Sequence record: MT611523.1
Length of the DNA stretch: 64,000 nucleotides
Reading direction: 5' to 3' (one strand)
From: Escherichia phage DK-13
The position numbers were made by a program, and so were the translations under genes. A model generated the notes under the pieces. That model did no database searches. It saw only the letters and a list, made by a program, of their open reading frames with translations, and was not told where the DNA came from. Of the stretch, positions 1 to 64,000 are shown piece by piece. Positions within the stretch are counted from its first letter, which is position 1. The number at the start of each line of letters is the position of its first letter.

Positions 1-171
1 ATCAGTCAGAGTATTATACCCAGAAACCATAGCTGCGTTTTGAGTAATAGGTTCAATCAGTTGATAAGTTTTGTTAATTTCAATAGTCATATTTTGTTTC
101 TCAAGTTTTAATGGTTTAATTGGGCGAACATACATACTTACAACATCAAAGTCAATAAATTCTGGTTTCAT
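1..171 (-). CDS. hypothetical protein, N-terminal fragment (ORF runs off window start)
   Basis: ATG at 169-171 on minus strand, 57 sense codons to the window edge; start overlaps stop of ORF 171-428 (TAATG). Confidence 0.3.
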   Translation of the reverse strand, partial: MKPEFIDFDVVSMYVRPIKPLKLEKQNMTIEINKTYQLIEPITQNAAMVSGYNTLTD

Positions 172-428
172 TATGCAACCTTATTGAACATCGCCAGTTG
201 ATTAGGTTGTACAACCATAATTTCACGACGACCTTTTGCATTTGACACGTTCAGGTAGATGCCTTTGTTCATATCAGTTTCTTTATCATATACCGCAATT
301 TTATTGACAGTAAAGATTTTACCACGAATATTTGTAAATGCACATTCAAACGCTTTAGTCAGACCTGCTTCAGCAGCTTGAAGAGCAGACATTTCATATT
401 GTTGGCCAATTTCAAAAGAAGTAATCAT
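171..428 (-). CDS. hypothetical early protein (85 aa)
   Basis: ATG 426-428 lies 7 nt after GAGGA; ORF-track start at 476 is an in-frame read-through of the conserved leader (STTDEDNKM artefact). Confidence 0.5.
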   Translation of the reverse strand: MITSFEIGQQYEMSALQAAEAGLTKAFECAFTNIRGKIFTVNKIAVYDKETDMNKGIYLNVSNAKGRREIMVVQPNQLAMFNKVA

Positions 429-459
429 TTTGTTATCCTCATCAGTAGTTGATGAGATG

Positions 460-488
460 ATTATGTCTCTTTCCATTGGCCTTGTACA
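460..488 (-). promoter_or_regulatory. sigma70-type early promoter with class-A leader
   Basis: minus-strand -35 TGTACA (483-488), 17-nt spacer, -10 CATAAT (460-465), then conserved CATCAACTACTGATGAGGA leader carrying the SD. Confidence 0.5.
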
Positions 489-495
489 CTACTTT

Positions 496-1182
496 TTATC
501 GTTTTTTCGGTAAAGATAACGGGTCTGCATCTTCTTCGGAAGGAACTTCATCTAAACCAAGAGCATAGCGCTGGGCATACTTTAACATCAAAATATCTTT
601 CGCGCAGTCATGTACCGAATCGTGCGCCACAAATCCATCTAAAGTCCCTTTCGGTAATGGGGTTTCACACATCTTACGGACGAGTGATAGGGCTTCGATG
701 GCTGTCCTAATATCTCGCTGGTTCCAGAATACAACCGGCTCCAGGTTATAGGTATTCAATTCACGCTCAGGAATCCCCTCATTGCGCTGTAGGTCGCGGA
801 TAAGGTCAACAAACAACGGGAAGTCAAAAGACATCCCACGGCACCACATAAGGCTTTCGTATTTGTTAATTCCATTGCCATTCAGATAGTCAATCGCCTG
901 TTGGATACCGGTCAGAGTATCAACATCTTGCGCAGAAGGAGCCAGGTTAACACGGGCTTCTGCTGATTGCTTTTTCCACCAACCCATGGTTGTTGTATCA
1001 AACAGACGTTTTCCTTTTTGGTATTCGAGACTGAACTTAATACGTTTGCCGCGATTAACCAGAGTTTCGAATGATTCCACAATAGCAGGGTCAGATTCGA
1101 ACGTAATCAGGGCCAGGTCAATAACGGCTCCCTTCGAGCCGTTTCCCAGAGTTTCAAAGTCAATAATAGCATCAATCATCAC
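496..1182 (-). CDS. dexA: exonuclease A (DEDDh 3'-5' exonuclease)
   Basis: 228 aa; D-x-E motif (IDFET) near N-terminus and H-x4-D (HDSVHD) near C-terminus; T4 position next to dda; GTG start in ORF track. Confidence 0.75.
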   Translation of the reverse strand: MMIDAIIDFETLGNGSKGAVIDLALITFESDPAIVESFETLVNRGKRIKFSLEYQKGKRLFDTTTMGWWKKQSAEARVNLAPSAQDVDTLTGIQQAIDYLNGNGINKYESLMWCRGMSFDFPLFVDLIRDLQRNEGIPERELNTYNLEPVVFWNQRDIRTAIEALSLVRKMCETPLPKGTLDGFVAHDSVHDCAKDILMLKYAQRYALGLDEVPSEEDADPLSLPKKR

Positions 1183-1447
1183 ACATCTCTTTTAATTTCT
1201 GAATTTCACCAGCAACATAATCAGAGATAAAAATCCCTGGCTCTTCATTGTTAAAATATTCAATCGCGGCCATACGTTTCCGAATAAGATTCAGTTCCAG
1301 TAAAACGTAATTACCCTGCACGACGATAGTCGAATTATCTTCGAAAAATTCAACCGCGTCTTTAATACCGTAGATAAGATTATCTAAATCTTCTTTATGT
1401 ACTTTATACATAATATGCGTCGTACCTCGCTCGTGTGATTCCAACAT
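1172..1447 (-). CDS. hypothetical protein (dda.1 position)
   Basis: co-oriented ORF between dda and dexA; likely true start at internal Met (about 1411) because the 5' end overlaps dda. Confidence 0.4.
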   Translation of the reverse strand: MLESHERGTTHIMYKVHKEDLDNLIYGIKDAVEFFEDNSTIVVQGNYVLLELNLIRKRMAAIEYFNNEEPGIFISDYVAGEIQKLKEMCDD

Positions 1448-2732
1448 AAGCCAACTGGCTCGCTAATGAAGCTTCGGCCATATGGATGCATGGGGTATAG
1501 ATGAATGCTTTGTCTACTGAAACGCCCTGGGCCTTGTGGATTGTACTGACCGGAAGAGCACGAACTTTCAAGAAGGTCCGGCGAGCTTTCCAGAAGTCTT
1601 TCCACTCTGGACGTTTGCCAGCGGCTTTCATCTGTTTGTATGTGTCAGCAACTTTCGCCAGGTATGCCTGGAATTTTGGTTGCTGGTCTTCAGGTAAAAC
1701 TTTGATGCGGTCAACCTGATATTCTTCATCTTCATCAATTGACTCAACTTCCAGGTCCCAGTAATTAATCACCAACTGGTGCGATTCACCTTTACAACGG
1801 AGAATGGTGGAAGTGTATTTGCAATCCTTGATGCGAACCAACTGACCATTATTAAAAATGGTTTCGCTGAATTTCTTGCCTTCAAATTCCAGCTCTTTCA
1901 TGTGTGGCTCTTGCATAACCAGGACTTCATACGGTAAAAATGCTTTATCCGTTTCATAGAGCTTGCGACGAATAATATTGTTCAGTTTTTCAACTGATTT
2001 ATTCGTGTACGCGTACATCCTGTTTTCCATCAGCATATCAGCATCTTTTACAATACTGAAATAGTTTGCCATGAAATCCTTTAAAGCGGTTTGTGAGGTG
2101 AAACCCTGTACACCATGACCCTCATACATACAGTCACGGAACCAACCACCATTACGAATTTCTGTCGCCACTTCAATGATAGGAGCATTGCTTCGCATGA
2201 CCTCAGTCAGATGAATCTGTTTGAACTTAGGATGCGTAAAGAATGGGCTTATCTTTTGTTGTGTGCTTCCTGGGTCAACTGGCTGCAGCTGGTGCATATC
2301 ACCAATCCCAAGAATAGTACACCATTCTGGAACAGAGTTAAGAATAATCTTAAACAGAGACCCGTCATACATACTTGCTTCATCACAAACCAGAACATTA
2401 CATTTTGACATGTCAGGCATTTCGCGCTGTTCAAAAACGTTTTGGTCTTCATATGTGGTCGGGTTAATCTTCAGGATACTATGGATTGTATTCGCCGTTT
2501 GACCAGACAATTTAGATAGAACCTTTTTTGCCTGGTGAGTTGGTGCGGCAAGCACAATTCCCATAACTCCATTACGCACTAAGTGGTCAATGACAAATTT
2601 TGTCAGAGTAGTTTTACCTGTACCAGCTGGACCATTCAGAGTGATACATTCCCCTGAACGTCGTTGAATAGCTTCAGTGATATAATCAAAAGCTTCTTTT
2701 TGTCCTGTGTTCAAGTCTTCAAATTTAATCAT
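1404..2732 (-). CDS. dda: Dda DNA helicase (SF1)
   Basis: 442 aa; Walker A GPAGTGKTT; collinear similarity to T4 Dda over full length (MTFDDLTEGQK-type N-terminus, C-terminal YVGVTR motif). Confidence 0.92.
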   Translation of the reverse strand: MIKFEDLNTGQKEAFDYITEAIQRRSGECITLNGPAGTGKTTLTKFVIDHLVRNGVMGIVLAAPTHQAKKVLSKLSGQTANTIHSILKINPTTYEDQNVFEQREMPDMSKCNVLVCDEASMYDGSLFKIILNSVPEWCTILGIGDMHQLQPVDPGSTQQKISPFFTHPKFKQIHLTEVMRSNAPIIEVATEIRNGGWFRDCMYEGHGVQGFTSQTALKDFMANYFSIVKDADMLMENRMYAYTNKSVEKLNNIIRRKLYETDKAFLPYEVLVMQEPHMKELEFEGKKFSETIFNNGQLVRIKDCKYTSTILRCKGESHQLVINYWDLEVESIDEDEEYQVDRIKVLPEDQQPKFQAYLAKVADTYKQMKAAGKRPEWKDFWKARRTFLKVRALPVSTIHKAQGVSVDKAFIYTPCIHMAEASLASQLAYVGITRARYDAYYV

Positions 2733-3028
2733 GCCAATTTTACTCGCTTAACATATAAAGTATCTAAAACTAATTTCAATTCTCGTGCGTGTTCTTCAGT
2801 AGGAAAAACAGTTTTTGTTTCCCGCTTATCAAACCACCATTTTCTGGGAATATACCGTGTTTCAATACGTCCCATGCGTAAATAGCGGTTTGTAGTATAT
2901 GAATAGTTGGCAAGTTCATACTCTGCGCCCGGTTTTGTGGTGTATAAGGTAACCTTTCCATCATACTCCAATGGGCGTTCAAAACCATCTTTATCTTTGT
3001 GAACCAGCACATATGCGTAGTACATCAC
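2729..3028 (-). CDS. hypothetical protein (99 aa)
   Basis: co-oriented ORF, stop/start overlap with dda; no recognisable motif. Confidence 0.4.
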   Translation of the reverse strand: MMYYAYVLVHKDKDGFERPLEYDGKVTLYTTKPGAEYELANYSYTTNRYLRMGRIETRYIPRKWWFDKRETKTVFPTEEHARELKLVLDTLYVKRVKLA

Positions 3029-3029
3029 A

Positions 3030-3776
3030 TTAACCTCTAATCAGTTTAAAAATTGACGCGTTCAAAGGTAGACCACGTTTCAGTTTTAATTTACCAATAA
3101 AACCAATCTTCTCAAAACGCTCAAGACCTTGAATGATTTTATCATAGCAATCAAAAAGCGTTTCAGCATCAGTTAATTTCTTGGTAACTTTCCAGTCATT
3201 ACCTTTGAGCAGGACATTCAATTTAGTAAGCTCATGTCCTTCCGCAACACGGGAACCATCAATGCGAGCCTTCAGAGCAACCATTTTTAATTGGTTTTCT
3301 TTGGACTGCTCTGATTTACTCATTTGAGCATAATGCTTAACGCGATTATCACGTTTGTGCTGGATGTTCTTGATATGAGTATATGACTTTTTAATCTGTT
3401 CCCATTTCTCTGAAGTCAGATTTAACTTTTCAATCTTCTTGGCAGAGGGGCGAGCAATTTTTACAGCAACATCATCGCGACGTTGTTTAAGCTCATCCAG
3501 GGACCAATCAGAACGCATGGTATTGTATTTCTTTTTAACAGGAATAACATTACCCTTGATATAACCAATATCATTGTTAAAACGCTCTAATGATAACTTC
3601 TCACCTTCAATAGAGTTATTAAATGCTTCACCAGAATAGGCACAAACTTTTTGGTCAAGAATGTTAACCAGGTAATTGAAATCCAGGTTAAAGTCTTTAC
3701 CGCGGCGTTTAGCGGAAGCTTGAGTGTGTTCCAAACGACGTTTAACTTTCAGCGTTTTGGTTTTTGATAAAGTCAT
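3030..3776 (-). CDS. hypothetical early protein (248 aa), in the T4 srd position
   Basis: ATG 3774-3776; own class-B promoter upstream; lysine-rich; srd assignment is by position and size only. Confidence 0.5.
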   Translation of the reverse strand: MTLSKTKTLKVKRRLEHTQASAKRRGKDFNLDFNYLVNILDQKVCAYSGEAFNNSIEGEKLSLERFNNDIGYIKGNVIPVKKKYNTMRSDWSLDELKQRRDDVAVKIARPSAKKIEKLNLTSEKWEQIKKSYTHIKNIQHKRDNRVKHYAQMSKSEQSKENQLKMVALKARIDGSRVAEGHELTKLNVLLKGNDWKVTKKLTDAETLFDCYDKIIQGLERFEKIGFIGKLKLKRGLPLNASIFKLIRG

Positions 3777-3822
3777 GATATTTTTCTCATCTTACGGACG
3801 ATTGAAAACTCAGTATGGATTC

Positions 3823-3850
3823 ATTATATACTATTCATCTTTTATGTACA
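3823..3850 (-). promoter_or_regulatory. sigma70-type early promoter with class-B leader
   Basis: minus-strand -35 TGTACA (3845-3850), 16-nt spacer, -10 TATAAT (3823-3828), leader GAATCCATACTGAGTT. Confidence 0.5.
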
Positions 3851-3932
3851 CTACTTTTTCACCTTTAACGCTTTTATTTTTACTGTGTATAATGGTTCTA
3901 AGGTCTTTGGCCTTTTGTTAACCCAGAATACT

Positions 3933-4547
3933 TCAGTAAGAAAGAACGGAAAGATTCCATAATTTATAGTCTTCCCATCTATAAATGCTCTCAATAGAGT
4001 CCACGCGTAGCGTAGTTCCCGCAGGGAACATCATCTCATCTTCATCATTTACTAATTGCAAGTTTGAAGAACGAGTTATTTCAGGATATAGTCCGTTGAA
4101 CTCTTCAGGAGGTGCCGCACAAATCATTTTAAAAATCGCTTCCTGATAATCAAATGCGAATGGTGCATCATTAATACAGAAAATATTTTTGGTTCCATAG
4201 AAGCTAAAGGAAGCAAAGTTACGCGCAACACTGAAATCTTTGGAGAAACTCATTACACGGTCAAACTCAATCGTAGCACCAACACATCCTACGGTTTCAA
4301 GATATGCCAAAGTTTTCTTAGAAATCCCGCGATATAACTTACCAGGCACAGCAGAAGTCAAATTCTTACGAATAATTTTGTTCAAAGTTTCCTGGATAGT
4401 GTCTGGCTTATTTTCCATACACTGCCAGAGTGTACTCTGTTCCAACTCAGAGTAAATTTCATCAATTTCAATCTGGGTATTTTCACGAAAATATTCACAT
4501 TTAACTGCATTGATGTACTCTGCTAATTGGTGACTTGCGTACAGCAT
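3933..4547 (-). CDS. modA: ADP-ribosyltransferase, ModA-like
   Basis: about 204 aa from ATG 4545-4547; LYRG ... SFSKDFSVARNF ... E-rich motif set shared with adjacent paralogue; T4 modA/modB position; ORF-track start 4580 is a leader read-through. Confidence 0.6.
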   Translation of the reverse strand: MLYASHQLAEYINAVKCEYFRENTQIEIDEIYSELEQSTLWQCMENKPDTIQETLNKIIRKNLTSAVPGKLYRGISKKTLAYLETVGCVGATIEFDRVMSFSKDFSVARNFASFSFYGTKNIFCINDAPFAFDYQEAIFKMICAAPPEEFNGLYPEITRSSNLQLVNDEDEMMFPAGTTLRVDSIESIYRWEDYKLWNLSVLSY

Positions 4548-4578
4548 TTTATTATCCTCATCAGTAGTTGATAGGAAC

Positions 4579-4608
4579 ATCTTAACGTGTCTTATTGCTC
4601 TTGTACAC
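4579..4608 (-). promoter_or_regulatory. sigma70-type early promoter with class-A leader
   Basis: -35 TGTACA (4603-4608), -10 TAAGAT-like at 4579-4585, conserved CCTATCAACTACTGATGAGGA leader. Confidence 0.45.
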
Positions 4609-5152
4609 AGTCAAGAACATAATAATCACCAACAAATCCAGCATCAACTATCACGAATTTCTGGTCAACTGGAACAAACCATTCAAGCTCAGAATCAATC
4701 ATGTCCATGTATTCTTCACGTCTTAACGTTGCCGCCTGTTCGGAACCAGAAGCTGTATTGAAGAATTCCAGTGGAACATCAAGCGCGAGCTTACGCATTA
4801 CATCATGGTAACAAAAAGCTTTTGTCTGATTCAATCTGACGATAGTCCTTGTCACATATTCCATTGCAGCAAAATCCCTGGCAATACCATAGTCTTCTGT
4901 AAAGGAGGTTATCCTTCCAAATTCAAAAGGTTGCATTGATTCTTTTGCTTCATCTAACAAATCAATCTCTTGCTGGGTCACCCCACGATACAAGACTGTA
5001 TCAGGTATAGACAACCTTGACTTGATGATTGAGTTAACGTTTGAATGCAAGGTCTTATCAACCTTTGATGTGCGGCATTCAAATAATGAAGCTATCTCCA
5101 TTTCACTAAATTTTAACTGGTTGGGTTCGGTATCAGATTTGATGATGTTCAT
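4592..5152 (-). CDS. modB: ADP-ribosyltransferase, ModB-like
   Basis: 186 aa; paralogous to the ModA-like ORF (LYRGV ... TSFTEDYGIARDFA). Confidence 0.55.
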   Translation of the reverse strand: MNIIKSDTEPNQLKFSEMEIASLFECRTSKVDKTLHSNVNSIIKSRLSIPDTVLYRGVTQQEIDLLDEAKESMQPFEFGRITSFTEDYGIARDFAAMEYVTRTIVRLNQTKAFCYHDVMRKLALDVPLEFFNTASGSEQAATLRREEYMDMIDSELEWFVPVDQKFVIVDAGFVGDYYVLDCVQEQ

Positions 5153-5208
5153 AATGGCCTCTCTGTTGTAAGAAAGACCATTATGTCATTAGGAGGGGAG
5201 TAAGTAAA

Positions 5209-5463
5209 CTACTTAAATACTCCAAGTGGGACGCCAAAGACTGCAATGTCTACGGCCATGCCAATCGGAGATTGATATGATGAGTAAGAACTTTTCGATT
5301 CTGTCGGGCGTTTGACTTTAATTGTCTCGGATTCAGTCTTAAGCCTTTGTAAGCGATTAATTTTTTGTTGCTCAATTTCCTTATGATCGTGTTTACGGTC
5401 GATATCCAGCGTCGATGTGGGGATATTTGTTAACCAGTTCATCGTTTCACCCATGGTGCCCAT
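5209..5463 (-). CDS. hypothetical protein (84 aa)
   Basis: co-oriented ORF in early array. Confidence 0.4.
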   Translation of the reverse strand: MGTMGETMNWLTNIPTSTLDIDRKHDHKEIEQQKINRLQRLKTESETIKVKRPTESKSSYSSYQSPIGMAVDIAVFGVPLGVFK

Positions 5464-5617
5464 GGAGGTGGGTCGTCGTAATATGAGGCCAGGTCGCGTA
5501 GAACTTCCATTGGAAGACTAAAACCATGCTTCTGTATAATCGCATCAAGTTCGTCAACTAGGTCCACACGGGCTTCTGCGGGAGCTTTAGGCTCTTCAAA
5601 AAGTTCAAATAAATCCA

Positions 5618-6106
5618 TTAGTAGCCACCGATAGGACCGTAACCATACATACGAGCACGCATTTTAGTATCTTGAATAGCTTCTTCTGTTAAAGTAAAGC
5701 GCAAGCCGATATCAAAGTGCTTCCAAATCTGACGTTCGACTTCAGCAAGGTCGTCGGTAGTGGAAATCAGATATGTGCGACCTTGAAGACGTTCAGTGGC
5801 CATTTTATCTCTATCTTTATAGAAAATATCCGCAGTACCTTCTGCATATGGGTCCGGGTGACGATAGCCTTTGATGTGCAGAGCTTCAGAAACAGTAAAC
5901 GGACACCCTTCGGCAACATCAACGTTTTTTCTATGAAATACCTTCAGCATAACGTTTTCTGGCATCGTCAGGTTCATTAATTTTGTTTCCAATGCAGTGA
6001 CCGAATCCATGCCATTGTAAACCATGATAAGGCATGCGGTAGCATCGTAAGGTCGTGTTTGACCTGCCGAATCACGGACATAGAATTCTAATTCATATAC
6101 TTTCAT
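5618..6106 (-). CDS. hypothetical protein (162 aa), in the T4 mrh position
   Basis: co-oriented ORF; size and position match T4 mrh but no sequence-level confirmation. Confidence 0.45.
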
Positions 6107-6248
6107 AATGTTTTCCTCTTACCGACTAATGGACCATCAGGAACTTTATTTTCCTTGATGTACTTTTCGTTTTCTTCCATCATTTTACTGCCAATTTTCA
6201 AAAGCAAATCCAGTGCTTCTTTTGCTCGGCGTTCAGCATCTTCTTGTG

Positions 6249-6443
6249 TCATGATTTATCTCCGTAGATATCACGCATCAGTTTAAGCGCTGCTCGTTCA
6301 GTCTTCTTTTCCTGCATGGCTTTAAGCCCGTTAACGGCCCATTCTTCAGCTTCGCGCTGCATTTCTTCCTCGGCCCTGGCTACCCAGGAATCATCAATCC
6401 CTGGAGTAACCAACCAATCTTTAAGCCAACTTGTAATTCTCAT
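6249..6443 (-). CDS. hypothetical protein (64 aa)
   Basis: co-oriented ORF, acidic/helical. Confidence 0.35.
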
Positions 6444-6785
6444 TTAATCACACGAGCTGGAAGACGAATCACAGCTTCCCGAATCATAGGAGGAATAAGA
6501 CGAATCACCGGTCCACGAACTAACTGCGGCAGCGGTGACCACAATCGAAGTAGTATCGATACTGCTTTGCGCTTGGGCTCTTTGTTCTTGCAGTCGAGTT
6601 AAACGTTTTTGTAAGTCTTCTTCTGACATTGTAGAATATAGGTCTTTTGATTTCGATTTGACCACTTCTTCCATCATGCCATCACCCATGTAAACATATT
6701 CTCTTAGCTTGACATCTGGTATGCTAACAGGAACCACACCTTCACCCGGTTTGGTCTTGAATAAATTCTTGAGCCAACTAATCAT
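6444..6785 (-). CDS. hypothetical protein with Ser/Cys-rich C-terminus (113 aa)
   Basis: co-oriented ORF; C-terminal tail GDSSYSSYDSGSCDSSSSSCD. Confidence 0.4.
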   Translation of the reverse strand: MISWLKNLFKTKPGEGVVPVSIPDVKLREYVYMGDGMMEEVVKSKSKDLYSTMSEEDLQKRLTRLQEQRAQAQSSIDTTSIVVTAAAVSSWTGDSSYSSYDSGSCDSSSSSCD

Positions 6786-6979
6786 AGGAAACCACGTTTA
6801 AATTCAACTTTACCATCATCACAACGGATTTCAATATTGAATTCTAAAGAATCATCATCGTGCATCATAAACGAGTGCACGACAACCTCGTCAAACACAC
6901 CCAGACCATACTTAAAATGTACATCATGGGCAATAACTTCGTCTAAAGTTTTGTTCGGTTTAATCCAACGGTTTAACAT
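6782..6979 (-). CDS. hypothetical protein (65 aa)
   Basis: ATG 6977-6979 preceded by class-A-type leader (TATCTCAACTACAGAGGAG). Confidence 0.4.
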   Translation of the reverse strand: MLNRWIKPNKTLDEVIAHDVHFKYGLGVFDEVVVHSFMMHDDDSLEFNIEIRCDDGKVEFKRGFL

Positions 6980-7021
6980 AGTATTCTCCTCTGTAGTTGA
7001 GATAATTATACCATCTCTATT

Positions 7022-7050
7022 AAAAGCAAAAAGGGAACCCGAAGGTTCCC
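7022..7050 (-). terminator. rho-independent terminator downstream of soc
   Basis: GGGAACC-CGAA-GGTTCCC hairpin followed by T-run on the minus strand. Confidence 0.55.
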
Positions 7051-7055
7051 TATAA

Positions 7056-7289
7056 TTAAACTACTGGGGTAGGCGTAAACATCGCCGCGTTCTTAGTTCG
7101 CCAATCAGCTGCACTAGACGCTACGGTGACATAAGCGGCCTTTTCGGAAGGAAAAGTCTGATAGTGTGCATTAGCAATACGGTGCTCGTTCGAATAGATT
7201 TCAAACGGAACAGATACTTCAACACCTTTAACTTCAACACCTTCACCAGCTGGATGCGTAAAGGTTTTGATATTAACGAAACCACCCAT
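7056..7289 (-). CDS. soc: small outer capsid protein Soc
   Basis: 77 aa; GxVNIKTF ... AHYQTFPSEKAAY matches T4 Soc; canonical late promoter upstream. Confidence 0.85.
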   Translation of the reverse strand: MGGFVNIKTFTHPAGEGVEVKGVEVSVPFEIYSNEHRIANAHYQTFPSEKAAYVTVASSAADWRTKNAAMFTPTPVV

Positions 7290-7320
7290 AATTAACTCCT
7301 TTGTTGTTTAATTACAGGTG

Positions 7321-7328
7321 TATTTATA
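7321..7328 (-). promoter_or_regulatory. T4-type late promoter TATAAATA (soc)
   Basis: exact TATAAATA on minus strand about 30 nt upstream of soc ATG. Confidence 0.55.
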
Positions 7329-7332
7329 CTGC

Positions 7333-7566
7333 TTATTTTATCATAACCTTTTTAGTTAAAAGCTCGTCGGGATGCCTTCTGGCGTATGAAGGGCTTTCTT
7401 TTACTGGGGTATTTGAAATAACATCACTTAATTTATCAGCTCTAGCTTTTAATTCTACGTGTTCTTTTGAATCTTTAAAAGGATGACTAATTATTTGCAA
7501 ATTAAGACCATGTAATTCATATTTAAGCCCTTCCATAAATCTTGCTGGGCACCCGTAATTATTCAT
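7333..7566 (-). CDS. hypothetical protein (77 aa)
   Basis: co-oriented ORF between HNH gene and soc. Confidence 0.3.
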   Translation of the reverse strand: MNNYGCPARFMEGLKYELHGLNLQIISHPFKDSKEHVELKARADKLSDVISNTPVKESPSYARRHPDELLTKKVMIK

Positions 7567-8407
7567 TTTCGAACCTCTTTACCATGTTTATATAATTTTC
7601 GTCTGGATAACCTAAACTAACTGCTAACTTTCTAAAATTCACATATTTAGGTTTGTTATTACTAAGCCATAAATCTCTAAGCTCAATTTCATAATTCCAT
7701 TTAAGCTGGTTTCCTCTAGCAGTTTTGCTCAAAGTTTTTCCTTTATCTTTTAGAGCTTTTTCCGAAGACTGTTTTAATTTTTGGAGATTTAAAACTTCCT
7801 CAACAGATAAATTATTTTCTTCTGCATAGCGCGCACAAAAATCTTTTACTGTAGCTATTAGACAGTTTTTGTGGGTACCTAAAACTTCCGGATTATTTTC
7901 TTCAACCAAAACTCCCCAGTATCTTCGATAGCGAGGCATATCCCGCGAAATCCAGTCATTATACCAGAAATCAAAATTAGAATACATAAAGGATTTTCTT
8001 TTACGGAGAATGTCTTGCTCTATCCACTCCCCGCGTTTATCGGCCCATAACTTAATAGTAAGGTCTTTCTCTAAATCAGAAAGCTTCTTAAACTGGGCAC
8101 TATTTGTTAGTGTCATTCTCTGGAATGCATTAAGCAAACCCAACACCCGAGTTGAGCACAAAAGATAATGAACATATATGTGTTGGTATATAGGAAGATA
8201 CACCCTATTCCAAGGAGAGATTTTAAAATCGCTGTATTCTGGAAATGCACACTTCGGAAGTATATGATGAGCTTCCGTTTTAGATTTGGTATGGACGTTT
8301 AGTTTATACTTATCTATAATTTTTAAGTAATCATCTAAAAGTTCCCATTGCGGGAACTTTTCTTTAAGAACGGATTTGAAATTAATATCCATTGTCCTGA
8401 CGTTCAA
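7559..8407 (-). CDS. HNH homing endonuclease (Mob-like), freestanding
   Basis: TEAHHILPK HNH core motif; sits at the gene 56/soc junction where T4 carries segF; 5' end overlaps gene 56 so exact start is uncertain. Confidence 0.75.
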   Translation of the reverse strand: MNVRTMDINFKSVLKEKFPQWELLDDYLKIIDKYKLNVHTKSKTEAHHILPKCAFPEYSDFKISPWNRVYLPIYQHIYVHYLLCSTRVLGLLNAFQRMTLTNSAQFKKLSDLEKDLTIKLWADKRGEWIEQDILRKRKSFMYSNFDFWYNDWISRDMPRYRRYWGVLVEENNPEVLGTHKNCLIATVKDFCARYAEENNLSVEEVLNLQKLKQSSEKALKDKGKTLSKTARGNQLKWNYEIELRDLWLSNNKPKYVNFRKLAVSLGYPDENYINMVKRFENE

Positions 8408-8897
8408 AGTTGTGTTTATTTTTCAAATAATAAAGTTTAAACATTTCTTCGGCTGACATATTAAGACCAATAGCCATATTGAATACAAAGTGCATAATGT
8501 CAATTAATTCAAATTTAATTTCGAGTTGGTCTTCAGGAGACATTTCTGAAATAGGTTTAGCTTGTGCTTCCAGATAACGAGCTTTCCATTTTTTCCAGAC
8601 ACCTGAAGCATCTTTTTCACCTTTAGACATTTCACCGAGAGAAGTCAAAAGTTCACGGAATTCATCATCAATACAGTCTTTCTGTTCGCGCATCCAGGCA
8701 ACTACATCGCCTGCAGTGGCCAGTTTATCCGGATGGTAGCAATAATCACGGTCATTAGCCAGACGAACCTGCAATGATTTCTGCATATCAAGCATAACTT
8801 GCAGTGGGTCAGTGCCTTCAAAAATTGCATTATCATAAGCGCCTTGAGCTTTATCAACACCAGCAATCAGTTGAGAACACTCGTTAAAATGAGCCAT
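8382..8897 (-). CDS. 56: dCTP pyrophosphatase (MazG-like) gp56
   Basis: near-collinear match to T4 gp56 from MAHFNEC onward; ORF-track start 8915 extends 6 codons upstream. Confidence 0.9.
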   Translation of the reverse strand: MAHFNECSQLIAGVDKAQGAYDNAIFEGTDPLQVMLDMQKSLQVRLANDRDYCYHPDKLATAGDVVAWMREQKDCIDDEFRELLTSLGEMSKGEKDASGVWKKWKARYLEAQAKPISEMSPEDQLEIKFELIDIMHFVFNMAIGLNMSAEEMFKLYYLKNKHNFERQDNGY

Positions 8898-8957
8898 TAT
8901 ATTTTTCCTTATCAATTCATGTTGTTTGTATGTTAATTATATCGTATTGGTTTAAAG

Positions 8958-8965
8958 CATAAATA
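8958..8965 (+). promoter_or_regulatory. late-promoter-like CATAAATA
   Basis: CATAAATA 16 nt upstream of plus-strand ATG 8982; one mismatch from TATAAATA. Confidence 0.3.
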
Positions 8966-8981
8966 CACGGAAGGAGGATAT

Positions 8982-9179
8982 ATGCTCAAACTATCTAGTC
9001 TAATTCAAGCCATCAAAGGCAGTCGTAAGCGAACGATTCTGGTCCTTTCGATACTCTGTTTAGTTCTACTCTGGAACTTCGTTGTTGCCCCTATTGCATT
9101 GGCACATGGTGTTATATTGCCAGTCGTCGCGCTCGAATCAGTTGTAGATGTTTCACTGGCATTAATCGGCCTTATATAG
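8982..9179 (+). CDS. small hydrophobic protein (65 aa), plus strand
   Basis: strong SD GGAAGGAGGA 7 nt before ATG; two predicted TM segments; opposite orientation to the surrounding array. Confidence 0.5.
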   Translation: MLKLSSLIQAIKGSRKRTILVLSILCLVLLWNFVVAPIALAHGVILPVVALESVVDVSLALIGLI

Positions 9180-9221
9180 GTGGAACTATGTGAACATTAT
9201 TCTATCAGATTTGGAAATTAA

Positions 9222-9362
9222 CCAGTAAGAAAAGCCCATGATGTTTCTCTGTGGAACTTACTGGTTGTGCCTATCGCTGCAACACAAGGGGTGCACTTAC
9301 CTCAGGTCACAACGGAACATATCCATTCCATCATCGGTTACTTTACCGGAATCCCTTCCTAA
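9222..9362 (+). pseudogene. start-less, rearranged partial copy of the 8982-9179 gene
   Basis: translation ...LWNLLVVPIAATQGVHLPQV aligns with ...LWNFVVAPIALAHGVILPVV of the upstream gene; no start codon; preceded by a copy of that gene's 3' end. Confidence 0.35.
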
Positions 9363-10108
9363 ACTTTTGCGTACTTCCAAAAATGGCCGTTTGACCTATA
9401 CATTCGGCCTGTCTTTTTATTTCTTTTACAAGCTGTGTATATATTTTGAGTATTGCCCGCCAATTGTAATAATTCCTTTGCCTCAGCTCCCGAATTATAC
9501 TTTTCAAGTATATTACCAAATTCATCGCATCTACAAACCGGTGTTCCAGTTGCCTTTCGGCATGCTTCTCGGCGCAACTTTTTCGTTTCTTCGGTTTGCG
9601 GATTTTCTTTAAATCGTCTCATTTGTGCATCGCGATTCTTTTGCCGTTGTTCATCAGTAATTGGATTATTTTGATAATACAATTTTAATGAGTTGGCTAT
9701 TTTGCTTTTGGTTTTATCAGACGCAGGGTGGTCGTTATGTCGCTTGTGTAAAGCAATTAACATTTTGTCTTTAAACTCGGATTGACTCCATAAGTTTGAC
9801 ATATGTTCACTAACGGCTTTACTATGTTCTTTTCGCATCCATTCATATTTTGCGCTATCAAATTTGTCACCACACATCCGGTGTATAGCAAACATTAATT
9901 TAGAAAGTCGATAAATTTTAAAAAGTAACAAATGCGCAATAAAATGTTCTCTTGCTGATAACAATACCAAATTATCTTCGGTGTCAGGCCCACCCAAACA
10001 CCTTGGTAGTATATGATGGGACTCCGTATAAAATGGGATATTCTTTTTGTTTAGGCCCCTTGCGAGGCCTTTGTCTATTAATTTATTATATAATTTTAGA
10101 TAATTCAT
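9359..10108 (-). CDS. HNH homing endonuclease (Mob-like), freestanding
   Basis: ESHHILPRCLGG ... N ... H HNH motif; ATG overlaps gene 61 stop (ATGA). Confidence 0.8.
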   Translation of the reverse strand: MNYLKLYNKLIDKGLARGLNKKNIPFYTESHHILPRCLGGPDTEDNLVLLSAREHFIAHLLLFKIYRLSKLMFAIHRMCGDKFDSAKYEWMRKEHSKAVSEHMSNLWSQSEFKDKMLIALHKRHNDHPASDKTKSKIANSLKLYYQNNPITDEQRQKNRDAQMRRFKENPQTEETKKLRREACRKATGTPVCRCDEFGNILEKYNSGAEAKELLQLAGNTQNIYTACKRNKKTGRMYRSNGHFWKYAKV

Positions 10109-11133
10109 ATTTTTGCATATTTGGATAATCGAAGTTTTGCCATTAAACCTTGTGCAATATTATCATTCATATAGGCTTCAATTTGCTCAGGCGTTGCTCC
10201 TTCCGATTTAATCATTTCATTTATATCTTTCGTATGCCACGGTGCATTGTCCCAGAACATAACAGCTTCTCCTGCATCGACTAATTTCTTCATACGTTTA
10301 ATTGTATCAGGATGTCTTGCTTCTGAATCCATCACCCATACTCTGGTTTCTGGATAAGGAACAGCTTCCAATGACAATGTTCCACCAGTTATCGCAATGC
10401 TGTTAGGGATAAACAAACTATCAATCGGACCTTCCATTACCCATACACGTTTACGCTCATCAATCTTGTCTACGCCATAGACTTTGGAAGCTTCTGGGTG
10501 AGCTTTGATTGTGATATATTTTTGTGGTGCATCTTTGCGAAGAGCTCGTCCTTGGAAAGATTCGATTTCTTTTTTGCCGTTGAAGATAGGAATAACCAAG
10601 CGTGGTTCATTCGTTTCATTCTTATACGTCCCAGGATTAACGGAGTTAACTAATGCGGGCCATTGGTTTGTAAACCATAACCGGTTCCAAACATTGCTCG
10701 GAATACACCGACTTTTTACATACTTAACTATCGGATGCGCTTCTGGTAAAGTATCGAGTCTTTCACAAAAAGCAAGCTGCTCAATAACCGGAGTTTTTTC
10801 TGGTTCTTTCGGAGTTTCAATGACTTCATTGCGTTGTCGCCCGAAGGCGTTCTCCTTATACTTCTCAACCATATATTCCCGGTGTAAATCCGGCTCAAAC
10901 TCTTTTATGTATTTGCTTATATGCGTGGAGTAGTCACAGTTAAAACATTTCACGTAAACCGCACCATCAGCCGGATTAGTATACGCCCAGAATCGAGCCT
11001 TGTGTGAATCTTTCTGGGAGTCCCCACAAACCTTGCAACGACAGTTTGCTTTAAATGTGCTCCCGGTGACTTCTCTATAACGTGGTTGATACGATAAAGC
11101 TCTGACTGCAAATTCTTTATCAATATATGACAT
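10105..11133 (-). CDS. 61: DNA primase gp61
   Basis: 342 aa; N-terminal CxxC...CxxC zinc ribbon and TOPRIM-like core; T4 gene order 56-61-41. Confidence 0.9.
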   Translation of the reverse strand: MSYIDKEFAVRALSYQPRYREVTGSTFKANCRCKVCGDSQKDSHKARFWAYTNPADGAVYVKCFNCDYSTHISKYIKEFEPDLHREYMVEKYKENAFGRQRNEVIETPKEPEKTPVIEQLAFCERLDTLPEAHPIVKYVKSRCIPSNVWNRLWFTNQWPALVNSVNPGTYKNETNEPRLVIPIFNGKKEIESFQGRALRKDAPQKYITIKAHPEASKVYGVDKIDERKRVWVMEGPIDSLFIPNSIAITGGTLSLEAVPYPETRVWVMDSEARHPDTIKRMKKLVDAGEAVMFWDNAPWHTKDINEMIKSEGATPEQIEAYMNDNIAQGLMAKLRLSKYAKI

Positions 11134-11165
11134 AGTTTCCTCATTTCAATGGCCCCGAAGGACCA

Positions 11166-11333
11166 TTATACTGTAGGTTTATCGTCTTTGTTCTTACGCT
11201 TTTTTGATGGGATTTGTTCAGGGCCTTTATTGACAACTGCCCCGGAAGTGGTACCTGTTGCGATATTAGTTGGGTTTCCACCTGCATCACCGGCAACCAT
11301 ATTTTCGTTGATAAAATCTTTGAATGTTTTCAT
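11166..11333 (-). CDS. small protein with capsid-targeting-like N-terminus (55 aa)
   Basis: MKTFKDFINE followed by I-x-E resembles the T4 internal-protein CTS (MKTYQEFIAE); exact TATAAATA 17 nt upstream. Confidence 0.4.
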   Translation of the reverse strand: MKTFKDFINENMVAGDAGGNPTNIATGTTSGAVVNKGPEQIPSKKRKNKDDKPTV

Positions 11334-11349
11334 AACACCCCCTTTCCGC

Positions 11350-11357
11350 TATTTATA
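11350..11357 (-). promoter_or_regulatory. T4-type late promoter TATAAATA
   Basis: exact TATAAATA on minus strand upstream of ORF 11166-11333. Confidence 0.45.
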
Positions 11358-11544
11358 CAACGAAGATAGCTTTATCACCATTTGCATCAGTCACTTCATA
11401 AGTGTCTTCATGATACAATGGAATAATCCAGGTAACACCATCATCAGCGATAACATGGATTGCTTCTTGGTCTTGCGACACGATTTCATATTCTTCAAAA
11501 ATCTGGAAGACGGAAATCTTAGAGCCCGTACACATTGCACTCAT
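11353..11544 (-). CDS. hypothetical protein (63 aa)
   Basis: co-oriented acidic ORF. Confidence 0.3.
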   Translation of the reverse strand: MSAMCTGSKISVFQIFEEYEIVSQDQEAIHVIADDGVTWIIPLYHEDTYEVTDANGDKAIFVV

Positions 11545-11740
11545 ATTGTTCCCTTCTTTTAATCAGTTGGCGATGTGCCTTTTTAAGTTTACGAATCTGA
11601 CGTTTAGTCGGTCGAGCAACGTAAGCTTGAGTAGTTACTCGTCCAAAAACTCCATACTTGGGAGACGGAGTATCAATAAAGACTTCCCATTGACAAGAGT
11701 AACTATATATTGCTTTAGAGAATTGGGTCAAAACAAACAT
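11519..11740 (-). CDS. small basic protein, PTKRQIR paralogue 1 (73 aa)
   Basis: W..hI ... Y.ARPTKRQIRKLKK motif shared with ORFs 12887-13126 and 35730-35915. Confidence 0.45.
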   Translation of the reverse strand: MFVLTQFSKAIYSYSCQWEVFIDTPSPKYGVFGRVTTQAYVARPTKRQIRKLKKAHRQLIKRREQYECNVYGL

Positions 11741-11741
11741 A

Positions 11742-12095
11742 TTAACCTCGCTTCATGAAGGCATTAAAAATCTGGTCGTCAACAGACTGTTCTTGAGCTT
11801 TGACCCAAGCTCCTTCCAGAATGTCATTCGCTTCAGTAGATATCATGACCCCAATTTCAGGGTTTCCTGTTATCCATGCTGCACAATCGCGCACATTCTT
11901 TTTATCAAATGGGTAGCCGCGAGTATCTTCATAAGGTCCATTCATTACCATAAATGAGCGAGCCTTTATGATAACATCATCTTTAACGATAATATAACCA
12001 ATCGCCTGATTAAACCGAGGCTCACGGAATTCATAATGAGCATTACCGTCATTATTGCTCGCTAGTTCAAAATTCAGAAAATTATAATAACTCAT
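11742..12095 (-). CDS. hypothetical protein (117 aa)
   Basis: C-terminus VDDQIFNAFMKRG encoded by the 37-nt direct repeat shared with the next gene. Confidence 0.45.
   Translation of the reverse strand: MSYYNFLNFELASNNDGNAHYEFREPRFNQAIGYIIVKDDVIIKARSFMVMNGPYEDTRGYPFDKKNVRDCAAWITGNPEIGVMISTEANDILEGAWVKAQEQSVDDQIFNAFMKRG
11747..11783. repeat. 37-nt direct repeat, copy 1 (CTCGCTTCATGAAGGCATTAAAAATCTGGTCGTCAAC)
   Basis: identical to 12102-12138; encodes the last ~12 codons of both adjacent genes. Confidence 0.8.
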
Positions 12096-12096
12096 A

Positions 12097-12534
12097 CTAA
12101 TCTCGCTTCATGAAGGCATTAAAAATCTGGTCGTCAACTGAATATACAGGGGTTTCCAGAATTTTCAAAAGACTGTTTTTGATGTACTTACCCGGGATAC
12201 CCATATTAACAATACTGTCATTCAATTCATTGTCAGGGTTGATGTCTTTAAATTCAAACCCGTCAAACTCAACCTTGTCAGGAATACCATCAGCGAAAAA
12301 ATAAACCAATTGGTGCATTGTATTGCACGAAAATAATTTGGACTTGACCGCAATAAGTTCTTTCCAATGGTTTAATTCTTTGTTAAGAAGCTTATGAGCA
12401 AACGTAATTCTATCATCACTATCAACAAGAAAATAACCCAGGTATTGAATGTCGTCGCTCCAAAACACCCGGTATGCCTGTGCATTTGGATTTTTACAGC
12501 GAAGTTTTTTGATAACTAAATTTCTGTTAATCAT
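12097..12534 (-). CDS. hypothetical protein (about 145 aa)
   Basis: internal Met start chosen to avoid overlap with upstream ORF; C-terminus SVDDQIFNAFMKRD from repeat copy 2. Confidence 0.4.
   Translation of the reverse strand: MINRNLVIKKLRCKNPNAQAYRVFWSDDIQYLGYFLVDSDDRITFAHKLLNKELNHWKELIAVKSKLFSCNTMHQLVYFFADGIPDKVEFDGFEFKDINPDNELNDSIVNMGIPGKYIKNSLLKILETPVYSVDDQIFNAFMKRD
12102..12138. repeat. 37-nt direct repeat, copy 2
   Basis: identical to 11747-11783. Confidence 0.8.
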
Positions 12535-12535
12535 T

Positions 12536-12829
12536 TTATTCACCTGTAACCCATTGAACAATTTTGCTATTGTCAAATGAAGCATCGCAATACAGAACAT
12601 AGTTATACTGCATAACGTCACCAGAAGTCAATTTGTCAGATACTTCTTTAACCATATCAGGGCGGTCACGTTTAGTTATGTTCATAATATCAGCATAAAT
12701 CTGATGTTCAACATCAGTCTGGTCGGCAGTCATAGACCACTCACAAAGGTCTTTATCAAGTCCAGCAGTAACTGGAGCTGTACCACATGATGCTACGGTA
12801 AGAATTGCCGCGATTAATAACTTTTTCAT
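12536..12829 (-). CDS. secreted lipoprotein/periplasmic protein (97 aa), possibly Spackle-like
   Basis: signal peptide with lipobox-like VASC; T4 sp position between 61 and 41; own class-A promoter. Confidence 0.45.
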   Translation of the reverse strand: MKKLLIAAILTVASCGTAPVTAGLDKDLCEWSMTADQTDVEHQIYADIMNITKRDRPDMVKEVSDKLTSGDVMQYNYVLYCDASFDNSKIVQWVTGE

Positions 12830-12857
12830 TTCAATCTCCTCAGTAGTTGATAGGGAT

Positions 12858-12886
12858 AATATACAGCATTATCCCTTTGTTGTACA
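12858..12886 (-). promoter_or_regulatory. sigma70-type early promoter with class-A leader
   Basis: -35 TGTACA (12881-12886), 17-nt spacer, -10 TATATT; leader CCCTATCAACTACTGAGGAG. Confidence 0.5.
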
Positions 12887-13126
12887 CTATTTTAATGCAT
12901 CTTCCAGATAAATTTTGCGGAATTTGCGTTTTGTCTGACGAATCTGACGCTTGGTAGGTTTCACAGGAAATTCGAAGAACTCTACGTATTCTTGTTCATA
13001 ATCATTGTGGCCGACTGAAAGAACTAGTTCCCAGCTGCTTACGGTGCGTTGGATAAACATATTATGCTTACCAAAAGATTTATTCCAAAAAGAACTAGGG
13101 GTAGGTTTCATTAATGCGATATTCAT
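12887..13126 (-). CDS. small basic protein, PTKRQIR paralogue 2 (79 aa)
   Basis: VKPTKRQIRQTKRKFRK C-terminal motif. Confidence 0.45.
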   Translation of the reverse strand: MNIALMKPTPSSFWNKSFGKHNMFIQRTVSSWELVLSVGHNDYEQEYVEFFEFPVKPTKRQIRQTKRKFRKIYLEDALK

Positions 13127-13330
13127 TTAAATTTCCTCAATGCGGGCATCATATTCAAAAACTTTATTGTCATTAACAAAGGCTTTAACCAGCGCATTAT
13201 TCACTTCTGCATACTGCACTGTAACCCATTCAATCATATTTTTGTCACTAACATCCAGCGCGGTTTCTTTGGTAAACATATTACCGTTTTCAAACCAACC
13301 AATAAATACTACGTTCTCTAATTTATACAT
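13127..13330 (-). CDS. hypothetical protein (67 aa)
   Basis: co-oriented ORF. Confidence 0.4.
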   Translation of the reverse strand: MYKLENVVFIGWFENGNMFTKETALDVSDKNMIEWVTVQYAEVNNALVKAFVNDNKVFEYDARIEEI

Positions 13331-13648
13331 TTAGATTTCCTCGCAGAAGGCCCAGGCAGCGTGATAAACTGTTGCGCCTTTAGTATCATTTAAACAAACC
13401 ACGTCAACCGGTGCAATCACACGATAAAGACGGGGTTCTCCTCCATATGAGCGAGCTGCTCTTCCTGCATAGATACGTGCCAAACCAATATCTTCAGTAA
13501 AAAACACACGCCCTAAATTTTTCTTACGCCCAACTTCTGACAGAACACCAGTTGCATCAGGAGGGCAAAGCATATTTTGGATTCCAGCATTAGAGCTTGA
13601 CCCATGATAATAAACTTTGTATTCTGCCTTGCAATCAATGGTTTTCAT
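13331..13648 (-). CDS. small Arr-like ADP-ribosyltransferase-fold candidate (105 aa)
   Basis: YYHGSS ... FFTED ... GGEPRLYRV pattern resembles minimal Arr-type ART motifs; first gene after gene 41 where T4 has dmd. Confidence 0.3.
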   Translation of the reverse strand: MKTIDCKAEYKVYYHGSSSNAGIQNMLCPPDATGVLSEVGRKKNLGRVFFTEDIGLARIYAGRAARSYGGEPRLYRVIAPVDVVCLNDTKGATVYHAAWAFCEEI

Positions 13649-13674
13649 TTTATTCTCCAGTAGTTGATAGGGTC

Positions 13675-13703
13675 ATTATAACATAAGAAAAAGGGGCTGT
13701 AAG
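13675..13703 (-). promoter_or_regulatory. early promoter with class-A leader
   Basis: -10 TATAAT at 13675-13680; -35 lies inside the terminator hairpin; leader GACCCTATCAACTACTGGAG. Confidence 0.4.
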
Positions 13704-13708
13704 CCCCT
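13686..13708 (-). terminator. rho-independent terminator downstream of gene 41
   Basis: AGGGGCT-GTA-AGCCCCT hairpin followed by T-run on minus strand. Confidence 0.55.
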
Positions 13709-13719
13709 TTTAAAATATT

Positions 13720-15159
13720 TTAAAATTTCATTTGAGCAGCAAGGTCGTCCAGGTCGCTCCTGTTGACCCTGGTTTGTCGATTCATTTCAGCCTGGCGATT
13801 CATCTCACCGGTGGCTTCTTTAACTGTAGGGCCTTGTTTAGGAGCCGAATCATCATCAACCTCATACCAGCGCTGATTACCTTTCTTAACACCCATCTTG
13901 AATTTATTATAGTAGTTCTTATCACCATAACGAGACTTAAGCTGTTTGATTAACTGCAGCCCCATTTGAGCGAATTCTTCGGTCTCAACAACACCCAACA
14001 TAAAGTCAGCTGTATGAGCAATACCAAAGGATTCTGCGATGTCAGCCATATCAATCTCAGCTGCAACGTTCGCGCCCCTGGTTGTCTGCGCTGCAGTCCA
14101 CAGGACCACATTTTTCTCGACTGCCAGACCACGAAGTTCTTCTGCAACCATCTTAATCAGACCGTAACTATTTTCGGTAAACGTTTTCAGTCTTGAGCTT
14201 GCACAGATTGCCAGGTAGTCAACAATAATCACATCTGGTACAAACCCTTGCTTCAGCTTGTACTCGTTCAGTAATGCACGGAAGGTGTCCGCATGAGCAC
14301 CGCCAGTTGGATATTGTTTTATCTTCAGAGTCCCAAGAGTCCCGGAAGCACGCCATTTTTCCATCTTAGCTTTATATTCCGCCCATGACACATGACCTTC
14401 ATCAATATCATCCAGAGATACATCCAGCAAGTTGGCATCAATACGTTTGGCACATACTTCTTCAGCCATTTCCATGCTTATATAAAGCACATTATGACCA
14501 GTCTGAAGATAGTCAGCGGCTAACGAACAAAGTCCAAGGGATTTGCCGACGTTCGTCCCGGCCAGTAAAACGTTCTCTGTACCGTACTCAACCCCACCCT
14601 TTGTGATTTTATTCAGGATGTTAATACGGAACGGAACCTTCTTCGATTTGTTCAGATAAGTCTGGAATCGAGCTTCGTAATCGTTTAACCAGTCATGGCC
14701 CAGAGCGGAGTCAAAACAGATAGACAATGCATCGCGCATGATGTCGGGGATAGCACCAATATCCGGGATTCGTTTATCACGTTTATCTTTAGGAAGTTCG
14801 GCATTACTCTGGATTTCGATAATCCTGGATGTGGCATTGAACATCGCAGACTTCTGTACATACTTCTCGGTTTCTTTAACCAACCAGTCCTGGTCTTCTG
14901 GAGTATCGGCCAGGACTCCTAAGAGTTTCTTTGTGCCTTCATATTCGACTTCAGAAAGGTCAGAACTGTCGAGCGCGATATCAAGTGCAGTCTTAGTTGG
15001 TACCGCTTGATATTCTTTTACGTGTTCGTTAATCGTATTAAAAAGGGTCTTTGCAGGACCCTTTTCAAAATATGTGTTATTCAGATATGGCCAGACTTTA
15101 ACAAAATATTCCTTGTTAAAGAGTAGCTGGGATAAAATAGTTTCTACCACTTCCACCAC
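13720..15159 (-). CDS. 41: replicative DNA helicase gp41 (DnaB-like)
   Basis: 479 aa; Walker A GTNVGKS; T4 gene order 61-41-40-uvsX. Confidence 0.9.
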   Translation of the reverse strand: MVEVVETILSQLLFNKEYFVKVWPYLNNTYFEKGPAKTLFNTINEHVKEYQAVPTKTALDIALDSSDLSEVEYEGTKKLLGVLADTPEDQDWLVKETEKYVQKSAMFNATSRIIEIQSNAELPKDKRDKRIPDIGAIPDIMRDALSICFDSALGHDWLNDYEARFQTYLNKSKKVPFRINILNKITKGGVEYGTENVLLAGTNVGKSLGLCSLAADYLQTGHNVLYISMEMAEEVCAKRIDANLLDVSLDDIDEGHVSWAEYKAKMEKWRASGTLGTLKIKQYPTGGAHADTFRALLNEYKLKQGFVPDVIIVDYLAICASSRLKTFTENSYGLIKMVAEELRGLAVEKNVVLWTAAQTTRGANVAAEIDMADIAESFGIAHTADFMLGVVETEEFAQMGLQLIKQLKSRYGDKNYYNKFKMGVKKGNQRWYEVDDDSAPKQGPTVKEATGEMNRQAEMNRQTRVNRSDLDDLAAQMKF

Positions 15160-15488
15160 CTCTTTTTCATTTTAATCTTATCAATTTCATCTTGTATTTG
15201 CATTGTAACACACTTTTCTACATGCACAGCAAGCTCCGCTTTGCGGTCTTCGGAAGGGGTACCGAAATCAACTGAAACTTTTCCAGATGGTTCAATTTTA
15301 ATTCCGGTTACGTACACAATGTGACTGGACCCATCAGGGAGTGATAACAGAATTTCCTGTCGTACAGTTCCCATGGATTGCCGGATAATCTCCAAACTTT
15401 TTTCGTAGTAAGGTACAGAAGGAGCCTTAGCTCCCTCCGCATCTTTCTCGAAATTATCTAAATCAGATAAATCGATATCATTCATCAA
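15144..15488 (-). CDS. hypothetical protein (114 aa), in the T4 gene 40 position
   Basis: co-oriented ORF between uvsX and 41; assignment by position and size only. Confidence 0.4.
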   Translation of the reverse strand: MMNDIDLSDLDNFEKDAEGAKAPSVPYYEKSLEIIRQSMGTVRQEILLSLPDGSSHIVYVTGIKIEPSGKVSVDFGTPSEDRKAELAVHVEKCVTMQIQDEIDKIKMKKRWWKW

Positions 15489-16656
15489 GGTCTTCCATCA
15501 TATCTAAATCGTTTTCGATATCTGCAGCGGACGGTTTTGTCTTACCTTCAGGAGCAGAGTATTTTTCAACCTTGGAGGCAATAAGCGCATCAACTTCGGC
15601 ATCAACAACAGCATTGCTATCGATTGCACCCAGTTGGTAATGGCGTTTGATTGCATCACGGAAAGGTTCGTGTTTAAACAGCGGCCCCCAGAATTCGGTG
15701 CAGTTAGTATCTTTTGCGCGCCATGATTTTTCTTCGCGGACCATTTCCCCGGTCTCAACATCAAGATATTCACGGTTATACCAACCAACTTTTGGTTTAA
15801 CCACAAATCCGATTTCTATTGCCATATCAAGCAGGCCAGAATACGGGTCAATACCACCATCGAATTTTACATCAATGAAGAATTTACTTTTCTCTTTGAC
15901 CATACGAGATTTTTCGGCGTTCAGAACAAATTGGAAGCCTTCAAGTTCTTTACCAGTTTCTTTAATCTGACGTTTACCGATAATGAATACAGTGTCCGCG
16001 GAATACATAACACCTGTGCCACCGGTCATAACGGTTTTACTGTACATCTCAATCGTCTCGATTGTATGGTTAACCGCGACACAAGGAATATCCTTGATAC
16101 TAAAATAAGGGGTAACAATACGGAACAGAGATTTCAGGGATTTAGCACGAGTCATATCGCCAACGACTTTTTCGTTCATCGCATCTTCTGTTTCTTTTTT
16201 CGACGCCATGTTACCGATTGAGTCAATAAAGATAATGACTTTTTCACCACGCTCAATTGCTTCAAGCTGGTTAACCATATCAACTTTCAATTGTTCAACC
16301 GACTGGATTGGTGTATGGATAACACGCTCCGGGTCTACTTTCATTGCACGAAGATATGCTTCTGTGATACCAAATTCTGAATCATAGAACAAACAGATTG
16401 CGTCGGGGTATTTGTTCATATATGCAGAGACCATCGTTAAACCCATATTGGATTTAAAGTGTTTTGACGGACCAGCAAAAATAGTCAAACCTGACTGCAT
16501 ACCACCATCTAGTGCACCGCTGATTGCAATGTTCAGCATCGGGATTTTTGTACGAACTACATCTTTATCATTAAAGAACTTGGACTTGGTAAGAGTCGCA
16601 GTCATTTTGGATGTAGAAGCTTTAATCAAACGGGATTTCAAATCTGCAATAGACAT
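15478..16656 (-). CDS. uvsX: RecA-like recombinase UvsX
   Basis: 392 aa; Walker A GPSKHFKS; RecA-fold core. Confidence 0.9.
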   Translation of the reverse strand: MSIADLKSRLIKASTSKMTATLTKSKFFNDKDVVRTKIPMLNIAISGALDGGMQSGLTIFAGPSKHFKSNMGLTMVSAYMNKYPDAICLFYDSEFGITEAYLRAMKVDPERVIHTPIQSVEQLKVDMVNQLEAIERGEKVIIFIDSIGNMASKKETEDAMNEKVVGDMTRAKSLKSLFRIVTPYFSIKDIPCVAVNHTIETIEMYSKTVMTGGTGVMYSADTVFIIGKRQIKETGKELEGFQFVLNAEKSRMVKEKSKFFIDVKFDGGIDPYSGLLDMAIEIGFVVKPKVGWYNREYLDVETGEMVREEKSWRAKDTNCTEFWGPLFKHEPFRDAIKRHYQLGAIDSNAVVDAEVDALIASKVEKYSAPEGKTKPSAADIENDLDMMEDLDE

Positions 16657-16735
16657 TCATTTTTTCCATAGGCACCATTATATTTTTCTCACAGGTTTAA
16701 GATAGGATAATTATATCACTGTATTTTCAGAGCAA

Positions 16736-16864
16736 TTAACGATTGAATCCACGATTAATTGCACGTTCAACAATCTTCCGGGTCTGACGTTTGTCCCACC
16801 AGTACATAAAACCAATACCAAATGCAGACAACAGCCATAGGCTAATCAATAACATACCAATCAT
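16736..16864 (-). CDS. small membrane peptide (42 aa)
   Basis: hydrophobic N-terminus and basic tail; below the 60-aa track cutoff, found by hand translation. Confidence 0.3.
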   Translation of the reverse strand: MIGMLLISLWLLSAFGIGFMYWWDKRQTRKIVERAINRGFNR

Positions 16865-16885
16865 AATATTCTTCTCGCAGTTTGT

Positions 16886-17389
16886 TTAGTTAATACCTTG
16901 GCGTGCTTTCTCTTTAGCTACACATTTATTAATATAGCTCAGACGGTTTTGAGCAGAACGCTGATACATATCGCGGTACTCATTAGCTTTTGGAGAACCC
17001 GTCTCTGCTGCCTGATAAGCTTCTGCGCGCATGATGTTTATCTGCATATTGATGTATGACATGCAGACCTGTGAAATCTGGTTAACAGTATCCAGGTCAT
17101 TTTGTCGCTTGGTTTCTGCTTCCAGCTTGGCAATGATTTCGTCATGCTTCGCAGCTTGCTCGCGTTTGTACTCAATTTCTTGTTGAGCATATTTCGCGCA
17201 GTTGTTTCCACATTGATTGTTGTCGCGTTTGTAGATAAGTCCAGTACCACCTTTGAAATCAAAGGAACCATTATGCACCTGACGGTCTGCAGCAATTCGC
17301 GCTTTACCAATCTCGTTGGCATTAACAACATCACCCTGGTAAGCACAACCAGATAGCAGCATAACAGCTGCGATAGCTAACTTTTTCAT
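16886..17389 (-). CDS. lipoprotein (167 aa)
   Basis: signal peptide plus lipobox LLSGC; occupies the locus where T4 has beta-gt and gene 42. Confidence 0.6.
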   Translation of the reverse strand: MKKLAIAAVMLLSGCAYQGDVVNANEIGKARIAADRQVHNGSFDFKGGTGLIYKRDNNQCGNNCAKYAQQEIEYKREQAAKHDEIIAKLEAETKRQNDLDTVNQISQVCMSYINMQINIMRAEAYQAAETGSPKANEYRDMYQRSAQNRLSYINKCVAKEKARQGIN

Positions 17390-17397
17390 TTTGCTTC

Positions 17398-17541
17398 CTA
17401 ATTAAAACATTCATAGCGGGCTTGGAGCCCCAAAAATACCCAACCCAAAATTAAAGTTGGAATCATATGTGGAGTCATTATTGCCCAGTAGATTGACATA
17501 CTAAAAAATGCAATCAGTACAATAATTGTAATTATCTTCAT
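17398..17541 (-). CDS. small membrane peptide (47 aa)
   Basis: ATG overlaps imm stop (ATGA); hydrophobic; hand translation. Confidence 0.35.
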   Translation of the reverse strand: MKIITIIVLIAFFSMSIYWAIMTPHMIPTLILGWVFLGLQARYECFN

Positions 17542-17780
17542 TTTGATTCCTTGATGATAATTACTTGTGCGTTTGATTTACGTTCAGCAACGAGTGCCCA
17601 GATAAATGCAATAAACCATCCGACCATTGTCCAACCTAACAGAAGGTTAACAAAGAAGATTCCGCAATTACTTTTGGTACCACGCAGCAGCGCGATAATC
17701 CACGGCAGAAAATATGCCAGTGCAGCCAGGAAGAAAGAACCAGCCCCAAGAACAACAGTACCCGCAATTAATGTTTCCAT
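17538..17780 (-). CDS. imm: superinfection immunity membrane protein Imm-like
   Basis: 80 aa, two TM segments, LLGWTMVGWFIAFIWAL motif; T4 imm position adjacent to gene 43. Confidence 0.6.
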   Translation of the reverse strand: METLIAGTVVLGAGSFFLAALAYFLPWIIALLRGTKSNCGIFFVNLLLGWTMVGWFIAFIWALVAERKSNAQVIIIKESK

Positions 17781-17817
17781 TTTAATATCCTTAAGTTATT
17801 CATCAGTTGATGAGGTA

Positions 17818-17847
17818 ATCATACGGCAATCCATTGCCGTTGTAAAC
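17818..17847 (-). promoter_or_regulatory. early promoter (-35 GTTTAC / -10 TATGAT) with class-A leader
   Basis: T4-like GTTTAC -35 at 17842-17847, 18-nt spacer, TATGAT, leader TACCTCATCAACTGATGA. Confidence 0.5.
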
Positions 17848-17849
17848 AC

Positions 17850-20564
17850 TTAAAAGTCAAACATGTCAAAAAGAGTTGCTTTCTTTTCGTAATCAACCTT
17901 TGCAGCTTCAGAGAAACCTGTTAATGGCTTAACAAAAGTCTTCTGGAACAGTGTGTTGTAGTCCATCCACTGCAGAACCTGGTCACGGATTTCAATCGGG
18001 AGTTCAATCCCAGATGGCCATGCAATCACGGTTTCACCAAACGGGTTGCCGACTTTAAGAGGAAGTACATACACCTTTTCCCCTTCCATGATTTGCGGAA
18101 CAGTCTTCAGACCTTTAGTTGCACGCATATAAGCAAGCACACCTTTGATATGAGCCGGGCACTTAAATCCAGGGAAACCACCTTCATTATATTTCTGGAT
18201 GTTGTTAACCGATGATACACCTGCGATGGTCATGTAGTTAAGCTCATTAAATTCCTTATTGAATTCCTTGAAGTATGTCTGCAGAGATTCTTCACCTTCT
18301 TGCAGCATGCGGCGGATACATTCTTTCAGAGCTTTCTGACATGCCTTTGGAGTACTCGACTTTTGAGTTTCCAGACCCATAATTTTCAGTTTCGGAACAG
18401 CATAACGTGTGCCTTCCATATCGTACACGTTCAGCGCATAACGCTTCTTCGCCGTCCAGAATCCACCCACACCTTTAGAACCCAGCGGAGGACATGCAAT
18501 CGCCTCACGGTCCATAAACATAAGGTGCTGTTTGTTGTTCATGTATTCAGCCAGCTCACGGAAAGCTTTATCGATTGCCGGTTCCAGACGGTCTTTCGCA
18601 AACTTGTCCATGAAGTCAACCAGGTGGTTTGTATCACGGAATTTAGATTCGCCACCAACCTTTTTAATCAGGTTATCACACTGGATATAAATGGAGTCAG
18701 TATCGCCATAGAACACATAAGTTTCGCCGCTTGTCCCACAAACACTATCGAAGTATTCGTTAACTTTACGCTCAATCCACTGCAATGCAAGTTGTCCGAA
18801 AGATGTAATCGCGGTTGCATTTCGCAGGTCAAAGTAACGGAACCAGATATTGCCCAGAGCGCCATAACAGCTGTTGATAAGCAGCTTACGGTTAATCTGT
18901 GCGGTCATGCCTGCAACTTCTTCCATCTGCGCTTTATACAACATACCATTTAGGACTGTTTGATTCAGACCATGCAAGGTTGTTTTCATATTGTCATCAA
19001 AGTCATGACGATAATCAACTTCAGGTTCGGTTGTACCAGTTCCTGGATTGCGCAGAGCTTCCTTAATCAGTTCACCATTACGTTGAGCCGCAAGCATATA
19101 GCCTTTGTGCTCTTTACGCTGATTAAACACCTTGGTGACTTCTGTCGGAATAATACCCGCAACATCTTTAAAATACATCATACCATTTGGAGCACAACTA
19201 AATGTATCAGATGGACGGTCAGCAGTTCCGGCGATGTATTCATGCATTTGCGCAGGAGCAAATGAACCGGCAATCGTTTCTGGACTGATGTTAATCTGTC
19301 GGATAATGCTCGGATACAGAGATGTTAAGTCACAGCTCATTACATATTTGTACGCGTTCGGAATAGGTTCCTTAACAAATGCACCAGGGAACGATTGACG
19401 AACATGCGATTTGGTTTCCGGAATGACTTTGTTTTGAGTCTTCAGGCTGTTAAAGATAATCGCATCCCAAGTTTTGATTGGGCTGAATACAGACTGAATC
19501 TGCATTTTTGCGTAATAACCCATTGACTGACTCAGGTTAATAAACTGCCGCTTACGGTCAATCTGCACAACACGATAAACGTCGATGATGTTATAAGAAA
19601 TATACCGCTGGTGATTTGATTCGCGCAGTTTAGAAATCGGGCCATCATACGGGAGTTTACCAACACCCAGTTCAGATTCCGCAACATAATCCAACGAATA
19701 AGACGGTTGGTTTGTGAAGCTGAACTTTTTATACAGGTCCAGATAATCCAGAACAGAGATACCCAGAATCTGAATGATTTCTTGTTCTTCACCAAAGCCA
19801 TTGTTAATGACCTTAACTTTTGTACGACGATGTGGGCTCAGACGTTTTGCCGTAGCTTCACCAAATACATTTTTAAGGCGGTTGTAGATATATGGAATAT
19901 CAAATTTCTCGATGTTCCAACCAGTTAACATAACCGGAGTTTTCTCGTTCCAGAATACCAAATACTGCTGGAGCATTTCTTCTTCTGAATCGAAAGCCAT
20001 ATAAACAATTTTTTCCAGGATTTCTTCAGGGACTTCATCACCGCCGTCTTCCTGCAGCTTAGCAGCAATATCAATAGACCATTGCTCCACAGTGGCGTAT
20101 GGTGAGCCCAAAAGGTCAAAGACATAGAATTTATCGTCTACCGAATCATAGTGCGTCAGGGCATCAATAGGGTGACGTGCTTCAGACGGTTCAGGGAACC
20201 CATCAGGAGATGTCACCTCGATATCGAAGTTAGCAACACGGATTTTACTTGAATCATATTTGATTTCGTGTGGGTAACGGTCGGACAAGTATGCGAGTTT
20301 AAAGTCATCCATACCCATAGCTTCGAGACCCATGTCATTCATTCGCTTCATCCACTGGGATGCATCACGCATGGAATCGAATTCTTTTTTCACACAACCT
20401 TTATTATAGATGTCTGTATACTTTGCAGCCTGGCCTTCCCGGGCGTGCATAAACAAGCATGGGGCATAAGGGATTTCACGAACACGTTCATGACCATTCT
20501 TGTCAATATATCGTTCGAGTAGGTTGTCACCGATTTGTTCGATAGTTAAATAAAATTCTTGCAT
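17850..20564 (-). CDS. 43: DNA polymerase gp43 (family B)
   Basis: 904 aa; exo motif FDIEV, pol motifs DLTSLYPSI and YGDTDS; collinear with T4/RB69 gp43. Confidence 0.95.
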   Translation of the reverse strand: MQEFYLTIEQIGDNLLERYIDKNGHERVREIPYAPCLFMHAREGQAAKYTDIYNKGCVKKEFDSMRDASQWMKRMNDMGLEAMGMDDFKLAYLSDRYPHEIKYDSSKIRVANFDIEVTSPDGFPEPSEARHPIDALTHYDSVDDKFYVFDLLGSPYATVEQWSIDIAAKLQEDGGDEVPEEILEKIVYMAFDSEEEMLQQYLVFWNEKTPVMLTGWNIEKFDIPYIYNRLKNVFGEATAKRLSPHRRTKVKVINNGFGEEQEIIQILGISVLDYLDLYKKFSFTNQPSYSLDYVAESELGVGKLPYDGPISKLRESNHQRYISYNIIDVYRVVQIDRKRQFINLSQSMGYYAKMQIQSVFSPIKTWDAIIFNSLKTQNKVIPETKSHVRQSFPGAFVKEPIPNAYKYVMSCDLTSLYPSIIRQINISPETIAGSFAPAQMHEYIAGTADRPSDTFSCAPNGMMYFKDVAGIIPTEVTKVFNQRKEHKGYMLAAQRNGELIKEALRNPGTGTTEPEVDYRHDFDDNMKTTLHGLNQTVLNGMLYKAQMEEVAGMTAQINRKLLINSCYGALGNIWFRYFDLRNATAITSFGQLALQWIERKVNEYFDSVCGTSGETYVFYGDTDSIYIQCDNLIKKVGGESKFRDTNHLVDFMDKFAKDRLEPAIDKAFRELAEYMNNKQHLMFMDREAIACPPLGSKGVGGFWTAKKRYALNVYDMEGTRYAVPKLKIMGLETQKSSTPKACQKALKECIRRMLQEGEESLQTYFKEFNKEFNELNYMTIAGVSSVNNIQKYNEGGFPGFKCPAHIKGVLAYMRATKGLKTVPQIMEGEKVYVLPLKVGNPFGETVIAWPSGIELPIEIRDQVLQWMDYNTLFQKTFVKPLTGFSEAAKVDYEKKATLFDMFDF

Positions 20565-20621
20565 TTGATTTCCTTTATAGTCGAGTGATTGACTTTTGTT
20601 TTATGACTTGACGCTATTATA

Positions 20622-20646
20622 CTACAAAAGGGACCGAAGTCCCTTT
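20622..20646 (-). terminator. hairpin/terminator upstream of gene 43
   Basis: AAGGGAC-CGAA-GTCCCTT hairpin followed by TTTTG on minus strand. Confidence 0.45.
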
Positions 20647-20649
20647 GCT

Positions 20650-20877
20650 TTAAATTTCTATTATACGACGTTCGATAGTCGGATTACCATTTTCATCTTT
20701 AGTTCTAACCATAGCCTGGAAGACTCTCTGTCCAGGATGCAATAATTTATTGAGTTCCTTTTGAAATTCTATTTGAAGTTCTTCGGAAAGGTCAAAAATG
20801 GTTTGAGTTGGGGAAAGTCCATATATTTCTTTAAGGCGTTCACATGTTTCAATTTCATGCTTCATATCAATTACCAA
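20650..20877 (-). CDS. hypothetical protein (75 aa) inserted between regA and 43
   Basis: co-oriented ORF; 5' end overlaps regA 3' end by 11 nt. Confidence 0.4.
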   Translation of the reverse strand: MVIDMKHEIETCERLKEIYGLSPTQTIFDLSEELQIEFQKELNKLLHPGQRVFQAMVRTKDENGNPTIERRIIEI

Positions 20878-21235
20878 TTGTATATTTGGCTACGAGCTTC
20901 CAGTCATCTTTTTGTTTGAATGAGATAACACGGAAGTTATTTGTTACTGCGAACAATTCATTATGCTCTTCTTCTTTGATAGCGATTAAGCCCCAGTCTT
21001 CGAGCAATTGGGCGATGGAATCACGGCGCTGATAGTCTTCGCCGTCAATATCCACCTGACGACCATCCATGCGCAGCATTTCTTTGAAGTGAACAATATA
21101 ATAACGACCTTGCTTCTGGAGGATGTGGCAGCTCTGGTACAGCACACGGTCTTTATTATTTGCGATGCCCATACGGGTCAGAGTTTCTTTAACTTTCAGG
21201 AAGTCTTCAGGTTGCTTTAATGTAATTTCAATCAT
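20867..21235 (-). CDS. regA: translational repressor RegA
   Basis: 122 aa; MIEITLK...FRVISFKQK...KYTIGN closely matches T4 RegA. Confidence 0.9.
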   Translation of the reverse strand: MIEITLKQPEDFLKVKETLTRMGIANNKDRVLYQSCHILQKQGRYYIVHFKEMLRMDGRQVDIDGEDYQRRDSIAQLLEDWGLIAIKEEEHNELFAVTNNFRVISFKQKDDWKLVAKYTIGN

Positions 21236-21236
21236 T

Positions 21237-21815
21237 TTACCATTCCAATATTTGTTTTTTAATTTCTTTTTGTTCTTTCACATTACTGGTAACGGTCTTT
21301 AAGAATTCATCCGTCACCAGACCTTTTGTCTTTTTCAAAACATCTTTAAGACTACCTTTGACTTTCAATGTTTCCATATACATCAAAGCATCATCTGCAT
21401 TAATTGTATAATATTTCATTAAAAGCTTTAACACAAGCTGGACGCTGACTACATCCGGCTCAGCCTTCGCCCATTTACCATAACGCTTGCCTTGCGGAAC
21501 CGCATGCAGCAAATAATTATAATGCTGTTGGTCTGTTAACCCGGAACCAATTAAGTTCATCACGTTCACCTGCATGATGCAATCGACATGTTGGCTCAAT
21601 GCGTTTTCTAACCAGAATTTATTGTAGTTTTCCGATTGAATCAGGTTCCGTGGTTTTTTACTAACGGTTATGTCATTAAGAATCGCGAACAATTCATTTT
21701 CTGCTTTCTCTTTGTATGAATCGGACAATTCCTGAATTTTGTTAAAGTCGCGTGATTTCCACGCAACCTCATGTTCGTTTAATTGAACGTCATCATCAAA
21801 GAGACTTACAGCCAT
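21237..21815 (-). CDS. 62: clamp-loader subunit gp62
   Basis: 192 aa; directly downstream of gp44 with overlapping stop/start. Confidence 0.75.
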   Translation of the reverse strand: MAVSLFDDDVQLNEHEVAWKSRDFNKIQELSDSYKEKAENELFAILNDITVSKKPRNLIQSENYNKFWLENALSQHVDCIMQVNVMNLIGSGLTDQQHYNYLLHAVPQGKRYGKWAKAEPDVVSVQLVLKLLMKYYTINADDALMYMETLKVKGSLKDVLKKTKGLVTDEFLKTVTSNVKEQKEIKKQILEW

Positions 21816-22765
21816 TTCATTTCCCCAGCCAGTTGAGCAAACAGATAAGTCAAGTGAACTTCGGTATTGGCTGCAATGCCATGATACTGATTATTCTCAC
21901 CCACAATCTCATACATACGGATGATGCTTGCACCAGTCAGTTTGCCATACATTTCATCAGCCAGCTTTGCAATGAAGCTTGAATAATCATTTGCATGCTT
22001 AGGAGCCAGCCCACGGAGAACTTTAAAGTTACGGTCCTTAAGGGCATCAATCACATCATCAATTGGTGTGCGATTGTTTGTCACGATGCTCAGAATACCG
22101 GAATCGATAACACCTTTTGCAGAGTAACGGTCAAGCTCATTAATTGTCTTACGCAGGTCCGGGAAGTTATGCTTAACCAGAGCAGCAACAACTTTCAGGT
22201 CTTCGATTTCAACGCCTTCGTTTTTACATATCGCGACTGCACGATGAATCATCTCTTTCATCATAGTAGTCTGGTCAGCTGGAGTTGCTTCACCAAACTT
22301 AATTACGCGGCAACGAGACTGCAACGGAGTGATGATACCATCGATATTGTTCGCGGTCATAATGATTGAACAGTTGCTCGAATAAGCTTCCATAAAGCTA
22401 CGAAGGTGTCGTTGTGATTCAGCCAGACCCGCACGGTCAAACTCATCGATAACGATTACCTTACGGCGTCCTTCGATTGATTTAGATGATGCAAAGCGAG
22501 TCAATTCATTACGCACAAAGTCAATTCGACAATCGGAGCCGTTAACAAACAGCATATCAGAATTCGTATCCGCACACATAGCTTTTGCAACTGTTGTCTT
22601 ACCAGTACCAGGGGAACTACTGACCAGAATCAAGTTAGGAATCAAACCTTTTTTAACAATCGCCTCTAATGTTTCTTTATCATGAGCCGGAAGAATACAC
22701 TCTGATAATGTACCTGGACGGTATTTTTGTTCCCACATGAATTCTTTGTCATTAACCGTTAACAT
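21806..22765 (-). CDS. 44: clamp-loader ATPase gp44 (RFC-like AAA+)
   Basis: 319 aa; Walker A SPGTGKTT, Walker B VIVIDEFD, SRC motif QSRCRV. Confidence 0.92.
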   Translation of the reverse strand: MLTVNDKEFMWEQKYRPGTLSECILPAHDKETLEAIVKKGLIPNLILVSSSPGTGKTTVAKAMCADTNSDMLFVNGSDCRIDFVRNELTRFASSKSIEGRRKVIVIDEFDRAGLAESQRHLRSFMEAYSSNCSIIMTANNIDGIITPLQSRCRVIKFGEATPADQTTMMKEMIHRAVAICKNEGVEIEDLKVVAALVKHNFPDLRKTINELDRYSAKGVIDSGILSIVTNNRTPIDDVIDALKDRNFKVLRGLAPKHANDYSSFIAKLADEMYGKLTGASIIRMYEIVGENNQYHGIAANTEVHLTYLFAQLAGEMKWL

Positions 22766-22800
22766 ATATTTTCCTCATATTAGTTTCTACTTTGTACTCC

Positions 22801-22818
22801 ATGGGGCCGAAGCCCCAT
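22801..22818 (-). other. intercistronic RNA hairpin between 45 and 44
   Basis: TGGGGC-CGAA-GCCCCA perfect hairpin, no T-run on the sense strand. Confidence 0.4.
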
Positions 22819-22821
22819 TTA

Positions 22822-23517
22822 TTAATCTTGGAATTCGTGGCTAGAACCTTGTTCCATTGCAATCACATAGCTTGCTTGTGTACCTTCAAACTTCGTAGCA
22901 AATTTATCGTCTTTCGCCCAAAGCATAACACGGTAATCAGCCGGAATCATTTTCATGTTCAGTTTGTTAATGATAAATTTAAACGCTGCATCACCTTCGT
23001 AATCGCCACACACCAGGGAATACAATGGACGCGCTAACTCTTTATCTTCGAGCTGATTATAACCATGGATAACAATCTTACCGTCTTTGTTGGTGATTGC
23101 AAAAGTATCCAGTGACAAACCACCAGCCACACGCAGAAGTTGCTGCAGGTCACTACCTTTCAGGTCGAAGATAACCTTAGCTACCGGGAAAGGAATCTTC
23201 TTAGCAGGGAACACGATAGTGCTCGGGTCAGCCGCTGGCCAGTGAATCGTTGAACGTTGGTCTTTGATAATGATATTCGATGCATCTTCAGCCAGAGATA
23301 CTTCGGCTTGGTCAGTTACCAGGCCCAGGATACTTAAGAAGCCGTTCAGGTCATAAATTGCAGCTTCAAAGTCGATTGTATCATTGATTTCAGATTCACC
23401 ATATGACGCTCCAGTCACAGAACGAGTCAGGATGGTATTACCTGGCTTAAGCATAATGCCAGAGTAAATGGAAGTGAAGTTTTTCAGAACTGCGATAGTG
23501 TCTTTAGAGAATTTCAT
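22822..23517 (-). CDS. 45: sliding clamp gp45
   Basis: 231 aa; collinear with T4 gp45 (MKFSKDT...PADYRVMLWAKD). Confidence 0.9.
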   Translation of the reverse strand: MKFSKDTIAVLKNFTSIYSGIMLKPGNTILTRSVTGASYGESEINDTIDFEAAIYDLNGFLSILGLVTDQAEVSLAEDASNIIIKDQRSTIHWPAADPSTIVFPAKKIPFPVAKVIFDLKGSDLQQLLRVAGGLSLDTFAITNKDGKIVIHGYNQLEDKELARPLYSLVCGDYEGDAAFKFIINKLNMKMIPADYRVMLWAKDDKFATKFEGTQASYVIAMEQGSSHEFQD

Positions 23518-23547
23518 TTAATTACCTTTTATTCAAATCAAAATTAA

Positions 23548-23979
23548 TTAAGCAACAACTGCCATTTGTTTGCGGATAGCTTCCGGAAGAGATTCAATAT
23601 ACTCTGGAAGTTGCGCAGCAATAATAGAACCAGCTTGGACCAGGTGGTCGTCGAAGTCAACACAGTAATCATCTTCGAGACGTTCGGAACCGTCACGGTC
23701 GATAACCAGTTTAGCACCAGCAGCCAGTGAATCGTTGTAGTGATTACGCATCAGTTCAATCCACTTATCAGATACATCAGTATCAATCACACCGTACAGC
23801 ATGAATTTAATTTCTTGCGGCAGAGACTGCAGACGGGCAGCAGATGCTTCATCACATGCCAGGACCCAGGATTTGCGGATGCGGTTTTGGTTGTGTGGGT
23901 TGGCGTCGGTGCGGATGGTTTTAACTTGGATATCTTTAGCAGTTACGTTGTTCATAATATTCTCTCTATTCATTATCAA
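23548..23979 (-). CDS. hypothetical protein (143 aa), in the T4 rpbA position
   Basis: co-oriented ORF between 46 and 45; assignment by position only. Confidence 0.4.
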   Translation of the reverse strand: MIMNRENIMNNVTAKDIQVKTIRTDANPHNQNRIRKSWVLACDEASAARLQSLPQEIKFMLYGVIDTDVSDKWIELMRNHYNDSLAAGAKLVIDRDGSERLEDDYCVDFDDHLVQAGSIIAAQLPEYIESLPEAIRKQMAVVA

Positions 23980-24198
23980 TTAATCAAAGTATTCATATGC
24001 AAACCAGGCATTGTGTCTGTTCGCGATTATTTTAACATATTCTTCACCGAAAGCGTTTTGTAAGTCACGTTCAGTAACAAGGTGTTCATCTTTCGAAAAG
24101 GTATTAACTAACACATATCGTTTAATTTCAGGGACAGCCAGTAAATGCTGCCCGGTTAAAAAATTGCTCATAAATAATATTATCCGTTGCAGTATCAA
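23980..24198 (-). CDS. hypothetical protein (72 aa)
   Basis: co-oriented ORF. Confidence 0.35.
   Translation of the reverse strand: MILQRIILFMSNFLTGQHLLAVPEIKRYVLVNTFSKDEHLVTERDLQNAFGEEYVKIIANRHNAWFAYEYFD
24169..24176 (+). promoter_or_regulatory. late-promoter-like CATAAATA
   Basis: CATAAATA 35 nt upstream of plus-strand HNH ATG. Confidence 0.3.
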
Positions 24199-24211
24199 AC
24201 AAGGGTCTGAT

Positions 24212-24928
24212 ATGAATTATAACATCATTTACCAAAAGCTTATTAGCAGAGCATTGAATCGCAAATTAACCACATACTCTGAAAGTCATCACATTATACC
24301 CCGTTGCATGGGTGGGGCAGACGACGCTTCAAATCTTGTTGATTTAACTCCCGAGGAACATTTCGTTTGTCATCAACTGTTGGTCAAAATGCATCCAAAT
24401 AATGCTTCTTTGGTCTATGCCGCGCGCATGATGACAGTTTCCTCACCAAACGCCGACAGAAGCAAAAACAAATTATTTGGATGGCTTCGTCGTAAAAACT
24501 TGGAAGCTCAACAAAATAAAATTTTCTCCGATGAAACCAGAAAGAAAATGTCAGAATCCGCCAAATTAAAACCGAGAGTTGAATGTCCACACTGTGGAAA
24601 AACCGGTCTCGTTGGCAATATGAATCGTTGGCATTTTGATAACTGTTCCAAAGGTCCAAACAAGGTTGTTCATACTATTCCAGAAAAACAAAAGCAAAAA
24701 ATTTCAGTAGGATTAAAACAAGCTAAACATGAAATTTTAACTTGTGAATTTTGTGGTCTTGAAGGTAAAAAGTGTGTTATATCCACTCACCAACAATTCT
24801 GCAAATCCAATCCAAACCGGAAGAAAAAGGTGGACCCCAAAATTCAGTGTCCACATTGTAATGTAGTCGGTACGCCAGCCAATATGAAACGTTGGCATTT
24901 TGATAACTGCAAAATGAAGCCTCAATAA
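24212..24928 (+). CDS. HNH homing endonuclease with C-terminal zinc-finger repeats, plus strand
   Basis: SESHHIIPRCMGG...N...H HNH core; three CxxC-x(n)-W/HxFDNC repeats; ATG 24212 chosen (ORF track starts at 24011). Confidence 0.75.
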   Translation: MNYNIIYQKLISRALNRKLTTYSESHHIIPRCMGGADDASNLVDLTPEEHFVCHQLLVKMHPNNASLVYAARMMTVSSPNADRSKNKLFGWLRRKNLEAQQNKIFSDETRKKMSESAKLKPRVECPHCGKTGLVGNMNRWHFDNCSKGPNKVVHTIPEKQKQKISVGLKQAKHEILTCEFCGLEGKKCVISTHQQFCKSNPNRKKKVDPKIQCPHCNVVGTPANMKRWHFDNCKMKPQ

Positions 24929-24933
24929 GAGGC

Positions 24934-26616
24934 TCATTCCAGAACAGTAAATCGACCGACTTTTTTCATTTGAAGATGCTGTCCATATGCTTCTGGGTCG
25001 TGTTCACGATGGCTAATGATAAACACGTTTTGACCTTCCAATTTATTAATAATTGCCTGGATAGCTTTGATGCCTTCGGCGTCAGTGGCTGAATCCATGA
25101 CCTCATCCAGAATCAACGTACTAATTTGCACACCAGATACTTTCGCAGCAATATCACGCCATGTAAACAGCAATGCGATATCGATACGAGCTTTTTCACC
25201 CTGGCTAAATGATGCATAGCTGAAGTCTTCACGTCCACGAGATTTAATCGTTTCGTTGAACTCTTCATCTAACGTAAAACTATAATCAGCTTCCATAACT
25301 TTAAGATAAGCGTTTATCTGCTTATTAAAGATAGGAATATATTTCTTAATAATCGCGCCCTTAATACCAGAATCTTTCAACATATCCGTTAAGATACCAC
25401 GTTGATATTTTTCCATCACAAGGTCGGATTTTTGTTTGACTATTTTATCAAGCTGGTCTTGAAGCATTTTAATGTCTGCTGCATGGTCAATAAATTCCGA
25501 CTTAGCTTGCTCGATTAATGCTTTAACCTTTTTAGCTTTTTCGACAGTCTGGACTAAGGTTTGTTTCTTAGTTTGAATGTCTTGAGCTATTGTACGCTGG
25601 TTTTGTCTTGCCTTGGTATACGCATCAAATTGCTCTTGAACAGCATTCTGGCGAGCTTTATGCTTATCAGCTGATGCATTACATTCTTCAATCTTTGACT
25701 CAATCCTGGCGACAATGGGGTCTCCTGGATGCAACTGACTGGCACAAGTCTGACAACAACCACCTTTCTCGTACAGACCAACAACCTTTCGGTAATCGTC
25801 TATCTTCGACTTAATCAGGAATGATTCCTGCTTTAACTTCGTGAGTTCATGCTCAGGGTCTTCTCCCAAGATTATCTCGGTCAGTCTTGTTGTTGCTTCT
25901 TCGATAGTCGTCTTGATTCCACGTGCTTCTGTGGCAAGTTCATCATACATCGTTTGCAGCCGCAACAGATTATCACCTGATAATTTTCTTTGACGGTCTT
26001 CGTTGTCCTGATAGATTTTAATCTGTTGAACAATACCATCATGCTGCACATCCATCACCTGGATTTGACTATTGACTTCACGGATAAGAGATTTGTTCAG
26101 CTTATCCATATCGGCCAGTACAGAAACCTCTAAAAGGTCTTCGACGAGTTTTCTTCTTGCAGGAGTGGATAGGCCCATAAAAGGGGTATATCCAGCTGTG
26201 CCGAGTACGACAATCTGTTTGAAGCTTGCGTAGGACATTCCAATGAGCTGTTCAAATTCCGCTTGGAAGTCTTTACTGCTGGCAGATTCATCAAGACGTT
26301 TACCGCCACAAGAGATTTCAAAAACATTGGGTTTTTGCCCGCGTTTGATATAGTATTCTTTTCCATCATATTCCATCCACAATTCAACGAGCATATCTTT
26401 TTTGTTGCTCGAGTTAATCAACTGGCCTTTCTTTACATCACGGAAAGGCTTACCGAACATAGCAAAGGTAACCGCTTCAAGGAACGTAGATTTACCCGCA
26501 CCATTCTTGCCGGTGACCAGAGTTTTTTGGACTTTATCCAGTTCAACAGTAATCGGTTGAGCACCAACCGACATAATATTTTTATAGATAACTTTCTTAA
26601 GCTTAAAAGTCTTCAC
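24934..26616 (-). CDS. 46: recombination nuclease subunit gp46 (Rad50/SbcC-like)
   Basis: 560 aa; Walker A GKNGAGKST, zinc hook GGCCQTC, Walker B LILDEVMD. Confidence 0.92.
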   Translation of the reverse strand: MKTFKLKKVIYKNIMSVGAQPITVELDKVQKTLVTGKNGAGKSTFLEAVTFAMFGKPFRDVKKGQLINSSNKKDMLVELWMEYDGKEYYIKRGQKPNVFEISCGGKRLDESASSKDFQAEFEQLIGMSYASFKQIVVLGTAGYTPFMGLSTPARRKLVEDLLEVSVLADMDKLNKSLIREVNSQIQVMDVQHDGIVQQIKIYQDNEDRQRKLSGDNLLRLQTMYDELATEARGIKTTIEEATTRLTEIILGEDPEHELTKLKQESFLIKSKIDDYRKVVGLYEKGGCCQTCASQLHPGDPIVARIESKIEECNASADKHKARQNAVQEQFDAYTKARQNQRTIAQDIQTKKQTLVQTVEKAKKVKALIEQAKSEFIDHAADIKMLQDQLDKIVKQKSDLVMEKYQRGILTDMLKDSGIKGAIIKKYIPIFNKQINAYLKVMEADYSFTLDEEFNETIKSRGREDFSYASFSQGEKARIDIALLFTWRDIAAKVSGVQISTLILDEVMDSATDAEGIKAIQAIINKLEGQNVFIISHREHDPEAYGQHLQMKKVGRFTVLE

Positions 26617-26831
26617 AAAAGATTCCTTTTAATGTATCTTTTAGACCATTCTATCATATCATCATAATCTAAAAAGCATTCATCAAATTCAGCCATGTAA
26701 ACCACTCCCTGCGCCGTTTTTGATGTGATATAAATTATTCCGACATATCTAGAATCTTCTTCGGTATAATCAATATTTGCTACAAATTCATCATCAAGAT
26801 TAAATTCAAAAGTCTTCATCATAATAAGCAT
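26613..26831 (-). CDS. hypothetical protein (72 aa)
   Basis: co-oriented ORF between 47 and 46. Confidence 0.4.
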   Translation of the reverse strand: MLIMMKTFEFNLDDEFVANIDYTEEDSRYVGIIYITSKTAQGVVYMAEFDECFLDYDDMIEWSKRYIKRNLL

Positions 26832-27069
26832 CCTTGATGCATGATTCAGCCATATGAATTAATGTCTCTGGAGTATCATCTTCCATTACATTAAAGCTAA
26901 ATTCCACGGCCCAATCGGTGACTACATAGACTTTGATAAGTTGACCAGTTTCCCGGTCAGTGATAGCTTCAAACCAATACTTAATAGTATTCGGTTGATT
27001 ATCGTCGTCAACCACAGCACATTCGCGGATATGTTCAAGACCCGCTTCATTAAAATCATAAAGTCTCAC
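26806..27069 (-). CDS. hypothetical protein (87 aa)
   Basis: co-oriented acidic ORF. Confidence 0.4.
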   Translation of the reverse strand: MRLYDFNEAGLEHIRECAVVDDDNQPNTIKYWFEAITDRETGQLIKVYVVTDWAVEFSFNVMEDDTPETLIHMAESCIKDAYYDEDF

Positions 27070-28085
27070 GGTTGCACCTCAAGGTATAATTTGTTGGCCA
27101 ATGCTTTGAGAGCTTTTGATTCTTTCTCATTGGCGTCAGGTAATGCATCGATATATTCTGCCATCATATCTGTTAAGCGTTTTATGTCTAACTCTTCATC
27201 AGAGTCTGATGTGTCAACACTGTTATCAACCTTATTGACAACACGCAATTCATGCACACGCTTTTCTAATTCAGATTCGAACTTGGTCAGGTCTTTATCG
27301 ACTTTTTCTACAATAACACGGACTGATAAGTCTTTGAAGTCGTCGTAGTTAATAGTTTCGTTTGGATAGAAAATCTTCCGATGCCAGGTGGTTTCATTCG
27401 GAATAAATTTCATCTCTTCGGTTTCGGTATCAAATTCCCAGAACCCGCGCGGGTCGTTCTCGTCACCTGCTGTTAATGTCCATGGTGTCCCGATGTACTT
27501 AACGTTTGCAGCTTCTGAAATTGTGTGGAAGTGACCAGACCAAACTTGCTTGTACTTCTTAAGGAAATCAGGCTCAAGTCCGTGGGATTTCAATCCTTTA
27601 TAGAAATAAAACCCGGTTAATTCCCAGTGACCGATGCAATATTCAGCCCCAGAAGTTTTGATATGTTGGTGAATGTCAGTTGCGTTCTCGTCACACATCC
27701 ATGGAATCATATCAATCTGACAACCGTCAAAATCAACAGTCGTTGGCTTATCGTAGATTTTAACATGGTCATACTTATTCAGGAGTTCAGTGATAGCATT
27801 AGGATGAATCTTATTCTTCAGATTCATGTCATGGTTCCCGACTATCGTGTGCATAGTAATTCCTGCTTCACGAAGGAGTTCCATAATCTCACGGCTGAAT
27901 TCCATCGTCTTATGCGTTACGGCCTTACGGACGTCAAAAATATCACCATATTGAATCCAGACTTTAATCCCATTCGCTTTGGAATATGCAATCGCCTGTA
28001 AAATACCATCGCGTTGAATGTTTTGAGCCCATGGGTCGTCAGCTTTGACACCTAAGTGCCAATCACCTAAATTTAAAATTTTCAT
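27066..28085 (-). CDS. 47: recombination nuclease subunit gp47 (Mre11/SbcD-like)
   Basis: 339 aa from MKILNLGDWHLG; phosphoesterase motifs D-x-H, GDIFD, GNHD; ORF-track start 28112 is 9 codons upstream. Confidence 0.92.
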   Translation of the reverse strand: MKILNLGDWHLGVKADDPWAQNIQRDGILQAIAYSKANGIKVWIQYGDIFDVRKAVTHKTMEFSREIMELLREAGITMHTIVGNHDMNLKNKIHPNAITELLNKYDHVKIYDKPTTVDFDGCQIDMIPWMCDENATDIHQHIKTSGAEYCIGHWELTGFYFYKGLKSHGLEPDFLKKYKQVWSGHFHTISEAANVKYIGTPWTLTAGDENDPRGFWEFDTETEEMKFIPNETTWHRKIFYPNETINYDDFKDLSVRVIVEKVDKDLTKFESELEKRVHELRVVNKVDNSVDTSDSDEELDIKRLTDMMAEYIDALPDANEKESKALKALANKLYLEVQP

Positions 28086-28225
28086 AAGCCAAGCGCCGTT
28101 ATCGCAGTGCAAAATAAAATTATTGAAATGAACCCGTCAGGAGTGGAAAAGAATCCTATCCAACAAGCTCTTGTGAATGTGTAGAATGCCATGAATAGCA
28201 CGACATATCCTAAAAATAATTCCAT
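28082..28225 (-). CDS. small hydrophobic peptide (47 aa)
   Basis: SD GAGGAG, stop overlaps gene 47 ATG (ATGA); hand translation. Confidence 0.35.
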   Translation of the reverse strand: MELFLGYVVLFMAFYTFTRACWIGFFSTPDGFISIILFCTAITALGL

Positions 28226-28264
28226 ATACTCTCCTCAGTTGGTTCATTTTATCATCCCGAATAT

Positions 28265-28292
28265 AAAGCAAAAAAGGAAGCACTAGGCTTCC
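28265..28292 (-). terminator. rho-independent terminator
   Basis: AGGAAGC-ACTA-GGCTTCCT hairpin followed by T-run on minus strand. Confidence 0.5.
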
Positions 28293-28514
28293 TTTCCAAT
28301 TAATACACCATACAGAGGTTCATGAGAAGACCTGAACTTGATAGGCTTATAGGTAATAGTACCTTCATTTTCTGCTTTAATACGAGCAGCTTCAAATTGA
28401 AGAATCATCTCGTTTTTGTCAGATTTAATCTTATCAAAATCCGTCGAATTCGTCATTCATATGACCTCTTAAAAATCTGGATGTTCGTCGTTCATTAGCC
28501 ACCTGTCCATGTTA

Positions 28515-28715
28515 TCATCGTTGCCACCATTTCTTAAGTTGATGAGAATCGACCCAAACCTTGGCTACAGGCTCAATCTGAAAAATACCATCAGAATATT
28601 GGCCCATCATTTTGTATTCGGTTTCGGTTTGCTTGATACAGATATTACCGTATGAGCGAAGTCTGAAAGCGGCTCCAACAAGAAGCCGTTTAAAAGGTTT
28701 ATTTACTAATGCCAT
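28515..28715 (-). CDS. hypothetical protein (66 aa)
   Basis: co-oriented ORF in the locus where T4 has alpha-gt. Confidence 0.35.
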   Translation of the reverse strand: MALVNKPFKRLLVGAAFRLRSYGNICIKQTETEYKMMGQYSDGIFQIEPVAKVWVDSHQLKKWWQR

Positions 28716-29010
28716 TTACGATTTCCCAAATTTGTTTGCGAGTAGAATCCCACATCAACTTAATCAGGTCTTCCGTAACTGGTTGGCGGTAAATTCCACG
28801 CAGTTTAACAAGAGCATATTTGTATGCTTCAAAATTGTTTTCCAGCACTGCCCCTTGAGCATGCTTATTCAGTCGTGCAATTTCACGAGCATTCTTTTTC
28901 AGAATCTTCGCTGCTTGACTGGTTGCTTCGAGTGCGTTCGCTTCTTCGAGACGTTCCTGTGCTTCTTCAATCTGCTTATCGGTCAGTTGAGAAATATCTG
29001 GAGCTTGCAT
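28699..29010 (-). CDS. hypothetical protein (103 aa)
   Basis: co-oriented helical ORF. Confidence 0.4.
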   Translation of the reverse strand: MQAPDISQLTDKQIEEAQERLEEANALEATSQAAKILKKNAREIARLNKHAQGAVLENNFEAYKYALVKLRGIYRQPVTEDLIKLMWDSTRKQIWEIVNGISK

Positions 29011-29011
29011 A

Positions 29012-29281
29012 TTAATCCTTGGGAGTTAACTCAATTGTAAAATATAGATTAGCATTATCCACATGATAACGGTAATCAACGTTATTGTCCGGAGAAGTAA
29101 ATTCCAGATTCCGGACGTTTAAAGGGTCGATATCAATTGGAAGACCTTTTATGTCTCGCAGATAAAGTTTAATGAAATATGGGAGAGCCGTAAAGTCTTC
29201 CTCGATTTTATCTAAAAAATCGGTAATATCAAATTGATGTTCCATATAAAAAATCCAAATCACCCTCTTTATCTTTGGCAC
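29012..29281 (-). CDS. hypothetical protein (89 aa)
   Basis: co-oriented ORF; 5' end overlaps gene 55 so true start is probably internal. Confidence 0.35.
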
Positions 29282-29786
29282 TCTTATCAGACCCTGGCGC
29301 TTTAACTAAGGAGGATTCGTACTGTGTCATTTTGTCATAGATGTCCTGGATAAATGTTTCATCAGCCAGAGCCACCATATCGTCATCACGTGAATCATAT
29401 ACGTTATGGACGAAGTAGCTATATTTCTTTGCCATTTCTTTACGTTCTTTTTTGATACGCTGAACGAAAGCATTGAAGCAAGCCATTGTTATGTAAGCAT
29501 GTGGATTATCGTATTTTGTTTCGTCGAAGTTGTGAAGACCTTTTATTGCGGCCTCAATACCGTCAGCAATCATTTCTTGCTTCCAGGATTGGGTATATCC
29601 GGAGAAGTTGAAACGTTTGCTAAGACCTTCGGCTATAAGCATAATCGCCAGACCAATAACATCGTTCTGGCGAATAATTTTGTTCGGGTCGGTGTTCGCA
29701 TTCAGCTTCTGTTTCCACTCCGAAATAGCTTTCAAAAGCTCTTTATTATTTACATAGTTATTCTTGGTTAATTTAATTTCGTTCAT
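29229..29786 (-). CDS. 55: late sigma factor gp55
   Basis: 185 aa; NYVNNKELL...[18 protein letters not shown] collinear with T4 gp55. Confidence 0.92.
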
Positions 29787-29834
29787 ATCGCCTCACTTAG
29801 TATATGAATATTATATCATCCTTTATACAAAGCA

Positions 29835-30101
29835 TTAGCGAAGTAAACAGTAAGCCTGAAAGACCTTCTCCATAATTGCCTTAAATTCATGGATGTCAAT
29901 ATAAGGGATAACCTCGGCATCACTAATGAATTCCATCAAACGGTCATGCTCGTTGCGGTATTGTCCTTCATTCAACATGCCGATATGGGACTCCCAAGAG
30001 CCATACCCTTCTACGTGTGGGAAGAATGTTATTTTCATGAATTCATCCACCCAAAACGTTCCCAGGTCCTGGATGGATATCATTGTATGATTGATGTGCA
30101 T
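29835..30101 (-). CDS. hypothetical protein (88 aa)
   Basis: co-oriented ORF. Confidence 0.4.
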   Translation of the reverse strand: MHINHTMISIQDLGTFWVDEFMKITFFPHVEGYGSWESHIGMLNEGQYRNEHDRLMEFISDAEVIPYIDIHEFKAIMEKVFQAYCLLR

Positions 30102-30367
30102 CAGTACACCAATTGGGCAGCTTCTAAAACATCATCAAGCTTATCAAACTGGTCAATATAATCAATCCCACCAACTTCATCTTTAGCATACAACCAATAT
30201 TGGTGAAATTCATATTCAATAATAAAGTGGTCACCTTCAATCTGGAGAACGCCAGCATTATTAAATTGAACTGCATAACCCGTAAAGCGAACATCATTCA
30301 GGAGTTCTTCTTTCATAGTAATCATTTCCAAGTTTTTATCGTAATTAGAGAGTTTTATTTTAATCAT
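30101..30367 (-). CDS. hypothetical protein (88 aa)
   Basis: co-oriented ORF. Confidence 0.4.
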   Translation of the reverse strand: MIKIKLSNYDKNLEMITMKEELLNDVRFTGYAVQFNNAGVLQIEGDHFIIEYEFHQYWLYAKDEVGGIDYIDQFDKLDDVLEAAQLVY

Positions 30368-30623
30368 TTAAGTAGTCCAGGAATTCGTCTAATGTCATGC
30401 CTTCCGCCCAAGCTTCCCAAGCATCGATTTTAGTGTACTTGGTTTTAGTACACATAGGATAGATTTTGAATTCATATCCCATTGAAATGAAATAATTTAA
30501 AGTCCTTTGTAAATAGTAACCTTGACTAATTTTATGAGCTCGGCGAATTCCATTAGCATACGTATGTTTGTATGATACTATTACCGCAACACCTTCAGGT
30601 AATTCAATAGCAGGACACATCAT
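30360..30623 (-). CDS. hypothetical protein (87 aa)
   Basis: co-oriented ORF. Confidence 0.4.
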   Translation of the reverse strand: MMCPAIELPEGVAVIVSYKHTYANGIRRAHKISQGYYLQRTLNYFISMGYEFKIYPMCTKTKYTKIDAWEAWAEGMTLDEFLDYLND

Positions 30624-30946
30624 TTCGCACCCTTAACAATTTTCAGGTCAACAAAACCTTTCTTACGTTGGGAATTCATACGCTTGATGGCTTTGTCAGA
30701 AACTTCTTTGTTTTCACGTGGAAGCGGCAGACCAAACGCTACTACATCAAATTCATTCAGGATATACTGAACAAGACTTTCACGAATACGCGCTTTACCC
30801 ATTGTCTGACCTTCTGCAATAATCAACTTCTGTACATCGCCTTCCCACTGGTCCAGAATCTCAGGGGTAACGAAACCAGATTTCATCAGAGTGTTAACTT
30901 TAGCAAATGCGAAATTAGCGATGATGTTAGTGATAGATGCAGTCAT
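30620..30946 (-). CDS. hypothetical protein (108 aa)
   Basis: co-oriented ORF. Confidence 0.4.
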   Translation of the reverse strand: MTASITNIIANFAFAKVNTLMKSGFVTPEILDQWEGDVQKLIIAEGQTMGKARIRESLVQYILNEFDVVAFGLPLPRENKEVSDKAIKRMNSQRKKGFVDLKIVKGAK

Positions 30947-31018
30947 GATATATTCCTCAGTCTCATTAAATTAAAATTTTATTATCCTGGGGCCATTATA
31001 CCATGACCCCGTTGGTTT

Positions 31019-31216
31019 TTACTGCGCTTTAGCGCCTTTCCAACCTTCATACATCATCGCGGCGGAAATTAATATTGCTCCTGCACATTTTGAATAATAG
31101 AGATTCCAAAACCAGTTTAGAAAAACTTCATCATCAATACCTTGAGCTATCATATTTTCAAAGAACTGACGACGAGATTCAGCAATTCGCTGTGATAATT
31201 TAGATTGTGGATTCAT
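31019..31216 (-). CDS. hypothetical protein (about 65 aa)
   Basis: internal Met start chosen; the longer track ORF overlaps 31224-31517. Confidence 0.3.
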   Translation of the reverse strand: MNPQSKLSQRIAESRRQFFENMIAQGIDDEVFLNWFWNLYYSKCAGAILISAAMMYEGWKGAKAQ

Positions 31217-31223
31217 ATTTTCC

Positions 31224-31517
31224 TCAGCTGTAACGATAACACTCGTTTGATTTACGTTTTGCAACACGATGAGAAGTATTATAATCCAAATCATCCTCAA
31301 CGTATACATCTTTTTTCAACTGACGAACTTCTTTACGCAGTTGACGATTCATCTCATTCTTGACTTCTGAATCAACGCCACGCATACGCTTCCATTTGTC
31401 TGAACGGAAGATATTTTCTTCAACTTGTTCTTGACTTACACCATCAGGCGCCTGACGACGCCCTGAATAATAAAAATCTTTTACAGACAATTCTTTGCGA
31501 CGAATAGTTTTACCCAT
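31224..31517 (-). CDS. hypothetical basic protein (97 aa)
   Basis: co-oriented ORF, Arg/Lys-rich. Confidence 0.35.
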   Translation of the reverse strand: MGKTIRRKELSVKDFYYSGRRQAPDGVSQEQVEENIFRSDKWKRMRGVDSEVKNEMNRQLRKEVRQLKKDVYVEDDLDYNTSHRVAKRKSNECYRYS

Positions 31518-31519
31518 AG

Positions 31520-31774
31520 TTACCTCAGCAGTTTGTATCCAATAAGATTTTTAATGTACTGGATATCTTTGACATCCAAATCCAACTTAAGGTCTTTCAG
31601 ACGGTCACCCAGGGTCAAAAAGGTTACATGTTTCCAATTCTTCACTGGGCAACAATAAGTCTTAGGACCATTTGCAATTTCAATATTCTTATCAGTGACG
31701 GTGAGAAAAATCAGGCGCTCATCATCCAGATTAAGGGTAATGATATTTTTCATTGAGTGTAATTTCAGGCTCAT
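31520..31774 (-). CDS. hypothetical protein (84 aa)
   Basis: co-oriented ORF; ATG overlaps upstream stop. Confidence 0.4.
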   Translation of the reverse strand: MSLKLHSMKNIITLNLDDERLIFLTVTDKNIEIANGPKTYCCPVKNWKHVTFLTLGDRLKDLKLDLDVKDIQYIKNLIGYKLLR

Positions 31775-31947
31775 AATTTAATTTCCTTAGCTACTGAACA
31801 AAATACACCACGGTCACAAATCATTTTAATATTAAGGTCAATTATGGTATACCACACATCCAGGCTAGATATTTCAGTTACTAGAACAGCTTTGCCGTTG
31901 ATTGAATAATACTGGTTGACTTTAATTTCTTTATCTTGGATAGTCAT
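31771..31947 (-). CDS. small protein (58 aa)
   Basis: ATG 31945-31947 directly after class-A leader; stop overlaps next ATG. Confidence 0.4.
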   Translation of the reverse strand: MTIQDKEIKVNQYYSINGKAVLVTEISSLDVWYTIIDLNIKMICDRGVFCSVAKEIKL

Positions 31948-31978
31948 TATGTTTTCCTCATCAGTAGTTGATGGGATA

Positions 31979-32007
31979 ATGATACATCATTCAAAGGGGC
32001 TTGTACA
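31979..32007 (-). promoter_or_regulatory. early promoter with class-A leader; -35 sits in a hairpin loop
   Basis: -35 TGTACA (32002-32007) inside the AGGGG...CCCCT hairpin, 17-nt spacer, -10 TATCAT, leader CCCATCAACTACTGATGAGGA. Confidence 0.5.
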
Positions 32008-32015
32008 CCCCTTTT

Positions 32016-32333
32016 TTAATCTTCAATTAAGTCCTGGTCATACCCCAGGGATATCAGTTTTGTTTTAAAGGCAGGAATATTGGTCATTTTTTCATCATTG
32101 ACAAAAATCACCGGGTAACGAATGTTAAGGGTAGGATATCCAGCACGCTTAGCCAGAGACACGATTAAAGGCCTGTCATAAGCGATTTCAGAGCCTTGTT
32201 TGTTAAGGACTGAATAGAATGTATAAGGAAGGTTTAAGGAGCCCAGAAGGCTCCTGACGTGCATACAACCAGGGCATCGACCGACTTCTTCGGGGATACC
32301 ATAGATTTCAATCTTAGTCGAGTTTTGGCCCAC
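32016..32333 (-). CDS. nrdH: glutaredoxin-like NrdH
   Basis: 105 aa; CPGC redox motif near N-terminus; upstream of nrdG/nrdD. Confidence 0.65.
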   Translation of the reverse strand: MGQNSTKIEIYGIPEEVGRCPGCMHVRSLLGSLNLPYTFYSVLNKQGSEIAYDRPLIVSLAKRAGYPTLNIRYPVIFVNDEKMTNIPAFKTKLISLGYDQDLIED

Positions 32334-32613
32334 AGGAAATCACTCCTTGGTAGTTCCAGGTTTTAATAACTTCTTCATCGCTGGCAGTTGCGTACGGGAC
32401 ATAAACCTGTACAAGAAAACCCGTGTCATCGAAAGAGAAATAAACCGTCGGTTTGATTCCGTGAATCTCTGATAGAGCATAGATGTCTTTAAGGTCTTCT
32501 TCCTTATCGACAAAGAATTCCGGGTTCAGGTCGCAGTCATGGAAGTACCATTCATCGCCGAACTTGTCCCATGCGGTCCAATTAATAGTTACATATTCTT
32601 CAAAACGTTTCAT
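32314..32613 (-). CDS. hypothetical protein (99 aa)
   Basis: co-oriented ORF. Confidence 0.4.
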   Translation of the reverse strand: MKRFEEYVTINWTAWDKFGDEWYFHDCDLNPEFFVDKEEDLKDIYALSEIHGIKPTVYFSFDDTGFLVQVYVPYATASDEEVIKTWNYQGVISCGPKLD

Positions 32614-32849
32614 TCTTTCACCTTCATCATTTTAGCAATAACACTATGGACAGCCTGGATTCGTTTGTCGAACTCAGACCCTTCAAGACCCTTTTCAGTA
32701 CTCAGGGCACCAATCATCACAAACAGCAATCCAAATGGGATAACCAGGATTAAAAGGCACACAATAAACAGAACAAATGTAATATTGGCCAGAATATCTG
32801 CTGCAGCATTACGAAATTTATACATATTTACCCTTAATTGATTAACCAA
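32610..32849 (-). CDS. small membrane protein (79 aa)
   Basis: co-oriented ORF with a long hydrophobic segment. Confidence 0.4.
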   Translation of the reverse strand: MVNQLRVNMYKFRNAAADILANITFVLFIVCLLILVIPFGLLFVMIGALSTEKGLEGSEFDKRIQAVHSVIAKMMKVKE

Positions 32850-32939
32850 GCATTGATAAGCACTAAACTATACTGCGAATAAAATTCTGGACCAAAATGA
32901 AAAATCATATCATTTATAGTATCCATAATATAATTAAAT

Positions 32940-33410
32940 TTAATCATGTTTCCACACCCCATTGGTATTTGACCAAAGTCGCTGATTATCTGACCCTCGC
33001 CACAGTTTTTTGGTCGGAAGATTTTTCTCATACTTCCCATCAATAATAACATCAACATATTTAAGCATTTCTAGTTGTTTAATATCTTCAAACTTATATC
33101 CTGTCCACAGCCAAATGTTTTTATTGGGATAAAGATTTTTAATAGTTTGAACCACAGAGTGAATAACATCTCGGTTATCAGGATAGAGAGGGTCTCCTCC
33201 AGTTATAGTTAATCCTTCTATATAATCATTATTCAAACATTCAATTAATTGTTCTAGTGTTTCACCAGTGAATGGAACACCATTTCTAGCATTCCATGTT
33301 GATTTATTATAACACCCTTCGCATTTATGCAAACAACCTGTAACGAAAAGAACGACCCTACATCCAGGGCCATTCACAAAATCGCAAGGATAAAATCTAT
33401 CATAATTCAT
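32940..33410 (-). CDS. nrdG: anaerobic ribonucleotide reductase activase NrdG (radical SAM)
   Basis: 156 aa; CxxxCxxC cluster (GCLHKCEGC). Confidence 0.88.
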   Translation of the reverse strand: MNYDRFYPCDFVNGPGCRVVLFVTGCLHKCEGCYNKSTWNARNGVPFTGETLEQLIECLNNDYIEGLTITGGDPLYPDNRDVIHSVVQTIKNLYPNKNIWLWTGYKFEDIKQLEMLKYVDVIIDGKYEKNLPTKKLWRGSDNQRLWSNTNGVWKHD

Positions 33411-35224
33411 TGGTGTTTAACCCTATGCATGATTTCTTTATTTTTGCCGAGATTAAATCCGCGTTCGTTCGGATTTCCCAAATAGCCGCATGTTCTTCTT
33501 ATTGTGTTCATCTTTTTAGGGTCAGTTTCTCCACAAATAGAACAAACAAATCCGTTTTCAGTAGGAGTCATTTCATGGGTACTTCCACATGTAAAACATT
33601 TATCCACTGGCATATTAACACCAAAATAATCTAAATGCTGTGCAGCATAATCCCATACAGCCTCAAGACCTTTTAGGTTATTTTTCATATCAGGAAGTTC
33701 AACATAAGAAATGTGACCGCCTGTCGCAATGAAATGATATGGGGCTTCACGAGAAATCTTTTCAAACGGGGTAATATTTTTTTCTACTGAAACATGGAAA
33801 CTGTTAGTGTACCAGCCTTTATCGGTAACATCTTTTACACTTCCATATTTTTCGGTATCAAGTTTACAGAAGCGATAGCACAGGTTTTCAGCAGGAGTAG
33901 AATACAAACTAAAAGCAAATCCGGTTCTTTCAGTCCACTGCTTAAGACGAGCATTCATTTTAGTCAAAATTTCTTGCCCAATATCACGACCGGCAAGAAT
34001 ATTCAATTCGTGAATACCGATGTATCCTAGGGACACTGAACTTCTACCGTTTTTAAATAACTCAATTATATCATCATCAGGTTTAAGACGAACCCCGAAT
34101 GCACCTTCTTGGTAAAGAATAGGAGCAACAGTCGCTTTAACTCCTTTTAAGGAACTAATTCTACACATCAAAGCTTCAAAACATAAATCCATTCGCTCAT
34201 TGAACAATTCAGTAAATTTCTGTTCATTGAACTGTGTTCCAATATAAGAATCTAACGCAATACGAGGAAGATTCAGTGTTACAACACCAAGATTATTACG
34301 TCCATCAAGAATTTCATTACCAGTCGAATCTTTCCATACGCCCAAGAAACTACGGCAACCCATTGGAGAAACAGGAATAGATGAACCGGTGATAGCTTTA
34401 TTGTTCTTAGCCGAAATGATGTCAGGATACATTCTTTTGCTTGCACACTCTAGAGCAAGCTGCTTAATATCATAGTTCGGGTCGTCTTTATAAAGATTAA
34501 CACCTTCTTCAACAAACATAACAAGCTTAGGGAAAATAGGAGTTATCCCATCGCGACCGAGACCTTTAATACGATTTTTCAGAATTGCTTTCTGAATCAT
34601 TCGTTCGGTCCAGTCAGTTCCGGTACCAAATGTAATTGTTACAAAAGGCGTTTGTCCGTTTGAACTAAAGAGAGTATTTACTTCATATTCATAAGCTTGG
34701 AATGCATCATATACGTCTTTTTCTGTTTTAGATTGAGCATAATTCAACGCATCAGTGATTTGCCATTTTTCCGCGTCCTCAATATGTTTCGCATAGGTAC
34801 GTTTAACATAAGGAGAAAGTACTTTATCTACATTCGCAAAAGTCGTTCCGCCATATTGATGGGAAGCAACCTGCGCAGTAATTTGTGCCATAATTGCAGT
34901 AGCAACACTGATTGATTTAGGAGTTTCAATCTGTGCATTACCGAGCTTAAACCCGTTCTCAAGCATTCCTTTTAAATCTACTAAACAGCAATTAGTAAAT
35001 GGAAGAGCAGGGGAATAATCAATATCATGGAAATGAATAATTCCGCTTTCATGTGCTTTCATAATAAAAGACGCGACCATATTTTTGGCAATGTGTTTAG
35101 ATACAATACCAGCCATAAGGTCACGTTGAGTTGGAAAAACACGAGAATCTTTATTAGCATTCTCGTTTAAAAGGTCTTTATTAGTTTTATGAATCAATCC
35201 TTCAATTTCGTTTTCAATTGTCAT
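33407..35224 (-). CDS. nrdD: anaerobic ribonucleoside-triphosphate reductase NrdD
   Basis: 605 aa, same length as T4 NrdD; C-terminal glycyl-radical motif RTCGYLG and Cys cluster; uninterrupted (no intron). Confidence 0.93.
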   Translation of the reverse strand: MTIENEIEGLIHKTNKDLLNENANKDSRVFPTQRDLMAGIVSKHIAKNMVASFIMKAHESGIIHFHDIDYSPALPFTNCCLVDLKGMLENGFKLGNAQIETPKSISVATAIMAQITAQVASHQYGGTTFANVDKVLSPYVKRTYAKHIEDAEKWQITDALNYAQSKTEKDVYDAFQAYEYEVNTLFSSNGQTPFVTITFGTGTDWTERMIQKAILKNRIKGLGRDGITPIFPKLVMFVEEGVNLYKDDPNYDIKQLALECASKRMYPDIISAKNNKAITGSSIPVSPMGCRSFLGVWKDSTGNEILDGRNNLGVVTLNLPRIALDSYIGTQFNEQKFTELFNERMDLCFEALMCRISSLKGVKATVAPILYQEGAFGVRLKPDDDIIELFKNGRSSVSLGYIGIHELNILAGRDIGQEILTKMNARLKQWTERTGFAFSLYSTPAENLCYRFCKLDTEKYGSVKDVTDKGWYTNSFHVSVEKNITPFEKISREAPYHFIATGGHISYVELPDMKNNLKGLEAVWDYAAQHLDYFGVNMPVDKCFTCGSTHEMTPTENGFVCSICGETDPKKMNTIRRTCGYLGNPNERGFNLGKNKEIMHRVKHQ

Positions 35225-35694
35225 TTTAAACTCTTTCTAAGCTGCTTCTTAAATGAAGCCATTAATTGTGTTTTTGTGTCAGATTCATTATAAGTCATAC
35301 CGTTCAAAAGCATTTCCCGAATCATTTCTTCTTTCCCCAGACGACCGAACTCTTTGGCTTTGTCTGTTACAAAATTGGGGTGAATATTGTTTTCGGTATA
35401 ATCAGATTTCAGATAGACAAGCAAACTCTCCAACCATTCCAGGTAGTCAACATTGCGACCTTTCAGACCCGAACGGCTGAACTTATGCTTCATTTGCCCT
35501 TCTGTTCCATTGCACAGATTGCATAGTAACCCGCGAACCTTACCAGCTTTTGGCCCGTTCAATTCGTGGTCATGGTCAAGATGGTTGGCCTGAACATCGG
35601 AGTCCAAATCACGGTGGCAAATTGGACACTTACCAGCTTGTGCATCATAAAGTTTTTGTTTTTCTTCTTTGTATAATTTGCCAGTCAACAACAT
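35221..35694 (-). CDS. 49: endonuclease VII (Holliday junction resolvase) gp49
   Basis: 157 aa; HLDHDHELNGPKAGKVRGLLCNLCN block nearly identical to T4 gp49. Confidence 0.93.
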   Translation of the reverse strand: MLLTGKLYKEEKQKLYDAQAGKCPICHRDLDSDVQANHLDHDHELNGPKAGKVRGLLCNLCNGTEGQMKHKFSRSGLKGRNVDYLEWLESLLVYLKSDYTENNIHPNFVTDKAKEFGRLGKEEMIREMLLNGMTYNESDTKTQLMASFKKQLRKSLK

Positions 35695-35732
35695 AATAAA
35701 CCCTTACCATTATTAGATAAGGGTATTTATTA
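35695..35732 (-). promoter_or_regulatory. gene 49 leader: SD-sequestering hairpin plus late-promoter-like AATAAATA
   Basis: minus strand AATAAATA-ACCCTTATC...GGTAAGGGT-TTATT-ATG; the stem closes just before the start codon. Confidence 0.45.
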
Positions 35733-35915
35733 TTTTTCAAATGTGCTATAGAACGAACGATGCAACCGTTTAAATTGACGAATCATCTTTTTGGTAGGAC
35801 GAGTATACAATCCCACACAGGTGGCCATAAACTGGTCAGTAGGACTTCCTTTAATAAGAAGTTTCCAGACCTTGTCACCGTTTAACTTTTCGGTATAGAC
35901 TAATTTAGTTTTCAT
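35730..35915 (-). CDS. small basic protein, PTKRQIR paralogue 3 (61 aa)
   Basis: TRPTKKMIRQFKRLHR motif shared with ORFs 11519-11740 and 12887-13126. Confidence 0.45.
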   Translation of the reverse strand: MKTKLVYTEKLNGDKVWKLLIKGSPTDQFMATCVGLYTRPTKKMIRQFKRLHRSFYSTFEK

Positions 35916-36214
35916 ACAGCCTCAAATTCATTATCATCGTTAGTCCAAAAACACCAGAATGCAGATTTGGTGCCTTCATACATTTCTTTGGTGTATTCAT
36001 ATACCTTACCATTGAACTCAATAGCAGTCACACCAATGATTTCAGGATTGCCCCAGGGAGAAATCTCCACCTTCAAGATTTTAACTTTTGCACCTTCACA
36101 GAGCTTACCAGATTCAAAACCGCGATTTCCGTTTAATTCAGGCCAGTCAACATAATGGTCAACGGTTTCTTCAGTAATACGAACAGTTTTACCTTCAAAT
36201 TCAAATAAATTCAT
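35912..36214 (-). CDS. hypothetical protein (100 aa)
   Basis: co-oriented ORF. Confidence 0.4.
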   Translation of the reverse strand: MNLFEFEGKTVRITEETVDHYVDWPELNGNRGFESGKLCEGAKVKILKVEISPWGNPEIIGVTAIEFNGKVYEYTKEMYEGTKSAFWCFWTNDDNEFEAV

Positions 36215-36503
36215 CAGAATGCCTCATCAGAAAAGCGGAGTTGAGCTTCAAGCCAATGAATGTAGTCAGCTGCAGCAAAAATTAAAGCAGATTCTTCATC
36301 GGGTAACTTATGAGAATCTGACAATTCGTAAAGTGAATGCTCAATCAGACGGCCTTTGTGACGGCCAACTTCAATTTTGGTACTCATATCCAAACTCCAT
36401 ATCGATTAACTCATTGTTTGAAGGTTCATTATAATCTATTTCGGAATCGTTGTAAACAGGTTCCTCTGGCTCGACAGTTTCAAATCTACATACAAACCAA
36501 GGT

Positions 36504-37274
36504 TTATTCATTATTCTTTTTCCTAGCATCAGAAGCAGCTTTTCTTCTAGTTCTAGTCCTTTCTAAATCAGCAGCAATCAAATTAGCTATATTAGTAACC
36601 GGATTACCAAATTCATCATAAGTAATATATTTCCAAGCATATCCAAATGTATGATTTCTCTCATTAAGCAGGCACCTTTTAATAGCGCTGCCTGCTTTAT
36701 AAATTGAAAGAAATTTAGCTGCATCTGGTAAATAATCAAAAGTTTCTACCAATTCACCTGAACTTAAATCAAATGCACCAAAAAGCTCAATAGTGTATTT
36801 ACTCCTATCAAGACTGGCTTTAGCTTCATGCTTTAAGTGGTTTATTTCTTTTAGAATTTTAAGGTCTAATTGTCCTGGTATTTTATCTATCTGTACACCC
36901 ATTCTAGATAAAGCATACCCCATTTTATAGTTTCCTGATTTGGCCAACCAATAGTGAGCCATAATATGGCTTTCTATACTTAGATTTACAAGATTCCATT
37001 TAGACGTTTTAAATTCAGGAAATAAGGATTTAGGTAATATATGGTGAGACTCGGTTTTACCTTTTATTAAAGGCCCGGAAGACTCTATTAAAGAGAAATA
37101 GTTTTCAGCAAATTGCCAATAAGGCAATTTGCTTTTAAGAAGTTCTTTAATTTCGTCTAAGGTTTTAGTAGGCTTAACGGTCACTCCAATAGCTTGATAC
37201 TTCAAAATCAGGCTCGCCGTCGTCCCAGTACCAGGGACCCACCGGATGCCAATCGCCATGCTTATCTTCTTCAT
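36504..37274 (-). CDS. HNH homing endonuclease (Mob-like), freestanding
   Basis: TESHHILPK...N...H HNH core; 5' 100 nt overlap the upstream ORF, so the true start (possibly GTG near 37184) is uncertain. Confidence 0.7.
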   Translation of the reverse strand: MKKISMAIGIRWVPGTGTTASLILKYQAIGVTVKPTKTLDEIKELLKSKLPYWQFAENYFSLIESSGPLIKGKTESHHILPKSLFPEFKTSKWNLVNLSIESHIMAHYWLAKSGNYKMGYALSRMGVQIDKIPGQLDLKILKEINHLKHEAKASLDRSKYTIELFGAFDLSSGELVETFDYLPDAAKFLSIYKAGSAIKRCLLNERNHTFGYAWKYITYDEFGNPVTNIANLIAADLERTRTRRKAASDARKKNNE

Positions 37275-37482
37275 ATTCTATAGATTCAAGCCCAACGTAT
37301 TGCCATTGGACTTCATAAGCAGTGCCCCCGATTACAACAGTGTTCTCACCATACGGGTTAGCCACAGCAAAGTCAATACCTTCTTCCTTTGCCAGGGCTA
37401 CCATGTATTCATAGAGTTTATATTCCAGGTCGTCTTCGTTGCCGTCACCCAGATAAATTGTTTGTCCGTCTAATTCACTCAT
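37174..37482 (-). CDS. hypothetical acidic protein (102 aa)
   Basis: co-oriented ORF. Confidence 0.4.
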   Translation of the reverse strand: MSELDGQTIYLGDGNEDDLEYKLYEYMVALAKEEGIDFAVANPYGENTVVIGGTAYEVQWQYVGLESIEYEEDKHGDWHPVGPWYWDDGEPDFEVSSYWSDR

Positions 37483-37504
37483 AATTCCACCATAAATTCG
37501 TCAA

Positions 37505-37672
37505 TCATTTAAAGTTCCAGAATGAAGCACCGACCAGAAATAAAGGCCAACAAATCATAGACGTCAGCCACCAACAAAAATCACCTGCACCGAAATCATC
37601 TAATTTAGCTAGGGTCTTAGCATAACCAATACCGATGATAAGATACAAAATACCCAACAATAATTCAATCAT
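37505..37672 (-). CDS. small membrane peptide (about 55 aa)
   Basis: ATG overlaps nrdC stop (ATGA); hydrophobic; hand translation, ends approximate. Confidence 0.3.
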   Translation of the reverse strand: MIELLLGILYLIIGIGYAKTLAKLDDFGAGDFCWWLTSMICWPLFLVGASFWNFK

Positions 37673-37932
37673 TTAAAATATTCTCGCAGTTGGTCAAAGC
37701 CACCAATATGACTTCCATCAGGGGCAAATACTTGCGGCATGGTCAAACCAATTTGGGATTCGCGACCAAGCGCAACCAGGAGTTGAGCAATCTTCTCATC
37801 ATCAAACACACCTTTTTCCGGCATAACATTGATGAACTCGTAAGGTTGTTTTTTAACGTCAAGTAAACGTTTTGCATTGTCGCAGAAAACGCAACGATGA
37901 ATGTTTGAATCGTAACCATATACTTTAAACAT
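37669..37932 (-). CDS. nrdC: glutaredoxin/thioredoxin NrdC
   Basis: 87 aa; [22 protein letters not shown] nearly identical to T4 NrdC. Confidence 0.92.
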
Positions 37933-38170
37933 CTTGAATTCCTAATACTTGTTTGAATACTTCAGAGCGGTCGAGCTCTGTTCCGGTTTCTTTAAGATGT
38001 GCATTTCTGATATCATGCACTTCAGTAAGGATATTATTATACGAACGAGTTAAAGCAGATTTCAATACCGAATAACTATCCGGAAATTTACCATGTTCTT
38101 TATAATAGGCCAGAGTTAATTCACGGACCACCCTTTCAGCGGTCTCAACATATTCTTTACGCTTTGCCAT
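37925..38170 (-). CDS. hypothetical protein (81 aa)
   Basis: co-oriented ORF. Confidence 0.4.
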
Positions 38171-38483
38171 TATCTACAATCTCATTATAAGCGGTATGGG
38201 CTGCTATTACAATACGCTCTTCTGGCGGTAAGTTTGTATTTGGCTGGTTCAATAAAGCCGAATTGGCGCAGATTTTAAAAACAGTAATGTCATAATCAAT
38301 TGAAGCTTGAATATTACGATGGATGGAATCTATACTAACTGTTGTACCGCAATCTTCAACGTATTGGAGACATATTCGGGTCGTTAATTCCTGAAGTTCT
38401 TTAAACAAGCCTTTCATCTCATCAGTCTCAATGATATTTTGACTTTTAAATGGGTTTAAATTATTCATTTTCTTCTCGCTCAA
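38157..38483 (-). CDS. hypothetical protein (108 aa)
   Basis: co-oriented ORF. Confidence 0.4.
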
Positions 38484-38799
38484 ATCGGTGTTTACAATGT
38501 CTGCATTTATAACGAAGATTACTAGTCTGCCAATGGACTAACTGGACCTGCTCAGTTCCACATTCTGGACAGTTTGGAATACGCTTAGAAGCACGTTCAC
38601 GGCGTCGAACCATAGTCATTACCATATCCCAATCAGTAACCTGACTATAATCGTCACAGCCATGAATCTTTCCCAACTGCACAAGGTCAGCACCCTCAGC
38701 GTTTTCAATAAATTTTAAAAGACCTTTATTAACCCCCGCAGCGGGGGTCCATTCTGGAAATGCAGTTTCTGCAATATCTTCAGCTAAACGTTGTTTCAT
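38461..38799 (-). CDS. zinc-ribbon protein (112 aa)
   Basis: CPECG...CRHC four-Cys motif. Confidence 0.4.
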   Translation of the reverse strand: MKQRLAEDIAETAFPEWTPAAGVNKGLLKFIENAEGADLVQLGKIHGCDDYSQVTDWDMVMTMVRRRERASKRIPNCPECGTEQVQLVHWQTSNLRYKCRHCKHRFEREENE

Positions 38800-39785
38800 T
38801 TCAGCAGCTCCAGAGCCTGTTCCAGTTTATCCAGACGATTAGTTGATTCTTCCCAAAGTCGCTTGGCTTTGGTATAGTCTTCAGTTGCCTTTTTATTAAC
38901 AGCAAGAGCTTTATTATACGCCATTTCCAGAGCAACAATTTCAGGCGCTTTTTGTTCCACTGGCTCATTATTCAGATTATCAATCAGGTCTTCAAGGGTG
39001 GTTTCTTGTGGTGCATTCATAATTTCCTCACTTTTCTTTTTATAAATTTCTGCAACAGTTGGTTGTTTTGCACATTTAACTTCATGCAATGTCGTCACAA
39101 TTTTCCAACCTTTCCAACCATGAGTACTGGTGATAGGGTCTACTTTAATTTTTTCAACAGTACGCATATAGTTAAGGGCACACTGCAGCTGATGAGTAAG
39201 AACGCATGCAACGTCAAGATACTTTTTGACATTTTCTGGAGTAGCCACTGGTGTAAAGAACTCATACTTAACTGTAATAATTACCTGGTTTTCACCAGAC
39301 TCTTTAACATTTATCATGTGCCCAGCCAGATGGGAGATAGTGCGATAATCGCCACCCATCAATTTTGTCGCTGATTTGATGATAGACATTTTGTTATCTC
39401 TGAATTCACGAGCCCAACAATTTGCGAATTCAGAAGCAGTATAGCCTTGTTTATCAAGATAGTATTTTTCAACATCGCCAAACCAATGATATCCAATTGT
39501 ACCTTTACCACGTCTGGATTCAACACCAAACTTGTTAAGAATGTCTTTATTAACCAGGTATGCCAGGACTCGGGAACTTTTAAAAGTTTTCTTGATATCA
39601 TCGTTACCAGCACGACTCGCAATAGTTGCAATGTCTTTCTTGAAGCGGCCAGATGCAACAATCGTCGAGTCAATCTGATTTAACCAATAATTGATAATTA
39701 AAAGGATAGCCGATTCGCCTATCAATGGTTTTACTTTTGTGTCGATAGTTGCGTTAAAGGCCTGGATATATTCGTTACGTGTCAT
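38796..39785 (-). CDS. hypothetical protein with C-terminal coiled coil (329 aa)
   Basis: long co-oriented ORF; heptad-like C-terminus ...LDKLEQALELLK. Confidence 0.5.
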   Translation of the reverse strand: MTRNEYIQAFNATIDTKVKPLIGESAILLIINYWLNQIDSTIVASGRFKKDIATIASRAGNDDIKKTFKSSRVLAYLVNKDILNKFGVESRRGKGTIGYHWFGDVEKYYLDKQGYTASEFANCWAREFRDNKMSIIKSATKLMGGDYRTISHLAGHMINVKESGENQVIITVKYEFFTPVATPENVKKYLDVACVLTHQLQCALNYMRTVEKIKVDPITSTHGWKGWKIVTTLHEVKCAKQPTVAEIYKKKSEEIMNAPQETTLEDLIDNLNNEPVEQKAPEIVALEMAYNKALAVNKKATEDYTKAKRLWEESTNRLDKLEQALELLK

Positions 39786-39843
39786 AGTGTTCTCCTCATA
39801 AAGTAGGAATTCATTATACTCCCTCCATCCTTGGAAGTAAACA

Positions 39844-40743
39844 TTATTTTAATGCTTTGATTGCAGCTTGCAATTTATTGCGTTGTTTTTCCATGTTCTT
39901 GATGCGATTCAGAACATCCTGGATACCCTTTTTCTCATCTTCAATCAGACCATTTAAACGGTTGACTGATTCCTGGATAGCATCAGCATGATGTTTCTCA
40001 ATAGGCTTCATTGACGGGTTAAAGCTAGCCGATTGGTCTTTCCATTGGTACATATTTTTAACGCCCAGCGGTGAAATAGGCTGTGTTTTATATTGTCCTG
40101 CAAATGCTGGACCATATTCTGCAGTAGGGATACGTTCTGCCATTTCTGGTTCCTTTTTCTCTTGATAAGGAGCATAAGACAAAAGATATTCCTTTGTCAG
40201 TTTAATATCGATAGTTACGGTTTTAAGGAATTTTTCCGTTTGGTGGATATAATTGGTATCTTCATCAAACGTGTACGATTCAACAGCATGGCGCATATAA
40301 AGCAGCGCAATACCCATAACCTCTTTAAAGTTATGACAAAGAGCAACATCGCCCTTGGTGGTTGGTTTGAACTTAATCTGTACACCATCATTCTTGATAT
40401 TGATAATCAAGTTGTCAGAGTTAAAATTATAGTTCTTGATGTTAACCGGAGCTTTACGAATACGAAATCCGCCGGCCAGAATTTCCTTGATACTCTTACG
40501 AACCGTGGCACCAAACAAAAACGCTGGGCGGCGGCAGTAATCATTCAGAGAGTTAATTCTTACAATACGTTGACCATACCCCTGGGTAGCAGAACCTGAT
40601 TTGATTTTGCCAAAGTTAACCAAAGAATTCATTGCGATAAGACGAGTCACACGACCGTCATGTGGTTCATAACTACTAGCATATTCAGCGCGAGTTTTAA
40701 TTTTCATATCATAGTCCAAATAATTTTTCATAGAATTTAGCAA
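39844..40743 (-). CDS. hypothetical protein with C-terminal coiled coil (299 aa)
   Basis: long co-oriented ORF; C-terminus ...KLQAAIKALK. Confidence 0.5.
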   Translation of the reverse strand: MLNSMKNYLDYDMKIKTRAEYASSYEPHDGRVTRLIAMNSLVNFGKIKSGSATQGYGQRIVRINSLNDYCRRPAFLFGATVRKSIKEILAGGFRIRKAPVNIKNYNFNSDNLIINIKNDGVQIKFKPTTKGDVALCHNFKEVMGIALLYMRHAVESYTFDEDTNYIHQTEKFLKTVTIDIKLTKEYLLSYAPYQEKKEPEMAERIPTAEYGPAFAGQYKTQPISPLGVKNMYQWKDQSASFNPSMKPIEKHHADAIQESVNRLNGLIEDEKKGIQDVLNRIKNMEKQRNKLQAAIKALK

Positions 40744-40924
40744 TAGGCCAAAACACCATCATAATTGCCCAAACAAACCAAAGCAGAGGCCATACTAGTG
40801 TAATGAATACTGCGTCATAGCTTGATTCAATTTCGATTGGATTCCAATCACCCGATTTATGAATGATAATGGTCGTTATGAATCCTAGCACAAAATAAAG
40901 GAGAATAAAACCTACTATTTCCAT
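40709..40924 (-). CDS. small membrane protein (71 aa)
   Basis: co-oriented ORF with two hydrophobic segments. Confidence 0.4.
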   Translation of the reverse strand: MEIVGFILLYFVLGFITTIIIHKSGDWNPIEIESSYDAVFITLVWPLLWFVWAIMMVFWPIAKFYEKLFGL

Positions 40925-41008
40925 ATTAACCTACAATATTTGAGAATATCAGCCACAGAATACCTGTGGCAACGATTACATAACCAAGAACAGCAAGCCA
41001 TTCCATTA

Positions 41009-41854
41009 TTAATCCTTAAGCAATTCAATGACGTTCATCAGTTTCTGACGTTCAGCTTTCGCTGCACTGTTCAACCCTGACAGGCGGAAAATTTCATCAT
41101 CTTGTTGCTGGATGGTGATGTTAAGTTCTTCAATCTGTTTAGTGAAAAGCTCAATTTGCTCTGAATATTTTTCATTGCTTCGCACTGGAACAGGTTCCAT
41201 TTTAGGAGCTTGTTCTGAAGGACTGACTTCAACTTGGTCTTTAATTTGACATAATTTAATACGCTGGACGCCTCCAGTTTTAACATCATAAAAGGTAAGA
41301 ACACCATGGCATTCCAGTACAGACAACGCCAAACGAAGATGGAATTTCCAGTTTTCGTATTGACATCCACTAAAAGAAGAAATACTGTATTCACCTTCAT
41401 TTTGACCTTTAATAACATTAAATAGTTTATAATCTAAAGAATTATTGGTTTTAAAGGTCATTTGTTTATCTTGACCACTTGCAAGACGCGCGCCAAGCGC
41501 CAGTAAACGACGTTGGTTCTTCCAAAGGTCTTTGACCACTTCATCAAATGTCATGGTGCTAATCGCACGACCATAAAGGTCATAGCCTTTGTTATAATTT
41601 TTAAGTAGAATTTTAGCATTAGCACGAGACAACATACCTGAACGATGAAGAGATTTCATGACTCGGTCTTCTAATGTAAGCAATCCTGTTGTTTTATTAA
41701 AGATTTTAGTGAATTCAGCAGAATTAGTACAAACATTGAACTTATCCCACATCATATATAGAACCTTTAAAACCACATCTTTAGTACTTGGAATACTGTT
41801 AAATTTAACAACTTTTTTAACTTCAGAACGAATTTCATTAATTGCTTGCGACAT
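41009..41854 (-). CDS. hypothetical protein with C-terminal coiled coil (281 aa)
   Basis: long co-oriented ORF; C-terminus ...KLMNVIELLKD. Confidence 0.5.
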   Translation of the reverse strand: MSQAINEIRSEVKKVVKFNSIPSTKDVVLKVLYMMWDKFNVCTNSAEFTKIFNKTTGLLTLEDRVMKSLHRSGMLSRANAKILLKNYNKGYDLYGRAISTMTFDEVVKDLWKNQRRLLALGARLASGQDKQMTFKTNNSLDYKLFNVIKGQNEGEYSISSFSGCQYENWKFHLRLALSVLECHGVLTFYDVKTGGVQRIKLCQIKDQVEVSPSEQAPKMEPVPVRSNEKYSEQIELFTKQIEELNITIQQQDDEIFRLSGLNSAAKAERQKLMNVIELLKD

Positions 41855-41917
41855 AATAATTTCCTCAATAGATTAATCAAAGGTCAGAACCATTATACCA
41901 TCCTTGGTATAAAGCGT

Positions 41918-42442
41918 TTATGCGAGAACCGTCTTTAAACGCTCTTCAAACTTCTGAAGGAGTACCTGGCGCTCTGCTCTTTGTTTGGTATAGGTTTCAA
42001 TACGCTCTGAAGTGAGATTGTATTGTTCATTAACTGATTCCCGCATGAATTCAGGAATCTCTTTACATGCTTTGATTTCATTGAACTTATCAAGCACCGC
42101 TTGTTGTTCAGCAATCAGACCATCATAATATTGGATATCTGATTTGATGTTTTGTACATCAGATTCAGTAGGCATATTTTTCTTCGCTCTTGCCGCTTGA
42201 TATTCTGCATTAGTCTCTCTTGACCAGAACAAAGAGCGGTTTTTGTTGGTGTTTTTATACACATCAACAATACCAACTGAATCAACAGTCGCAATCCAGT
42301 TCCAGGCGTTTTTATAAGTCTGACCACCTGATACTGTAATCTCACCCGCACAAGCAACATCATTAAAGAACTTACTTTGTGCTTCTGATTTAAAATTACC
42401 ATTATTGTAATTAATCAGATTAAAGATTGATTTGGCTTCCAT
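41918..42442 (-). CDS. hypothetical protein (174 aa)
   Basis: ATG 42440-42442 after class-B leader. Confidence 0.45.
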   Translation of the reverse strand: MEAKSIFNLINYNNGNFKSEAQSKFFNDVACAGEITVSGGQTYKNAWNWIATVDSVGIVDVYKNTNKNRSLFWSRETNAEYQAARAKKNMPTESDVQNIKSDIQYYDGLIAEQQAVLDKFNEIKACKEIPEFMRESVNEQYNLTSERIETYTKQRAERQVLLQKFEERLKTVLA

Positions 42443-42478
42443 TTTATTCTCCAGTATTTGGTAACTCAGTATGGGAAC

Positions 42479-42508
42479 ATTATACGTCTATCCCCATACT
42501 ATGTACAC
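42479..42508 (-). promoter_or_regulatory. early promoter with class-B leader
   Basis: -35 TGTACA (42503-42508), -10 TATAAT (42479-42484), leader CCATACTGAGTTACCAAATACTGGAG. Confidence 0.5.
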
Positions 42509-42510
42509 AT

Positions 42511-42813
42511 TTAATTAAAAGTTCTTTCAGTATTTTCACCGCTGAACCAGACGCTCTTAACGGCTTGCTGGGCGCGATGGAGCTGCTCTGCCATATAAAC
42601 ACCAAGGGCCTCAGCTTTACGTGCCCTGTGAGCTTCTGCGGCGACTATTTGCAACTTATCCATCATGATAAGAGCTTTACATTTCTCCTTCAGAGCATAT
42701 CGCTTCTTCTCTTCTGGGGTTTTGACCATTCCTCTTAACTTGTGCATTTTCAACTTAAAATGGTCAGCAGATTTCAGACATGCCTCAATCATGTCAAGTT
42801 CATACTTTTTCAT
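42511..42813 (-). CDS. hypothetical protein (100 aa)
   Basis: co-oriented ORF, Lys/Ala-rich helical. Confidence 0.4.
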   Translation of the reverse strand: MKKYELDMIEACLKSADHFKLKMHKLRGMVKTPEEKKRYALKEKCKALIMMDKLQIVAAEAHRARKAEALGVYMAEQLHRAQQAVKSVWFSGENTERTFN

Positions 42814-42819
42814 AATTCC

Positions 42820-43026
42820 TCACTTGCGACGACGTTTTGGTAATGGTTTAGGGAAGAACATTGCTTTACCTGCAGGGGTCAAAGTCACACGCAAAGCATT
42901 ACCAATACCAAGGGATGCTTTAACCAGACCTTTGGCTTTTAACTCACCAAATGCTTGACGTTGTTCAGGGTCACGAGTGTTAACCATCAGACCTTTTTCA
43001 CCAGCAGCTTTGATTAATTCTAACAT
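42820..43026 (-). CDS. small basic protein (68 aa)
   Basis: ATG after class-B leader; C-terminal KPLPKRRRK tail. Confidence 0.4.
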   Translation of the reverse strand: MLELIKAAGEKGLMVNTRDPEQRQAFGELKAKGLVKASLGIGNALRVTLTPAGKAMFFPKPLPKRRRK

Positions 43027-43067
43027 TTTATTCTCCGTTTGTTTATTTGGTAACTCAGTATGGAATC

Positions 43068-43096
43068 ATTATGCCTCATGACCATCTGGTTGTACA
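43068..43096 (-). promoter_or_regulatory. early promoter with class-B leader
   Basis: -35 TGTACA (43091-43096), 17-nt spacer, -10 CATAAT (43068-43073), leader GATTCCATACTGAGTTACCAAATAAAC. Confidence 0.5.
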
Positions 43097-43143
43097 CATA
43101 TACTAAATAAAAATACTTAATAAAACCATAAAGGAGAAAGTTT

Positions 43144-43890
43144 ATGATTTTATCCGGAAGAACTGTTGATGAACTCAATGAAAAAGTCCAGGCTGCCTTG
43201 GCTGATAATTGGTATTTGTTTGGTTCTACTATGGTGTTGCCGAATACCCCTACAGATAGCAAAGAGCGTTTTTTCCAAACTATGTCCAGCTCGGAAACTC
43301 AGATACCGGGTCCGCCTGGTCCCAAAGGAGAACCGGGTGTACCCGGACCAAAAGGAGACCCAGGTGGGGATGGAAAATCTTCTTATCAGATATGGCTTGA
43401 CTTGGGAAATACAGGAACTGTTGATGATTTTTTAACTGATACAGCAGGAAAGAGGGAAAAATCCGAGGTGTTTTGGAGTGGTATAAACGTTCTATTAACT
43501 AATGGTACGACTTCAAACATAATTAGTGTTTTAAAGGGGATTCCACCGACTGCAGGGACTCTATCTCCGTTTTTTAGAACCACTGATGATAAGTTGTGGC
43601 CATATAACCAAGACAGAAGCCTAATGTTTAAACTCAACCTTATTGGTAATTTTGCAGGAGCCTCGCAAGCTCGAAGTATAACATTAAATTTCGTTGGAAC
43701 CAACGGAAACACTTATATACAGAATCGTCCGGAAAATGCTACAGATATTTTGTCTTTTACAACGTTCTTTAGCATTGATAAAGATGGGGCAATGGCAACC
43801 AATGGTACAGCTATAACTGTTATGCCAAATGGCGGCAACTTTACAATAACCTCCGCATTGTTAGTAGCCGAACAAACAGTGACTTCATAA
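43144..43890 (+). CDS. collagen-repeat protein (248 aa), plus strand
   Basis: SD AAGGAGAAAG 5 nt before ATG; seven consecutive G-X-Y triplets (GPPGPKGEPGVPGPKGDPGGDG) after a ~60-aa N-terminal domain, then a ~165-aa Gly/Thr/Asn-rich C-terminal domain. Confidence 0.6.
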   Translation: MILSGRTVDELNEKVQAALADNWYLFGSTMVLPNTPTDSKERFFQTMSSSETQIPGPPGPKGEPGVPGPKGDPGGDGKSSYQIWLDLGNTGTVDDFLTDTAGKREKSEVFWSGINVLLTNGTTSNIISVLKGIPPTAGTLSPFFRTTDDKLWPYNQDRSLMFKLNLIGNFAGASQARSITLNFVGTNGNTYIQNRPENATDILSFTTFFSIDKDGAMATNGTAITVMPNGGNFTITSALLVAEQTVTS

Positions 43891-43913
43891 ACAAAAAAGG
43901 GCCATCCGGCCCT
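43891..43913 (-). terminator. rho-independent terminator
   Basis: AGGGCC-ATCC-GGCCCT hairpin followed by T-run on minus strand. Confidence 0.5.
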
Positions 43914-44155
43914 TAGATTGCACTCCAAAAATTATGGAATCTTATAGTATTGATAGCCCAGTTAACAAACCTGCGAGTTTGTTTGGGAGTTGGTTTGCAT
44001 ATGTACTTATTGTTGATTCGTCTGCCAGTTTCCCGACAGACTGCTTCGAGATACCAGCGCCGACCTTTATTAGGTCTTCCGTATGATAAGAAGACCTTCA
44101 TTTCTTCATTAACGATAATAGGAATTGTGGTTGTCAAGGTATACCTCTTCAACAA
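43913..44155 (-). CDS. hypothetical basic protein (80 aa)
   Basis: co-oriented ORF; overlaps the 3' end of the nucleotidyltransferase-like gene in another frame. Confidence 0.3.
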   Translation of the reverse strand: MLKRYTLTTTIPIIVNEEMKVFLSYGRPNKGRRWYLEAVCRETGRRINNKYICKPTPKQTRRFVNWAINTIRFHNFWSAI

Positions 44156-45119
44156 ACTTGTCCCAGAACTTCATGTCTACCTTATCAGGCATACCATTCT
44201 TAGCAGCCTGGATGGCCAGAACTTCAACTAAATCGACAGTATCTTCAAGAAGTTCTTGAACTTCTTTAAATGGTAATTCACCAGCTTTAATCAGCTTAAT
44301 GATAGAGGCTTCACGCAATGGGAATACCAAGTCACCTGTTTGGTAGATTTCCATCAATTGATACCCTGCACGATAAGCATGGCTCAGTGCTTTCCAATCA
44401 ATACCTTCGTTAGCTTCTGCTTTACGAGCACGTTCACCATATTCGGCGTCGAGTTTATTCAGAGATTGCTTGAGCTCGATTAATGACAGAGTAGTTTGGT
44501 ATTTACGACCGAGGACAGTATAGAACGTTTGAGGACCTGTTTTCTCATGGTTATGAAATACCCATTCGCAGAACTCGTTTTCAGGGAGTCTGTGTTTGAT
44601 ATCTTCTACCTTAGTACGTCGTTGCTTAGCGGAACCATCTTCTTGATAGTCAACCCATTGTTCAGGAATCTGGTTAACAATTTCCAATACACCACGCAGT
44701 GCAGCCAATCGAGAACCTTTAACACCATATTTGGAAGCTTGCTTACGGACGTACCCCAAATAGGCTTTCATGTTAGTTGTATAGAACCGTGAACGGTTGT
44801 CCTGAATAAACTTCCATACATCTGGTAAATCGGATTTGACTACCAGGTCAGCCGGGGTGTGAATCATATCCAGAGCAACGGTTTCGCCATCGGCCGCCAG
44901 TTTAAAGAAATATTTCAGACTATAAAGTTCATGGTCAACATCATCTTTTGTATTTTTGGTGGCCGTGTTATTCGTGTTCAGGTTGGTATGGTTCATCGCC
45001 GTCCCAAGTAGAATATCACGAGGATGCGGAACAAAGATTTCTTTAAAATCGACATCAGATTCTGGGGTACTTGTTCCATAAAGGTGGCTACCGAAGTAGC
45101 CTTTCATAACTGTTCTCAT
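44109..45119 (-). CDS. Pol-beta-superfamily nucleotidyltransferase-like protein (about 336 aa)
   Basis: G-S-x9-D-x-D motif (GSHLYGTSTPESDVDF) with a third acidic residue ~60 aa later (LDMIHT); ATG 45117-45119 overlaps upstream stop (ATGA). Confidence 0.55.
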   Translation of the reverse strand: MRTVMKGYFGSHLYGTSTPESDVDFKEIFVPHPRDILLGTAMNHTNLNTNNTATKNTKDDVDHELYSLKYFFKLAADGETVALDMIHTPADLVVKSDLPDVWKFIQDNRSRFYTTNMKAYLGYVRKQASKYGVKGSRLAALRGVLEIVNQIPEQWVDYQEDGSAKQRRTKVEDIKHRLPENEFCEWVFHNHEKTGPQTFYTVLGRKYQTTLSLIELKQSLNKLDAEYGERARKAEANEGIDWKALSHAYRAGYQLMEIYQTGDLVFPLREASIIKLIKAGELPFKEVQELLEDTVDLVEVLAIQAAKNGMPDKVDMKFWDKFVEEVYLDNHNSYYR

Positions 45120-45568
45120 TTTTTGTCCTCGAAGTGGATTACAGGACACATCTTAGATTTACGAGCTTTAATGTATTGAATAACGATGTTTTCTTTAGTT
45201 TCCTTTCCTTCACGTTTGGCTAGAATACGTTGCCATTCCTTTTCTTCTTTACGTAAATCATACCATGCGTGTAAATTCATCGCACCTAATGCCAAACCAA
45301 TGGATAGTGCAATAATAAGAGCTATTGCAACCAACCCTAAAACAAACCCTAGACTCAACAGAACAGGAGTACTTAATACAAAGAAATTCTCTAATACACC
45401 AACGCCTGCAACAGTTAATCCGAAAAGCGTACCACCTGCAACAACAGCACAAGCAAAACAAGCCCAAACCATTTTCCAGAAATAAGCACATAGAGAGTGC
45501 GGTCGAGAATGACTGTCATAAAAACGGTCATGTAATTTAACGTGCCAAGAGTTTGCATTGATAATCAT
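45116..45568 (-). CDS. membrane protein (150 aa)
   Basis: co-oriented ORF with three or four hydrophobic helices. Confidence 0.45.
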   Translation of the reverse strand: MIINANSWHVKLHDRFYDSHSRPHSLCAYFWKMVWACFACAVVAGGTLFGLTVAGVGVLENFFVLSTPVLLSLGFVLGLVAIALIIALSIGLALGAMNLHAWYDLRKEEKEWQRILAKREGKETKENIVIQYIKARKSKMCPVIHFEDKK

Positions 45569-45578
45569 AATATTTTCC

Positions 45579-46139
45579 TTAAGAGTTCATAGTTGGGATA
45601 ACAGAGTTCAGATAAGAGACTAAAACTTTTAGCTCGTCCTTAGTAAATACCACTTCATTAAAACCATCGTGTACTTGGGTAATACATAGTTGGTCACGAC
45701 CGCCATGTTGAACAACAGCCAGTTCAGTATTATAATTCAATTCTTCTTCGTCGCCATCAAAGGTTTCACTGGAGCGAATCAGCGCATCTTGACCTGGTAC
45801 TTTCCATTCAACTTCTGGCTTGCATTCTTCCTGGAAGAGTTTGAAAATACAATCAAAGAATTTATCAGAATCGCTAATGCTTAAGCATTCTGTATCGGTT
45901 TCAATATTAAACCCATCTTCATTTTTATAAACTTTGACCCATAAATCATAATTGATATCAAACGATGCACTATGACGTCCACCAAGATAATCCTGTTTAT
46001 CTAAAACCTTTAAATCATAAAGCGGTTTAATATCTTGGATAGTCAGTACGATTTTATCGTCTTCTTGACAAAGTTCAATTGCATTATTAACTACTTCAGC
46101 GGTCAGTTCGCCAAACAATTCAGTTGTTTCAATAATCAT
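45579..46139 (-). CDS. hypothetical acidic protein (186 aa)
   Basis: co-oriented ORF. Confidence 0.45.
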   Translation of the reverse strand: MIIETTELFGELTAEVVNNAIELCQEDDKIVLTIQDIKPLYDLKVLDKQDYLGGRHSASFDINYDLWVKVYKNEDGFNIETDTECLSISDSDKFFDCIFKLFQEECKPEVEWKVPGQDALIRSSETFDGDEEELNYNTELAVVQHGGRDQLCITQVHDGFNEVVFTKDELKVLVSYLNSVIPTMNS

Positions 46140-46149
46140 TTTCTGTTCC

Positions 46150-46440
46150 TCAACGGTTATGTTTTAAAATACTATAAAGTGCTTCTACTTGGCTTGCATC
46201 CAGGTAAATAACATCATCATCTTGCTCAATGGAAATCCCACCGGTATTTCCTTTAACAAAATTACATTCGCATACTTCAACTGGGCGGTATACGTCACCA
46301 ACTGGATGCTCAGGCTCCAGAACAATCACACCATTTTCAGAATTACCACTTGGGTCATATAACATTACAGTTTCCTCGCTAACCATGAAAAGAATAAACC
46401 AATTAAAACAGGCCCTACAGCCATTGTTAACCAAGCCCAA
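46150..46440 (-). CDS. hypothetical protein (96 aa)
   Basis: co-oriented ORF. Confidence 0.4.
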   Translation of the reverse strand: MGLVNNGCRACFNWFILFMVSEETVMLYDPSGNSENGVIVLEPEHPVGDVYRPVEVCECNFVKGNTGGISIEQDDDVIYLDASQVEALYSILKHNR

Positions 46441-46456
46441 GGTTCAAGATAGTAAA

Positions 46457-46714
46457 TCATCTCATGCTCCTGTGCCAGCAATTTCGTGGCTCACGTTTAA
46501 AAATTTTGTCGTGCATTGATTGACAACCAACACAATATATCACACCTTTAATCGCTTGTCTCCGCGCTTCAGGAATTTTTTCGTCGCAGTCAAAACAGAA
46601 TTCAGCAGACTCCCTTTCAACTGCAACTTGTGCTCTCGCATGGGTGATAGCGGCTTGGACAACCGCTTCCATCTCTAACTGTTCAGCACCATCTTTTGCA
46701 AATCCAACAGCCAT
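46457..46714 (-). CDS. TraR/DksA-type C4 zinc-finger protein (85 aa)
   Basis: CFDC-x17-CVGC four-Cys motif near C-terminus. Confidence 0.45.
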   Translation of the reverse strand: MAVGFAKDGAEQLEMEAVVQAAITHARAQVAVERESAEFCFDCDEKIPEARRQAIKGVIYCVGCQSMHDKIFKREPRNCWHRSMR

Positions 46715-46896
46715 TATTCTTTCAACTCATTCAGATAAGCAATTAATTCTTCTTTAGAACTATTCAAATCACGCTTGCACTGCTCTATTCCAGAATATGA
46801 ATAACCTTCACAATATTCAACAGCCAGGTCATTAGCAGCATTTTCAATATGCCATGCGAGTTTAATAATTTTTTCAATTTGTTCAGTAGTTAACAT
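46714..46896 (-). CDS. hypothetical protein (60 aa)
   Basis: co-oriented ORF. Confidence 0.35.
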   Translation of the reverse strand: MLTTEQIEKIIKLAWHIENAANDLAVEYCEGYSYSGIEQCKRDLNSSKEELIAYLNELKE

Positions 46897-46900
46897 AATG

Positions 46901-47137
46901 TCACCAGTATTTGTTAATGGTAGAAATTAATTCTTGGACTTGAGTGGTCTTCAGCTTGCACCCACAACCCTTTAAGGTGTCTTTAAGGAGCCATGGTTCC
47001 TTGAGCTCATCCTTTTCCAGGCGGATTCTATATCCGCGGTAATCAGCAAATATGCTTCCGTCATCAAATATCTTAATTTCAAGAATATGATTATTGGTTT
47101 CATATTCCAATGAAACCATGGTATTTGTAAGTTTCAT
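46901..47137 (-). CDS. hypothetical protein (78 aa)
   Basis: co-oriented ORF. Confidence 0.4.
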   Translation of the reverse strand: MKLTNTMVSLEYETNNHILEIKIFDDGSIFADYRGYRIRLEKDELKEPWLLKDTLKGCGCKLKTTQVQELISTINKYW

Positions 47138-47340
47138 TATTCCACCACATATGATAATGAGAAAATTGCTGATGAAAGATGGGTAGCATCTTCTTCACAC
47201 AGTTCAAATGGAGCTTTCTGTAAGAGTTCAACCACTTCTTCATCAGTGGCACTGTCCATAAAGATTGCATAATTATTAAGATAGATAACAACCTCATCAC
47301 CAGTATTAACTGCATCAATCTTGATATTTTTAATTCTCAT
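47137..47340 (-). CDS. hypothetical acidic protein (67 aa)
   Basis: ATG directly after class-A leader (CCCATCAACTACTGAGGAG). Confidence 0.45.
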   Translation of the reverse strand: MRIKNIKIDAVNTGDEVVIYLNNYAIFMDSATDEEVVELLQKAPFELCEEDATHLSSAIFSLSYVVE

Positions 47341-47409
47341 TGTGTTCTCCTCAGTAGTTGATGGGATAATAGTACACCCTTTTTATGGTGATGTAAACCC
47401 CCTAAATGA

Positions 47410-47438
47410 AAAAAGGTCCACCCGAAGGCAGACCTTTT
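47410..47438 (-). terminator. rho-independent terminator
   Basis: GGTCTGCC-TTCG-GGTGGACC hairpin followed by TTTTT on minus strand. Confidence 0.5.
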
Positions 47439-47441
47439 GAA

Positions 47442-47825
47442 TTACTCTAGTGTTAACAGATACTTAGTCTGAAAGAAAACTCCAACGATATCGTCCAGAG
47501 TCGATTGAATAGCCTTGGGTACAACTTTATAGACTCTTTCCGAGCTTTTAATCATTTCATCTAAAAACAAAATTGTATCTTTCGGCAAGTCCGAGGCGGA
47601 CGGTAATGCAGCTTTGTATTGTTTCCCGCTGTAACCTAACCATTGCTCACTGAACTGGTCGAGTGGACCTTGGATTTCTGTGAAGTAGAAATCATAAGCT
47701 TTATGGCGGGCGTAACTTTTGGTTTCAAGATGGGCGGACTTAAAATAAGCCAAAGAGACTAACAACCACCCAATATATGAATCCACCTCAGACCCACGAC
47801 CCGTTACGAAATCATCAAATTTCAT
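47442..47825 (-). CDS. hypothetical protein (127 aa)
   Basis: co-oriented ORF. Confidence 0.4.
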   Translation of the reverse strand: MKFDDFVTGRGSEVDSYIGWLLVSLAYFKSAHLETKSYARHKAYDFYFTEIQGPLDQFSEQWLGYSGKQYKAALPSASDLPKDTILFLDEMIKSSERVYKVVPKAIQSTLDDIVGVFFQTKYLLTLE

Positions 47826-48108
47826 CTTCCAATTTTACCTTCATTAATTTAGCGTACTCTCTCGCCGCAGCTTTACCATCGCTTTTGCAGGTAATTTCAG
47901 TTTCGCATTGGCTTTTGTTGTTCCATTCAGTCTTGATAAACGCCCAGAACTGTTCGGATTGGTGCACGCTTGGTTCTTTGAATTGCGAATAAATCTTCAT
48001 CGCACTATCTGCATATTGGGTAAACTTCCCATCTGTTGCAGAGGACAGATTTGGACCTAAACAGCCCAGGATTATTAGACTTAATGAAAGTCCTCGAATA
48101 AGGTCCAT
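47815..48108 (-). CDS. rI: lysis-inhibition regulator rI-like
   Basis: 97 aa; N-terminal signal anchor; SEQFWAF and KLE motifs; adjacent to tk as in T4. Confidence 0.5.
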   Translation of the reverse strand: MDLIRGLSLSLIILGCLGPNLSSATDGKFTQYADSAMKIYSQFKEPSVHQSEQFWAFIKTEWNNKSQCETEITCKSDGKAAAREYAKLMKVKLEDEI

Positions 48109-48180
48109 AAGGACTCCTATTGTTGGTCATGATTACGCTTTGCAGCCTTAACATAGCGGAATACTAGTTAGTAACTGTAT

Positions 48181-48456
48181 TTATAATCTTTTAAAATTAA
48201 AGCAGTACTCTGAAAATAAACTTGCAAAATTACGTTCGACCCAGACCCGTTGTTTTGGGCTGGTAATCGTTGACAAATAGTACGCTTGTTGCAGGCTTAT
48301 TCCGTTTTTATTCGGGCACTCTTTGTTGAACGAGTGATAGGTACTTGCAACGATTTCGACTTCGCGCTCATACCTTTCCTGGTCCTGTTGCATAGGAACA
48401 AAAACCAAAACCAGGAATATCAAAATAGAGATATACGTCCAAACCTTGTATACCAT
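48181..48456 (-). CDS. membrane-anchored protein (91 aa)
   Basis: co-oriented ORF with N-terminal TM helix. Confidence 0.4.
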   Translation of the reverse strand: MVYKVWTYISILIFLVLVFVPMQQDQERYEREVEIVASTYHSFNKECPNKNGISLQQAYYLSTITSPKQRVWVERNFASLFSEYCFNFKRL

Positions 48457-48463
48457 GCGAACC

Positions 48464-49036
48464 TCAGCTTGTTAATTCGAGCCAATGTTTTCTGCACAAA
48501 GATACGTACGATTCATTCCCACCGACCAATACTTGCTCGCCGTCCTTTACAGCAGCACCGTCGATTACTCGAGCGGTCATGGTTGCTTTCCGGCCGCAAT
48601 GACAGACGCCCTTTAATTCAACCAGTTTATCCGAAATAGCCAGAAGTCTGGCCGAACCGGGAAATAATTGACCCCGAAAATCTGTTCTTAACCCGTAACA
48701 CATAACGGGAATATTGTAATTATCAACCACTTGAGCTAACTGGTCAATTTGCTCTGGTAACAAAAATTGAGCTTCATCGACCAGGACACAATGGATATCC
48801 TTTTGAGACTCGGCCCATTTATAGAATTCAAACAGGTTCATGTCGGCCGTTACCAGGTTTGCTTCCTGGCTAATACCGATGCGTGATTTAATTTCGCCTT
48901 CCGAGTCCCGATTATCAATAACAGGTTTTAGCAAAAGCACACTCATTCCACGCTCTTTATAGGAATAAGCTGCAGTCAGCAATGAAGCTGTTTTGCCTGC
49001 ATTCATTGCTGCGTAATGATAAATTAAACTCGCCAT
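48464..49036 (-). CDS. tk: thymidine kinase
   Basis: 190 aa; P-loop YAAMNAGKT; C-terminal CHCG...C zinc motif; collinear with T4 Tk. Confidence 0.93.
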   Translation of the reverse strand: MASLIYHYAAMNAGKTASLLTAAYSYKERGMSVLLLKPVIDNRDSEGEIKSRIGISQEANLVTADMNLFEFYKWAESQKDIHCVLVDEAQFLLPEQIDQLAQVVDNYNIPVMCYGLRTDFRGQLFPGSARLLAISDKLVELKGVCHCGRKATMTARVIDGAAVKDGEQVLVGGNESYVSLCRKHWLELTS

Positions 49037-49045
49037 ATCACCTTC

Positions 49046-49231
49046 TTAAAGCGTATTCACATAAGCTATTAATTCGTTTTCTTTCGCATCAAATCGATTG
49101 GCAAATTCTTCCTGATGTTCGGCATCTATTGGACCGTATTCATCATAAAAGGCGTTTGCTTCTGTATGCTCATCCAAAAGCTCATGGATAAGCTCAAATA
49201 ATCTACTTTTCTGACTAATGCTTAAACTCAT
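49046..49231 (-). CDS. hypothetical acidic protein (61 aa)
   Basis: co-oriented ORF. Confidence 0.35.
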   Translation of the reverse strand: MSLSISQKSRLFELIHELLDEHTEANAFYDEYGPIDAEHQEEFANRFDAKENELIAYVNTL

Positions 49232-49434
49232 TTCGGTTCCCCATATCGCACAAATTTAGGATGTTCGCAATAACCAGAATGAAAACCTTCACCCTTATGA
49301 TTAGAACATCCTTTATTAGAACAGTACCACCAGTAATCAAATTCACATTCCATTTCATCGTTGCACAAAGCTGCGATTACTGGCCATTCACATTTTTCAC
49401 ATTTGGCCGTTTTAAGAATTCGGGCTTGGCTCAT
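49228..49434 (-). CDS. Cys-rich small protein (68 aa)
   Basis: multiple CxxC pairs (CEKCEWP...CNDEMEC...CSNKGC). Confidence 0.4.
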   Translation of the reverse strand: MSQARILKTAKCEKCEWPVIAALCNDEMECEFDYWWYCSNKGCSNHKGEGFHSGYCEHPKFVRYGEPK

Positions 49435-49593
49435 AATTCAATTCCGTCCATAGCCAAAATTCTTTTTCGTTGGGCCTTGAGAGCCTCGGCAGCTTGGTCA
49501 TAATCTTCTTTACTGCCGTGGGGTTGTAAAGCTGCCACCTTTTTAGCTAAATGAATAAGCTTATCTAAGTTTTCAACAATACGTTCTTGTTCT

Positions 49594-50058
49594 TCATTCA
49601 GGCTCATAATCCACCACTATCAAATCAATGTCAGGGGTAAAAATATCAATTAACATAGAGACCTTTTCCCAATCTCCACCTGCAATACCACATCCAATCC
49701 GTGGGATATAAACCACTGGTCGGAATAGTGTTCCTTCACTCAGGACTCGATTTAATTCTACCATACAATTTACTAAAGCATGATAATCAAGATTTGGTCC
49801 TGGTTCATATTGGGTGTAAAGATTAAAGCAAGTTGACGGACCTCGGGAATATTTGAAAACAATAGACATATCGCCTAGTTTTCCTCTGTAACCATAGTCG
49901 GTTGAGGTTTTGTCTATTTCTAAAATCCTTGGATAAGCCTTCGCCAACTGACCAGCTACTCCTGAACCCATTGTATGGAAGCAATTGCAACCATGTGCAA
50001 TGTTTTTACCACTAAGAAAGAGGGCGACGATATCGCCCTTAATATACTGGGTAATCAT
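49594..50058 (-). CDS. macro-domain protein (154 aa)
   Basis: IKGDIVAL ... AHGCNCFHTMGSGVAGQL follows the macro-domain ADP-ribose-binding pattern (GDIT...NAAN...GGGVAGAI). Confidence 0.55.
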   Translation of the reverse strand: MITQYIKGDIVALFLSGKNIAHGCNCFHTMGSGVAGQLAKAYPRILEIDKTSTDYGYRGKLGDMSIVFKYSRGPSTCFNLYTQYEPGPNLDYHALVNCMVELNRVLSEGTLFRPVVYIPRIGCGIAGGDWEKVSMLIDIFTPDIDLIVVDYEPE

Positions 50059-50414
50059 TTAGAGTTCAACCCTCTATTATATGAATCCACTAACCTGTCA
50101 ACCATACTGGTGCAGGCCGCCTTATATTTTGCACTTGAAAGAATGCAATCCATTTCAAATAATTTCTTTTCATATTTGTTGGATAATACATTCTTTTTCA
50201 AAAGTGTATGTTCAACATCATTTTGGCCATCTTTATATGCCGCGGTGAGCTTGGCGCTGAACTGGATTACACAATCCACATTGCTTGGTGCGCAATAATC
50301 TTTAGCCGTCCTCGTTGCATATTCTATGATGCTGTTGTTGTCATCGCTCTGTACTGAAGCTATTCCTCCCATGCTGAATACTAACCCTATGGCTAAAGTG
50401 ATAACTCTTACCAT
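50055..50414 (-). CDS. secreted protein (119 aa)
   Basis: N-terminal signal peptide; six Cys. Confidence 0.4.
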   Translation of the reverse strand: MVRVITLAIGLVFSMGGIASVQSDDNNSIIEYATRTAKDYCAPSNVDCVIQFSAKLTAAYKDGQNDVEHTLLKKNVLSNKYEKKLFEMDCILSSAKYKAACTSMVDRLVDSYNRGLNSK

Positions 50415-50416
50415 TT

Positions 50417-50959
50417 TTAATCCACCGTTTTTAATAGGCCTCGTGATTTTAAGTAGTTAGCTTTTTCTAGGACCTGTGAAGCATACGTATTACCAGCTTT
50501 CACATTCCATCCTGCGTTATATGATGATAGTGTTTTCCTTATATCCCCCTTATGAATATTCAACCAGTATGAAAGCTCAATGTAAGCCCAGCGTGCACTG
50601 TTCTCTCTCTTGCTTATCATCTTGATTATTTCTTTATCTGTCATTGTCCACCCAACCTGTTTCACGCGTTCGCGCACGGTTGGAAGATAATTTTGGAATA
50701 TACCATATGCATGATGCTTATCTTTATTTAATCCAGTATTAATCCCAGCAGAACTCTCCTGCCAGGTTAAACCAGCCATGATATATCCCAAACCATTATG
50801 TTGGTGCGGATTTTCTTTGTACTTACCATTTTTCTGGAACTGTTCTCCAAACGCATAAGCATATTGGAGGTTTTCCATTTGTTCATTACTGAAAGTAGGC
50901 TCTACGCTATGGGCAGACATACTAACTGTCAATAGTAAGGTGGCGATTACTTTTTTCAT
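50417..50959 (-). CDS. secreted lytic-transglycosylase-like protein (180 aa)
   Basis: signal peptide; SLT-like TWQESSAG ... AYGIFQ motif. Confidence 0.45.
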   Translation of the reverse strand: MKKVIATLLLTVSMSAHSVEPTFSNEQMENLQYAYAFGEQFQKNGKYKENPHQHNGLGYIMAGLTWQESSAGINTGLNKDKHHAYGIFQNYLPTVRERVKQVGWTMTDKEIIKMISKRENSARWAYIELSYWLNIHKGDIRKTLSSYNAGWNVKAGNTYASQVLEKANYLKSRGLLKTVD

Positions 50960-50969
50960 GAATTCCCCA

Positions 50970-51428
50970 TTAGATATAAATCACTTTTGTGCTAATTTTT
51001 CCTTCCAGACGATTAGAGTTAACAAACGCCATACGACAACACATGGTCGGAGACTTCCCAGGAATAGCGGGGTTAACTGTCATTCCTAACCACAGGTTCT
51101 TGTCCGTGATTTCCAGACGAAGTGGACGGTAGTTCACATTCGGGTCAATTTGTGCTTCAACTTCCGGGAGTGGTTTCATCTCCAAGAATTCAACGATTTC
51201 TTTTACATGTGGTGTGATTTTTCCAAACAAGTCAAAAACATATTGTTCATCAATTTCACGTTGGATTGCACGGTCCAACAGGTGTGGACTGTACTTAATG
51301 AAGAATGCCTCAAGGCCTGCTTCTTTACAAGCCTTGTTGATAGCATTATTAATTTTGAGGAACTCCGTTTCAAAAATGCGACGAAGTTTATTGCGGCGAA
51401 TGTAAACACTTGAATCGATAGTAGTCAT
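50970..51428 (-). CDS. regB: endoribonuclease RegB
   Basis: 153 aa from MTTIDSS; VYIRRNKLRR...KYS.HLLDRAIQREIDE.YVF collinear with T4 RegB; ORF-track start 51485 overlaps the promoter -35. Confidence 0.9.
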   Translation of the reverse strand: MTTIDSSVYIRRNKLRRIFETEFLKINNAINKACKEAGLEAFFIKYSPHLLDRAIQREIDEQYVFDLFGKITPHVKEIVEFLEMKPLPEVEAQIDPNVNYRPLRLEITDKNLWLGMTVNPAIPGKSPTMCCRMAFVNSNRLEGKISTKVIYI

Positions 51429-51455
51429 GATTATCTCCTTTTGTTTGATGGGATA

Positions 51456-51484
51456 ATCATAACTCATTTCAATCTGCTTGTACA
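51456..51484 (-). promoter_or_regulatory. early promoter with class-A-variant leader (regB)
   Basis: -35 TGTACA (51479-51484), 17-nt spacer, -10 TATGAT (51456-51461). Confidence 0.55.
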
Positions 51485-52064
<580 letters not shown>

Positions 52065-52068
<4 letters not shown>

Positions 52069-52283
52069 TTTACTTCCTCATCAGATGCAGTATCATATTC
52101 TACCAAACGAAGGCCATCATATCCACCACGAACAGAGATATATGTGCTCGGATAAACAATTTCTTTACCGTTCCATTGGCCGCCGTCCCAACATTCCATA
52201 AAGTCTTGTTCGCCTTGTCCCTGGAACCAATCAACAAACATCTTCAGAGCTTCATCAGAGCCTTCAATTGTCAATTTAGACAT
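52065..52283 (-). CDS. hypothetical protein (72 aa)
   Basis: co-oriented ORF. Confidence 0.4.
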
Positions 52284-52572
52284 ATTTTTTCCAATCAGAA
52301 ATCATATGAATCTCTTGGTCATAAGTCAAGAGACTACGAGTAATAATACCCTTACAAGGCCCAGAAATAAATTCCAGAGTAAAGTAAGGAACCTGTTTCA
52401 TTAATCGGATGCTTGGCGCATGACATCTAAAACGAGAGCCCTTAAAGGGCCCTGTCATGAATACATATTCTAATGGATAGAAATAAGCATATTCGAAATT
52501 TGTAGTAAGGTCCTCTCTTCGGACCTTACGTGAGAAATAGCAGAACTCAAAAAGTTCTTCATCAGTCATCAT
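52276..52572 (-). CDS. hypothetical protein (98 aa)
   Basis: co-oriented ORF. Confidence 0.4.
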   Translation of the reverse strand: MMTDEELFEFCYFSRKVRREDLTTNFEYAYFYPLEYVFMTGPFKGSRFRCHAPSIRLMKQVPYFTLEFISGPCKGIITRSLLTYDQEIHMISDWKKYV

Positions 52573-53096
52573 TGCATTCCTATCACAAAGAACAGTGGCA
52601 GAGGTTTAGAACCTTGGCACATAAATTTATTCATCATTGTCTGATAAGCTTCATAGAACTTATCCATCGCTGGTAGGCGAATAGGCTCTTCAATAATAAT
52701 CAATAATCGGGTAACAGACAGTCCACGATATTTGTGAAAATGATCTTCATCTAAAAATGAACGAACAGTATCATATACAACAAAACCAGGTCGTTCAACA
52801 TTAAGATGTGGCTGTGCTTTAGAAACCCGCTTTATTATATCACAGATTTCTCGTGAGCGATGCGAAGAACTCGACATAACAATTACATCATTACCCTTAG
52901 AAACCCAATCCGCAGCAAATTGTGCAATGGCACTTGTTTTACCTGTTTGCCTTCCGCCGTCAAGTCTAAGAGTACCAAACTCTTGCATTCTTGAAGCGGG
53001 TTCATACCAGGTGTATTGGTCTGAATCTAAGCGTTCAATGGCGCGTTCAGCGAAGGCGTGCATTAAGGTTAGATAAATGGGAGTTAAAAATTTCAT
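52569..53096 (-). CDS. small P-loop NTPase (175 aa)
   Basis: Walker A GGRQTGKTS and Walker-B-like LLIIIEEP. Confidence 0.5.
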   Translation of the reverse strand: MKFLTPIYLTLMHAFAERAIERLDSDQYTWYEPASRMQEFGTLRLDGGRQTGKTSAIAQFAADWVSKGNDVIVMSSSSHRSREICDIIKRVSKAQPHLNVERPGFVVYDTVRSFLDEDHFHKYRGLSVTRLLIIIEEPIRLPAMDKFYEAYQTMMNKFMCQGSKPLPLFFVIGMQ

Positions 53097-53256
53097 AGTT
53101 GCCTCTTAGTTGTGGGGCCGTTCCTTGGCACATAATTCATCCGTGTATCCGTATGTAAACCCTTTACCGCACTTGGGCTCGACCTTATTACAGGTAGGGA
53201 AAGGTCCATCACTCAGAGGACGCAACGTTCATGAGGAGAGGGTCGGCTTGCCTTTA

Positions 53257-53565
53257 TTAGAAAGAACCAGAGCCTTTAATTGTGTTCTGGCGACCTTTAT
53301 TTTCTAATTCAGAATGGTCGATTTCGTATGCTTGTGCTACACCAAAGGCCTTTTTAACTTTAGCTAAAGAACCTTTAGATGTAACAATATTAAAAGTATT
53401 ACCTTTGGTAAAATCAACCAAATCAACCAAATCAACTTGTACACCCTGTTTACCGAGGCTTGCGACAATAGCATCAACATATTGTTGGTCTAAAGTACCT
53501 TGGACTCCAATTTGGAATGCTTTAGGGGCTTTGGCTTCTGTGATAAATTCTTGATAAGTTTTCAT
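53257..53565 (-). CDS. internal (head) protein with capsid-targeting sequence, IPIII-like
   Basis: starts MKTYQEFITE (T4 CTS MKTYQEFIAE) with I-x-E processing-type site; ORF-track start 53604 lies upstream of the promoter -10. Confidence 0.6.
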   Translation of the reverse strand: MKTYQEFITEAKAPKAFQIGVQGTLDQQYVDAIVASLGKQGVQVDLVDLVDFTKGNTFNIVTSKGSLAKVKKAFGVAQAYEIDHSELENKGRQNTIKGSGSF

Positions 53566-53595
53566 TTTATATTCCATTGTTTGGCTGATAAAATC

Positions 53596-53624
53596 ATTAT
53601 ACAACCTTTTTAGTTAAGCGTACA
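53596..53624 (-). promoter_or_regulatory. sigma70-type early promoter (internal protein gene)
   Basis: -35 TGTACG (53619-53624), 17-nt spacer, -10 TATAAT (53596-53601). Confidence 0.45.
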
Positions 53625-54030
53625 CAGCTTTCCCATAGTATTTGTACCAAGCAGGCTTTTGAGAAATTTTCTCATTCAGTCTGGCTTGACTGATTTCAAT
53701 TGACCAGATTGATGGTTGATAATCATTCTTCCATTCATCAGGAATATCAGTTAAATCTTGGGTAGAAATATCTTTTATGTTAAACCCTCGCTTTAAACAT
53801 TCCGCAATAAGTTCTTGATGCCGGTTTTTAAGGAACAAAAGCTTATCATAAAAGAAGGTGACATGACCAGTCCCTAAAAGGAAAGATGATGGGATTTTAA
53901 AGTCAGAAACCTTTTTACCATTTTGCACATGCTTACGAACAGCACCAAACACGCGAGGAAGCTCACGATATTCAGCCATAAGGTGTTGGTCAGCAAGTTC
54001 AGATACCAGGGTCAAATTAATGCGAGTCAT
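53614..54030 (-). CDS. denV: endonuclease V (pyrimidine-dimer DNA glycosylase)
   Basis: 138 aa, same length as T4 DenV; [12 protein letters not shown]...[10 protein letters not shown]-terminal catalytic region. Confidence 0.92.
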
Positions 54031-54056
54031 GTTTGTTCTCCGTAGTTGATAGGGTC

Positions 54057-54085
54057 ATTATAACCCTATCGTTTGGAGATGTACA
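54057..54085 (-). promoter_or_regulatory. early promoter with class-A leader (denV)
   Basis: -35 TGTACA (54080-54085), 17-nt spacer, -10 TATAAT (54057-54062), leader GACCCTATCAACTACGGAG. Confidence 0.55.
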
Positions 54086-54355
54086 TCATTTCTTAGAGTA
54101 TTGACCCATAAGTTTAGCGATATCACCCAATTTCTGATTAAACAAATAATCCACTTCTTTGCCAGATTTATCTACAATTTGCCACTGGCCATTTCCTTTG
54201 TTACCAAAGGTCCAATCACCAACTTTAAATGAAGTTCCATTAACTTTTTTAATAGAAGTAAACTCAAAGCCTTCTTTCTTAGCTAAAAATGCCATGCGGC
54301 TTTCATCTGATTCATTTAATACAGATTCAGCCAAAAATTCTTGATACGTTTTCAT
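54086..54355 (-). CDS. internal (head) protein with capsid-targeting sequence, IPII-like
   Basis: starts MKTYQEFLAESVLNE; 89 aa. Confidence 0.6.
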   Translation of the reverse strand: MKTYQEFLAESVLNESDESRMAFLAKKEGFEFTSIKKVNGTSFKVGDWTFGNKGNGQWQIVDKSGKEVDYLFNQKLGDIAKLMGQYSKK

Positions 54356-54363
54356 ATTTTACC

Positions 54364-54855
54364 TTATTTGTATGCGTCAAAAGTTCCGGTGCGGAAAGTT
54401 TCAATAACTCGTTTAGCCCGGTTCGGAGTCTGGACTTTATACCATCTTGAGTCTGCCAGTTCCTTGGCAGCCGCTTCCCATGATTTAGCCTTCAGCAATC
54501 GCATACCCTTAGGAAAACCAGCAACACCAGCAACACCCATCTGGAATACCATATTAATGAGTGCACAACGACGAACTTCATCAAGTACATCATAAACAGG
54601 TTTTAAGACAGGATGCCTCAAGATTCCGGCTTTAGCTTTTTCGACCGAACGGTTAAACAATGTTTCAGCTTCGTGCTGGGTTATGCGACCATTACAGACG
54701 CGACCCATGAGCTTATCGAGCTCAGCACGAGCAACATCTTTTGATGGGTTCTTAGTTATCAGTTGCCCAATACCAATGGTCCAAAAACCTTCGGTATCTT
54801 TATACAAATCTAACTTACAACCTTCATCTATGCGTAACATTTCGAATATATTCAT
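54364..54855 (-). CDS. e: lysozyme (T4 e-type endolysin)
   Basis: 163 aa; [12 protein letters not shown]...YKDTEG...TIGIG with E11/D20/T26 catalytic residues; collinear with T4 lysozyme. Confidence 0.95.
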
Positions 54856-54883
54856 AATACCCCCTTATATAGGGGTATTTATT
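54856..54883 (-). promoter_or_regulatory. gene e leader: SD-sequestering hairpin plus late-promoter-like AATAAATA
   Basis: minus strand AATAAATA-CCCCTATATAAGGGGGTATT-ATG; 8-bp inverted repeat AATACCCC/GGGGTATT flanks the SD. Confidence 0.5.
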
Positions 54884-55343
54884 ATCCGAAAATTTGAGTC
54901 ATTACCTTGTACATCGATTTGCCCATCACATACTGCCATTGACTCGGTTTAATCAGAGCAAATGCATCGAACTCTGGAACCGAACTACCATCCGGGAAGG
55001 TATGATAGGCAGAGCATTTACTATGTCTGAACTGCTCATGCTCGACCGGAACCGTGTACAGAAACAGGTGAAGATTTTTGTTATCTGAATAACGGAATTC
55101 ACCCAGGTCCTTTAAGAATGCTGGGTCATATTGGGTAAACCCGGTTTCTTCTTCGGTTTCACGGATAGCAGCTTCAATCGGGGATTCACCAGCTTCAACA
55201 TGACCCTTAGGGATGTCCCATTTGTGTGCAGGCATACCTGGTTTACGAGAACCAGTCACACGACCCATGAATAACTCTTTATCTTCAGTCATGAAAATAA
55301 TACCAGCAGATAATTCTTTCACCTTGTTTTTCTTACTCATCAT
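54882..55343 (-). CDS. nudE: Nudix hydrolase NudE
   Basis: Nudix box GHVEAGESPIEAAIRETEEETGF; internal Met chosen (ORF track begins 42 codons upstream); adjacent to e as in T4. Confidence 0.8.
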   Translation of the reverse strand: MMSKKNKVKELSAGIIFMTEDKELFMGRVTGSRKPGMPAHKWDIPKGHVEAGESPIEAAIRETEEETGFTQYDPAFLKDLGEFRYSDNKNLHLFLYTVPVEHEQFRHSKCSAYHTFPDGSSVPEFDAFALIKPSQWQYVMGKSMYKVMTQIFG

Positions 55344-55569
55344 CGCGTTCCCAAGATTTTTTAAAGATTTCAGCCATAATAATTTCGATGCGTGTTTCTG
55401 TTGAAGGCGATTCACTATCAGAAGTTTGAACTCTGTATTCAGAAATCGGGCAGAACAAGTCCAGGTCAATTTCTAAATCATCTTTGATTTCAATTTCGGG
55501 TGTACCTGTATCATAGGAATACAGATAAGAATCACATGACTCAGATTTAATATAAATTGCAATACTCAT
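55333..55569 (-). CDS. hypothetical acidic protein (78 aa)
   Basis: co-oriented ORF. Confidence 0.4.
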   Translation of the reverse strand: MSIAIYIKSESCDSYLYSYDTGTPEIEIKDDLEIDLDLFCPISEYRVQTSDSESPSTETRIEIIMAEIFKKSWERDDE

Positions 55570-56150
55570 TTACGGCATTCCTCAATAAAAGAATTTAATG
55601 TATTTTTCTTAGCGATATCGTCGTATACCTTTTTAACTTTAGAAATACGAAAAGGTACTTCAATAGCCATAGTCCATAAAAATGATGCAATAAGACCTAA
55701 GATAGCGGCAGAAATCGCTGAAGCGAATACACAAATAGGCAGGTCGTTATCTGTTGTCAGGAAAAACCCTAGGAGTGGGAAAAATAATATCCCCATCCAA
55801 ACATAGAACCTAGAACTCACTAATTTGTCATATTCATCACTCCAGGTACGAAATCCATATTTCTTACTATAAGAAATTAATGGGTCGGGTGTCTGTTCTT
55901 TGAGTGGTTCCGGTTGATACCCATTAACAATATATCCCATTTTATATTCCTTAATTAAAAGCTCTTTCACATGACGATTACATCGCGACCAATCAACGTT
56001 TTCAACCTTGATTCCTTCATCACCATCATCAAGGTCCGCCCAATATCTTTTGGTAATCATAAATTCGTCTCTTGAGACAATAATTCCGGCATTTTCTGGG
56101 CGACGGATGAAGTTTACATCAACACCCATACAACCAGGTTCATACAGCAT
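55566..56150 (-). CDS. membrane protein (194 aa)
   Basis: co-oriented ORF; two C-terminal TM helices. Confidence 0.45.
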   Translation of the reverse strand: MLYEPGCMGVDVNFIRRPENAGIIVSRDEFMITKRYWADLDDGDEGIKVENVDWSRCNRHVKELLIKEYKMGYIVNGYQPEPLKEQTPDPLISYSKKYGFRTWSDEYDKLVSSRFYVWMGILFFPLLGFFLTTDNDLPICVFASAISAAILGLIASFLWTMAIEVPFRISKVKKVYDDIAKKNTLNSFIEECRK

Positions 56151-56836
56151 TACCAGCCCTCCATAGGGAATTCCAGATAAACTTGAGCATTAACGCGGAT
56201 TTCGTTTGTAATCTTTTTAACACGGTCAGTGTTACGAGATACACGACCAAACCAACGCCAACCGTTACTTACTGCGCGAGAACCTGTATGCCATGTCTGC
56301 CAATCAAACTGGAGCAACGTGCGGTCAGGAGCATCCCACTTGGTTAATTCATTGGACTCAATTTTTTCCAGAACTTCTTTATGCCACTGGCGATAGATAA
56401 GTTCGCCTTCAGGAATCTGACTAAATTGCGCAGTTCCGGTTGCAAAATAAGTAGGACACACATCAGCGTTAACAAGACCAAGAATATGTTCAGAATGGTA
56501 ACGAGGATTATCATAATCAGGTTGCCCTGCGGTAATAAAGTGTTGACCAACCGGAATATCCGGGCGTGGTACATCATCATGGTGATAACCTGGGATAGCG
56601 GGGTACCAACCAGGCATCAGCATATGAACCCGAGAATCAAATACAACCTGGTCGGTGTTCCAATCATCCGGCAGACTCATGATAAAGCTACGAGTAATAG
56701 GGCCACCATTGTCAAAAGCGAAAGCCAATGAGCTGTTAAAGAACATAGTTTCGTTTTTGATTTTATCATTAGAAATTTTACCAGCGAAACTGCCTACTGC
56801 ATGAGCTTGAGAATTAAAAGTTTTTGGACCGTTCAT
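56150..56836 (-). CDS. hypothetical protein (228 aa)
   Basis: ATG 56834-56836 after class-A-variant leader; His/Asp-rich patch YHHDD. Confidence 0.5.
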   Translation of the reverse strand: MNGPKTFNSQAHAVGSFAGKISNDKIKNETMFFNSSLAFAFDNGGPITRSFIMSLPDDWNTDQVVFDSRVHMLMPGWYPAIPGYHHDDVPRPDIPVGQHFITAGQPDYDNPRYHSEHILGLVNADVCPTYFATGTAQFSQIPEGELIYRQWHKEVLEKIESNELTKWDAPDRTLLQFDWQTWHTGSRAVSNGWRWFGRVSRNTDRVKKITNEIRVNAQVYLEFPMEGW

Positions 56837-56863
56837 AATATTTTCCTCATTGATTGTGGGACC

Positions 56864-56892
56864 ATTGTGTCATAGCCCCACTTGGATGTACA
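56864..56892 (-). promoter_or_regulatory. early promoter with class-A-variant leader
   Basis: -35 TGTACA (56887-56892), 17-nt spacer, -10 CACAAT, leader ...CAATCAATGAGGA. Confidence 0.45.
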
Positions 56893-56895
56893 CAA

Positions 56896-57855
56896 TTATT
56901 TTTCGAAAGGGCGAATTAAATGCTGGTTAGCTTTGAAACGTTTAACATAGTCTTCGTGACCCAGGGTGTTATACATATTAACCACTTCCTGGTAATGTTC
57001 CCAGGCATACTCACGGAACCATCCAGAAGTAATGGAGGTGCAGACTTTTTCCAGCGCAATATGGAAGCTCACGGATGGAGAGATATTGAACTCATTGGGA
57101 ACCTGCGAACGCTCCAGAGCAAGTACACATGCTTCTTCATAAACCCCTGCCAGTTTAATAATCTCAGGGAGTGCTTCAAATTTTTCACGCGAGGTCATAA
57201 CTTCTGAATCATCTTTCATATAGAACTTATATGCAGGCTTATCAGCAAGCGCCACGGCCTCGTGGATGGAGTCATGGTCAAGGGTATAGATTGTATCATT
57301 AAAGAAAGTTTTCTTGCCCACGTCTAGTTTAGGGTGACTATATGACAATGTTTCTGCCTGGCGCTGCAGCATGATTTTATGCAGTTCGTCATTAAGAACA
57401 ACACCCTTATTGCGAAGGTAATTAATATGACTCATAGTCTTCAGGAAGAATGGATTGTTCTTCAGGTAACGATGAGACAATTTAATTGCCAGACAAATAT
57501 CAGGAGTCGCCCAATAGAAACCTGTAAGACGGTCTTTCTTAATATGATTTTCAGCGTATTTCAAGAGACGATAACTTGAGGTAAAATCTTCCTCTTGCAA
57601 CTCATCAGTCAGCTCACGAACGCTTGTCAGCGCGCGGACAATGTACGCTTCAAAATAGGTTTCTTTACCATTGTGCATACATTTAAAAGCTTGGACATCA
57701 GGGTTATCCACAGGAACATGAGCACCGAACATACGTGCTTTAAAGTGGTTCCAGGAGCCCTGGTCAGCGATAAAGTCCCAATCAGAGTTTTCAATTTTCT
57801 GACTTTCAATCAGACCAGAGTTATGTAATGCACGAGAACCAATAACTAACATCAT
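56896..57855 (-). CDS. hypothetical protein (319 aa)
   Basis: long co-oriented ORF with own class-A promoter. Confidence 0.5.
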   Translation of the reverse strand: MMLVIGSRALHNSGLIESQKIENSDWDFIADQGSWNHFKARMFGAHVPVDNPDVQAFKCMHNGKETYFEAYIVRALTSVRELTDELQEEDFTSSYRLLKYAENHIKKDRLTGFYWATPDICLAIKLSHRYLKNNPFFLKTMSHINYLRNKGVVLNDELHKIMLQRQAETLSYSHPKLDVGKKTFFNDTIYTLDHDSIHEAVALADKPAYKFYMKDDSEVMTSREKFEALPEIIKLAGVYEEACVLALERSQVPNEFNISPSVSFHIALEKVCTSITSGWFREYAWEHYQEVVNMYNTLGHEDYVKRFKANQHLIRPFEK

Positions 57856-57883
57856 AATATTTTCCTCATTAGTTGACGAGATA

Positions 57884-57912
57884 ATGATACTACGTTTCTT
57901 TAGACTTGTATA
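57884..57912 (-). promoter_or_regulatory. early promoter with class-A leader
   Basis: -35 TATACA (57907-57912), 17-nt spacer, -10 TATCAT, leader TCTCGTCAACTAATGAGGA. Confidence 0.45.
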
Positions 57913-57956
57913 CTAAATCTTGTACATAATTTTCTTATCACATCCTTGTGATTAAA

Positions 57957-58184
57957 TTATTTTCCTAACGAAATACGAGTAGGTTTTTTGCCAAAATATT
58001 CTTCATAAGAACCATCTAAACGACCCGCTTTAGACCGACAGTATGAATCGTACTTTTTGTAATAAGTCATCTCAGTATTATAACGCGGGTGTCTATCAGC
58101 CATAATAATACTTAATGGCCAACCTTTGGCATAATCGCGAAGACCATTTATTTTACTAATGTATCTTTTCTTTAATTTTAGCAT
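57957..58184 (-). CDS. hypothetical protein (75 aa)
   Basis: co-oriented ORF. Confidence 0.4.
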   Translation of the reverse strand: MLKLKKRYISKINGLRDYAKGWPLSIIMADRHPRYNTEMTYYKKYDSYCRSKAGRLDGSYEEYFGKKPTRISLGK

Positions 58185-58402
58185 GAGCTCGGGTACCAGA
58201 TTTTACCGTCGGCGCGGGCAACGAAGGTACGACCAGCTTCTTCGCCGTAACAAGAGCTATTCAGCCAATCTTCAAGACGAACTTCACCGTCATAATCATC
58301 TAGCTCAACACCAAAATCCTGAGCAGAAGCCATATCTTTTACTTTCTTATACAGGGCAGCCAGTTCAAGAGCAGCTTTTTCTAATTCGTTAATATCAGTC
58401 AT
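58178..58402 (-). CDS. hypothetical acidic protein (74 aa)
   Basis: co-oriented ORF. Confidence 0.4.
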   Translation of the reverse strand: MTDINELEKAALELAALYKKVKDMASAQDFGVELDDYDGEVRLEDWLNSSCYGEEAGRTFVARADGKIWYPSSC

Positions 58403-58411
58403 TTTTATTCC

Positions 58412-58624
58412 TTAGCATTCGTAAGAGGAGGACACCCAAGAGGTACCACTAATTGTAATACAACCATTATAAAGCGTAATATGTCGTTCTAGGTCACGAA
58501 CACCATCAATGTAGATATCAGCTTCTTCGCGTTCTTCTTTACAAATCTGGATAACGTTTTCAATAGCTGCCGCGGCAGTACGGATTGCACAATCTAATTC
58601 ACGAGACATATAATTCCTTAACAT
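58412..58624 (-). CDS. small protein, WVSSSxxC paralogue 1 (70 aa)
   Basis: C-terminus SWVSSSYEC shared with the two next ORFs. Confidence 0.45.
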   Translation of the reverse strand: MLRNYMSRELDCAIRTAAAAIENVIQICKEEREEADIYIDGVRDLERHITLYNGCITISGTSWVSSSYEC

Positions 58625-58899
58625 TCAGAAGAGGAGGACACCCAACCGCCATTTTCCAGGTCAGTTGTATAGTCATGAGTGTTAACAATAGCCCATTCAG
58701 GATGGCCATATTCTTCCCAATGGGCAAGGTCAGCTTTCAAGGCACCAAGAGAATAATAGTCACCGCCCATACCGCGAGCAGGGTATATATTAAAATGAGT
58801 CTCATATTTGTTTGCAATTTCCTCGGCACGCCGAATAGCTTTATGGATGTCATTTACTGCGTTAGCCAGTTCTTTATTTTTACGGTAATCATTCACCAT
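58618..58899 (-). CDS. small protein, WVSSSxxC paralogue 2 (93 aa)
   Basis: C-terminus GWVSSSSEC. Confidence 0.45.
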   Translation of the reverse strand: MVNDYRKNKELANAVNDIHKAIRRAEEIANKYETHFNIYPARGMGGDYYSLGALKADLAHWEEYGHPEWAIVNTHDYTTDLENGGWVSSSSEC

Positions 58900-58908
58900 A
58901 ACGTTTCC

Positions 58909-59199
58909 TTAGCACATTGCCGAAGAGGAGACCCAAGCACCAACTGTAACGACACCGTTTTCAACTTCACCGCCGTTGTTTTCAATTTCATCTTTAAACC
59001 ACTGGGAGCATTCATAACCGACAGGATAATATGTACGGCCTGAACCATAATCACCGGTACCGAATTGGATACCATATTCATCTGCGATTTCTTCGCAGTG
59101 TTTTTCAATTTCAGAGGTCTTATTTAGAAGAGAATAGATGGCTTTTTCTGCAGATTTCTCATCATAATACTTGGGGATAGCAATTTCAATTTTATTCAT
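58909..59199 (-). CDS. small protein, WVSSSxxC paralogue 3 (96 aa)
   Basis: C-terminus AWVSSSAMC. Confidence 0.45.
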   Translation of the reverse strand: MNKIEIAIPKYYDEKSAEKAIYSLLNKTSEIEKHCEEIADEYGIQFGTGDYGSGRTYYPVGYECSQWFKDEIENNGGEVENGVVTVGAWVSSSAMC

Positions 59200-59642
59200 G
59201 ATTTACATTCCTTAATAAAGGTTTCAAGGTCATTACGTTTTGTTTTGTCTAGGAACTTATTATACTCAGCCATTGCCGAAGCATATCTCTTACGGCTAGG
59301 AGCATTCACTGCATTTGTGTGACAGATATCATAAACAACCGGGATAAAATAAGCCACAACAGCCGGAGCAATTATCATAAAGAAGCCCATCTCAATAGGC
59401 ATGACTCCCTCGATTGCAGCCATAACCGTGGTCATTACCAGACCAACCAAACCACCGAGCATACCGGTGACAATTCCCAATAATAAATTGCCGCCAATAT
59501 CATATTCAGCCAATTGATAAACATGTGATGCAAGACTAGGCCGTTCCATTACGAACCTCCTTAATAAATTCTTCGGCACATTTAATTTTGTGCTCTTCTT
59601 GTAGGGAAACACATTTTTGTTCCCACGCTTTAACTCGCCCAC
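59196..59642 (-). CDS. membrane protein (148 aa)
   Basis: co-oriented ORF with three TM helices. Confidence 0.4.
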   Translation of the reverse strand: MGELKRGNKNVFPYKKSTKLNVPKNLLRRFVMERPSLASHVYQLAEYDIGGNLLLGIVTGMLGGLVGLVMTTVMAAIEGVMPIEMGFFMIIAPAVVAYFIPVVYDICHTNAVNAPSRKRYASAMAEYNKFLDKTKRNDLETFIKECKS

Positions 59643-59931
59643 GATAACCTTTATTCATATGATTTTGATGCCACACGTTTATCAATATCATGCTCAGGAC
59701 TGTAATAAAAGGTGCTGCAATTATTAGTGACCAGGCGACTCCAACACTGATAATATCCATATCCCCACAAACCACCATCATTATAACCCCAACAATGCAC
59801 ATGGACAAAGCTCCAAATGGAGGCATAAGGTCTTTATCAATCTTGTCTGCGTATACAAATTTTTCTGGTTTACTTGGCAGATATAACGTTCGCATTTTGA
59901 ACCCCTTTAGCATATTCACGACATTCAGCAA
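59536..59931 (-). CDS. membrane protein (131 aa)
   Basis: co-oriented ORF with TM helices; overlaps neighbours at both ends, start uncertain. Confidence 0.35.
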   Translation of the reverse strand: MLNVVNMLKGFKMRTLYLPSKPEKFVYADKIDKDLMPPFGALSMCIVGVIMMVVCGDMDIISVGVAWSLIIAAPFITVLSMILINVWHQNHMNKGYRGRVKAWEQKCVSLQEEHKIKCAEEFIKEVRNGTA

Positions 59932-60442
59932 TAAAACGATTAAGCTTACGTTTCCGTTTACGACCCTCTAATGTATACTCAGCCGCCAAATCAAGAAGCT
60001 CATCTTTATCATAATTTTTAATATCAGTATAAGTTGGGCGGCGGTCAACCATTCCAAAGTGGTCACCATTTTCCAACATCAAATAACACACCAAATGGTC
60101 ATCATCGTCCGCATTAATAAGCTGCTTATAATCACTTGGTTCATTTAACGCATACACAGAATAACTCAGCCCAGCGAATTCCACTCGTTGAATACCCAGA
60201 TTTACGTCAATAATTTCCAAGGCATCTGCAAAAGAAAGGTCTTCAGCTAAAGCAAAAATAAAAGGCAATTTGGTAGTATCGCCGCGACTTGTTGTTCTTC
60301 TTAAGAAATCATTGGAATAGCCCAAGTCGCGGCGGATTCTATAAAGAACTGTGTTAGTTTCAGTGGCAAGACCACTACCGCCAAACCATTCCACATTTGA
60401 TAAAAGATTATCATATAAAGTCATAATTTTCTCCTCTCCCAA
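59870..60442 (-). CDS. hypothetical protein (190 aa)
   Basis: co-oriented ORF. Confidence 0.45.
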   Translation of the reverse strand: MGEEKIMTLYDNLLSNVEWFGGSGLATETNTVLYRIRRDLGYSNDFLRRTTSRGDTTKLPFIFALAEDLSFADALEIIDVNLGIQRVEFAGLSYSVYALNEPSDYKQLINADDDDHLVCYLMLENGDHFGMVDRRPTYTDIKNYDKDELLDLAAEYTLEGRKRKRKLNRFIAECREYAKGVQNANVISAK

Positions 60443-60466
60443 TTAGGGGGCTTTGCCCCCTTTATC

Positions 60467-61060
60467 TTACTTAAGTGAATTAATGTATTCTTCAATGTCA
60501 GCGGACGTGGTATCCACACCAACCTGTGGGCCTTTGAAGGTTTCAACACGCATCAGAGTGTCTTCAATATCAATCTTAGTCAATGCAGCGATTTCAACAA
60601 CATCATCTGCAGTCGCAATACCCAGGGCAGATACCTTACGGGTTTCGCGGATGTATTCCAGTTTAACAGCTAGTTCCTGACGAGAATCATCCAACTCTTT
60701 AACTTTCAATTTAATTTCATTACGCATTTCAACATAATCATCTGCCTTCTTACGAAGTTGTTTAGCAGTACGACGATACAGGAGACCCAGTTTAGCATGG
60801 ACCTGGACATCCGCACCATCAGCAATCAGTTTGCGGATTTCACGCTCTTTTGAAGCGGCGAGTTGGTCTTTTTCATTCGCTAACTCACGGATGCGTTTTT
60901 CTTCATTAACCGACTTAACGTGGGCGGTCTGGAGCTCAGTAATCTTGTCAATCAGGGTAGACGCTGCTTGAGTATATTGGTCTTCAATAGACAGATTTTT
61001 TGTCATTGCAGTACCCAGTTTGGAGCGGATGAATTCAACAAGTTTCTTTAAAGTATTCAT
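60467..61060 (-). CDS. coiled-coil protein, possibly PspA/IM30-like (197 aa)
   Basis: continuous heptad-rich helical sequence of PspA-like length. Confidence 0.3.
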
Positions 61061-61126
61061 GGTATTTCCTTCAGTTGGTTAATATTTTATTATCCAATGT
61101 TTTATTGTGTAACTCAGTATGGAATC

Positions 61127-61155
61127 ATTATGCCTTAAAGCAGGGGGCTTGTATA
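61127..61155 (-). promoter_or_regulatory. early promoter with class-B leader; -35 in hairpin loop
   Basis: -35 TATACA (61150-61155) inside the GGGGG...CCCCC hairpin, 17-nt spacer, -10 CATAAT. Confidence 0.5.
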
Positions 61156-61167
61156 CCCCCTTTTGAA

Positions 61168-61611
61168 TTAAATTTCAAATTCTTTGCGGAAGTTGGAAGC
61201 ATAAGACTGAACTGATGCTTTGTTGAATCCAAACTCACGCACAATCATATCAATAACAGCTCTGCGAGCAGCACCATTAGACATATTAACAGTTTTGAAC
61301 ATATCATAGCATAAATCTTTGTTGCTCATACCGGAGCGTTTAGGTGCCTTACGTTCAGCTTTTGGTTCAGTCTTAGGAGTAGGTTTAACTTCTGGTTTAA
61401 CCTGTCCATCATTCAGACCTTTAAAAATTTTACCTGCCAGAGTTGCCAGTTTAGCAGCTTCGCCACGAGTGATACCAAATACTGCCGGGTTAAATGAAAT
61501 ACCTTCAGCTGTCAGACGTTTGAAGAACATACGTGCGGCGGATTGTGCTTCAGCTTCAGAAGAGTTGTTTAATGCCAGTTTAATGTACTTAACCAGTTTT
61601 GAAGTTTTCAT
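61168..61611 (-). CDS. hypothetical protein (147 aa), paralogous C-terminal domain
   Basis: C-terminal block NGAARRAVIDMIV...VQSYASNFRK shared with ORF 62064-62489. Confidence 0.45.
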   Translation of the reverse strand: MKTSKLVKYIKLALNNSSEAEAQSAARMFFKRLTAEGISFNPAVFGITRGEAAKLATLAGKIFKGLNDGQVKPEVKPTPKTEPKAERKAPKRSGMSNKDLCYDMFKTVNMSNGAARRAVIDMIVREFGFNKASVQSYASNFRKEFEI

Positions 61612-61653
61612 TTTATTATCCCGTTTGTTTATTTGGTAACTCAGTATGGAATC

Positions 61654-61682
61654 ATTATGTCTTAGTTAAATTCCAAAGTACA
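61654..61682 (-). promoter_or_regulatory. early promoter with class-B leader
   Basis: -35 TGTACT (61677-61682), 17-nt spacer, -10 CATAAT. Confidence 0.45.
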
Positions 61683-61684
61683 CA

Positions 61685-61981
61685 TTAATTTTCAGAAGTT
61701 GGGAAATAAACTTCAAAGTCATACATGTTTACTACCGCAGACGCGATTGCCTGGTACTGCATACCTAAGAAAGTTTTCTTATTCTTGCGCCACAAGTTAA
61801 CCATTTCTGTTTTGATGCATGCCAGGGAATAGTTGGATGCAGGATACTGTTTGATGATTGCAACAACTTCTTCAGAAGCAGTTTCACACAATTCATTCAG
61901 TTGAGCTTCAATTTTAGCAGAAATGATTGCTTTGTTTTCTTCTTGAGCTTGGGTAGCGTGCCATGCAGGTGCGTTAAACAT
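61685..61981 (-). CDS. hypothetical protein (98 aa)
   Basis: co-oriented ORF with class-B promoter. Confidence 0.45.
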   Translation of the reverse strand: MFNAPAWHATQAQEENKAIISAKIEAQLNELCETASEEVVAIIKQYPASNYSLACIKTEMVNLWRKNKKTFLGMQYQAIASAVVNMYDFEVYFPTSEN

Positions 61982-62022
61982 TTTATTCTCCAGTGTTTTA
62001 TTTGGTAACTCAGTATGGGATA

Positions 62023-62051
62023 ATTATACACTATCCCACCTGGAAGTAAAA
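62023..62051 (-). promoter_or_regulatory. early promoter with class-B leader
   Basis: -35 TTTTAC (62046-62051), 17-nt spacer, -10 TATAAT (62023-62028). Confidence 0.45.
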
Positions 62052-62063
62052 CACTTTTCTCAA

Positions 62064-62489
62064 TTATTTTTGAGCTTTGCGGAAGTTGGAAGCATAAGAC
62101 TGAACAACAGTCTTTTTGATATCATGGGTGTTAACCAGAACATCAATCAGGGCGCGGCGAGCTGCACCATCTGCCATATCAATTTCTGCAAATGCCTGGA
62201 AGCAAATGTCGCGGGCGTTACCAGATTTAGACTGGATTTTTTCTTCTTTAACTTCTTCAATTGGGAATTCAATCATTTCAGCTTGGATTAATTCAATGAT
62301 AGATTCTTTTGACTGTTTGGTGTTTACCTTCAGTTCAGAATTAAGGGACTTGGCGATGGCAACAATCTGGGTTGAAGTCAGATGAATAAGTGCATCTTCA
62401 CGAATGCAGATTTCACATACTTCGTCAGCAACCATTTTGTTGGTGATGCGGGTAACAGAGAATGCAGAGGTCAGGGTCAGAAAGTTCAT
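62064..62489 (-). CDS. hypothetical protein (about 141 aa), paralogous C-terminal domain
   Basis: start at MNFLTL (ORF-track start 62570 overlaps the promoter -35); C-terminal DGAARRALIDVLV...VQSYASNFRK. Confidence 0.45.
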   Translation of the reverse strand: MNFLTLTSAFSVTRITNKMVADEVCEICIREDALIHLTSTQIVAIAKSLNSELKVNTKQSKESIIELIQAEMIEFPIEEVKEEKIQSKSGNARDICFQAFAEIDMADGAARRALIDVLVNTHDIKKTVVQSYASNFRKAQK

Positions 62490-62540
62490 TTTATTTCTCC
62501 AAAGTTTTGTTTGATTCAGTGTGTAACTCAGTATGGAATC

Positions 62541-62569
62541 ATTATGCATCCAGTCAATTCGGATGTACA
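62541..62569 (-). promoter_or_regulatory. early promoter with class-B leader
   Basis: -35 TGTACA (62564-62569), 17-nt spacer, -10 CATAAT (62541-62546). Confidence 0.5.
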
Positions 62570-62604
62570 CTACTTTTTGAAGAAAATTTCAAATTTATTC
62601 GGGG

Positions 62605-62629
62605 TATAAAAAAGCCCGCATTGCGGGCT
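62605..62629 (-). terminator. rho-independent terminator
   Basis: GCCCGCA-TT-GCGGGC hairpin followed by TTTTTT on minus strand. Confidence 0.55.
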
Positions 62630-62630
62630 G

Positions 62631-63185
62631 TTAGTTCTTATAAAAGCGGAACGGATTTATATGAAAGGCGAGCATAGCCTTAGGGATTGGTCGGGACAGA
62701 AGACTCTTGAGCTTCCAGCCACAATAAACGCGCAGATAAAAGGTGATTCCACCGACCTTGAGATAAGGAACAGAAGCAAAAACACCCCAGGCATTATCCG
62801 TCCACATAAAGAGCCATCCGTGATGAGCTTTATCCGGGGAGCCGGATTCAACATCAGGATTACCTTTATAATGGAATTCTGAATTGCAATCACGACCGAG
62901 CTTGTGGTAAGCAAAATTGTATGCTTTGTTTCGCCAGAGCCAAGCCACTCGTTGGAAGTAAACACCTAACGGCCATTTTCGGATTTTTGACCAACGCTCG
63001 ATATGACCCCGGTCGCCATCAATCGGATTATCATAAGTCATCATCCAATCAAACCCGAACGGAAGTTTACCAGTCTTTTTATTATGGAACGGAACTACAA
63101 ATGGAGCCAGGATAACGGCCAGAATCATGGAGATAAAATCCAGTGGAACTAACAGAATCCAACTCAAATATTTTAACAGTTTCAT
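62631..63185 (-). CDS. membrane-anchored protein (about 184 aa)
   Basis: start at MKLLKYLSW with N-terminal TM helix; late-like TATAAATC about 20 nt upstream. Confidence 0.45.
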   Translation of the reverse strand: MKLLKYLSWILLVPLDFISMILAVILAPFVVPFHNKKTGKLPFGFDWMMTYDNPIDGDRGHIERWSKIRKWPLGVYFQRVAWLWRNKAYNFAYHKLGRDCNSEFHYKGNPDVESGSPDKAHHGWLFMWTDNAWGVFASVPYLKVGGITFYLRVYCGWKLKSLLSRPIPKAMLAFHINPFRFYKN

Positions 63186-63206
63186 ACGTTTCTCTTTAGT
63201 TGATTT

Positions 63207-63237
63207 ATAAAAAAGCCCCAACCTTTCGGAAGGGGCT
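63207..63237 (-). terminator. rho-independent terminator overlapping a late-like promoter
   Basis: AGCCCC...GGGGCT hairpin followed by TTTTTTATAAATC on minus strand. Confidence 0.45.
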
Positions 63238-63274
63238 ATACCTTGTCGGGGTTCCACCTGCAAGGCAAGTGTTC

Positions 63275-63658
63275 TTATCCGCGAGCGAATGCCATTGCAG
63301 CGCGTTCGTTGGCACGGTCAGTGATGTTCAAGAATTTATCACGAGCGATTTCGATTGGAGCACCAACCCAGTCAGCAGCACCATTACCTGGAGACTGTTT
63401 AGGGCGAACCATATAAGTTGAAACTTTGGAACCGGCTAGTTTGGCACCTGGTGCCGCGGCATTTTTAACGTCTTTAGCTTTGATGCCAAACCCAGTTACG
63501 ATACCCCAAGAAACACCATTAACGGGTTTCTTGAACATAACACGGTCACCAATTGAAACACCGGCTTTTTCTGGAGCCACTAAAGAAAATTTGCCAGCTT
63601 CAGTCAGTACGGATTCGGTGATGGTATTGCGATTTAAAAATTCTGCATATGTAAGCAT
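63275..63658 (-). CDS. internal-protein-like protein with CTS-like N-terminus (127 aa)
   Basis: starts MLTYAEFLNRNTITE (two I/L-x-E sites); exact TATAAATA 32 nt upstream. Confidence 0.45.
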   Translation of the reverse strand: MLTYAEFLNRNTITESVLTEAGKFSLVAPEKAGVSIGDRVMFKKPVNGVSWGIVTGFGIKAKDVKNAAAPGAKLAGSKVSTYMVRPKQSPGNGAADWVGAPIEIARDKFLNITDRANERAAMAFARG

Positions 63659-63689
63659 TTTGTTTTTCCATTATTAGGGTTGTTGTTAA

Positions 63690-63697
63690 TATTTATA
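63690..63697 (-). promoter_or_regulatory. T4-type late promoter TATAAATA
   Basis: exact TATAAATA on minus strand upstream of ORF 63275-63658. Confidence 0.5.
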
Positions 63698-63703
63698 TTC
63701 CAT

Positions 63704-63771
63704 AGTACCGGATGCACCATCCGCTCGGATTTCTCATACTACCGGGCGCACCGCCCGCTCTGGAAAAACTC
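63704..63771. repeat. tandem ~34-nt repeat, each unit carrying a 13-bp palindrome
   Basis: GGATGCACCATCC (63710-63722) and GGGCGCACCGCCC (63744-63756), each followed by GCTC(T)GGA; arms differ but stay complementary. Confidence 0.6.
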
Positions 63772-64000
63772 CGTAAAAGGGTGCGCCGTTTCTGCTGTGA
63801 TATAAGGGGACATCAACAAATCGTAAAGATTTATTAATGTCAGTCCTTAAACAGGGAACATCAGTCCGACGACTTACCGGTAGCGACCCGGTTTCTCATT
63901 CAATTGTAATAGCTAATTTGACTTTAACAACCTTATAATTGGAATCAAGGTCATTGAATTCCATAAAATTTGTTGCTAGTCTGCGAGTCGGGAAACTTAG

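Follow-up and report, generated by a model that had tools for sequence, protein, structure and literature searches.

The sequence repeated upstream of early genes in Escherichia phage DK-13 (sequence record MT611523.1) is very probably a cassette for early-gene expression, and phage T4's early promoters are its homologues. It adds one more example to three kinds of element already described: early promoters of the T4 type, ribosome sites of the RegB type and cassettes resembling PeSLs (PeSL, promoter-early stem-loop). Its sequence anatomy, its conservation across genera, its consensus matches, the lack of structure in its leader and its link with indel joints are directly observed, in the window (the whole stretch of 64,000 nucleotides that was analysed) and in its comparison with other phages.

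By megablast, the window belongs with the Gaprivervirus genus of T4-like coliphages, the nearest records being vB_EcoM_RZ (RZ), MN01, ECML-359 and VR26, with about 92-97% identity in a mosaic pattern. Its genes are the early and middle ones of T4, running from dexA/dda to gene 43, nrdD, tk, regB, denV and e, and nearly all of them are encoded by the minus strand. Pfam searches confirmed Spackle (T4_Spackle), Imm (Imm_superinfect) and DenV, as well as the following two genes:

50970-51428, minus strand: regB, Pfam REGB_T4 (PF10715), E=2.2e-72, with its own cassette upstream.
20867-21235: regA, Pfam match.

Rfam and tRNA scans of the whole window gave no families and no tRNAs, respectively.

The typical class-A cassette is composed, in this order, of a -35 box (GTGTACA or GTTTACA), a 17-nt spacer, a -10 hexamer of the form TAnnAT, a C-rich discriminator of 6 nt and ATCAACTACTGA. 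A preliminary description of this DNA had claimed at least 12 copies on the minus strand, in which a sigma70-type early promoter is followed by a conserved transcribed leader ending in the Shine-Dalgarno (SD) sequence. All 12 listed sites are present, each of them directly 5' of an ORF start and with promoter-like hexamers and a leader, and the anatomy of the copies supports this arrangement. A GTTTAC-like -35 box, a spacer of 16-18 nt and a -10 of the form TAnnnT are found in 11 of the 12; the exception is the copy at 6987, which has only a TGn-extended -10. In most copies an A/T-rich (UP-like) tract, judged by eye, lies 5' of the -35 (aaaaagta, ttaaaata, aaagagta, aaataatt).

A generic sigma70 scan of the window had no discriminating power (68 sites vs 53.6 expected) and, therefore, a phage-specific pattern and a matrix were needed; enumeration of the motif by fuzzy regular expressions was too noisy. 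The matrix has 24 columns, covering the -10, the following 6 nt (discriminator) and positions +1 to +12. With a cut-off of at least 10 bits it gave 11 minus-strand sites in the window and none on the plus strand (shuffle mean 0.42). In the complete RZ genome the matrix found 18 sites; every one lies on the strand of the early genes, and the late structural blocks are free of them. A 23-mer search allowing up to three mismatches gave four matches in the window vs none in 100 shuffles. The class-A cassettes of the window, followed by the sister class B, are:

426-489, minus strand: class-A cassette of the gene downstream of dexA (positional equivalent of T4 motB.2), 31.6 bits, identical in RZ; -35 GTGTACA 489-483, -10 CATAAT 465-460, predicted +1 at 453, leader ATCAACTACTGATGAGGATAACAAA, ATG at 428.
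4545-4608, minus strand: class-A cassette of modA (the reported locus), within the 3' end of modB, 31.6 bits; -35 GTGTACA 4608-4602, -10 TAAGAT 4584-4579, predicted +1 at 4572, leader ATCAACTACTGATGAGGATAATAAA, ATG at 4547.
6977-7033, minus strand: degenerate class-A cassette of mrh.2, 11.1 bits, orthologous to the T4 mrh.2 promoter; terminator hairpin, TGn-extended -10 TATAAT 7010-7005, -35 absent, leader AACTACAGAGGAGAATACT, ATG at 6979.
12827-12887, minus strand: class-A cassette of sp (spackle), identified by the matrix and Pfam T4_Spackle; -35 GTGTACA, -10 TATATT 12863-12858, predicted +1 at 12851, leader ATCAACTACTGAGGAGATTGAA, ATG at 12829.
13646-13704, minus strand: class-A cassette of the ORF upstream of dmd, identified by the matrix, with a perfect RegB/S1 consensus; terminator hairpin GGGGCTTACAGCCCC overlapping the -35, -10 TATAAT 13680-13675, predicted +1 at 13668, leader ATCAACTACTGGAGAATAAA, ATG at 13648.
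17778-17847, minus strand: class-A variant of imm, identified by the matrix and Pfam Imm_superinfect; -35 GTTTACA, -10 TATGAT 17823-17818, predicted +1 at 17811, 31-nt leader ATCAACTGATGAATAACTTAAGGATATTAAA, ATG at 17780.
31945-32008, minus strand: class-A cassette of the 55.6 homologue, 37.1 bits, 23-mer with no mismatches; hairpin GGGGTGTACAAGCCCC with the -35 in its loop, -10 TATCAT 31984-31979, predicted +1 at 31972, leader ATCAACTACTGATGAGGAAAACATA, ATG at 31947.
47338-47398, minus strand: class-A cassette of a 67-aa ORF (T4 mobD.5 region), identified by the 23-mer and the matrix; -35 GTTTACA, -10 TACTAT 47374-47369, predicted +1 at 47362, leader ATCAACTACTGAGGAGAACACA, ATG at 47340; a terminator hairpin (47411-47438) lies just 5' of it.
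51426-51485, minus strand: divergent class-A cassette of regB, 22 bits; -35 GTGTACA, -10 TATGAT 51461-51456, predicted +1 at 51449, leader ATCAAACAAAAGGAGATAATC, ATG at 51428.
54028-54086, minus strand: class-A cassette of denV, identified by the matrix and Pfam, fold z -5.3; -35 ATGTACA, -10 TATAAT 54062-54057, predicted +1 at 54050, leader ATCAACTACGGAGAACAAAC, ATG at 54030.
56834-56893, minus strand: divergent class-A cassette of a 228-aa ORF; -35 GTGTACA, -10 CACAAT 56869-56864, leader ACAATCAATGAGGAAAATATT, ATG at 56836.
57853-57913, minus strand: class-A variant of a 319-aa ORF, 31.1 bits; -35 GTATACA, -10 TATCAT 57889-57884, leader GTCAACTAATGAGGAAAATATT, ATG at 57855.
3774-3851, minus strand: class-B cassette of srd, with the same promoter type and a leader that starts with ATACTGAGTT.
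42440-42508, minus strand: class-B cassette, leader ATACTGAGTTACCAAATACTGGAGAATAAA, perfect RegB/S1 consensus.
43024-43097, minus strand: class-B cassette whose upstream edge, 43097, is an indel joint vs MN01.
61609-61683, minus strand: class-B cassette, GGATAATAAAA.
61979-62051, minus strand: class-B cassette.

For annotation purposes, about 20 early transcription units are flagged in this way in the window. The leader had been called nearly invariant over about 25 nt. It is indeed conserved, but not to that degree: the exact 12-mer ATCAACTACTGA is found in five copies only (all five matches in the window lie on the minus strand), and the copies at 6987 (AACTACAGAGGAG), 51431 (ATCAAACAAAAGGAG) and 56841 (ACAATCAATGAGGA) are strongly divergent. 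Two sub-variants can be distinguished. The first one reads ...ACTGAGGAG, CTGGAG or ACGGAG, and carries GGAG but no hairpin; the second one reads ...ACTGATGAGGA(T/A), with an ATCA/TGAT inverted repeat and with GGAU or GGAA replacing GGAG.

In the 10 copies without gaps, the distance between the -10 hexamer and ATCAAC is exactly 6 nt, and the A of ATCAAC is consequently the seventh nucleotide past the -10. This A is the predicted +1 on account of the usual sigma70 geometry, of the early-promoter logos published for RB69, RB49 and 44RR, which have C at -3 to -1 (PMC1524935), and of the start of T4 Pe40.4, published at map unit 41,225 (PMC6024815), a position that in the T4 sequence is the seventh nucleotide past the Pe40.4 -10 hexamer. 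By analogy with T4 and RB69, transcription would thus start at the A of ATCAAC, in which case the conserved leader would be the complete 5'UTR, of 19-31 nt. In the proposed mechanism, host sigma70 RNA polymerase would recognise the A/T-rich upstream tract, the -35, the 17-nt spacer and the -10, and the RNA would begin at that A, right behind the C-rich discriminator. The cassettes also fix the true start codons; for instance, modA starts at 4547 and not at the ATG located within the -10 at 4580.

The cassette is shared with relatives. All 12 copies are found at the same positions in RZ, so that the objection of a motif lost in close relatives falls away. In T4, whose first 100 kb were scanned, the same leader is present at early promoters, and in RB69 leaders of the ATCAAC type are found at orthologous genes; the leader is therefore no peculiarity of the DK-13 genome. 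The T4 sequence lies at the +1 of GTTTACA-N17-TAnnAT promoters (trna.4, denV, nrdC.9, sp, imm.1 and e.8):

T4 trna.4: TACTAT taccct ATCAACTACTGAGGAGAATAAAATG
T4 denV: ATCAACTACAGGAGAACACTAAAATG
T4 nrdC.9: ATCAACTACGGAGGAAC
T4 sp: ATAAACTACTGAGGAG, leader ATAAACTACTGAGGAGATTATC
T4 long-leader set (imm.1, e.8, upstream of cef, nrdC.11): ATCAACTACTGATACAGAAAAnAACTTGGAGAATAAAATG

Positional orthology with T4 early promoters was found for sp, denV, regB, mrh.2 and the motB.2 position, and for modA via RB69, where the modB/modA junction also bears an early promoter with an ATCAACC leader. T4 early promoters (Pe) have in common with the DK-13 cassettes the A-rich upstream tract, a -35 of the GTTTAC type, the 17-nt spacer, the -10 TAnnAT, the start A 7 nt downstream and a +1 sequence ATCAACTACTGA followed by GGAG, and they serve the same genes (sp, denV, regB, mrh.2 and the gene after dexA). 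On the other hand, the -35 is mostly GTGTACA in DK-13 and GTTTACA in T4, the discriminator is TATCCC or GACCCT in the former and ACAACT in the latter, and TATAAT or TATCAT are commoner -10 hexamers than TACTAT in DK-13 when compared with T4. A 17-mer scan of IMG/VR added little: it hit 10 loci, and at least four of these lie on genome contigs of full length (about 170 kb). A full-text literature search with the motif sequence returned only unrelated papers.

In the T4 long-leader variants ATCAACTACTGAT is kept at the 5' side and GGAGAATAAAATG at the 3' side, the middle being variable and the SD lying 25 nt further downstream. Since the 5' piece remains with the start site and the SD piece with the AUG, the leader is made up of two modules. 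The first one would be the start-anchored AUCAACUACUGA, which is G-poor and unstructured. Our hypothesis is that this +1 to +12 module would most likely help the polymerase to initiate efficiently at, and to escape from, a very strong promoter, and would give the 30S subunit and S1 an unobstructed place to bind. The second module would be devoted to ribosome binding: GAGGAG or GGAG/GGAU plus an A-rich tract, with the GGA 10-11 nt before the AUG, which would double as the RegB/S1 recognition sequence. Cassette genes would then be transcribed and translated at once upon infection, and it is proposed that the short, open leader makes translation fast.

The cassettes are also associated with stem-loops and with sites of genome rearrangement. 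Promoter-proximal starts have more structure in their -70 to +3 regions than other starts do (median z -1.97 vs +0.15, p=4e-8), and half of the cassettes have a fold z below -2. Their stems overlap the -35, sit in the spacer or bracket the -10. Thus placed around the -10 are the stem GTGGGGCTAT/ATGGTCCCAC in the cassette 56834-56893 and, at denV, the nested inverted repeats TCTCC..GGAGA and GATAGGGT..ACCCTATC. Comparison with RZ, ECML-359 and MN01 gave 28 distinct indel or replacement events, nine of which have an edge within a cassette (p=0.022 in a binomial comparison with gene junctions, the cassettes accounting for 21 of about 135 gene junctions and for 2.8% of the bases). This enrichment over the gene-junction null is modest, and the intergenic gaps bearing promoters are also the longest ones. 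Joints lie at 12891 near the sp cassette (vs RZ), at 54085 and 54041 in the denV cassette, and within the cassette 57853-57913 (vs ECML-359 and MN01).

Several of these events involve whole cassette+ORF modules. RZ has two extra ones, inserted exactly at the 5' edge of the cassette 13646-13704, where MN01 also carries extra modules. One of the extra RZ cassettes is a chimera in which the promoter of 47338-47398 and the 3' part of 4545-4608 are joined within the shared leader. A 67-nt copy of the cassette 47338-47398, 97% identical, is found at a non-orthologous RZ site before an RZ-specific ORF, and the cassette+ORF unit lying between the class-B copies 61609-61683 and 61979-62051 is absent from the relatives. 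As a dispersed repeat of about 60 bp with stem-loops, the cassette is proposed to serve, as PeSLs do, as a joint for the homologous exchange of gene modules, and the cassettes point to such joints among Gaprivervirus phages.

PeSL elements (Arbiol 2010, PMC2839356; Comeau 2014, PMC4122927) are, like the cassettes described here, dispersed composite repeats of stem-loop, early promoter, SD and start codon; they lie mostly in variable early regions, at the joints of insertions, deletions and replacements, with crossovers between the -10 and the ATG. Unlike the present cassettes, they were defined in RB49/phi1 and have near-consensus TTGACA promoters and G/C stems, and the PeSL authors regard the T-even versions as analogues, not homologues. 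Recombination between copies, with excision of mini-circles, is a further property of PeSLs.

These data bear on a second explanation, according to which positions +1 to +12 have no sequence-specific function: recombination or gene conversion, together with transfer during T-even co-infection, would keep the repeat uniform, and selection would act only on the hexamers and the SD. The cassettes at indel joints, the chimeric cassettes, the recombination between PeSLs that has been shown experimentally (PMC2839356) and the variability of the leader among copies and orthologues all agree with it. However, if homogenisation were the cause, the whole cassette should move along, whereas the consensus of +1 to +12 is identical in T4 and DK-13 although the -35, -10 and discriminator consensus sequences differ; this argues for selection on the segment beyond homogenisation of the repeat. 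Besides, the module remains at +1 when the SD sits 25 nt further downstream, and the segment is markedly unstructured. Homogenisation as the sole explanation is thus considered unlikely. At the orthologous promoters of T4 and RB69, the gapless identity is 28% in the spacer, 43% in the discriminator, 67% in the -10 and 80% in the -35, but only 54% in +1 to +12, a point against the proposed role of this module.

The lack of structure is at odds with the preliminary description, in which the copies at 437, 4556 and 31956 contained a perfect 8-bp hairpin, CCTCATCA/TGATGAGG, that buried the SD. This hairpin is absent from all three copies. Their actual 5' arms are TCTCATCA (437), TCCTATCA (4556) and TCCCATCA (31956); pairing is continuous only in the 437 type, with a terminal U.G pair, and in the other two the third pair, counted from the outer end, is a C.A mismatch. 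Burial of the SD is for the most part unsupported as well, since the predicted primary transcript keeps 4 bp of the stem (AUCA/UGAU) and folds no better than shuffled sequences: RNAs taken from +1 have a dG of -1.2 to -2.1 kcal/mol and z of -0.1 to +0.6 relative to dinucleotide shuffles, and none of the 12 own-promoter leaders is more stable than -2.4 kcal/mol, their z being above 0. Read-through RNA that includes the -10 region does form a stem, with z from -1.5 to -4.1 (-4.1 at 437 and -2.6 at 31956). Because the outer half of the 5' arm lies 5' of +1, RNA made from the promoter of the cassette itself does not contain it. The hairpin is thus unable to control that mRNA and affects, at most, read-through RNA. 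Ribosome-site accessibility in the own-promoter RNAs is higher than in other genes (0.66 vs 0.57, p=0.0016), which fits a leader selected for openness.

It is accordingly very unlikely that the leader is an RNA operator in which an 8-bp hairpin (CCUCAUCA/UGAUGAGG) hides the SD, an RNA-binding repressor such as RegA controls translation, or both. The ATCA...TGAT inverted repeat is real in the TGATGAGGA sub-variant, RNA containing the -10 folds well at 437 and 31956, and a regA gene is present in the window. Nevertheless, besides the short stem and the shuffle-level folding of the primary transcript, the alignment of seven distinct TGATGAGGA-type copies from four phages contained no pair changed on both sides, one stem pair is C.A in five of the seven, and the 3' arm is wholly missing from 7 of the 12 class-A copies. 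The RegA SELEX consensus is an AU-rich operator resembling AAAAUUGUUAUGUAA and overlapping the AUG. Allowing up to three mismatches, it matched the window four times, vs 8.4 expected, and never at a cassette, which leaves the suggested repressor site without support.

A DNA operator at the start site has also been considered, with a host or phage protein bound to positions -1 to +12 and shutting off the early promoters. The sequence TATCAACTACTGA fits eight of the nine specified positions of the IHF core consensus WATCAANNNNTTR, and the motif overlaps the start site at many early promoters; the match is, however, imperfect at the key T, and the likeness lies mainly in ATCAA. The DNA of T-even phages is cytosine-modified, as established for T4, and this modification would affect recognition. 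Such an operator is judged very improbable, even though the mechanism by which T4 early promoters are shut off has been described as incompletely understood (PMC3014915, PMC2988021).

In T4, a strong RegB/S1 site is GG*AGRAYARAA, and RegB cleaves GGAG/U within early-gene ribosome sites, the SD of regB itself being one of its targets (PMC3014915). The idea of a RegB-type GGAG site, put forward in the preliminary description, is supported as far as the sequence consensus goes: the SD region fits the published consensus, regB is in the window, and GGAG or GGAU with at least five of the seven context positions (RAYARAA) is found at 11 of 22 promoter-proximal starts vs 5 of 116 others (Fisher p=3.5e-7). 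The distance from GGA to ATG is always 10-11 nt. Among the 12 class-A copies the tetranucleotide is GGAG in six, GGAU in three and GGAA in three (31956, 56841 and 57864), and the consensus is perfect at several copies, e.g. GGAGAATAAAA at 13648 and GGATAATAAAA at 4547. As in the RegB/S1 sites of T4 early mRNAs, GGAG/GGAU lies in the SD of early genes and is followed by an A-rich tract, and regB, whose own cassette carries GGAG, has this SD in T4 too. GGAA in three copies sets DK-13 apart from the described sites; GGAA is not a described RegB tetranucleotide, and these copies would escape RegB.

By analogy with T4 and RB69, the cassette transcripts would then be cleaved by RegB, and the messengers that it may inactivate can be predicted from them. 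RegB, itself produced from a cassette, would accumulate and, together with S1, inactivate the cassette mRNAs.

A further reading, a lead rather than a result and rather improbable as a whole, is that AUCAACUACUGA is a specific functional element and that, in addition, a subset of promoter cores mask their own SD/AUG on read-through RNA. With regard to its first half, T4 and DK-13 have the AUCAACUACUGA consensus in common, RB69 has variants of the ATCAAC type, and the module can be separated from the SD. It might act as an initial transcribed sequence optimised for leaving very strong promoters, or as a recognition site used in early shut-off. With regard to the second half, in 13 of 57 promoters (window, T4 and RB69) the promoter core's own pairing with the SD/AUG is among the best 10% of cross pairings (p=0.0036), although the overall shift in this own-vs-cross duplex comparison of promoter core and leader is not significant (Wilcoxon p 0.09-0.64), so that only a subset stands out. 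For promoter-proximal genes as a whole, accessibility drops more on read-through RNA (0.16 vs 0.06, p=0.02), yet the accessibility on read-through RNA is not itself below that of other genes (p=0.63) and masking is therefore no general property of them. It is strong only at modB, regB and the genes starting at 57855 and 31947.

The importance of the cassette would be greater should the module at the start site, or the hairpins embedded in promoters, prove regulatory, early shut-off in T-even phages still being described as incompletely understood. For genes of the masked type, only the early transcript from their own promoter would be translated, and on read-through RNA they would be silent. 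A comparable arrangement is known from T4 gene e, where a hairpin masks the ribosome site of a longer RNA and the RNA from the proximal promoter, which is devoid of the 5' arm, is translatable (PMC3014915). In the hairpins of the gene e/soc/49 type, as here, the promoter lies inside the hairpin, the promoter's own RNA is open and the longer RNA is masked; the internal promoter is late in those genes, whereas here it is early and the effect is strong at a subset of genes only. The clearest case is modB, with a hairpin of 14-15 bp and -18 to -20 kcal/mol whose sequence differs among DK-13, T4 and RB69. Its -10 pairs with the start-codon region as TATGAT/ATCATG in T4 and RB69 and as CATAAT/ATTATG here, so that both sides change together. 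The same logic is seen at regB, whose -10 and discriminator are complementary to the region from SD to AUG, and at denV, where the complementary pairs are TCTCCTGTAG/CTACAGGAGA (T4 orthologue) and TCTCCAGTAG/CTACTGGAGA.

The core of the promoter is complementary to the Shine-Dalgarno (SD) and start codon of its own gene at the following places in the window:

5150-5185, minus strand: modB start region, promoter/SD complementarity
51426-51462, minus strand: regB, pairing of the modB type
54028-54079, minus strand: denV, pairing of the modB type

In modB, the stretch from SD to AUG (AGAGAGGCCATTATG) is complementary to the -10 hexamer plus discriminator of the promoter (CATAATGGTCTTTCT; -20.2 kcal/mol), and equivalent hairpins of different sequence are present in modB of T4 and RB69, where TATGAT pairs with ATCATG. 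This difference is a compensatory change. The predicted effect is that modB RNA reading through from upstream, and no other, would have its ribosome site masked. The arrangement of regB (TTATGATTATC/GATAATCATG) and denV (TCTCC with GGAGA, plus GATAGGGT with ACCCTATC) appears, from the pairing segments, to follow the same logic as modB. However, in T4 regB it is the spacer, TTCCTCTTGAC, that pairs with GTTAAGAGGAG, and the counterparts are TCTCCTGTAG/CTACAGGAGA in T4 denV and TCTCCAGTAG/CTACTGGAGA in RB69 ORF040c.

The longest modA ORF (3933-4580) has its first ATG within the -10 hexamer (TAAGATG, 4580). This start is used in the RefSeq annotation of modA from the close relative vB_EcoM_RZ (RZ; 648 nt), whereas ECML-359 modA is annotated as a 615-nt form; the true start is likely the ATG at 4547, downstream of the SD. 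ORF 171-476 has the same start-codon problem, its true start being 428.

Besides class A (early promoter plus conserved leader ending in the SD), a second cassette family, termed class B, is found on the minus strand:

3774-3851, minus strand: class-B cassette
42440-42508, minus strand: class-B cassette
43024-43097, minus strand: class-B cassette
about 61058-61160, minus strand: class-B cassette
61609-61683, minus strand: class-B cassette
61979-62051, minus strand: class-B cassette

Class B shares the promoter type and has a C-rich discriminator, but differs in its leader. The class-B leader (30-40 nt, ATACTGAGTTACCAAATAAA...(C/A)(T/C)GGAGAATAAAATG) looks like that of class A without CAACT and with an inserted spacer. 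Most copies, with the exception of 3774-3851, carry the RegB/S1 cleavage consensus at the 3' end, and several coincide with indel joints between close relatives. Three segments missing from at least one close relative have no bordering cassette:

7329-8378: segment not bordered by a cassette
9233-10110: segment not bordered by a cassette
24163-24935: segment not bordered by a cassette

These are probably mobile endonuclease-type inserts. ORF 9359-10108 matches HNH weakly, and the homologue of this ORF in RZ carries the annotation homing endonuclease; no clear Pfam family was found for ORF 7559-8407 or the plus-strand ORF 24011-24928.

Class-A cassettes are also present in RZ (NC_070780; locus L020) at 80138, 80418 and 80727, preceding three consecutive internal-head-protein (IP) genes just past the window's right end. 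These positions fit an old observation on IP loci, namely that they are shuffled between repeats consisting of a conserved promoter and leader.

Upstream of the gene starting at 63185 (63185-63215, minus strand), a terminator hairpin is followed by TTTTTATAAATCAACTAAAGAGAAACGTATG, in which TATAAAT, similar to T4 late promoters, is joined to a class-A-like ATCAACTAAAGAG leader; a -35/-10 pair is absent there. At 57957-59199 (minus strand), a series of tandem small ORFs of about 70-96 aa carries at the 3' ends a near-identical ...GGGTGTCCTCCTCTT... tail directly preceding the next start codon, which gives them the look of a gene family that arose by tandem duplication.

Follow-up and report, generated by a model that had tools for sequence, protein, structure and literature searches.

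Positions 9188-9362 on the plus strand of the DNA analysed here very probably represent an ordinary pseudogene, namely what is left of orf2, the second of two tandem, diverged paralogues for hydrophobic proteins of about 65 aa, in a setting where loss of orf2 has been recurrent and a neighbouring HNH gene arrived separately. The stretch as a whole, referred to as the window, spans 64,000 nucleotides of Escherichia phage DK-13, a T4-like phage of Gaprivervirus type, and its closest records are Escherichia phage vB_EcoM_RZ (92.7% identity over 8300-10200) and Yersinia phage vB_YenM_P8, hereafter RZ and P8. A sequence-only reading had singled out positions 9222-9362 as a rearranged, start-less partial copy of the 65-aa gene just upstream (orf1), and had called that copy consistent with a repair scar of homing-endonuclease activity. 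The features of the locus are collected in Table 1.

Table 1. Features of the locus between the HNH-like endonuclease gene and primase gene 61 in the window
Feature	Position	Strand	Remark
HNH-like endonuclease gene	7559-8392	minus	
Gene 56 dCTPase	8382-8915	minus	
Late-promoter-like octamer CATAAATA	8958-8965	plus	16 nt upstream of the orf1 ATG
AGGAGG Shine-Dalgarno	8972-8977		between the octamer and the orf1 ATG
orf1, intact, 65-aa small hydrophobic protein, phrog_2024	8982-9179	plus	surviving paralogue
psi-orf2	9188-9362	plus	predicted pseudogene of the second phrog_2024 paralogue
Fragment singled out by the sequence-only reading	9222-9362	plus	3' portion (3' two-thirds) of psi-orf2
Remnant of the ancestral primase (gene 61) 3' end	9359-9377	minus	
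Predicted free-standing HNH-type homing-endonuclease gene	9359-10108	minus	249 aa
Diverged 3' tract of primase gene 61	10105-10344	minus	
Primase gene 61, full gene	10105-11133	minus	

A degenerate orf2 beside an intact orf1

The intact counterpart of the remnant is found in phage P479, an HNH-free relative in which a second plus-strand ORF lies between gene 56 and gene 61, 8 nt past the orf1 orthologue, encoding 66 aa (MGTLFYQIWKLTSKKDKKLIMGFLALDVFLWNLLVVPIAATQGVHLLQVTMEHIHSIIGYFTGIPS) and ending in a stop codon that overlaps the primase stop. The window is colinear with this gene from ATG through stop apart from two lesions, which were placed by alignment to P479, VR7 and RZ and to 14 relatives. 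The ATG survives at 9188-9190, 8 nt past the orf1 stop, and directly precedes a TGA that stands in place of GGA at codon 2 (9191-9193); a frameshifting deletion of 26 bp falls between 9232 and 9233; and the original TAA stop is retained at 9360-9362. On either side of the deletion 44/45 and 122/130 nucleotides are identical to P479 orf2, and with both lesions undone in silico the product is 66 aa long, 62 of them identical to the P479 protein. A tblastn search of the window with P479 orf2 placed residues 1-15 at 9188-9232 and residues 25-66 at 9234-9359 (E=6.6e-22), and found no second copy of orf2 type elsewhere in the 64 kb, so that a relocated intact orf2 within the window is rejected.

Given the TGA at codon 2 and the 26-bp deletion, no full-length orf2 product is possible in the window; an intact phrog_2024 frame with a product of about 65 aa was sought for this copy and is absent, and the copy is therefore a pseudogene rather than a functional member of the family. 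The feature properly spans 9188-9362 and not 9222-9362 alone, and a start codon does exist, contrary to the earlier description; as a consequence of the deletion it is out of frame with the 9222-9362 frame, which is open from 9222 to the TAA and reads PVRKAHDVSLWNLLVVPIAATQGVHLPQVTTEHIHSIIGYFTGIPS. The deletion junction (CCAGTAAGAAAAGCCCATGATG) had no match among IMG/VR viral contigs. The corresponding allele of phage CJ20 reads …AAGAAAGACAAGAAACATCATGGGCTAAAAAGTCCATGATG… and suggests that the 26-bp deletion arose in an already dead allele, by way of a 24-bp loss between short A-runs.

Similarity between the fragment and orf1, the starting point of the sequence-only reading, is real and exceeds that of shuffled controls. 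The segment SLWNLLVVPIAATQGVHLPQV aligns with LLWNFVVAPIALAHGVILPVV of orf1, within an alignment that takes in orf1 residues 28-54, with a BLOSUM62 local score of 68 against 22.2±4.4 in shuffles (maximum 43; 0/2000 reach 68), and the DNA local score is 26 against 15.8±2.3 (2/1000 shuffles reach 26). The fragment is thus a dead partial homologue of the 65-aa gene, as had been proposed in part, but it is not a copy of orf1; it is what is left of the separate paralogue orf2, whose protein shares about 34% amino acid identity with that of orf1. A supposed repeat of the last codons of orf1 did not hold up: GATGTTTCTCTG at 9240-9251 agrees with GATGTTTCACTG at 9147-9158 in 11 of 12 positions, an agreement equalled in 4.7% of shuffles. 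Relatives with intact orf2 carry GATGTTTTCCTG or GATATTTTCCTG at these positions, encoding the D-V/I-F-L of ...LALDVFLWN..., and the 'DVSL' that resembles the orf1 C-terminus corresponds to this D-V-F-L.

The phrog_2024 family at the end of the primase gene

Both members of the pair belong to one small protein family. The orf1 protein matches phrog_2024 over positions 1-65 of 65 (E=2.4e-26) and the intact orf2 protein of P479 over 1-64 of 65 (E=2.1e-25), and both have a strongly hydrophobic central segment, with a Kyte-Doolittle 19-residue maximum of 2.6 in orf1. Searches of Pfam and NCBIfam with orf1, orf2 and the T4 homologue gave no match, and literature searches returned no study of this small phrog_2024 gene. 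By profile match the window genes fall in one family with the phrog_2024 proteins VR7 ORF033w, RB32 ORF030w, P479 QWQ55821/QWQ55822 and Marfa gp028. In P479, VR7, JS98, Marfa, Bp7 and T4, genes of the family have a conserved plus-strand position, where they converge on gene 61 and directly adjoin its 3' end; in the window the HNH gene intervenes between psi-orf2 and the primase. The plus-strand orientation, primase-convergent position, late-promoter-like motif and strong Shine-Dalgarno sequence of phrog_2024 genes in T4-type phages are all common to the window locus, which differs from phrog_2024 loci elsewhere in that its orf2 copy is dead, through the nonsense codon and the 26-bp deletion.

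The relationships of the two paralogues point in different directions. At 73-79% identity orf2 resembles the single-copy gene found at the same position in JS98 and Bp7 (Dhakavirus) and in Marfa (Marfavirus), to which the identity of orf1 is only 25-36%; orf1 comes nearer, at about 50% identity, to the single-copy gene adjoining the primase in approximately 670 Tequatrovirus-type records, including T2 and T4. To judge from these comparisons, orf2 is the likely orthologue of the single-copy gene of Dhakavirus and Marfavirus, and orf1 belongs with the family members of T4/T2-type phages. The tandem presence of both branches was seen in Gaprivervirus-type genomes only. Both orf1 and orf2 are old and diverged copies. 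Their single-copy counterparts belong to different phage genera, which may mean that recombination between lineages, and not duplication in place, brought the pair together.

The RefSeq record of T4 itself (NC_000866.4) leaves the 309 bp that separate dam from gene 61 without an annotated gene. This gap contains an intact 66-aa ORF (MVQKLMALVNAIKGNKKRIAFTISTMVGILLWNFILSPVAIAHGVNIPVVTLDTFVDLAFALVGLI) at 17738-17938 (L019 3239-3439, plus strand) that is 51% identical to the window orf1, is preceded by GATAAATA and AGGAGG, and has a stop codon that overlaps the primase stop, so that T4 has an unannotated intact member of phrog_2024. About 700 phage records have this gene beside the primase. The names that databases give to these small ORFs vary and find no support in Pfam or NCBIfam: 'DNA packaging ATPase' is the label both of a 33-aa ORF inside the P8 psi-orf2 (L004 2306-2407) and of the intact UPEC01 orf2 (L020 61-261), and 'holin family protein' is that of orf1 in EAWsc9 (L008 3108-3305).

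The consensus of T4 late promoters is TATAAATA. The octamer upstream of orf1 is invariant in nine relatives, and at the same place before the orthologous single-copy genes stands CTATAAATA in Bp7 and Marfa (also given as the consensus itself), AATAAATA in JS98 and the T4 octamer given above. Exact matches to the consensus occur in the window at chance level, with none upstream of orf1. It may be that CATAAATA acts as a late promoter and that the locus is expressed late, to judge by the T4 late consensus.

The HNH gene and its footprints

The gene that separates psi-orf2 from the primase appears to be an ordinary free-standing homing-endonuclease gene. Its protein matches phrog_655 ('homing endonuclease') with E=6.6e-45; against the Pfam HNH profile PF01844 it scores 19.8 bits, below the gathering score of 21.4, and an HH...N...H motif can be made out in residues 31-57. 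Among 50,697 phage records its DNA was found only in RZ (99.9%) and P8 (98.8%), and its presence in 3 of 19 Gaprivervirus-type genomes is sporadic, at a fixed site with a diverged flank. Homologues of 52-55% identity adjoin the primase in Bp7, PSD2002 and MHG19, and an IMG/VR search with the HNH protein confirmed no relatives. In Yersinia phage MHG19 (L018 2075-2184) the 52%-identical endonuclease directly follows the primase, and the 110 bp between it and gene 56 contain nothing recognisable as a phrog_2024 gene or its remains.

Free-standing HNH homing endonucleases of T-even phages, the Mob family that includes T4 MobE, have been reviewed (PMC2988022, PMC2790892), and the predicted endonuclease of the window is likewise intergenic, free-standing and sporadic among close relatives. 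The UAAUGA by which mobE overlaps its upstream gene (PMC2988022) has an analogue in the ATGA shared between the HNH start codon and the stop of the upstream essential gene, the window primase, which ends in a recoded …SKYAKI-stop. The review's list of T4 sites does not include the insertion site seen here, between primase gene 61 and the small gene. The flagged fragment is a neighbour of this Mob-type element and not a part of it.

Co-conversion during homing produces diverged flanking tracts (PMC2988022), and such a tract is found on the primase side, as for other Mob-type elements. Compared with HNH-free P479, positions 10105-10344 are 70, 82, 87 and 85% identical in successive 60-nt bins, and identity beyond 10345 is 98-100%; over the same tract HNH-free genomes agree with one another at 90-100%, and the window with RZ and P8 at 98-100%. 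Because the drop in identity is confined to this interval, and because RZ and P8 match the window there, the HNH gene appears to travel with about 240 bp of foreign primase 3' sequence that resembles a co-conversion tract. No donor of this sequence was found; the best matches outside the HNH-bearing genomes were ordinary Gapriverviruses, at about 82%.

On the other side of the cassette, the minus strand from 9377 to 9359 reads G AAG TAC GCA AAA GTT TAG, which is the ancestral primase end (…SKYAKV-stop) and is identical to the primase 3' end of HNH-free P479, VR7, VR20, SP18, CJ20 and others. This remnant supplies the last five codons and the stop of the HNH ORF (K-Y-A-K-V-stop, within …HFWKYAKV-stop), in contrast to the native endonuclease C-terminus of Bp7, …WKYQ-stop. 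Here the HNH insertion has its left junction: at 9377 the sequence abruptly becomes like that of HNH-free genomes again, and the joint sits at a GAAGTA microhomology. On the sequence, this joint looks like the one place that resembles a recombination scar. The left junction of P8 (L004 2290-2410, against window 9359-9381) is of another kind and lacks the primase-end remnant; there the HNH ORF keeps WKYQ and then reads through, as DDEGIPVK, into the antisense of psi-orf2. Two types of left junction imply that this side recombined at least twice.

The window and RZ are 99-100% identical over about 8980-10280, which takes in orf1, psi-orf2, the HNH gene and the primase tract; identity is 66-86% to the left, in gene 56, and 93-96% to the right (10282-10481). 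This mosaic structure suggests a recent exchange of a block of about 1.3 kb. The allele with the 26-bp deletion is physically linked to the HNH cassette in these two phages and may be hitchhiking with it.

A second homing-endonuclease-like gene lies on the far side of gene 56, with a product of 277 aa when read from its ATG and a match to phrog_655 (E=2e-30). It occupies the slot held by segF in T4, VR7 and P479, is unrelated to VR7 SegF, and shares 11 nt at its ATG with the end of gene 56. The adjoining 3' half of that gene (8382-8780) is just 66-80% identical to RZ, P8, CJ20 and VR20, and looks like another endonuclease-linked diverged tract. In Klebsiella phage Marfa (L010 1-1472) gene 56 (nucleoside triphosphate pyrophosphohydrolase) is annotated as two pieces around a 252-aa hypothetical ORF, and may there be split by a mobile element.

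Loss of orf2 across genomes and its possible causes

The locus was read in 19 Gaprivervirus-type genomes, the window included. An intact orf2 of 66 aa is present in six (P479, VR25, VR26, UPEC01, MN01 and TH44), all of them free of the HNH gene, and this was the outcome of the comparison with HNH-free relatives that the sequence-only reading had proposed. The remaining 13 have a broken orf2, with at least six types of lesion, and in 10 of these 13 the HNH gene is absent. A single added base pair near the 3' end is found in VR7. The change of GGA to TGA at codon 2 occurs in VR20, CJ20, TH55, TH22, ECML-359, the window and RZ; a 2-bp deletion in VR20, CJ20, TH55, TH22, EAWsc9 and ECML-359; and an 86-bp deletion in the 3' half of the gene in CJ20, TH55, TH22, EAWsc9 and ECML-359. 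A deletion of 97 bp in the 5' half, between two GTGGAAC repeats, is carried by SP18, DCP80, TH54 and P8, and the 26-bp deletion by the window and RZ. As with other pseudogenes that follow paralogue loss after tandem duplication or acquisition, one copy stays intact under purifying selection (orf1 is intact in 15/15 genomes compared, with a pooled pN/pS of 0.41) and the other gains independent nonsense, frameshift and short-repeat deletion lesions across lineages.

The repair-scar explanation of the sequence-only reading, by which a copy of the small gene was rearranged and cut short when a double-strand break made by the HNH enzyme was repaired imprecisely, is distinctly unlikely. The fragment does abut the HNH gene, overlapping the 3' end of that ORF by 4 nt, and all three genomes with the HNH gene (window, RZ and P8) have a broken orf2, but so do 10 of the 16 without it, through five other lesion types (Fisher one-sided p=0.295, the HNH-bearing genomes not being independent). 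Only the 26-bp deletion is confined to HNH-bearing genomes, where it lies inside the window/RZ block of near identity; the codon-2 TGA of the very same allele is also present in five HNH-free phages, and the 97-bp-deletion allele of P8 is one aligned position apart from that of HNH-free TH54 and has TH54's distinctive substitutions. The resemblance of the left HNH junction to a microhomology joint is restricted to 9359-9377, at the end of the HNH ORF; the fragment body (9188-9358) is neither rearranged nor duplicated nor joined at microhomology, and the claim of rearrangement fails on its colinearity with the intact orf2 of HNH-free relatives. Divergence of the co-conversion type is found on the primase side and not on the orf2 side, where the window is 94% identical to P479 (9233-9362), and in Bp7 and PSD2002 an endonuclease of 55% identity occupies this site while the small gene next to it, the orthologue of orf2, is intact. 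As an account of the nonsense codon, or of the loss of function itself, a repair scar is thus largely refuted. Given the 10 HNH-free genomes with a broken orf2, the TGA common to HNH-free phages, the likeness of the P8 and TH54 alleles and the intact gene of Bp7, orf2 loss appears to be recurrent in the genus and independent of the HNH gene, and its decay is not attributable to this neighbour. A link between HNH-associated recombination and the 26-bp deletion in particular is possible. In its fullest form, which we consider unlikely, the deletion and the chimeric HNH ORF end would both be by-products of one homing event, in which microhomology break repair at the primase 3' end damaged the flank and the deleted allele then travelled in the co-conversion tract; if this were true, free-standing homing endonucleases would actively speed the erosion of dispensable neighbour genes in T4-like phages. 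It would be a further stretch to propose that orf2 holds part of the recognition site of the enzyme, so that its loss gives self-immunity.

Two other explanations concern the remnant itself. Retained function, whether through a truncated peptide (a candidate being the 31-aa ORF that begins with GTG, 9267-9362) or through a 3' UTR, a terminator or a similar cis element downstream of the convergent genes, would fit the frame that is still open over 9222-9362 and the last 30 or so nucleotides of orf2 (TTACCGGAATCCCTTCCTAA), which are kept in every genome, even those with large deletions; this kept 3' end, however, shares sequence with the stop codon of the primase or HNH ORF, which explains its conservation. 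The 31-aa ORF is without a hydrophobic segment or an obvious Shine-Dalgarno sequence, no terminator-like site was found in 8850-9500 (sigma-70-like sites being at chance level), and an Rfam search of 8800-10300 gave no match of note. Either half of the gene is deleted in one relative or another, so that no part of the orf2 body is universally kept, and a functional remnant is very improbable. It is almost certainly wrong to regard the resemblance as chance or low complexity, or the lesions as sequencing errors: both proteins are hydrophobic, which inflates similarity, and the 12-mer 'repeat' is at chance level, but the protein score lies about 10 SD above shuffles, both proteins match the same PHROG, and intact orf2 recovers the remnant by tblastn. 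These results rule out chance similarity, and identical lesions in the independently sequenced phage RZ rule out sequencing error.

The history favoured here, of an ordinary pseudogene in a recurrently decaying paralogue, would begin with a tandem phrog_2024 pair, plus-strand and flanked by gene 56 and the 3' end of gene 61, in which orf2 was dispensable beside orf1. Redundancy is assumed here, and the identity of only about 34% between the two proteins speaks against it. Thereafter orf2 would have been lost repeatedly in the genus through point and frameshift mutations and short-repeat-mediated deletions, the window allele acquiring the nonsense codon and the 26-bp deletion. The HNH gene probably arrived separately, as a cassette with its foreign primase sequence, and on its left this cassette would have become fused to the final codons of the old primase. 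The dead orf2 allele would then lie in the flank of the cassette and at most hitchhike with it.

Of little importance in itself, as an unannotated pseudogene from a widespread family of small phage genes, psi-orf2 does show the speed with which a dispensable paralogue can erode in T4-like genomes. The locus also documents a primase-associated HNH cassette with clear boundaries, in the form of a 240-bp foreign primase tract and a chimeric ORF end, and offers a clean natural series of independent losses, with six lesion types in 19 genomes.

What the first reader, a model, noticed from the sequence alone, without database searches (positions are those of the whole stretch)
11166..11357. Extra capsid-targeting-sequence proteins with late promoters
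Besides the two internal-protein genes flanking denV (MKTYQEF...), two more ORFs begin with CTS-like peptides followed by I/L-x-E sites: a 55-aa ORF (11166-11333, MKTFKDFINE) and a 127-aa ORF (63275-63658, MLTYAEFLNRNTITE). Both have exact TATAAATA about 17-32 nt upstream. In T4, internal proteins are injected with the DNA and at least one (IPI) blocks a host restriction enzyme, so these could be additional injected anti-defence cargo.
Basis: partly seen in the sequence, partly recalled or inferred. Interest (0 to 1): 0.55.

Follow-up and report, generated by a model that had tools for sequence, protein, structure and literature searches.

The report
Mini-copy of capsid protein's cleavage region
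The 55-codon gene is the T4 gp61.1 homolog, a small, strongly conserved protein that copies the major capsid protein's cleavage site and the 'N-fist' next to it, so it is probably a head-assembly peptide rather than a typical injected anti-defence protein; the second gene is an orphan that may be a new internal protein.

Summary
Both ORFs and both exact TATAAATA motifs are real, on the minus strand, 16 and 31 nt before the ATGs.

ORF A (11166-11333) is not a new internal protein. It is the ortholog of T4 gp61.1 and sits directly upstream of primase gene 61. The family occurs in about 1,500 T4-like genomes and is under strong purifying selection.

The new point is that ORF A residues 2-46 align without gaps to gp23 residues 57-101 (BLASTP 2e-10; hhalign 96.5-97.4%). 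Its I-N-E10 falls exactly on gp23's L-T-E65 maturation site, and residues 11-36 match the gp23* N-fist (66-91). All four mapped CTS positions (4, 7, 8, 10) are satisfied. In 66 of 67 family representatives a Glu directly precedes the module.

The late-promoter motif recurs in several genera but is absent in T4, where the 61.1 transcript is early.

I infer prohead entry, gp21 cleavage after Glu10 and release of a 45-aa basic mimic of the gp23* N-terminus. This is not shown; the only particle evidence is a low-stringency MS hit in phage fD1.

ORF B (63275-63658) is an orphan found in 15 near-identical phage records. It has the CTS targeting residues but Arg at position 10, and it forms a promoter-ORF-terminator cassette, so it is a plausible novel internal protein.

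The parts
11350..11357 (-). Exact T4-type late-promoter motif TATAAATA, 16 nt upstream of the ORF A ATG. It overlaps the TAA stop of the upstream 63-aa ORF (11353..11544).
   Evidence: The same motif lies 21-24 nt before the ATG in Gaprivervirus, JS98-type and a third group with an unrelated upstream sequence, and at -35 before a long form. [GCA]ATAAATA variants occur at about -21 in further groups. It is absent in T4-type phages.
11338..11344 (-). Shine-Dalgarno-like AAGGGGG, 4-10 nt before the ORF A ATG.
   Evidence: Read directly from the sequence. It supports Met1 rather than the internal Met12 as the start.
11166..11333 (-). ORF A: 55-aa ortholog of T4 gp61.1 (5.8 kDa, pI 9.5).
   Evidence: tblastn gives 83% identity to T4 61.1 and 100% to phage vB_EcoM_RZ. 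PHROG 1823 matches at E=6.6e-32. Synteny directly upstream of primase is conserved. pN/pS is 0.05-0.34.
11304..11333 (-). Codons 1-10, MKTFKDFINE: a CTS-type propeptide with the predicted gp21 cleavage after Glu10. It aligns with gp23 residues 56-65 (..AFGSFLTE).
   Evidence: The strict CTS regex matches only 3 of 794 candidates. Positions 4/7/8/10 are F/F/I/E, against the functional map in PMC9026906. The alignment places E10 on gp23 E65. gp21 removes 65 residues of gp23 (PMC9958956).
11226..11303 (-). Codons 11-36, NMVAGDAGGNPTNIATGTTSGAVVNK: the N-fist-like module, counterpart of gp23* residues 66-91.
   Evidence: BLASTP E=2e-10. hhalign gives 96.5% for the short form and 97.4% for the long form. 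The N-fist is defined as residues 66-91 in PMC7136217. AlphaFold2 predicts the module as disordered when alone.
11169..11225 (-). Codons 37-55, GPEQIPSKKRKNKDDKPTV: a conserved Gly-Pro then a Lys/Arg-rich tail. GP...KR aligns with gp23 G92-P93...R100-R101.
   Evidence: A K/R-rich tail is present in essentially all family members.
11147..11168 (-). UUCG-tetraloop hairpin (AUGGUCC-UUCG-GGGCCAU) overlapping the ORF A stop codon, in the 32-nt spacer before gene 61.
   Evidence: Fold energy is -11.8 kcal/mol, z = -1.9.
10105..11133 (-). Gene 61 (DNA primase), the conserved downstream neighbour of ORF A.
63690..63697 (-). Exact TATAAATA, 31 nt upstream of the ORF B ATG.
63275..63658 (-). ORF B: 127-aa orphan protein (13.5 kDa, pI 9.9) with a CTS-like N-terminus, MLTYAEFLNR-NTITE|S-VLTE|A.
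   Evidence: It is found only in 15 phage records, all at least 99% identical, and in one cluster among 5.8e9 proteins. No Pfam, PHROG or NCBIfam match. In VR20 it lies about 2.2 kb downstream of the ip9/ip6 cluster, after tRNA-Met/Arg. The AlphaFold2 model is unusable at pLDDT 36.
63614..63658 (-). ORF B codons 1-15: targeting residues Y4 and F7 are present and L8 is present, but residue 10 is Arg. Candidate cleavage sites are ITE15|S, and LTE20|A just beyond this stretch.
   Evidence: The functional map comes from PMC9026906.
63208..63237 (-). Intrinsic-terminator-like hairpin (AGCCCC..GGGGCU) plus a U-run, about 40 nt after the ORF B stop.
   Evidence: Fold z = -2.5; 3 of 200 shuffles fold as well.
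53257..53565 (-). Comparator: canonical internal-protein gene (MKTYQEFITE|A), on one side of denV.
54086..54355 (-). Comparator: canonical internal-protein gene (MKTYQEFLAE|S), on the other side of denV.
7056..7328 (-). Internal control: TATAAATA (7321-7328) 31 nt upstream of a 77-aa Soc-like late capsid-decoration gene.
   Evidence: I identified it as Soc from my recollection of the T4 Soc sequence and from gene order next to gp56.

Best explanation
ORF A: what is shown.
- ORF A encodes the gp61.1 protein of this T4-like phage (genus Gaprivervirus).
- That stretch covers the last nine residues of the propeptide, the gp21 maturation cleavage site (L-T-E65|A), the 26-residue N-fist of mature gp23*, and the start of the N-arm up to the invariant Arg-Arg.

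ORF A: what is inferred.
1. The protein is made late from its own TATAAATA promoter, and also by read-through from upstream early or middle promoters.
2. Its N-terminus is a CTS in the same register as the internal proteins and as gp23 residues 56-65. This, perhaps together with the gp23-like segment that in gp23 faces the scaffold, carries it into the assembling prohead core.
3. The prohead protease gp21 cuts after Glu10.
4. The product is a 45-residue, 4.6-kDa basic peptide (pI 9.7) whose N-terminus mimics that of gp23*. It would either remain inside with the DNA as an internal peptide, or use gp23's N-fist contacts with the scaffold core (before expansion) or with neighbouring capsomers (after expansion).
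5. Its strong conservation suggests a morphogenetic role, such as tuning shell-core contacts or stabilising special positions, rather than host-specific anti-defence.

ORF B. It is a separate case: an orphan accessory gene built as a late promoter-ORF-terminator cassette. It has the CTS targeting residues but a displaced cleavage site. The best reading is a novel T-even-type internal protein, with unknown function and possibly an anti-defence role.
For: Identity.
- tblastn gives 83% identity to T4 61.1.
- PHROG 1823 matches at E=6.6e-32.
- Synteny upstream of primase holds in T4, RZ, avDM1, CF1, phiM19 and KVP40-type phages.

Relationship to gp23.
- BLASTP gives an ungapped alignment of 20/45 identities, E=2e-10, with gp23 57-101.
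- tblastn of ORF A hits annotated major head protein genes at E down to 6e-8.
- hhalign gives 96.5% (E=8.5e-10) for the short form and 97.4% (E=1.5e-11) for the long form.
- In the unique genome pairs printed, the Glu aligns with gp23 E65 when both are anchored on the Gly-Asp motif.
- NCBI and UniRef auto-name members 'major capsid domain-containing protein'.

Cleavage site.
- 66 of 67 family representatives have a Glu 0-1 residue before the module, and P3 is hydrophobic in 53 of 66. This holds across short (50-86 aa), long (about 130-185 aa) and about 250-aa architectures.
- ORF A has a single [LIVM]-x-E site.

CTS determinants.
- Positions 4 and 7 drive targeting, and 8 and 10 drive processing (PMC9026906). 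ORF A has F, F, I, E.

Late promoter.
- All four exact motifs in the window lie on the coding strand before ORFs, including soc.
- The motif is conserved before gp61.1 genes in three unrelated flanking contexts.

Role of the N-terminal region of gp23.
- It is inside the prohead and probably contacts the scaffold.
- Head-length (ptg) mutations A66D, A94V and G97S lie in it.
- It later forms the N-fist and part of the Soc sites (PMC9546572, PMC7136217).

Mimicry of the phage's own gp23.
- In phiM19, whose gp23 lacks an N-fist, the gp61.1-like protein carries '..VE|GSAVPSTNTGNI..SPVL' against its own gp23 '..QE|AAPTTNTGNI..DPVL'. BLASTP gives E=0.001, and a shared 6-mer is reached in 2 of 5,000 shuffles.

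Selection and expression.
- pN/pS is 0.05-0.34.
- The fD1 ortholog g034 was detected, at low stringency, in purified particles.

ORF B.
Against: - No experiment shows gp61.1 in heads or cleaved by gp21.
- In T4 itself the late promoter is absent, because the 61.2 stop codon abuts the 61.1 ATG. The T4 transcript is classed early and the protein was not detected by LC-MS (PMC9697503 supplement).
- The fD1 particle detection is low-stringency, and that preparation also contained clearly non-structural proteins such as MotA, topoisomerase and Ndd.
- Published 3.3-3.4 A capsid structures, as far as I could read them, mention no unassigned N-fist-like density (one search found no such terms).
- Conserved placement between helicase gene 41 and primase gene 61 could instead hint at a replication-linked role.
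- Co-variation between the module and the cognate gp23 within the N-fist clade is only marginal (P about 0.05-0.07).
- A second N-fist-less lineage (Melnitz) has the N-domain fused to an unrelated C-terminus with no gp23 mimicry.
- The late motif might serve gene 61 rather than ORF A.
- For ORF B, Arg10 removes the canonical processing residue, and nothing is known about the protein's fold.
Confidence: 0.5

Rival explanations
1. One reading: both proteins are extra internal proteins. They would be packaged through the CTS, cleaved, injected with the DNA, and would act against host defence systems as IPI does against GmrSD.
For: CTS targeting residues are present in both ORFs, and both have late-promoter motifs. 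ORF A lies in the dmd/tifA/sp/adfA region that has been called an 'anti-TA island', whose other genes were proposed as anti-toxin candidates (PMC9391042). Both mature products are basic. ORF B is narrowly distributed, sits in the plastic region near the ip cluster, and is a self-contained cassette. This matches the known diversity of T-even IPs (PMC3012670, PMC9026906).
Against: ORF A is near-universal and strongly conserved in T4-like phages infecting Escherichia, Klebsiella, Acinetobacter, Aeromonas, Vibrio and even Sinorhizobium. That is unlike counter-defence cargo, which tracks particular hosts. Its sequence is a copy of a capsid-assembly element. After cleavage only 45 residues remain, and they are predicted to be disordered. 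For ORF B there is no homology or structure, and Glu10 is missing.
Confidence: 0.2
2. gp61.1 works outside the head, in the cytoplasm, as a mimic of the gp23 maturation region. It could be a pseudo-substrate or regulator that restrains or times gp21 or gp23-scaffold interactions. It could also be a decoy for a host factor or abortive-infection sensor that recognises the N-terminal part of the major capsid protein.
For: Transcription is early in T4 and there is no late promoter there. The module tracks the phage's own gp23 N-terminus in phiM19. The gene sits in a counter-defence neighbourhood. Capsid proteins are known triggers of abortive-infection systems; that is my own background knowledge and was not tested here.
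Against: A conserved cleavage motif in the gp23 register and a CTS-type N-terminus are not needed for a cytoplasmic decoy. Most lineages have a late-promoter motif. No known sensor maps to gp23 57-101. From memory, the Lit/Gol determinant lies just C-terminal to this segment; I did not verify that.
Confidence: 0.15
3. gp61.1 is an accessory factor of the primase-helicase (gp61/gp41) module. Its gp23-like segment would be an evolutionary relic of a partial gene duplication with no present role in heads.
For: The gene sits invariably next to gene 61 and usually near gene 41, from T4 to KVP40-type and Sinorhizobium phages. Its 3' end is tightly coupled to the gene 61 start in T4, where only 2 nt separate the 61.1 stop codon from the gene 61 ATG. 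It is classed early in T4.
Against: Purifying selection acts precisely on the gp23-like residues and on the Glu of the cleavage motif. In phiM19 the module matches that phage's own, different gp23 N-terminus, which a relic would not do. Late-promoter motifs are also present.
Confidence: 0.1

Closest known systems
T4 internal proteins IPI, IPII, IPIII and the variable IPs of T-even phages (CTS-bearing prohead cargo)
   Same: They share a 10-residue N-terminal propeptide in the same register, with an aromatic residue at 4, Phe at 7, Ile/Leu at 8 and Glu at 10 (ORF A). Both are small and basic, and both have a late-promoter motif. ORF B shares positions 4, 7 and 8, the plastic genomic neighbourhood and the narrow distribution.
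   Different: ORF A is conserved in about 1,500 genomes at a fixed locus next to primase, not in an ip locus. Its 'cargo' is only 45 residues and is itself a copy of gp23's N-terminus. Orthologs in other genera replace the CTS with a folded domain of about 108 aa. ORF B has Arg at position 10, so any processing must occur at E15 or E20.
[quoted passage not shown]
   Same: The sequences are homologous over 45 residues with the cleavage Glu in register, including GD..G...IA.G.TSGA...GP and the following basic pair. The module is predicted to be disordered when alone, as the gp23* N-terminus is in the unexpanded prohead.
   Different: There is no HK97-fold body. Pfam Gp23 begins at gp23 residue 88 and does not match. 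'GDHGY' is replaced by 'GD[SA]GG'. After Gly-Pro the sequence becomes a Lys-rich tail instead of the N-arm.
Small prohead core proteins gp67 and gp68 and the internal peptides of T4
   Same: These are small proteins thought to enter the core, to be cut by gp21 and to leave short peptides in the head. Mutants affect head shape, which is the kind of role proposed here.
   Different: No sequence similarity was found (hhalign probability about 0.1%). Genes 67 and 68 lie in the head gene cluster, whereas 61.1 lies in the replication/early region.
Long N-terminal propeptides of head proteins in giant phages (SPN3US, phiKZ)
   Same: The long gp61.1 forms have a domain of about 108 residues ahead of a protease-type site, like the propeptides of over 100 residues proposed to act as targeting sequences (PMC5694885).
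   Different: Here the part after the cut is tiny. The N-domain is a confidently folded module (pLDDT above 90) that also occurs in unrelated larger phage proteins.

Membership tests
gp61.1 family (PHROG 1823; long form PHROG 2086) | Significant profile match over the whole protein | tested here: met
   phrog_1823 matches at E=6.6e-32 over residues 1-52. phrog_2086 matches at E=2.8e-16 to its C-terminal module. Identity to T4 gp61.1 is 83%.
gp61.1 family (PHROG 1823; long form PHROG 2086) | Position immediately upstream of primase gene 61, on the same strand | tested here: met
   In the window, ORF A (11166..11333) precedes gene 61 (10105..11133). The same order holds in T4, RZ, avDM1 and CF1; in phiM19 the gp61.1-like gene lies two genes upstream of the primase.
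CTS-bearing T4-type internal/prohead cargo proteins | Targeting determinants at propeptide positions 4 and 7 (Mullaney and Black 1996, as summarised in PMC9026906) | tested here: met
   ORF A has F4 and F7. ORF B has Y4 and F7. Window IPs have Y4 and F7. gp23 has F59 and F62 in the same register.
CTS-bearing T4-type internal/prohead cargo proteins | Processing determinants: hydrophobic residue at position 8 and Glu at position 10 (gp21 motif L/I-x-E) | tested here: inconclusive
   ORF A meets it with I8-N9-E10. ORF B does not, because it has L8-N9-R10. ORF B has alternative sites ITE15 and LTE20. According to PMC9026906, Asp10 blocks processing but not packaging.
CTS-bearing T4-type internal/prohead cargo proteins | Late expression | tested here: inconclusive
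   Exact TATAAATA lies 16 and 31 nt upstream, with soc as a positive control in the same window. For gp61.1 the motif is conserved in several genera but absent in T4, where the transcript is early. No transcription data exist for this phage.
CTS-bearing T4-type internal/prohead cargo proteins | Physical presence in proheads/virions, cleavage by gp21, injection with the DNA | not testable with these tools
   The only evidence is a low-stringency LC-MS/MS detection of the fD1 ortholog g034, in a particle preparation that also held non-structural proteins.
CTS-bearing T4-type internal/prohead cargo proteins | Hypervariable, lineage-restricted distribution in plastic loci | tested here: inconclusive
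   ORF A does not fit: 1,486 phage records hold the module, at a fixed locus. ORF B fits: 15 records, all at least 99% identical, in the region downstream of the ip cluster.
Major capsid protein gp23 (Pfam PF07068, HK97 fold) | Match to the Gp23 domain / presence of the capsid fold | tested here: not met
   ORF A has no Pfam hit. The Pfam model starts at gp23 residue 88. Homology is limited to gp23 57-101. The database labels 'major capsid protein' on these small genes are therefore misnomers.
T4 late promoter | TATAAATA on the coding strand at a suitable distance upstream of a gene start | tested here: met
   Function as a gp55-dependent promoter is not testable here.

The most novel reading that the evidence does not exclude
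gp61.1 is an overlooked component of T4-type head morphogenesis: a free 'N-fist' peptide released by gp21 inside the prohead. It would use the same contacts as the N-terminus of gp23, either competing for the scaffold core (and so influencing head length or shape) or docking on the lattice at special positions. [quoted passage not shown]
Probability: 0.2. Interest if true: 0.78.

Novelty: new variant of a known kind. Interest (0 to 1): 0.58.

Why it matters
T4 head assembly is one of the best-studied morphogenetic pathways, and the CTS is used to load foreign proteins into T4 nanoparticles. A conserved, unstudied 54-55-residue gene that duplicates gp23's maturation site and N-fist would add a new player to that pathway. 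It would also give a concrete hypothesis for how the CTS recognises the core, namely by imitating the capsid protein's own N-terminal segment, and for where the CTS came from.

It also corrects two kinds of annotation. 'Hypothetical protein gp61.1' can be described as a gp23 N-terminal paralog. The label 'major capsid protein' on 60-160-aa genes next to primase is wrong.

ORF B adds a candidate to the pool of T-even internal proteins, a class in which IPI, and by genetic evidence IPIII, counteract host defences.

Tried and rejected
- Domain searches. Pfam and NCBIfam gave nothing for either ORF. PHROGs gave only 'unknown function' families.
- Core proteins. The long-form N-domain shows no similarity to the prohead core proteins gp67 or gp68.
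- Structure of the long form. The N-domain is confidently folded and the module disordered. No solved structure matches it. BFVD matches are only to uncharacterised phage proteins. AFDB50 was unavailable.
- Structure of ORF B. The single-sequence AlphaFold2 model is useless (pLDDT 36), so I did not fold-search it.
- ORF B homologs. None beyond near-identical copies.
- Co-variation. Within the N-fist clade the test is only marginal (P about 0.05-0.07), so I do not rely on it.
- Replication of the phiM19 mimicry. It failed in Melnitz-3, where the N-domain is fused to an unrelated C-terminus.
- Literature. 'gp61.1' appears only in two gene tables. The N-fist papers mention no free-standing copy or unassigned density. 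The T4 genome review PMC150520 is not held. The SPN3US paper and its T4 comparison do not mention 61.1.
- Lit/Gol decoy. I considered this idea, but from memory the Gol determinant lies C-terminal to residue 93, outside the homologous stretch. I did not verify this and did not pursue it.
- Internal start at Met12. I rejected it because there is no Shine-Dalgarno sequence before Met12 and a strong one before Met1.
Full report

The window comes from a T4-like phage of the genus Gaprivervirus. The 3.4-kb stretch tested (10000-13400) is about 98% identical to Escherichia phage vB_EcoM_RZ over the 85% it covers.

Both ORFs exist on the minus strand at the stated coordinates:
- ORF A: 11166..11333, 55 aa, MKTFKDFINE...
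- ORF B: 63275..63658, 127 aa, MLTYAEFLNRNTITE...

Exact TATAAATA lies at 11350-11357 and at 63690-63697 on the minus strand. There are 16 and 31 nt between each motif and its ATG.

The window holds only four exact TATAAATA, against 4.8 expected by chance, so the count is unremarkable. Their placement is not. All four are on the coding strand, 16-69 nt before an ORF start. One precedes the Soc-like capsid-decoration gene at 7289, a classic late gene, which acts as an internal positive control.

A strict CTS regular expression matches only 3 of 794 ORF candidates: the two internal-protein genes flanking denV, and ORF A. ORF B fits only a looser pattern.

**2. What ORF A is.**

ORF A is the ortholog of T4 gene 61.1, 'hypothetical protein', 54 aa, MKTFKEFIKEDMVAGDSGGNPENISIGTTSGAVVNKGPEQIPKKKKEESKEKEE.
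- It matches PHROG 1823 at E=6.6e-32.
- It lies directly upstream of primase gene 61.
- It sits in the dmd / 61.4 (tifA) / sp / 61.2 (adfA) region, which Srikant et al. called an anti-TA island (PMC9391042).
- The conserved module is present in 1,486 phage records.
- Purifying selection is strong: pN/pS is 0.05-0.34 while synonymous sites are near saturation.

**3. The unexpected finding.**

Weaker tblastn hits of ORF A fell on major head protein genes. In several GenBank records the small gene next to primase is itself auto-annotated 'major capsid protein'.

Direct comparison explains why:
- ORF A residues 2-46 align without gaps to T4 gp23 residues 57-101, with 20/45 identities and E=2e-10.
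- Profile-profile comparison confirms this at 96.5% probability, E=8.5e-10.
- The long-form profile gives 97.4%, E=1.5e-11.

In this alignment I8-N9-E10 of ORF A falls on L63-T64-E65 of gp23. The prohead protease gp21 removes exactly the 65 N-terminal residues of gp23 (PMC9958956).

Residues 11-36 of ORF A correspond to gp23* residues 66-91. This is the 'N-fist', an unusual structure that contacts four neighbouring subunits (PMC9958956 and PMC7136217). According to PMC9546572, the N-terminal region of gp23:
- is disordered and lies inside the unexpanded prohead, where it probably touches the scaffold core;
- carries the head-length mutations A66D, A94V and G97S;
- moves to the outer surface on expansion, where the N-fist helps form the Soc binding sites.

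The Pfam Gp23 model begins only at residue 88, which is why no Pfam hit is seen.

**4. Family anatomy.**

An exhaustive profile search found 54 clusters at 50% identity. Together with 35 IMG/VR loci, these show three architectures:

| Form | Length | Layout |
|---|---|---|
| Short | 50-86 aa | CTS-like N-terminus plus module |
| Long | about 130-185 aa (PHROG 2086) | N-domain of about 108 aa plus the same module |
| Extended | about 250 aa | Module followed by an extra C-terminal region |

The long form occurs in 614 phage records, including RB69-type, Klebsiella, Acinetobacter, Aeromonas, Vibrio and Sinorhizobium phages. It is annotated '61.1' in Acj9, Acj61 and RB16.

Short and long forms share the same upstream neighbour gene, which ends ..YEVTDANGDKAIFV*. 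They are therefore alternative forms at one orthologous locus.

In 66 of 67 representatives a Glu sits 0-1 residue before '(M/V)(V/A)(A/G)GD(S/A)GG', with a hydrophobic P3 residue in 53 of 66. This is the L/I-x-E signature of gp21 substrates, conserved regardless of what precedes it.

AlphaFold2 predicts the long-form N-domain as a confident small fold (pLDDT above 90) and the module as disordered. No solved structure matches it. BFVD hits show the N-domain also occurs inside larger uncharacterised phage proteins.

**5. CTS determinants.**

Mullaney and Black's mutagenesis, as summarised in PMC9026906, assigns targeting to CTS positions 4 and 7 and processing to positions 8 and 10. Asp at position 10 blocks cleavage but not packaging.

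| Protein | Pos 4 | Pos 7 | Pos 8 | Pos 10 |
|---|---|---|---|---|
| Window IPs | Y | F | I/L | E |
| ORF A | F | F | I | E |
| T4 gp23 (residues 59, 62, 63, 65) | F | F | L | E |
| T4 gp24 propeptide (MAKINELLRE\|S) | I | L | L | E |
| ORF B | Y | F | L | R |

 So the CTS, the end of the gp23 propeptide and the gp61.1 N-terminus share one register. I did not find this stated in the papers I could read.

ORF A contains a single [LIVM]-x-E site. Cleavage there would leave a 45-residue, 4.57-kDa peptide of pI 9.7.

**6. Promoter conservation.**

| Group of loci | Motif and position |
|---|---|
| Gaprivervirus, JS98-type, and a third group with an unrelated upstream sequence | TATAAATA 21-24 nt before the gp61.1 ATG |
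| A long-form group | TATAAATA at -35 |
| Three further groups | [GCA]ATAAATA at about -21 |
| T4-type phages | Absent; the 61.2 stop abuts the 61.1 ATG |

 Consistently, the T4 61.1 transcript is classed 'early' and the protein was not seen in a time-resolved proteome (PMC9697503 supplement).

**7. Does the module track the phage's own capsid protein?**

- Within the N-fist clade, 19 distinct lineage pairs give only a marginal cognate excess (P=0.049 by identity, P=0.07 by BLOSUM). gp23's N-fist is too conserved there for a powerful test.
- Sinorhizobium phage phiM19 has a gp23 of the N-fist-less type. Its gp61.1-like protein, two genes upstream of primase, ends '...IVEVE|GSAVPSTNTGNIPDTVAKKSPVLKRKEK'. 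Its own gp23 reads '...LLQE|AAPTTNTGNIATYDPVLISLVRR'. BLASTP gives E=0.001, and a shared 6-mer is reached by 2 of 5,000 shuffles. The module there copies that phage's own gp23 N-terminus. This argues that mimicry of the cognate gp23 N-terminus is the selected property.
- A second N-fist-less lineage, Methylophilales phage Melnitz-3, has the N-domain fused to an unrelated C-terminus with no such mimicry. The phiM19 case is therefore suggestive but single.

**8. Particle evidence.**

In the Tequatrovirus fD1, gene g034 (54 aa) lies immediately upstream of primase g033 and is the gp61.1 ortholog. It is flagged 'ppap', a low-stringency class of particle-associated protein by LC-MS/MS.

That preparation also contained MotA, topoisomerase, Ndd and 672 host proteins (PMC8309999). 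This shows only that the protein is made and co-purifies with particles.

**9. Mechanism proposed, with shown and inferred steps.**

Shown:
- orthology to gp61.1;
- homology to gp23 57-101 with the cleavage Glu in register;
- conservation of that Glu and of the module;
- CTS determinants;
- late-promoter motifs.

Inferred:
- entry into the prohead core through the CTS and/or the gp23-like scaffold-facing segment;
- cleavage by gp21 after Glu10;
- a 45-residue basic peptide that mimics the gp23* N-terminus. It would either stay with the DNA or use N-fist-type contacts with the scaffold (before expansion) or with capsomers (after expansion).

I put about 0.5 on this chain. The rivals are:
- injected anti-defence cargo (about 0.2 overall; lower for ORF A, higher for ORF B);
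- a cytoplasmic mimic, pseudo-substrate or decoy (about 0.15);
- a primase-linked accessory factor with a relic sequence (about 0.1).

**10. ORF B.**

- It occurs in only 15 phage records, all at least 99% identical.
- It falls in a single cluster among 5.8 billion proteins.
- It has no family match.
- In VR20 it lies about 2.2 kb downstream of the ip9/ip6 cluster, after two tRNA genes. The N-termini in that cluster (MKTFNELFNE, MQTLHEFLVE, MKTYQEFINE, MNIKTYNEFLAE) show the natural range of CTS variants.
- It has a late motif upstream and a terminator-like hairpin plus U-run downstream (z=-2.5), so it is a self-contained late cassette.
- The targeting residues are intact. Glu10 is replaced by Arg, and the next candidate sites are ITE15|S and LTE20|A.
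- The mature protein would be about 11-12 kDa with pI about 10.
- The structure prediction failed (pLDDT 36).

ORF B is best read as a candidate new member of the diverse T-even internal proteins. Its function is unknown.

**11. Verdict.**

ORF A is already annotated as gp61.1, but its nature appears not to be discussed in the literature I could search. It is a conserved mini-paralog of the capsid protein's maturation site plus N-fist, in CTS register. I rate this a new variant of a known kind (CTS/gp21-processed prohead proteins), of moderate-to-good interest because it is directly testable in T4 itself.

Noticed in passing
window 11742-12095 and 12097-12621 (minus strand): Two tandem ORFs (117 aa and 174 aa) both end in ...VDDQIFNAFMKRG/D, like the C-terminus of T4 gp61.2 (AdfA, ...IDDQIFNAFMNRG). 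This suggests a duplicated or diversified anti-DarT factor. Two further small ORFs (73 and 63 aa) lie between them and ORF A and are absent in T4.
   Followed up: no
window 11147-11168 (minus strand): A UUCG-tetraloop hairpin (AUGGUCC-UUCG-GGGCCAU, -11.8 kcal/mol) overlaps the ORF A stop codon, in the spacer before the primase gene. It may be an mRNA-stabilising or processing element.
   Followed up: partly
window 63700-63760 (minus strand): Just upstream of the ORF B late promoter lie two similar GC-rich hairpins with GUG loops (GGGCG-GUG-CGCCC and GGAUG-GUG-CAUCC). Each is followed by GGUA(G/C)UAUG. The region as a whole does not fold better than shuffles (z=-0.8), and the function is unknown.
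   Followed up: partly
window 53566-53685 and 54356-54475 (minus strand): The two canonical internal-protein genes flanking denV have no exact TATAAATA within 120 nt upstream, only one-mismatch versions (TACAAATA, TATAAAAT). The non-canonical ORFs A and B, by contrast, have exact motifs.
   Followed up: partly
window 48108-48185 (minus strand): The fourth exact TATAAATA lies 69 nt upstream of a 97-aa ORF with a signal-peptide-like N-terminus (MDLIRGLSLSLIILGC...). This may be a late periplasmic protein.
   Followed up: no
window 9359-10108 and 7559-8407 (minus strand): Two ORFs (249 and 282 aa) carry an H-H-I-L-P-[RK]-C motif typical of HNH-type homing endonucleases. One overlaps the 3' end of primase gene 61 by 4 nt.
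   Followed up: no
proteins P0027, P0047, P0050: In the family members of about 250 aa, the N-fist-like module and its Lys-rich tail are followed by '...RKMNEVSNFKQFVEGLE...'. This is a second CTS-like motif in front of another domain, as if two CTS-type genes were fused. P0044 and P0062 also end in CTS-like '...KKKTFDEFV...' / '...MSFSEWVE...'.
   Followed up: no
L002 (Aeromonas phage avDM1) 1501-1686; records MN038175, NC_025414, PV833086, OP946502 and others: Small gp61.1-family genes (61-160 aa) next to primase are annotated 'major capsid protein' in several GenBank records. This annotation error is caused by the N-fist homology.
   Followed up: yes
L110-L121, L124, L192 (gp23 N-termini): gp23 of cyanophages, pelagiphages, Methylophilales phages and the Sinorhizobium phiM12 group lacks the 'GDHGY...IAAG' N-fist insert. 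The N-fist is therefore restricted to one large branch of T4-like phages.
   Followed up: partly
L005 (VR20) 4200-4950 and 8600-9600; window about 61600-62100: Many small genes in the plastic region are preceded by near-identical early-promoter/stem-loop units (for example GGGATA...TATAATTATCCC). They resemble the PeSL promoter-terminator shuffling motifs described for T4-like phages (PMC4122927, title and abstract only).
   Followed up: no
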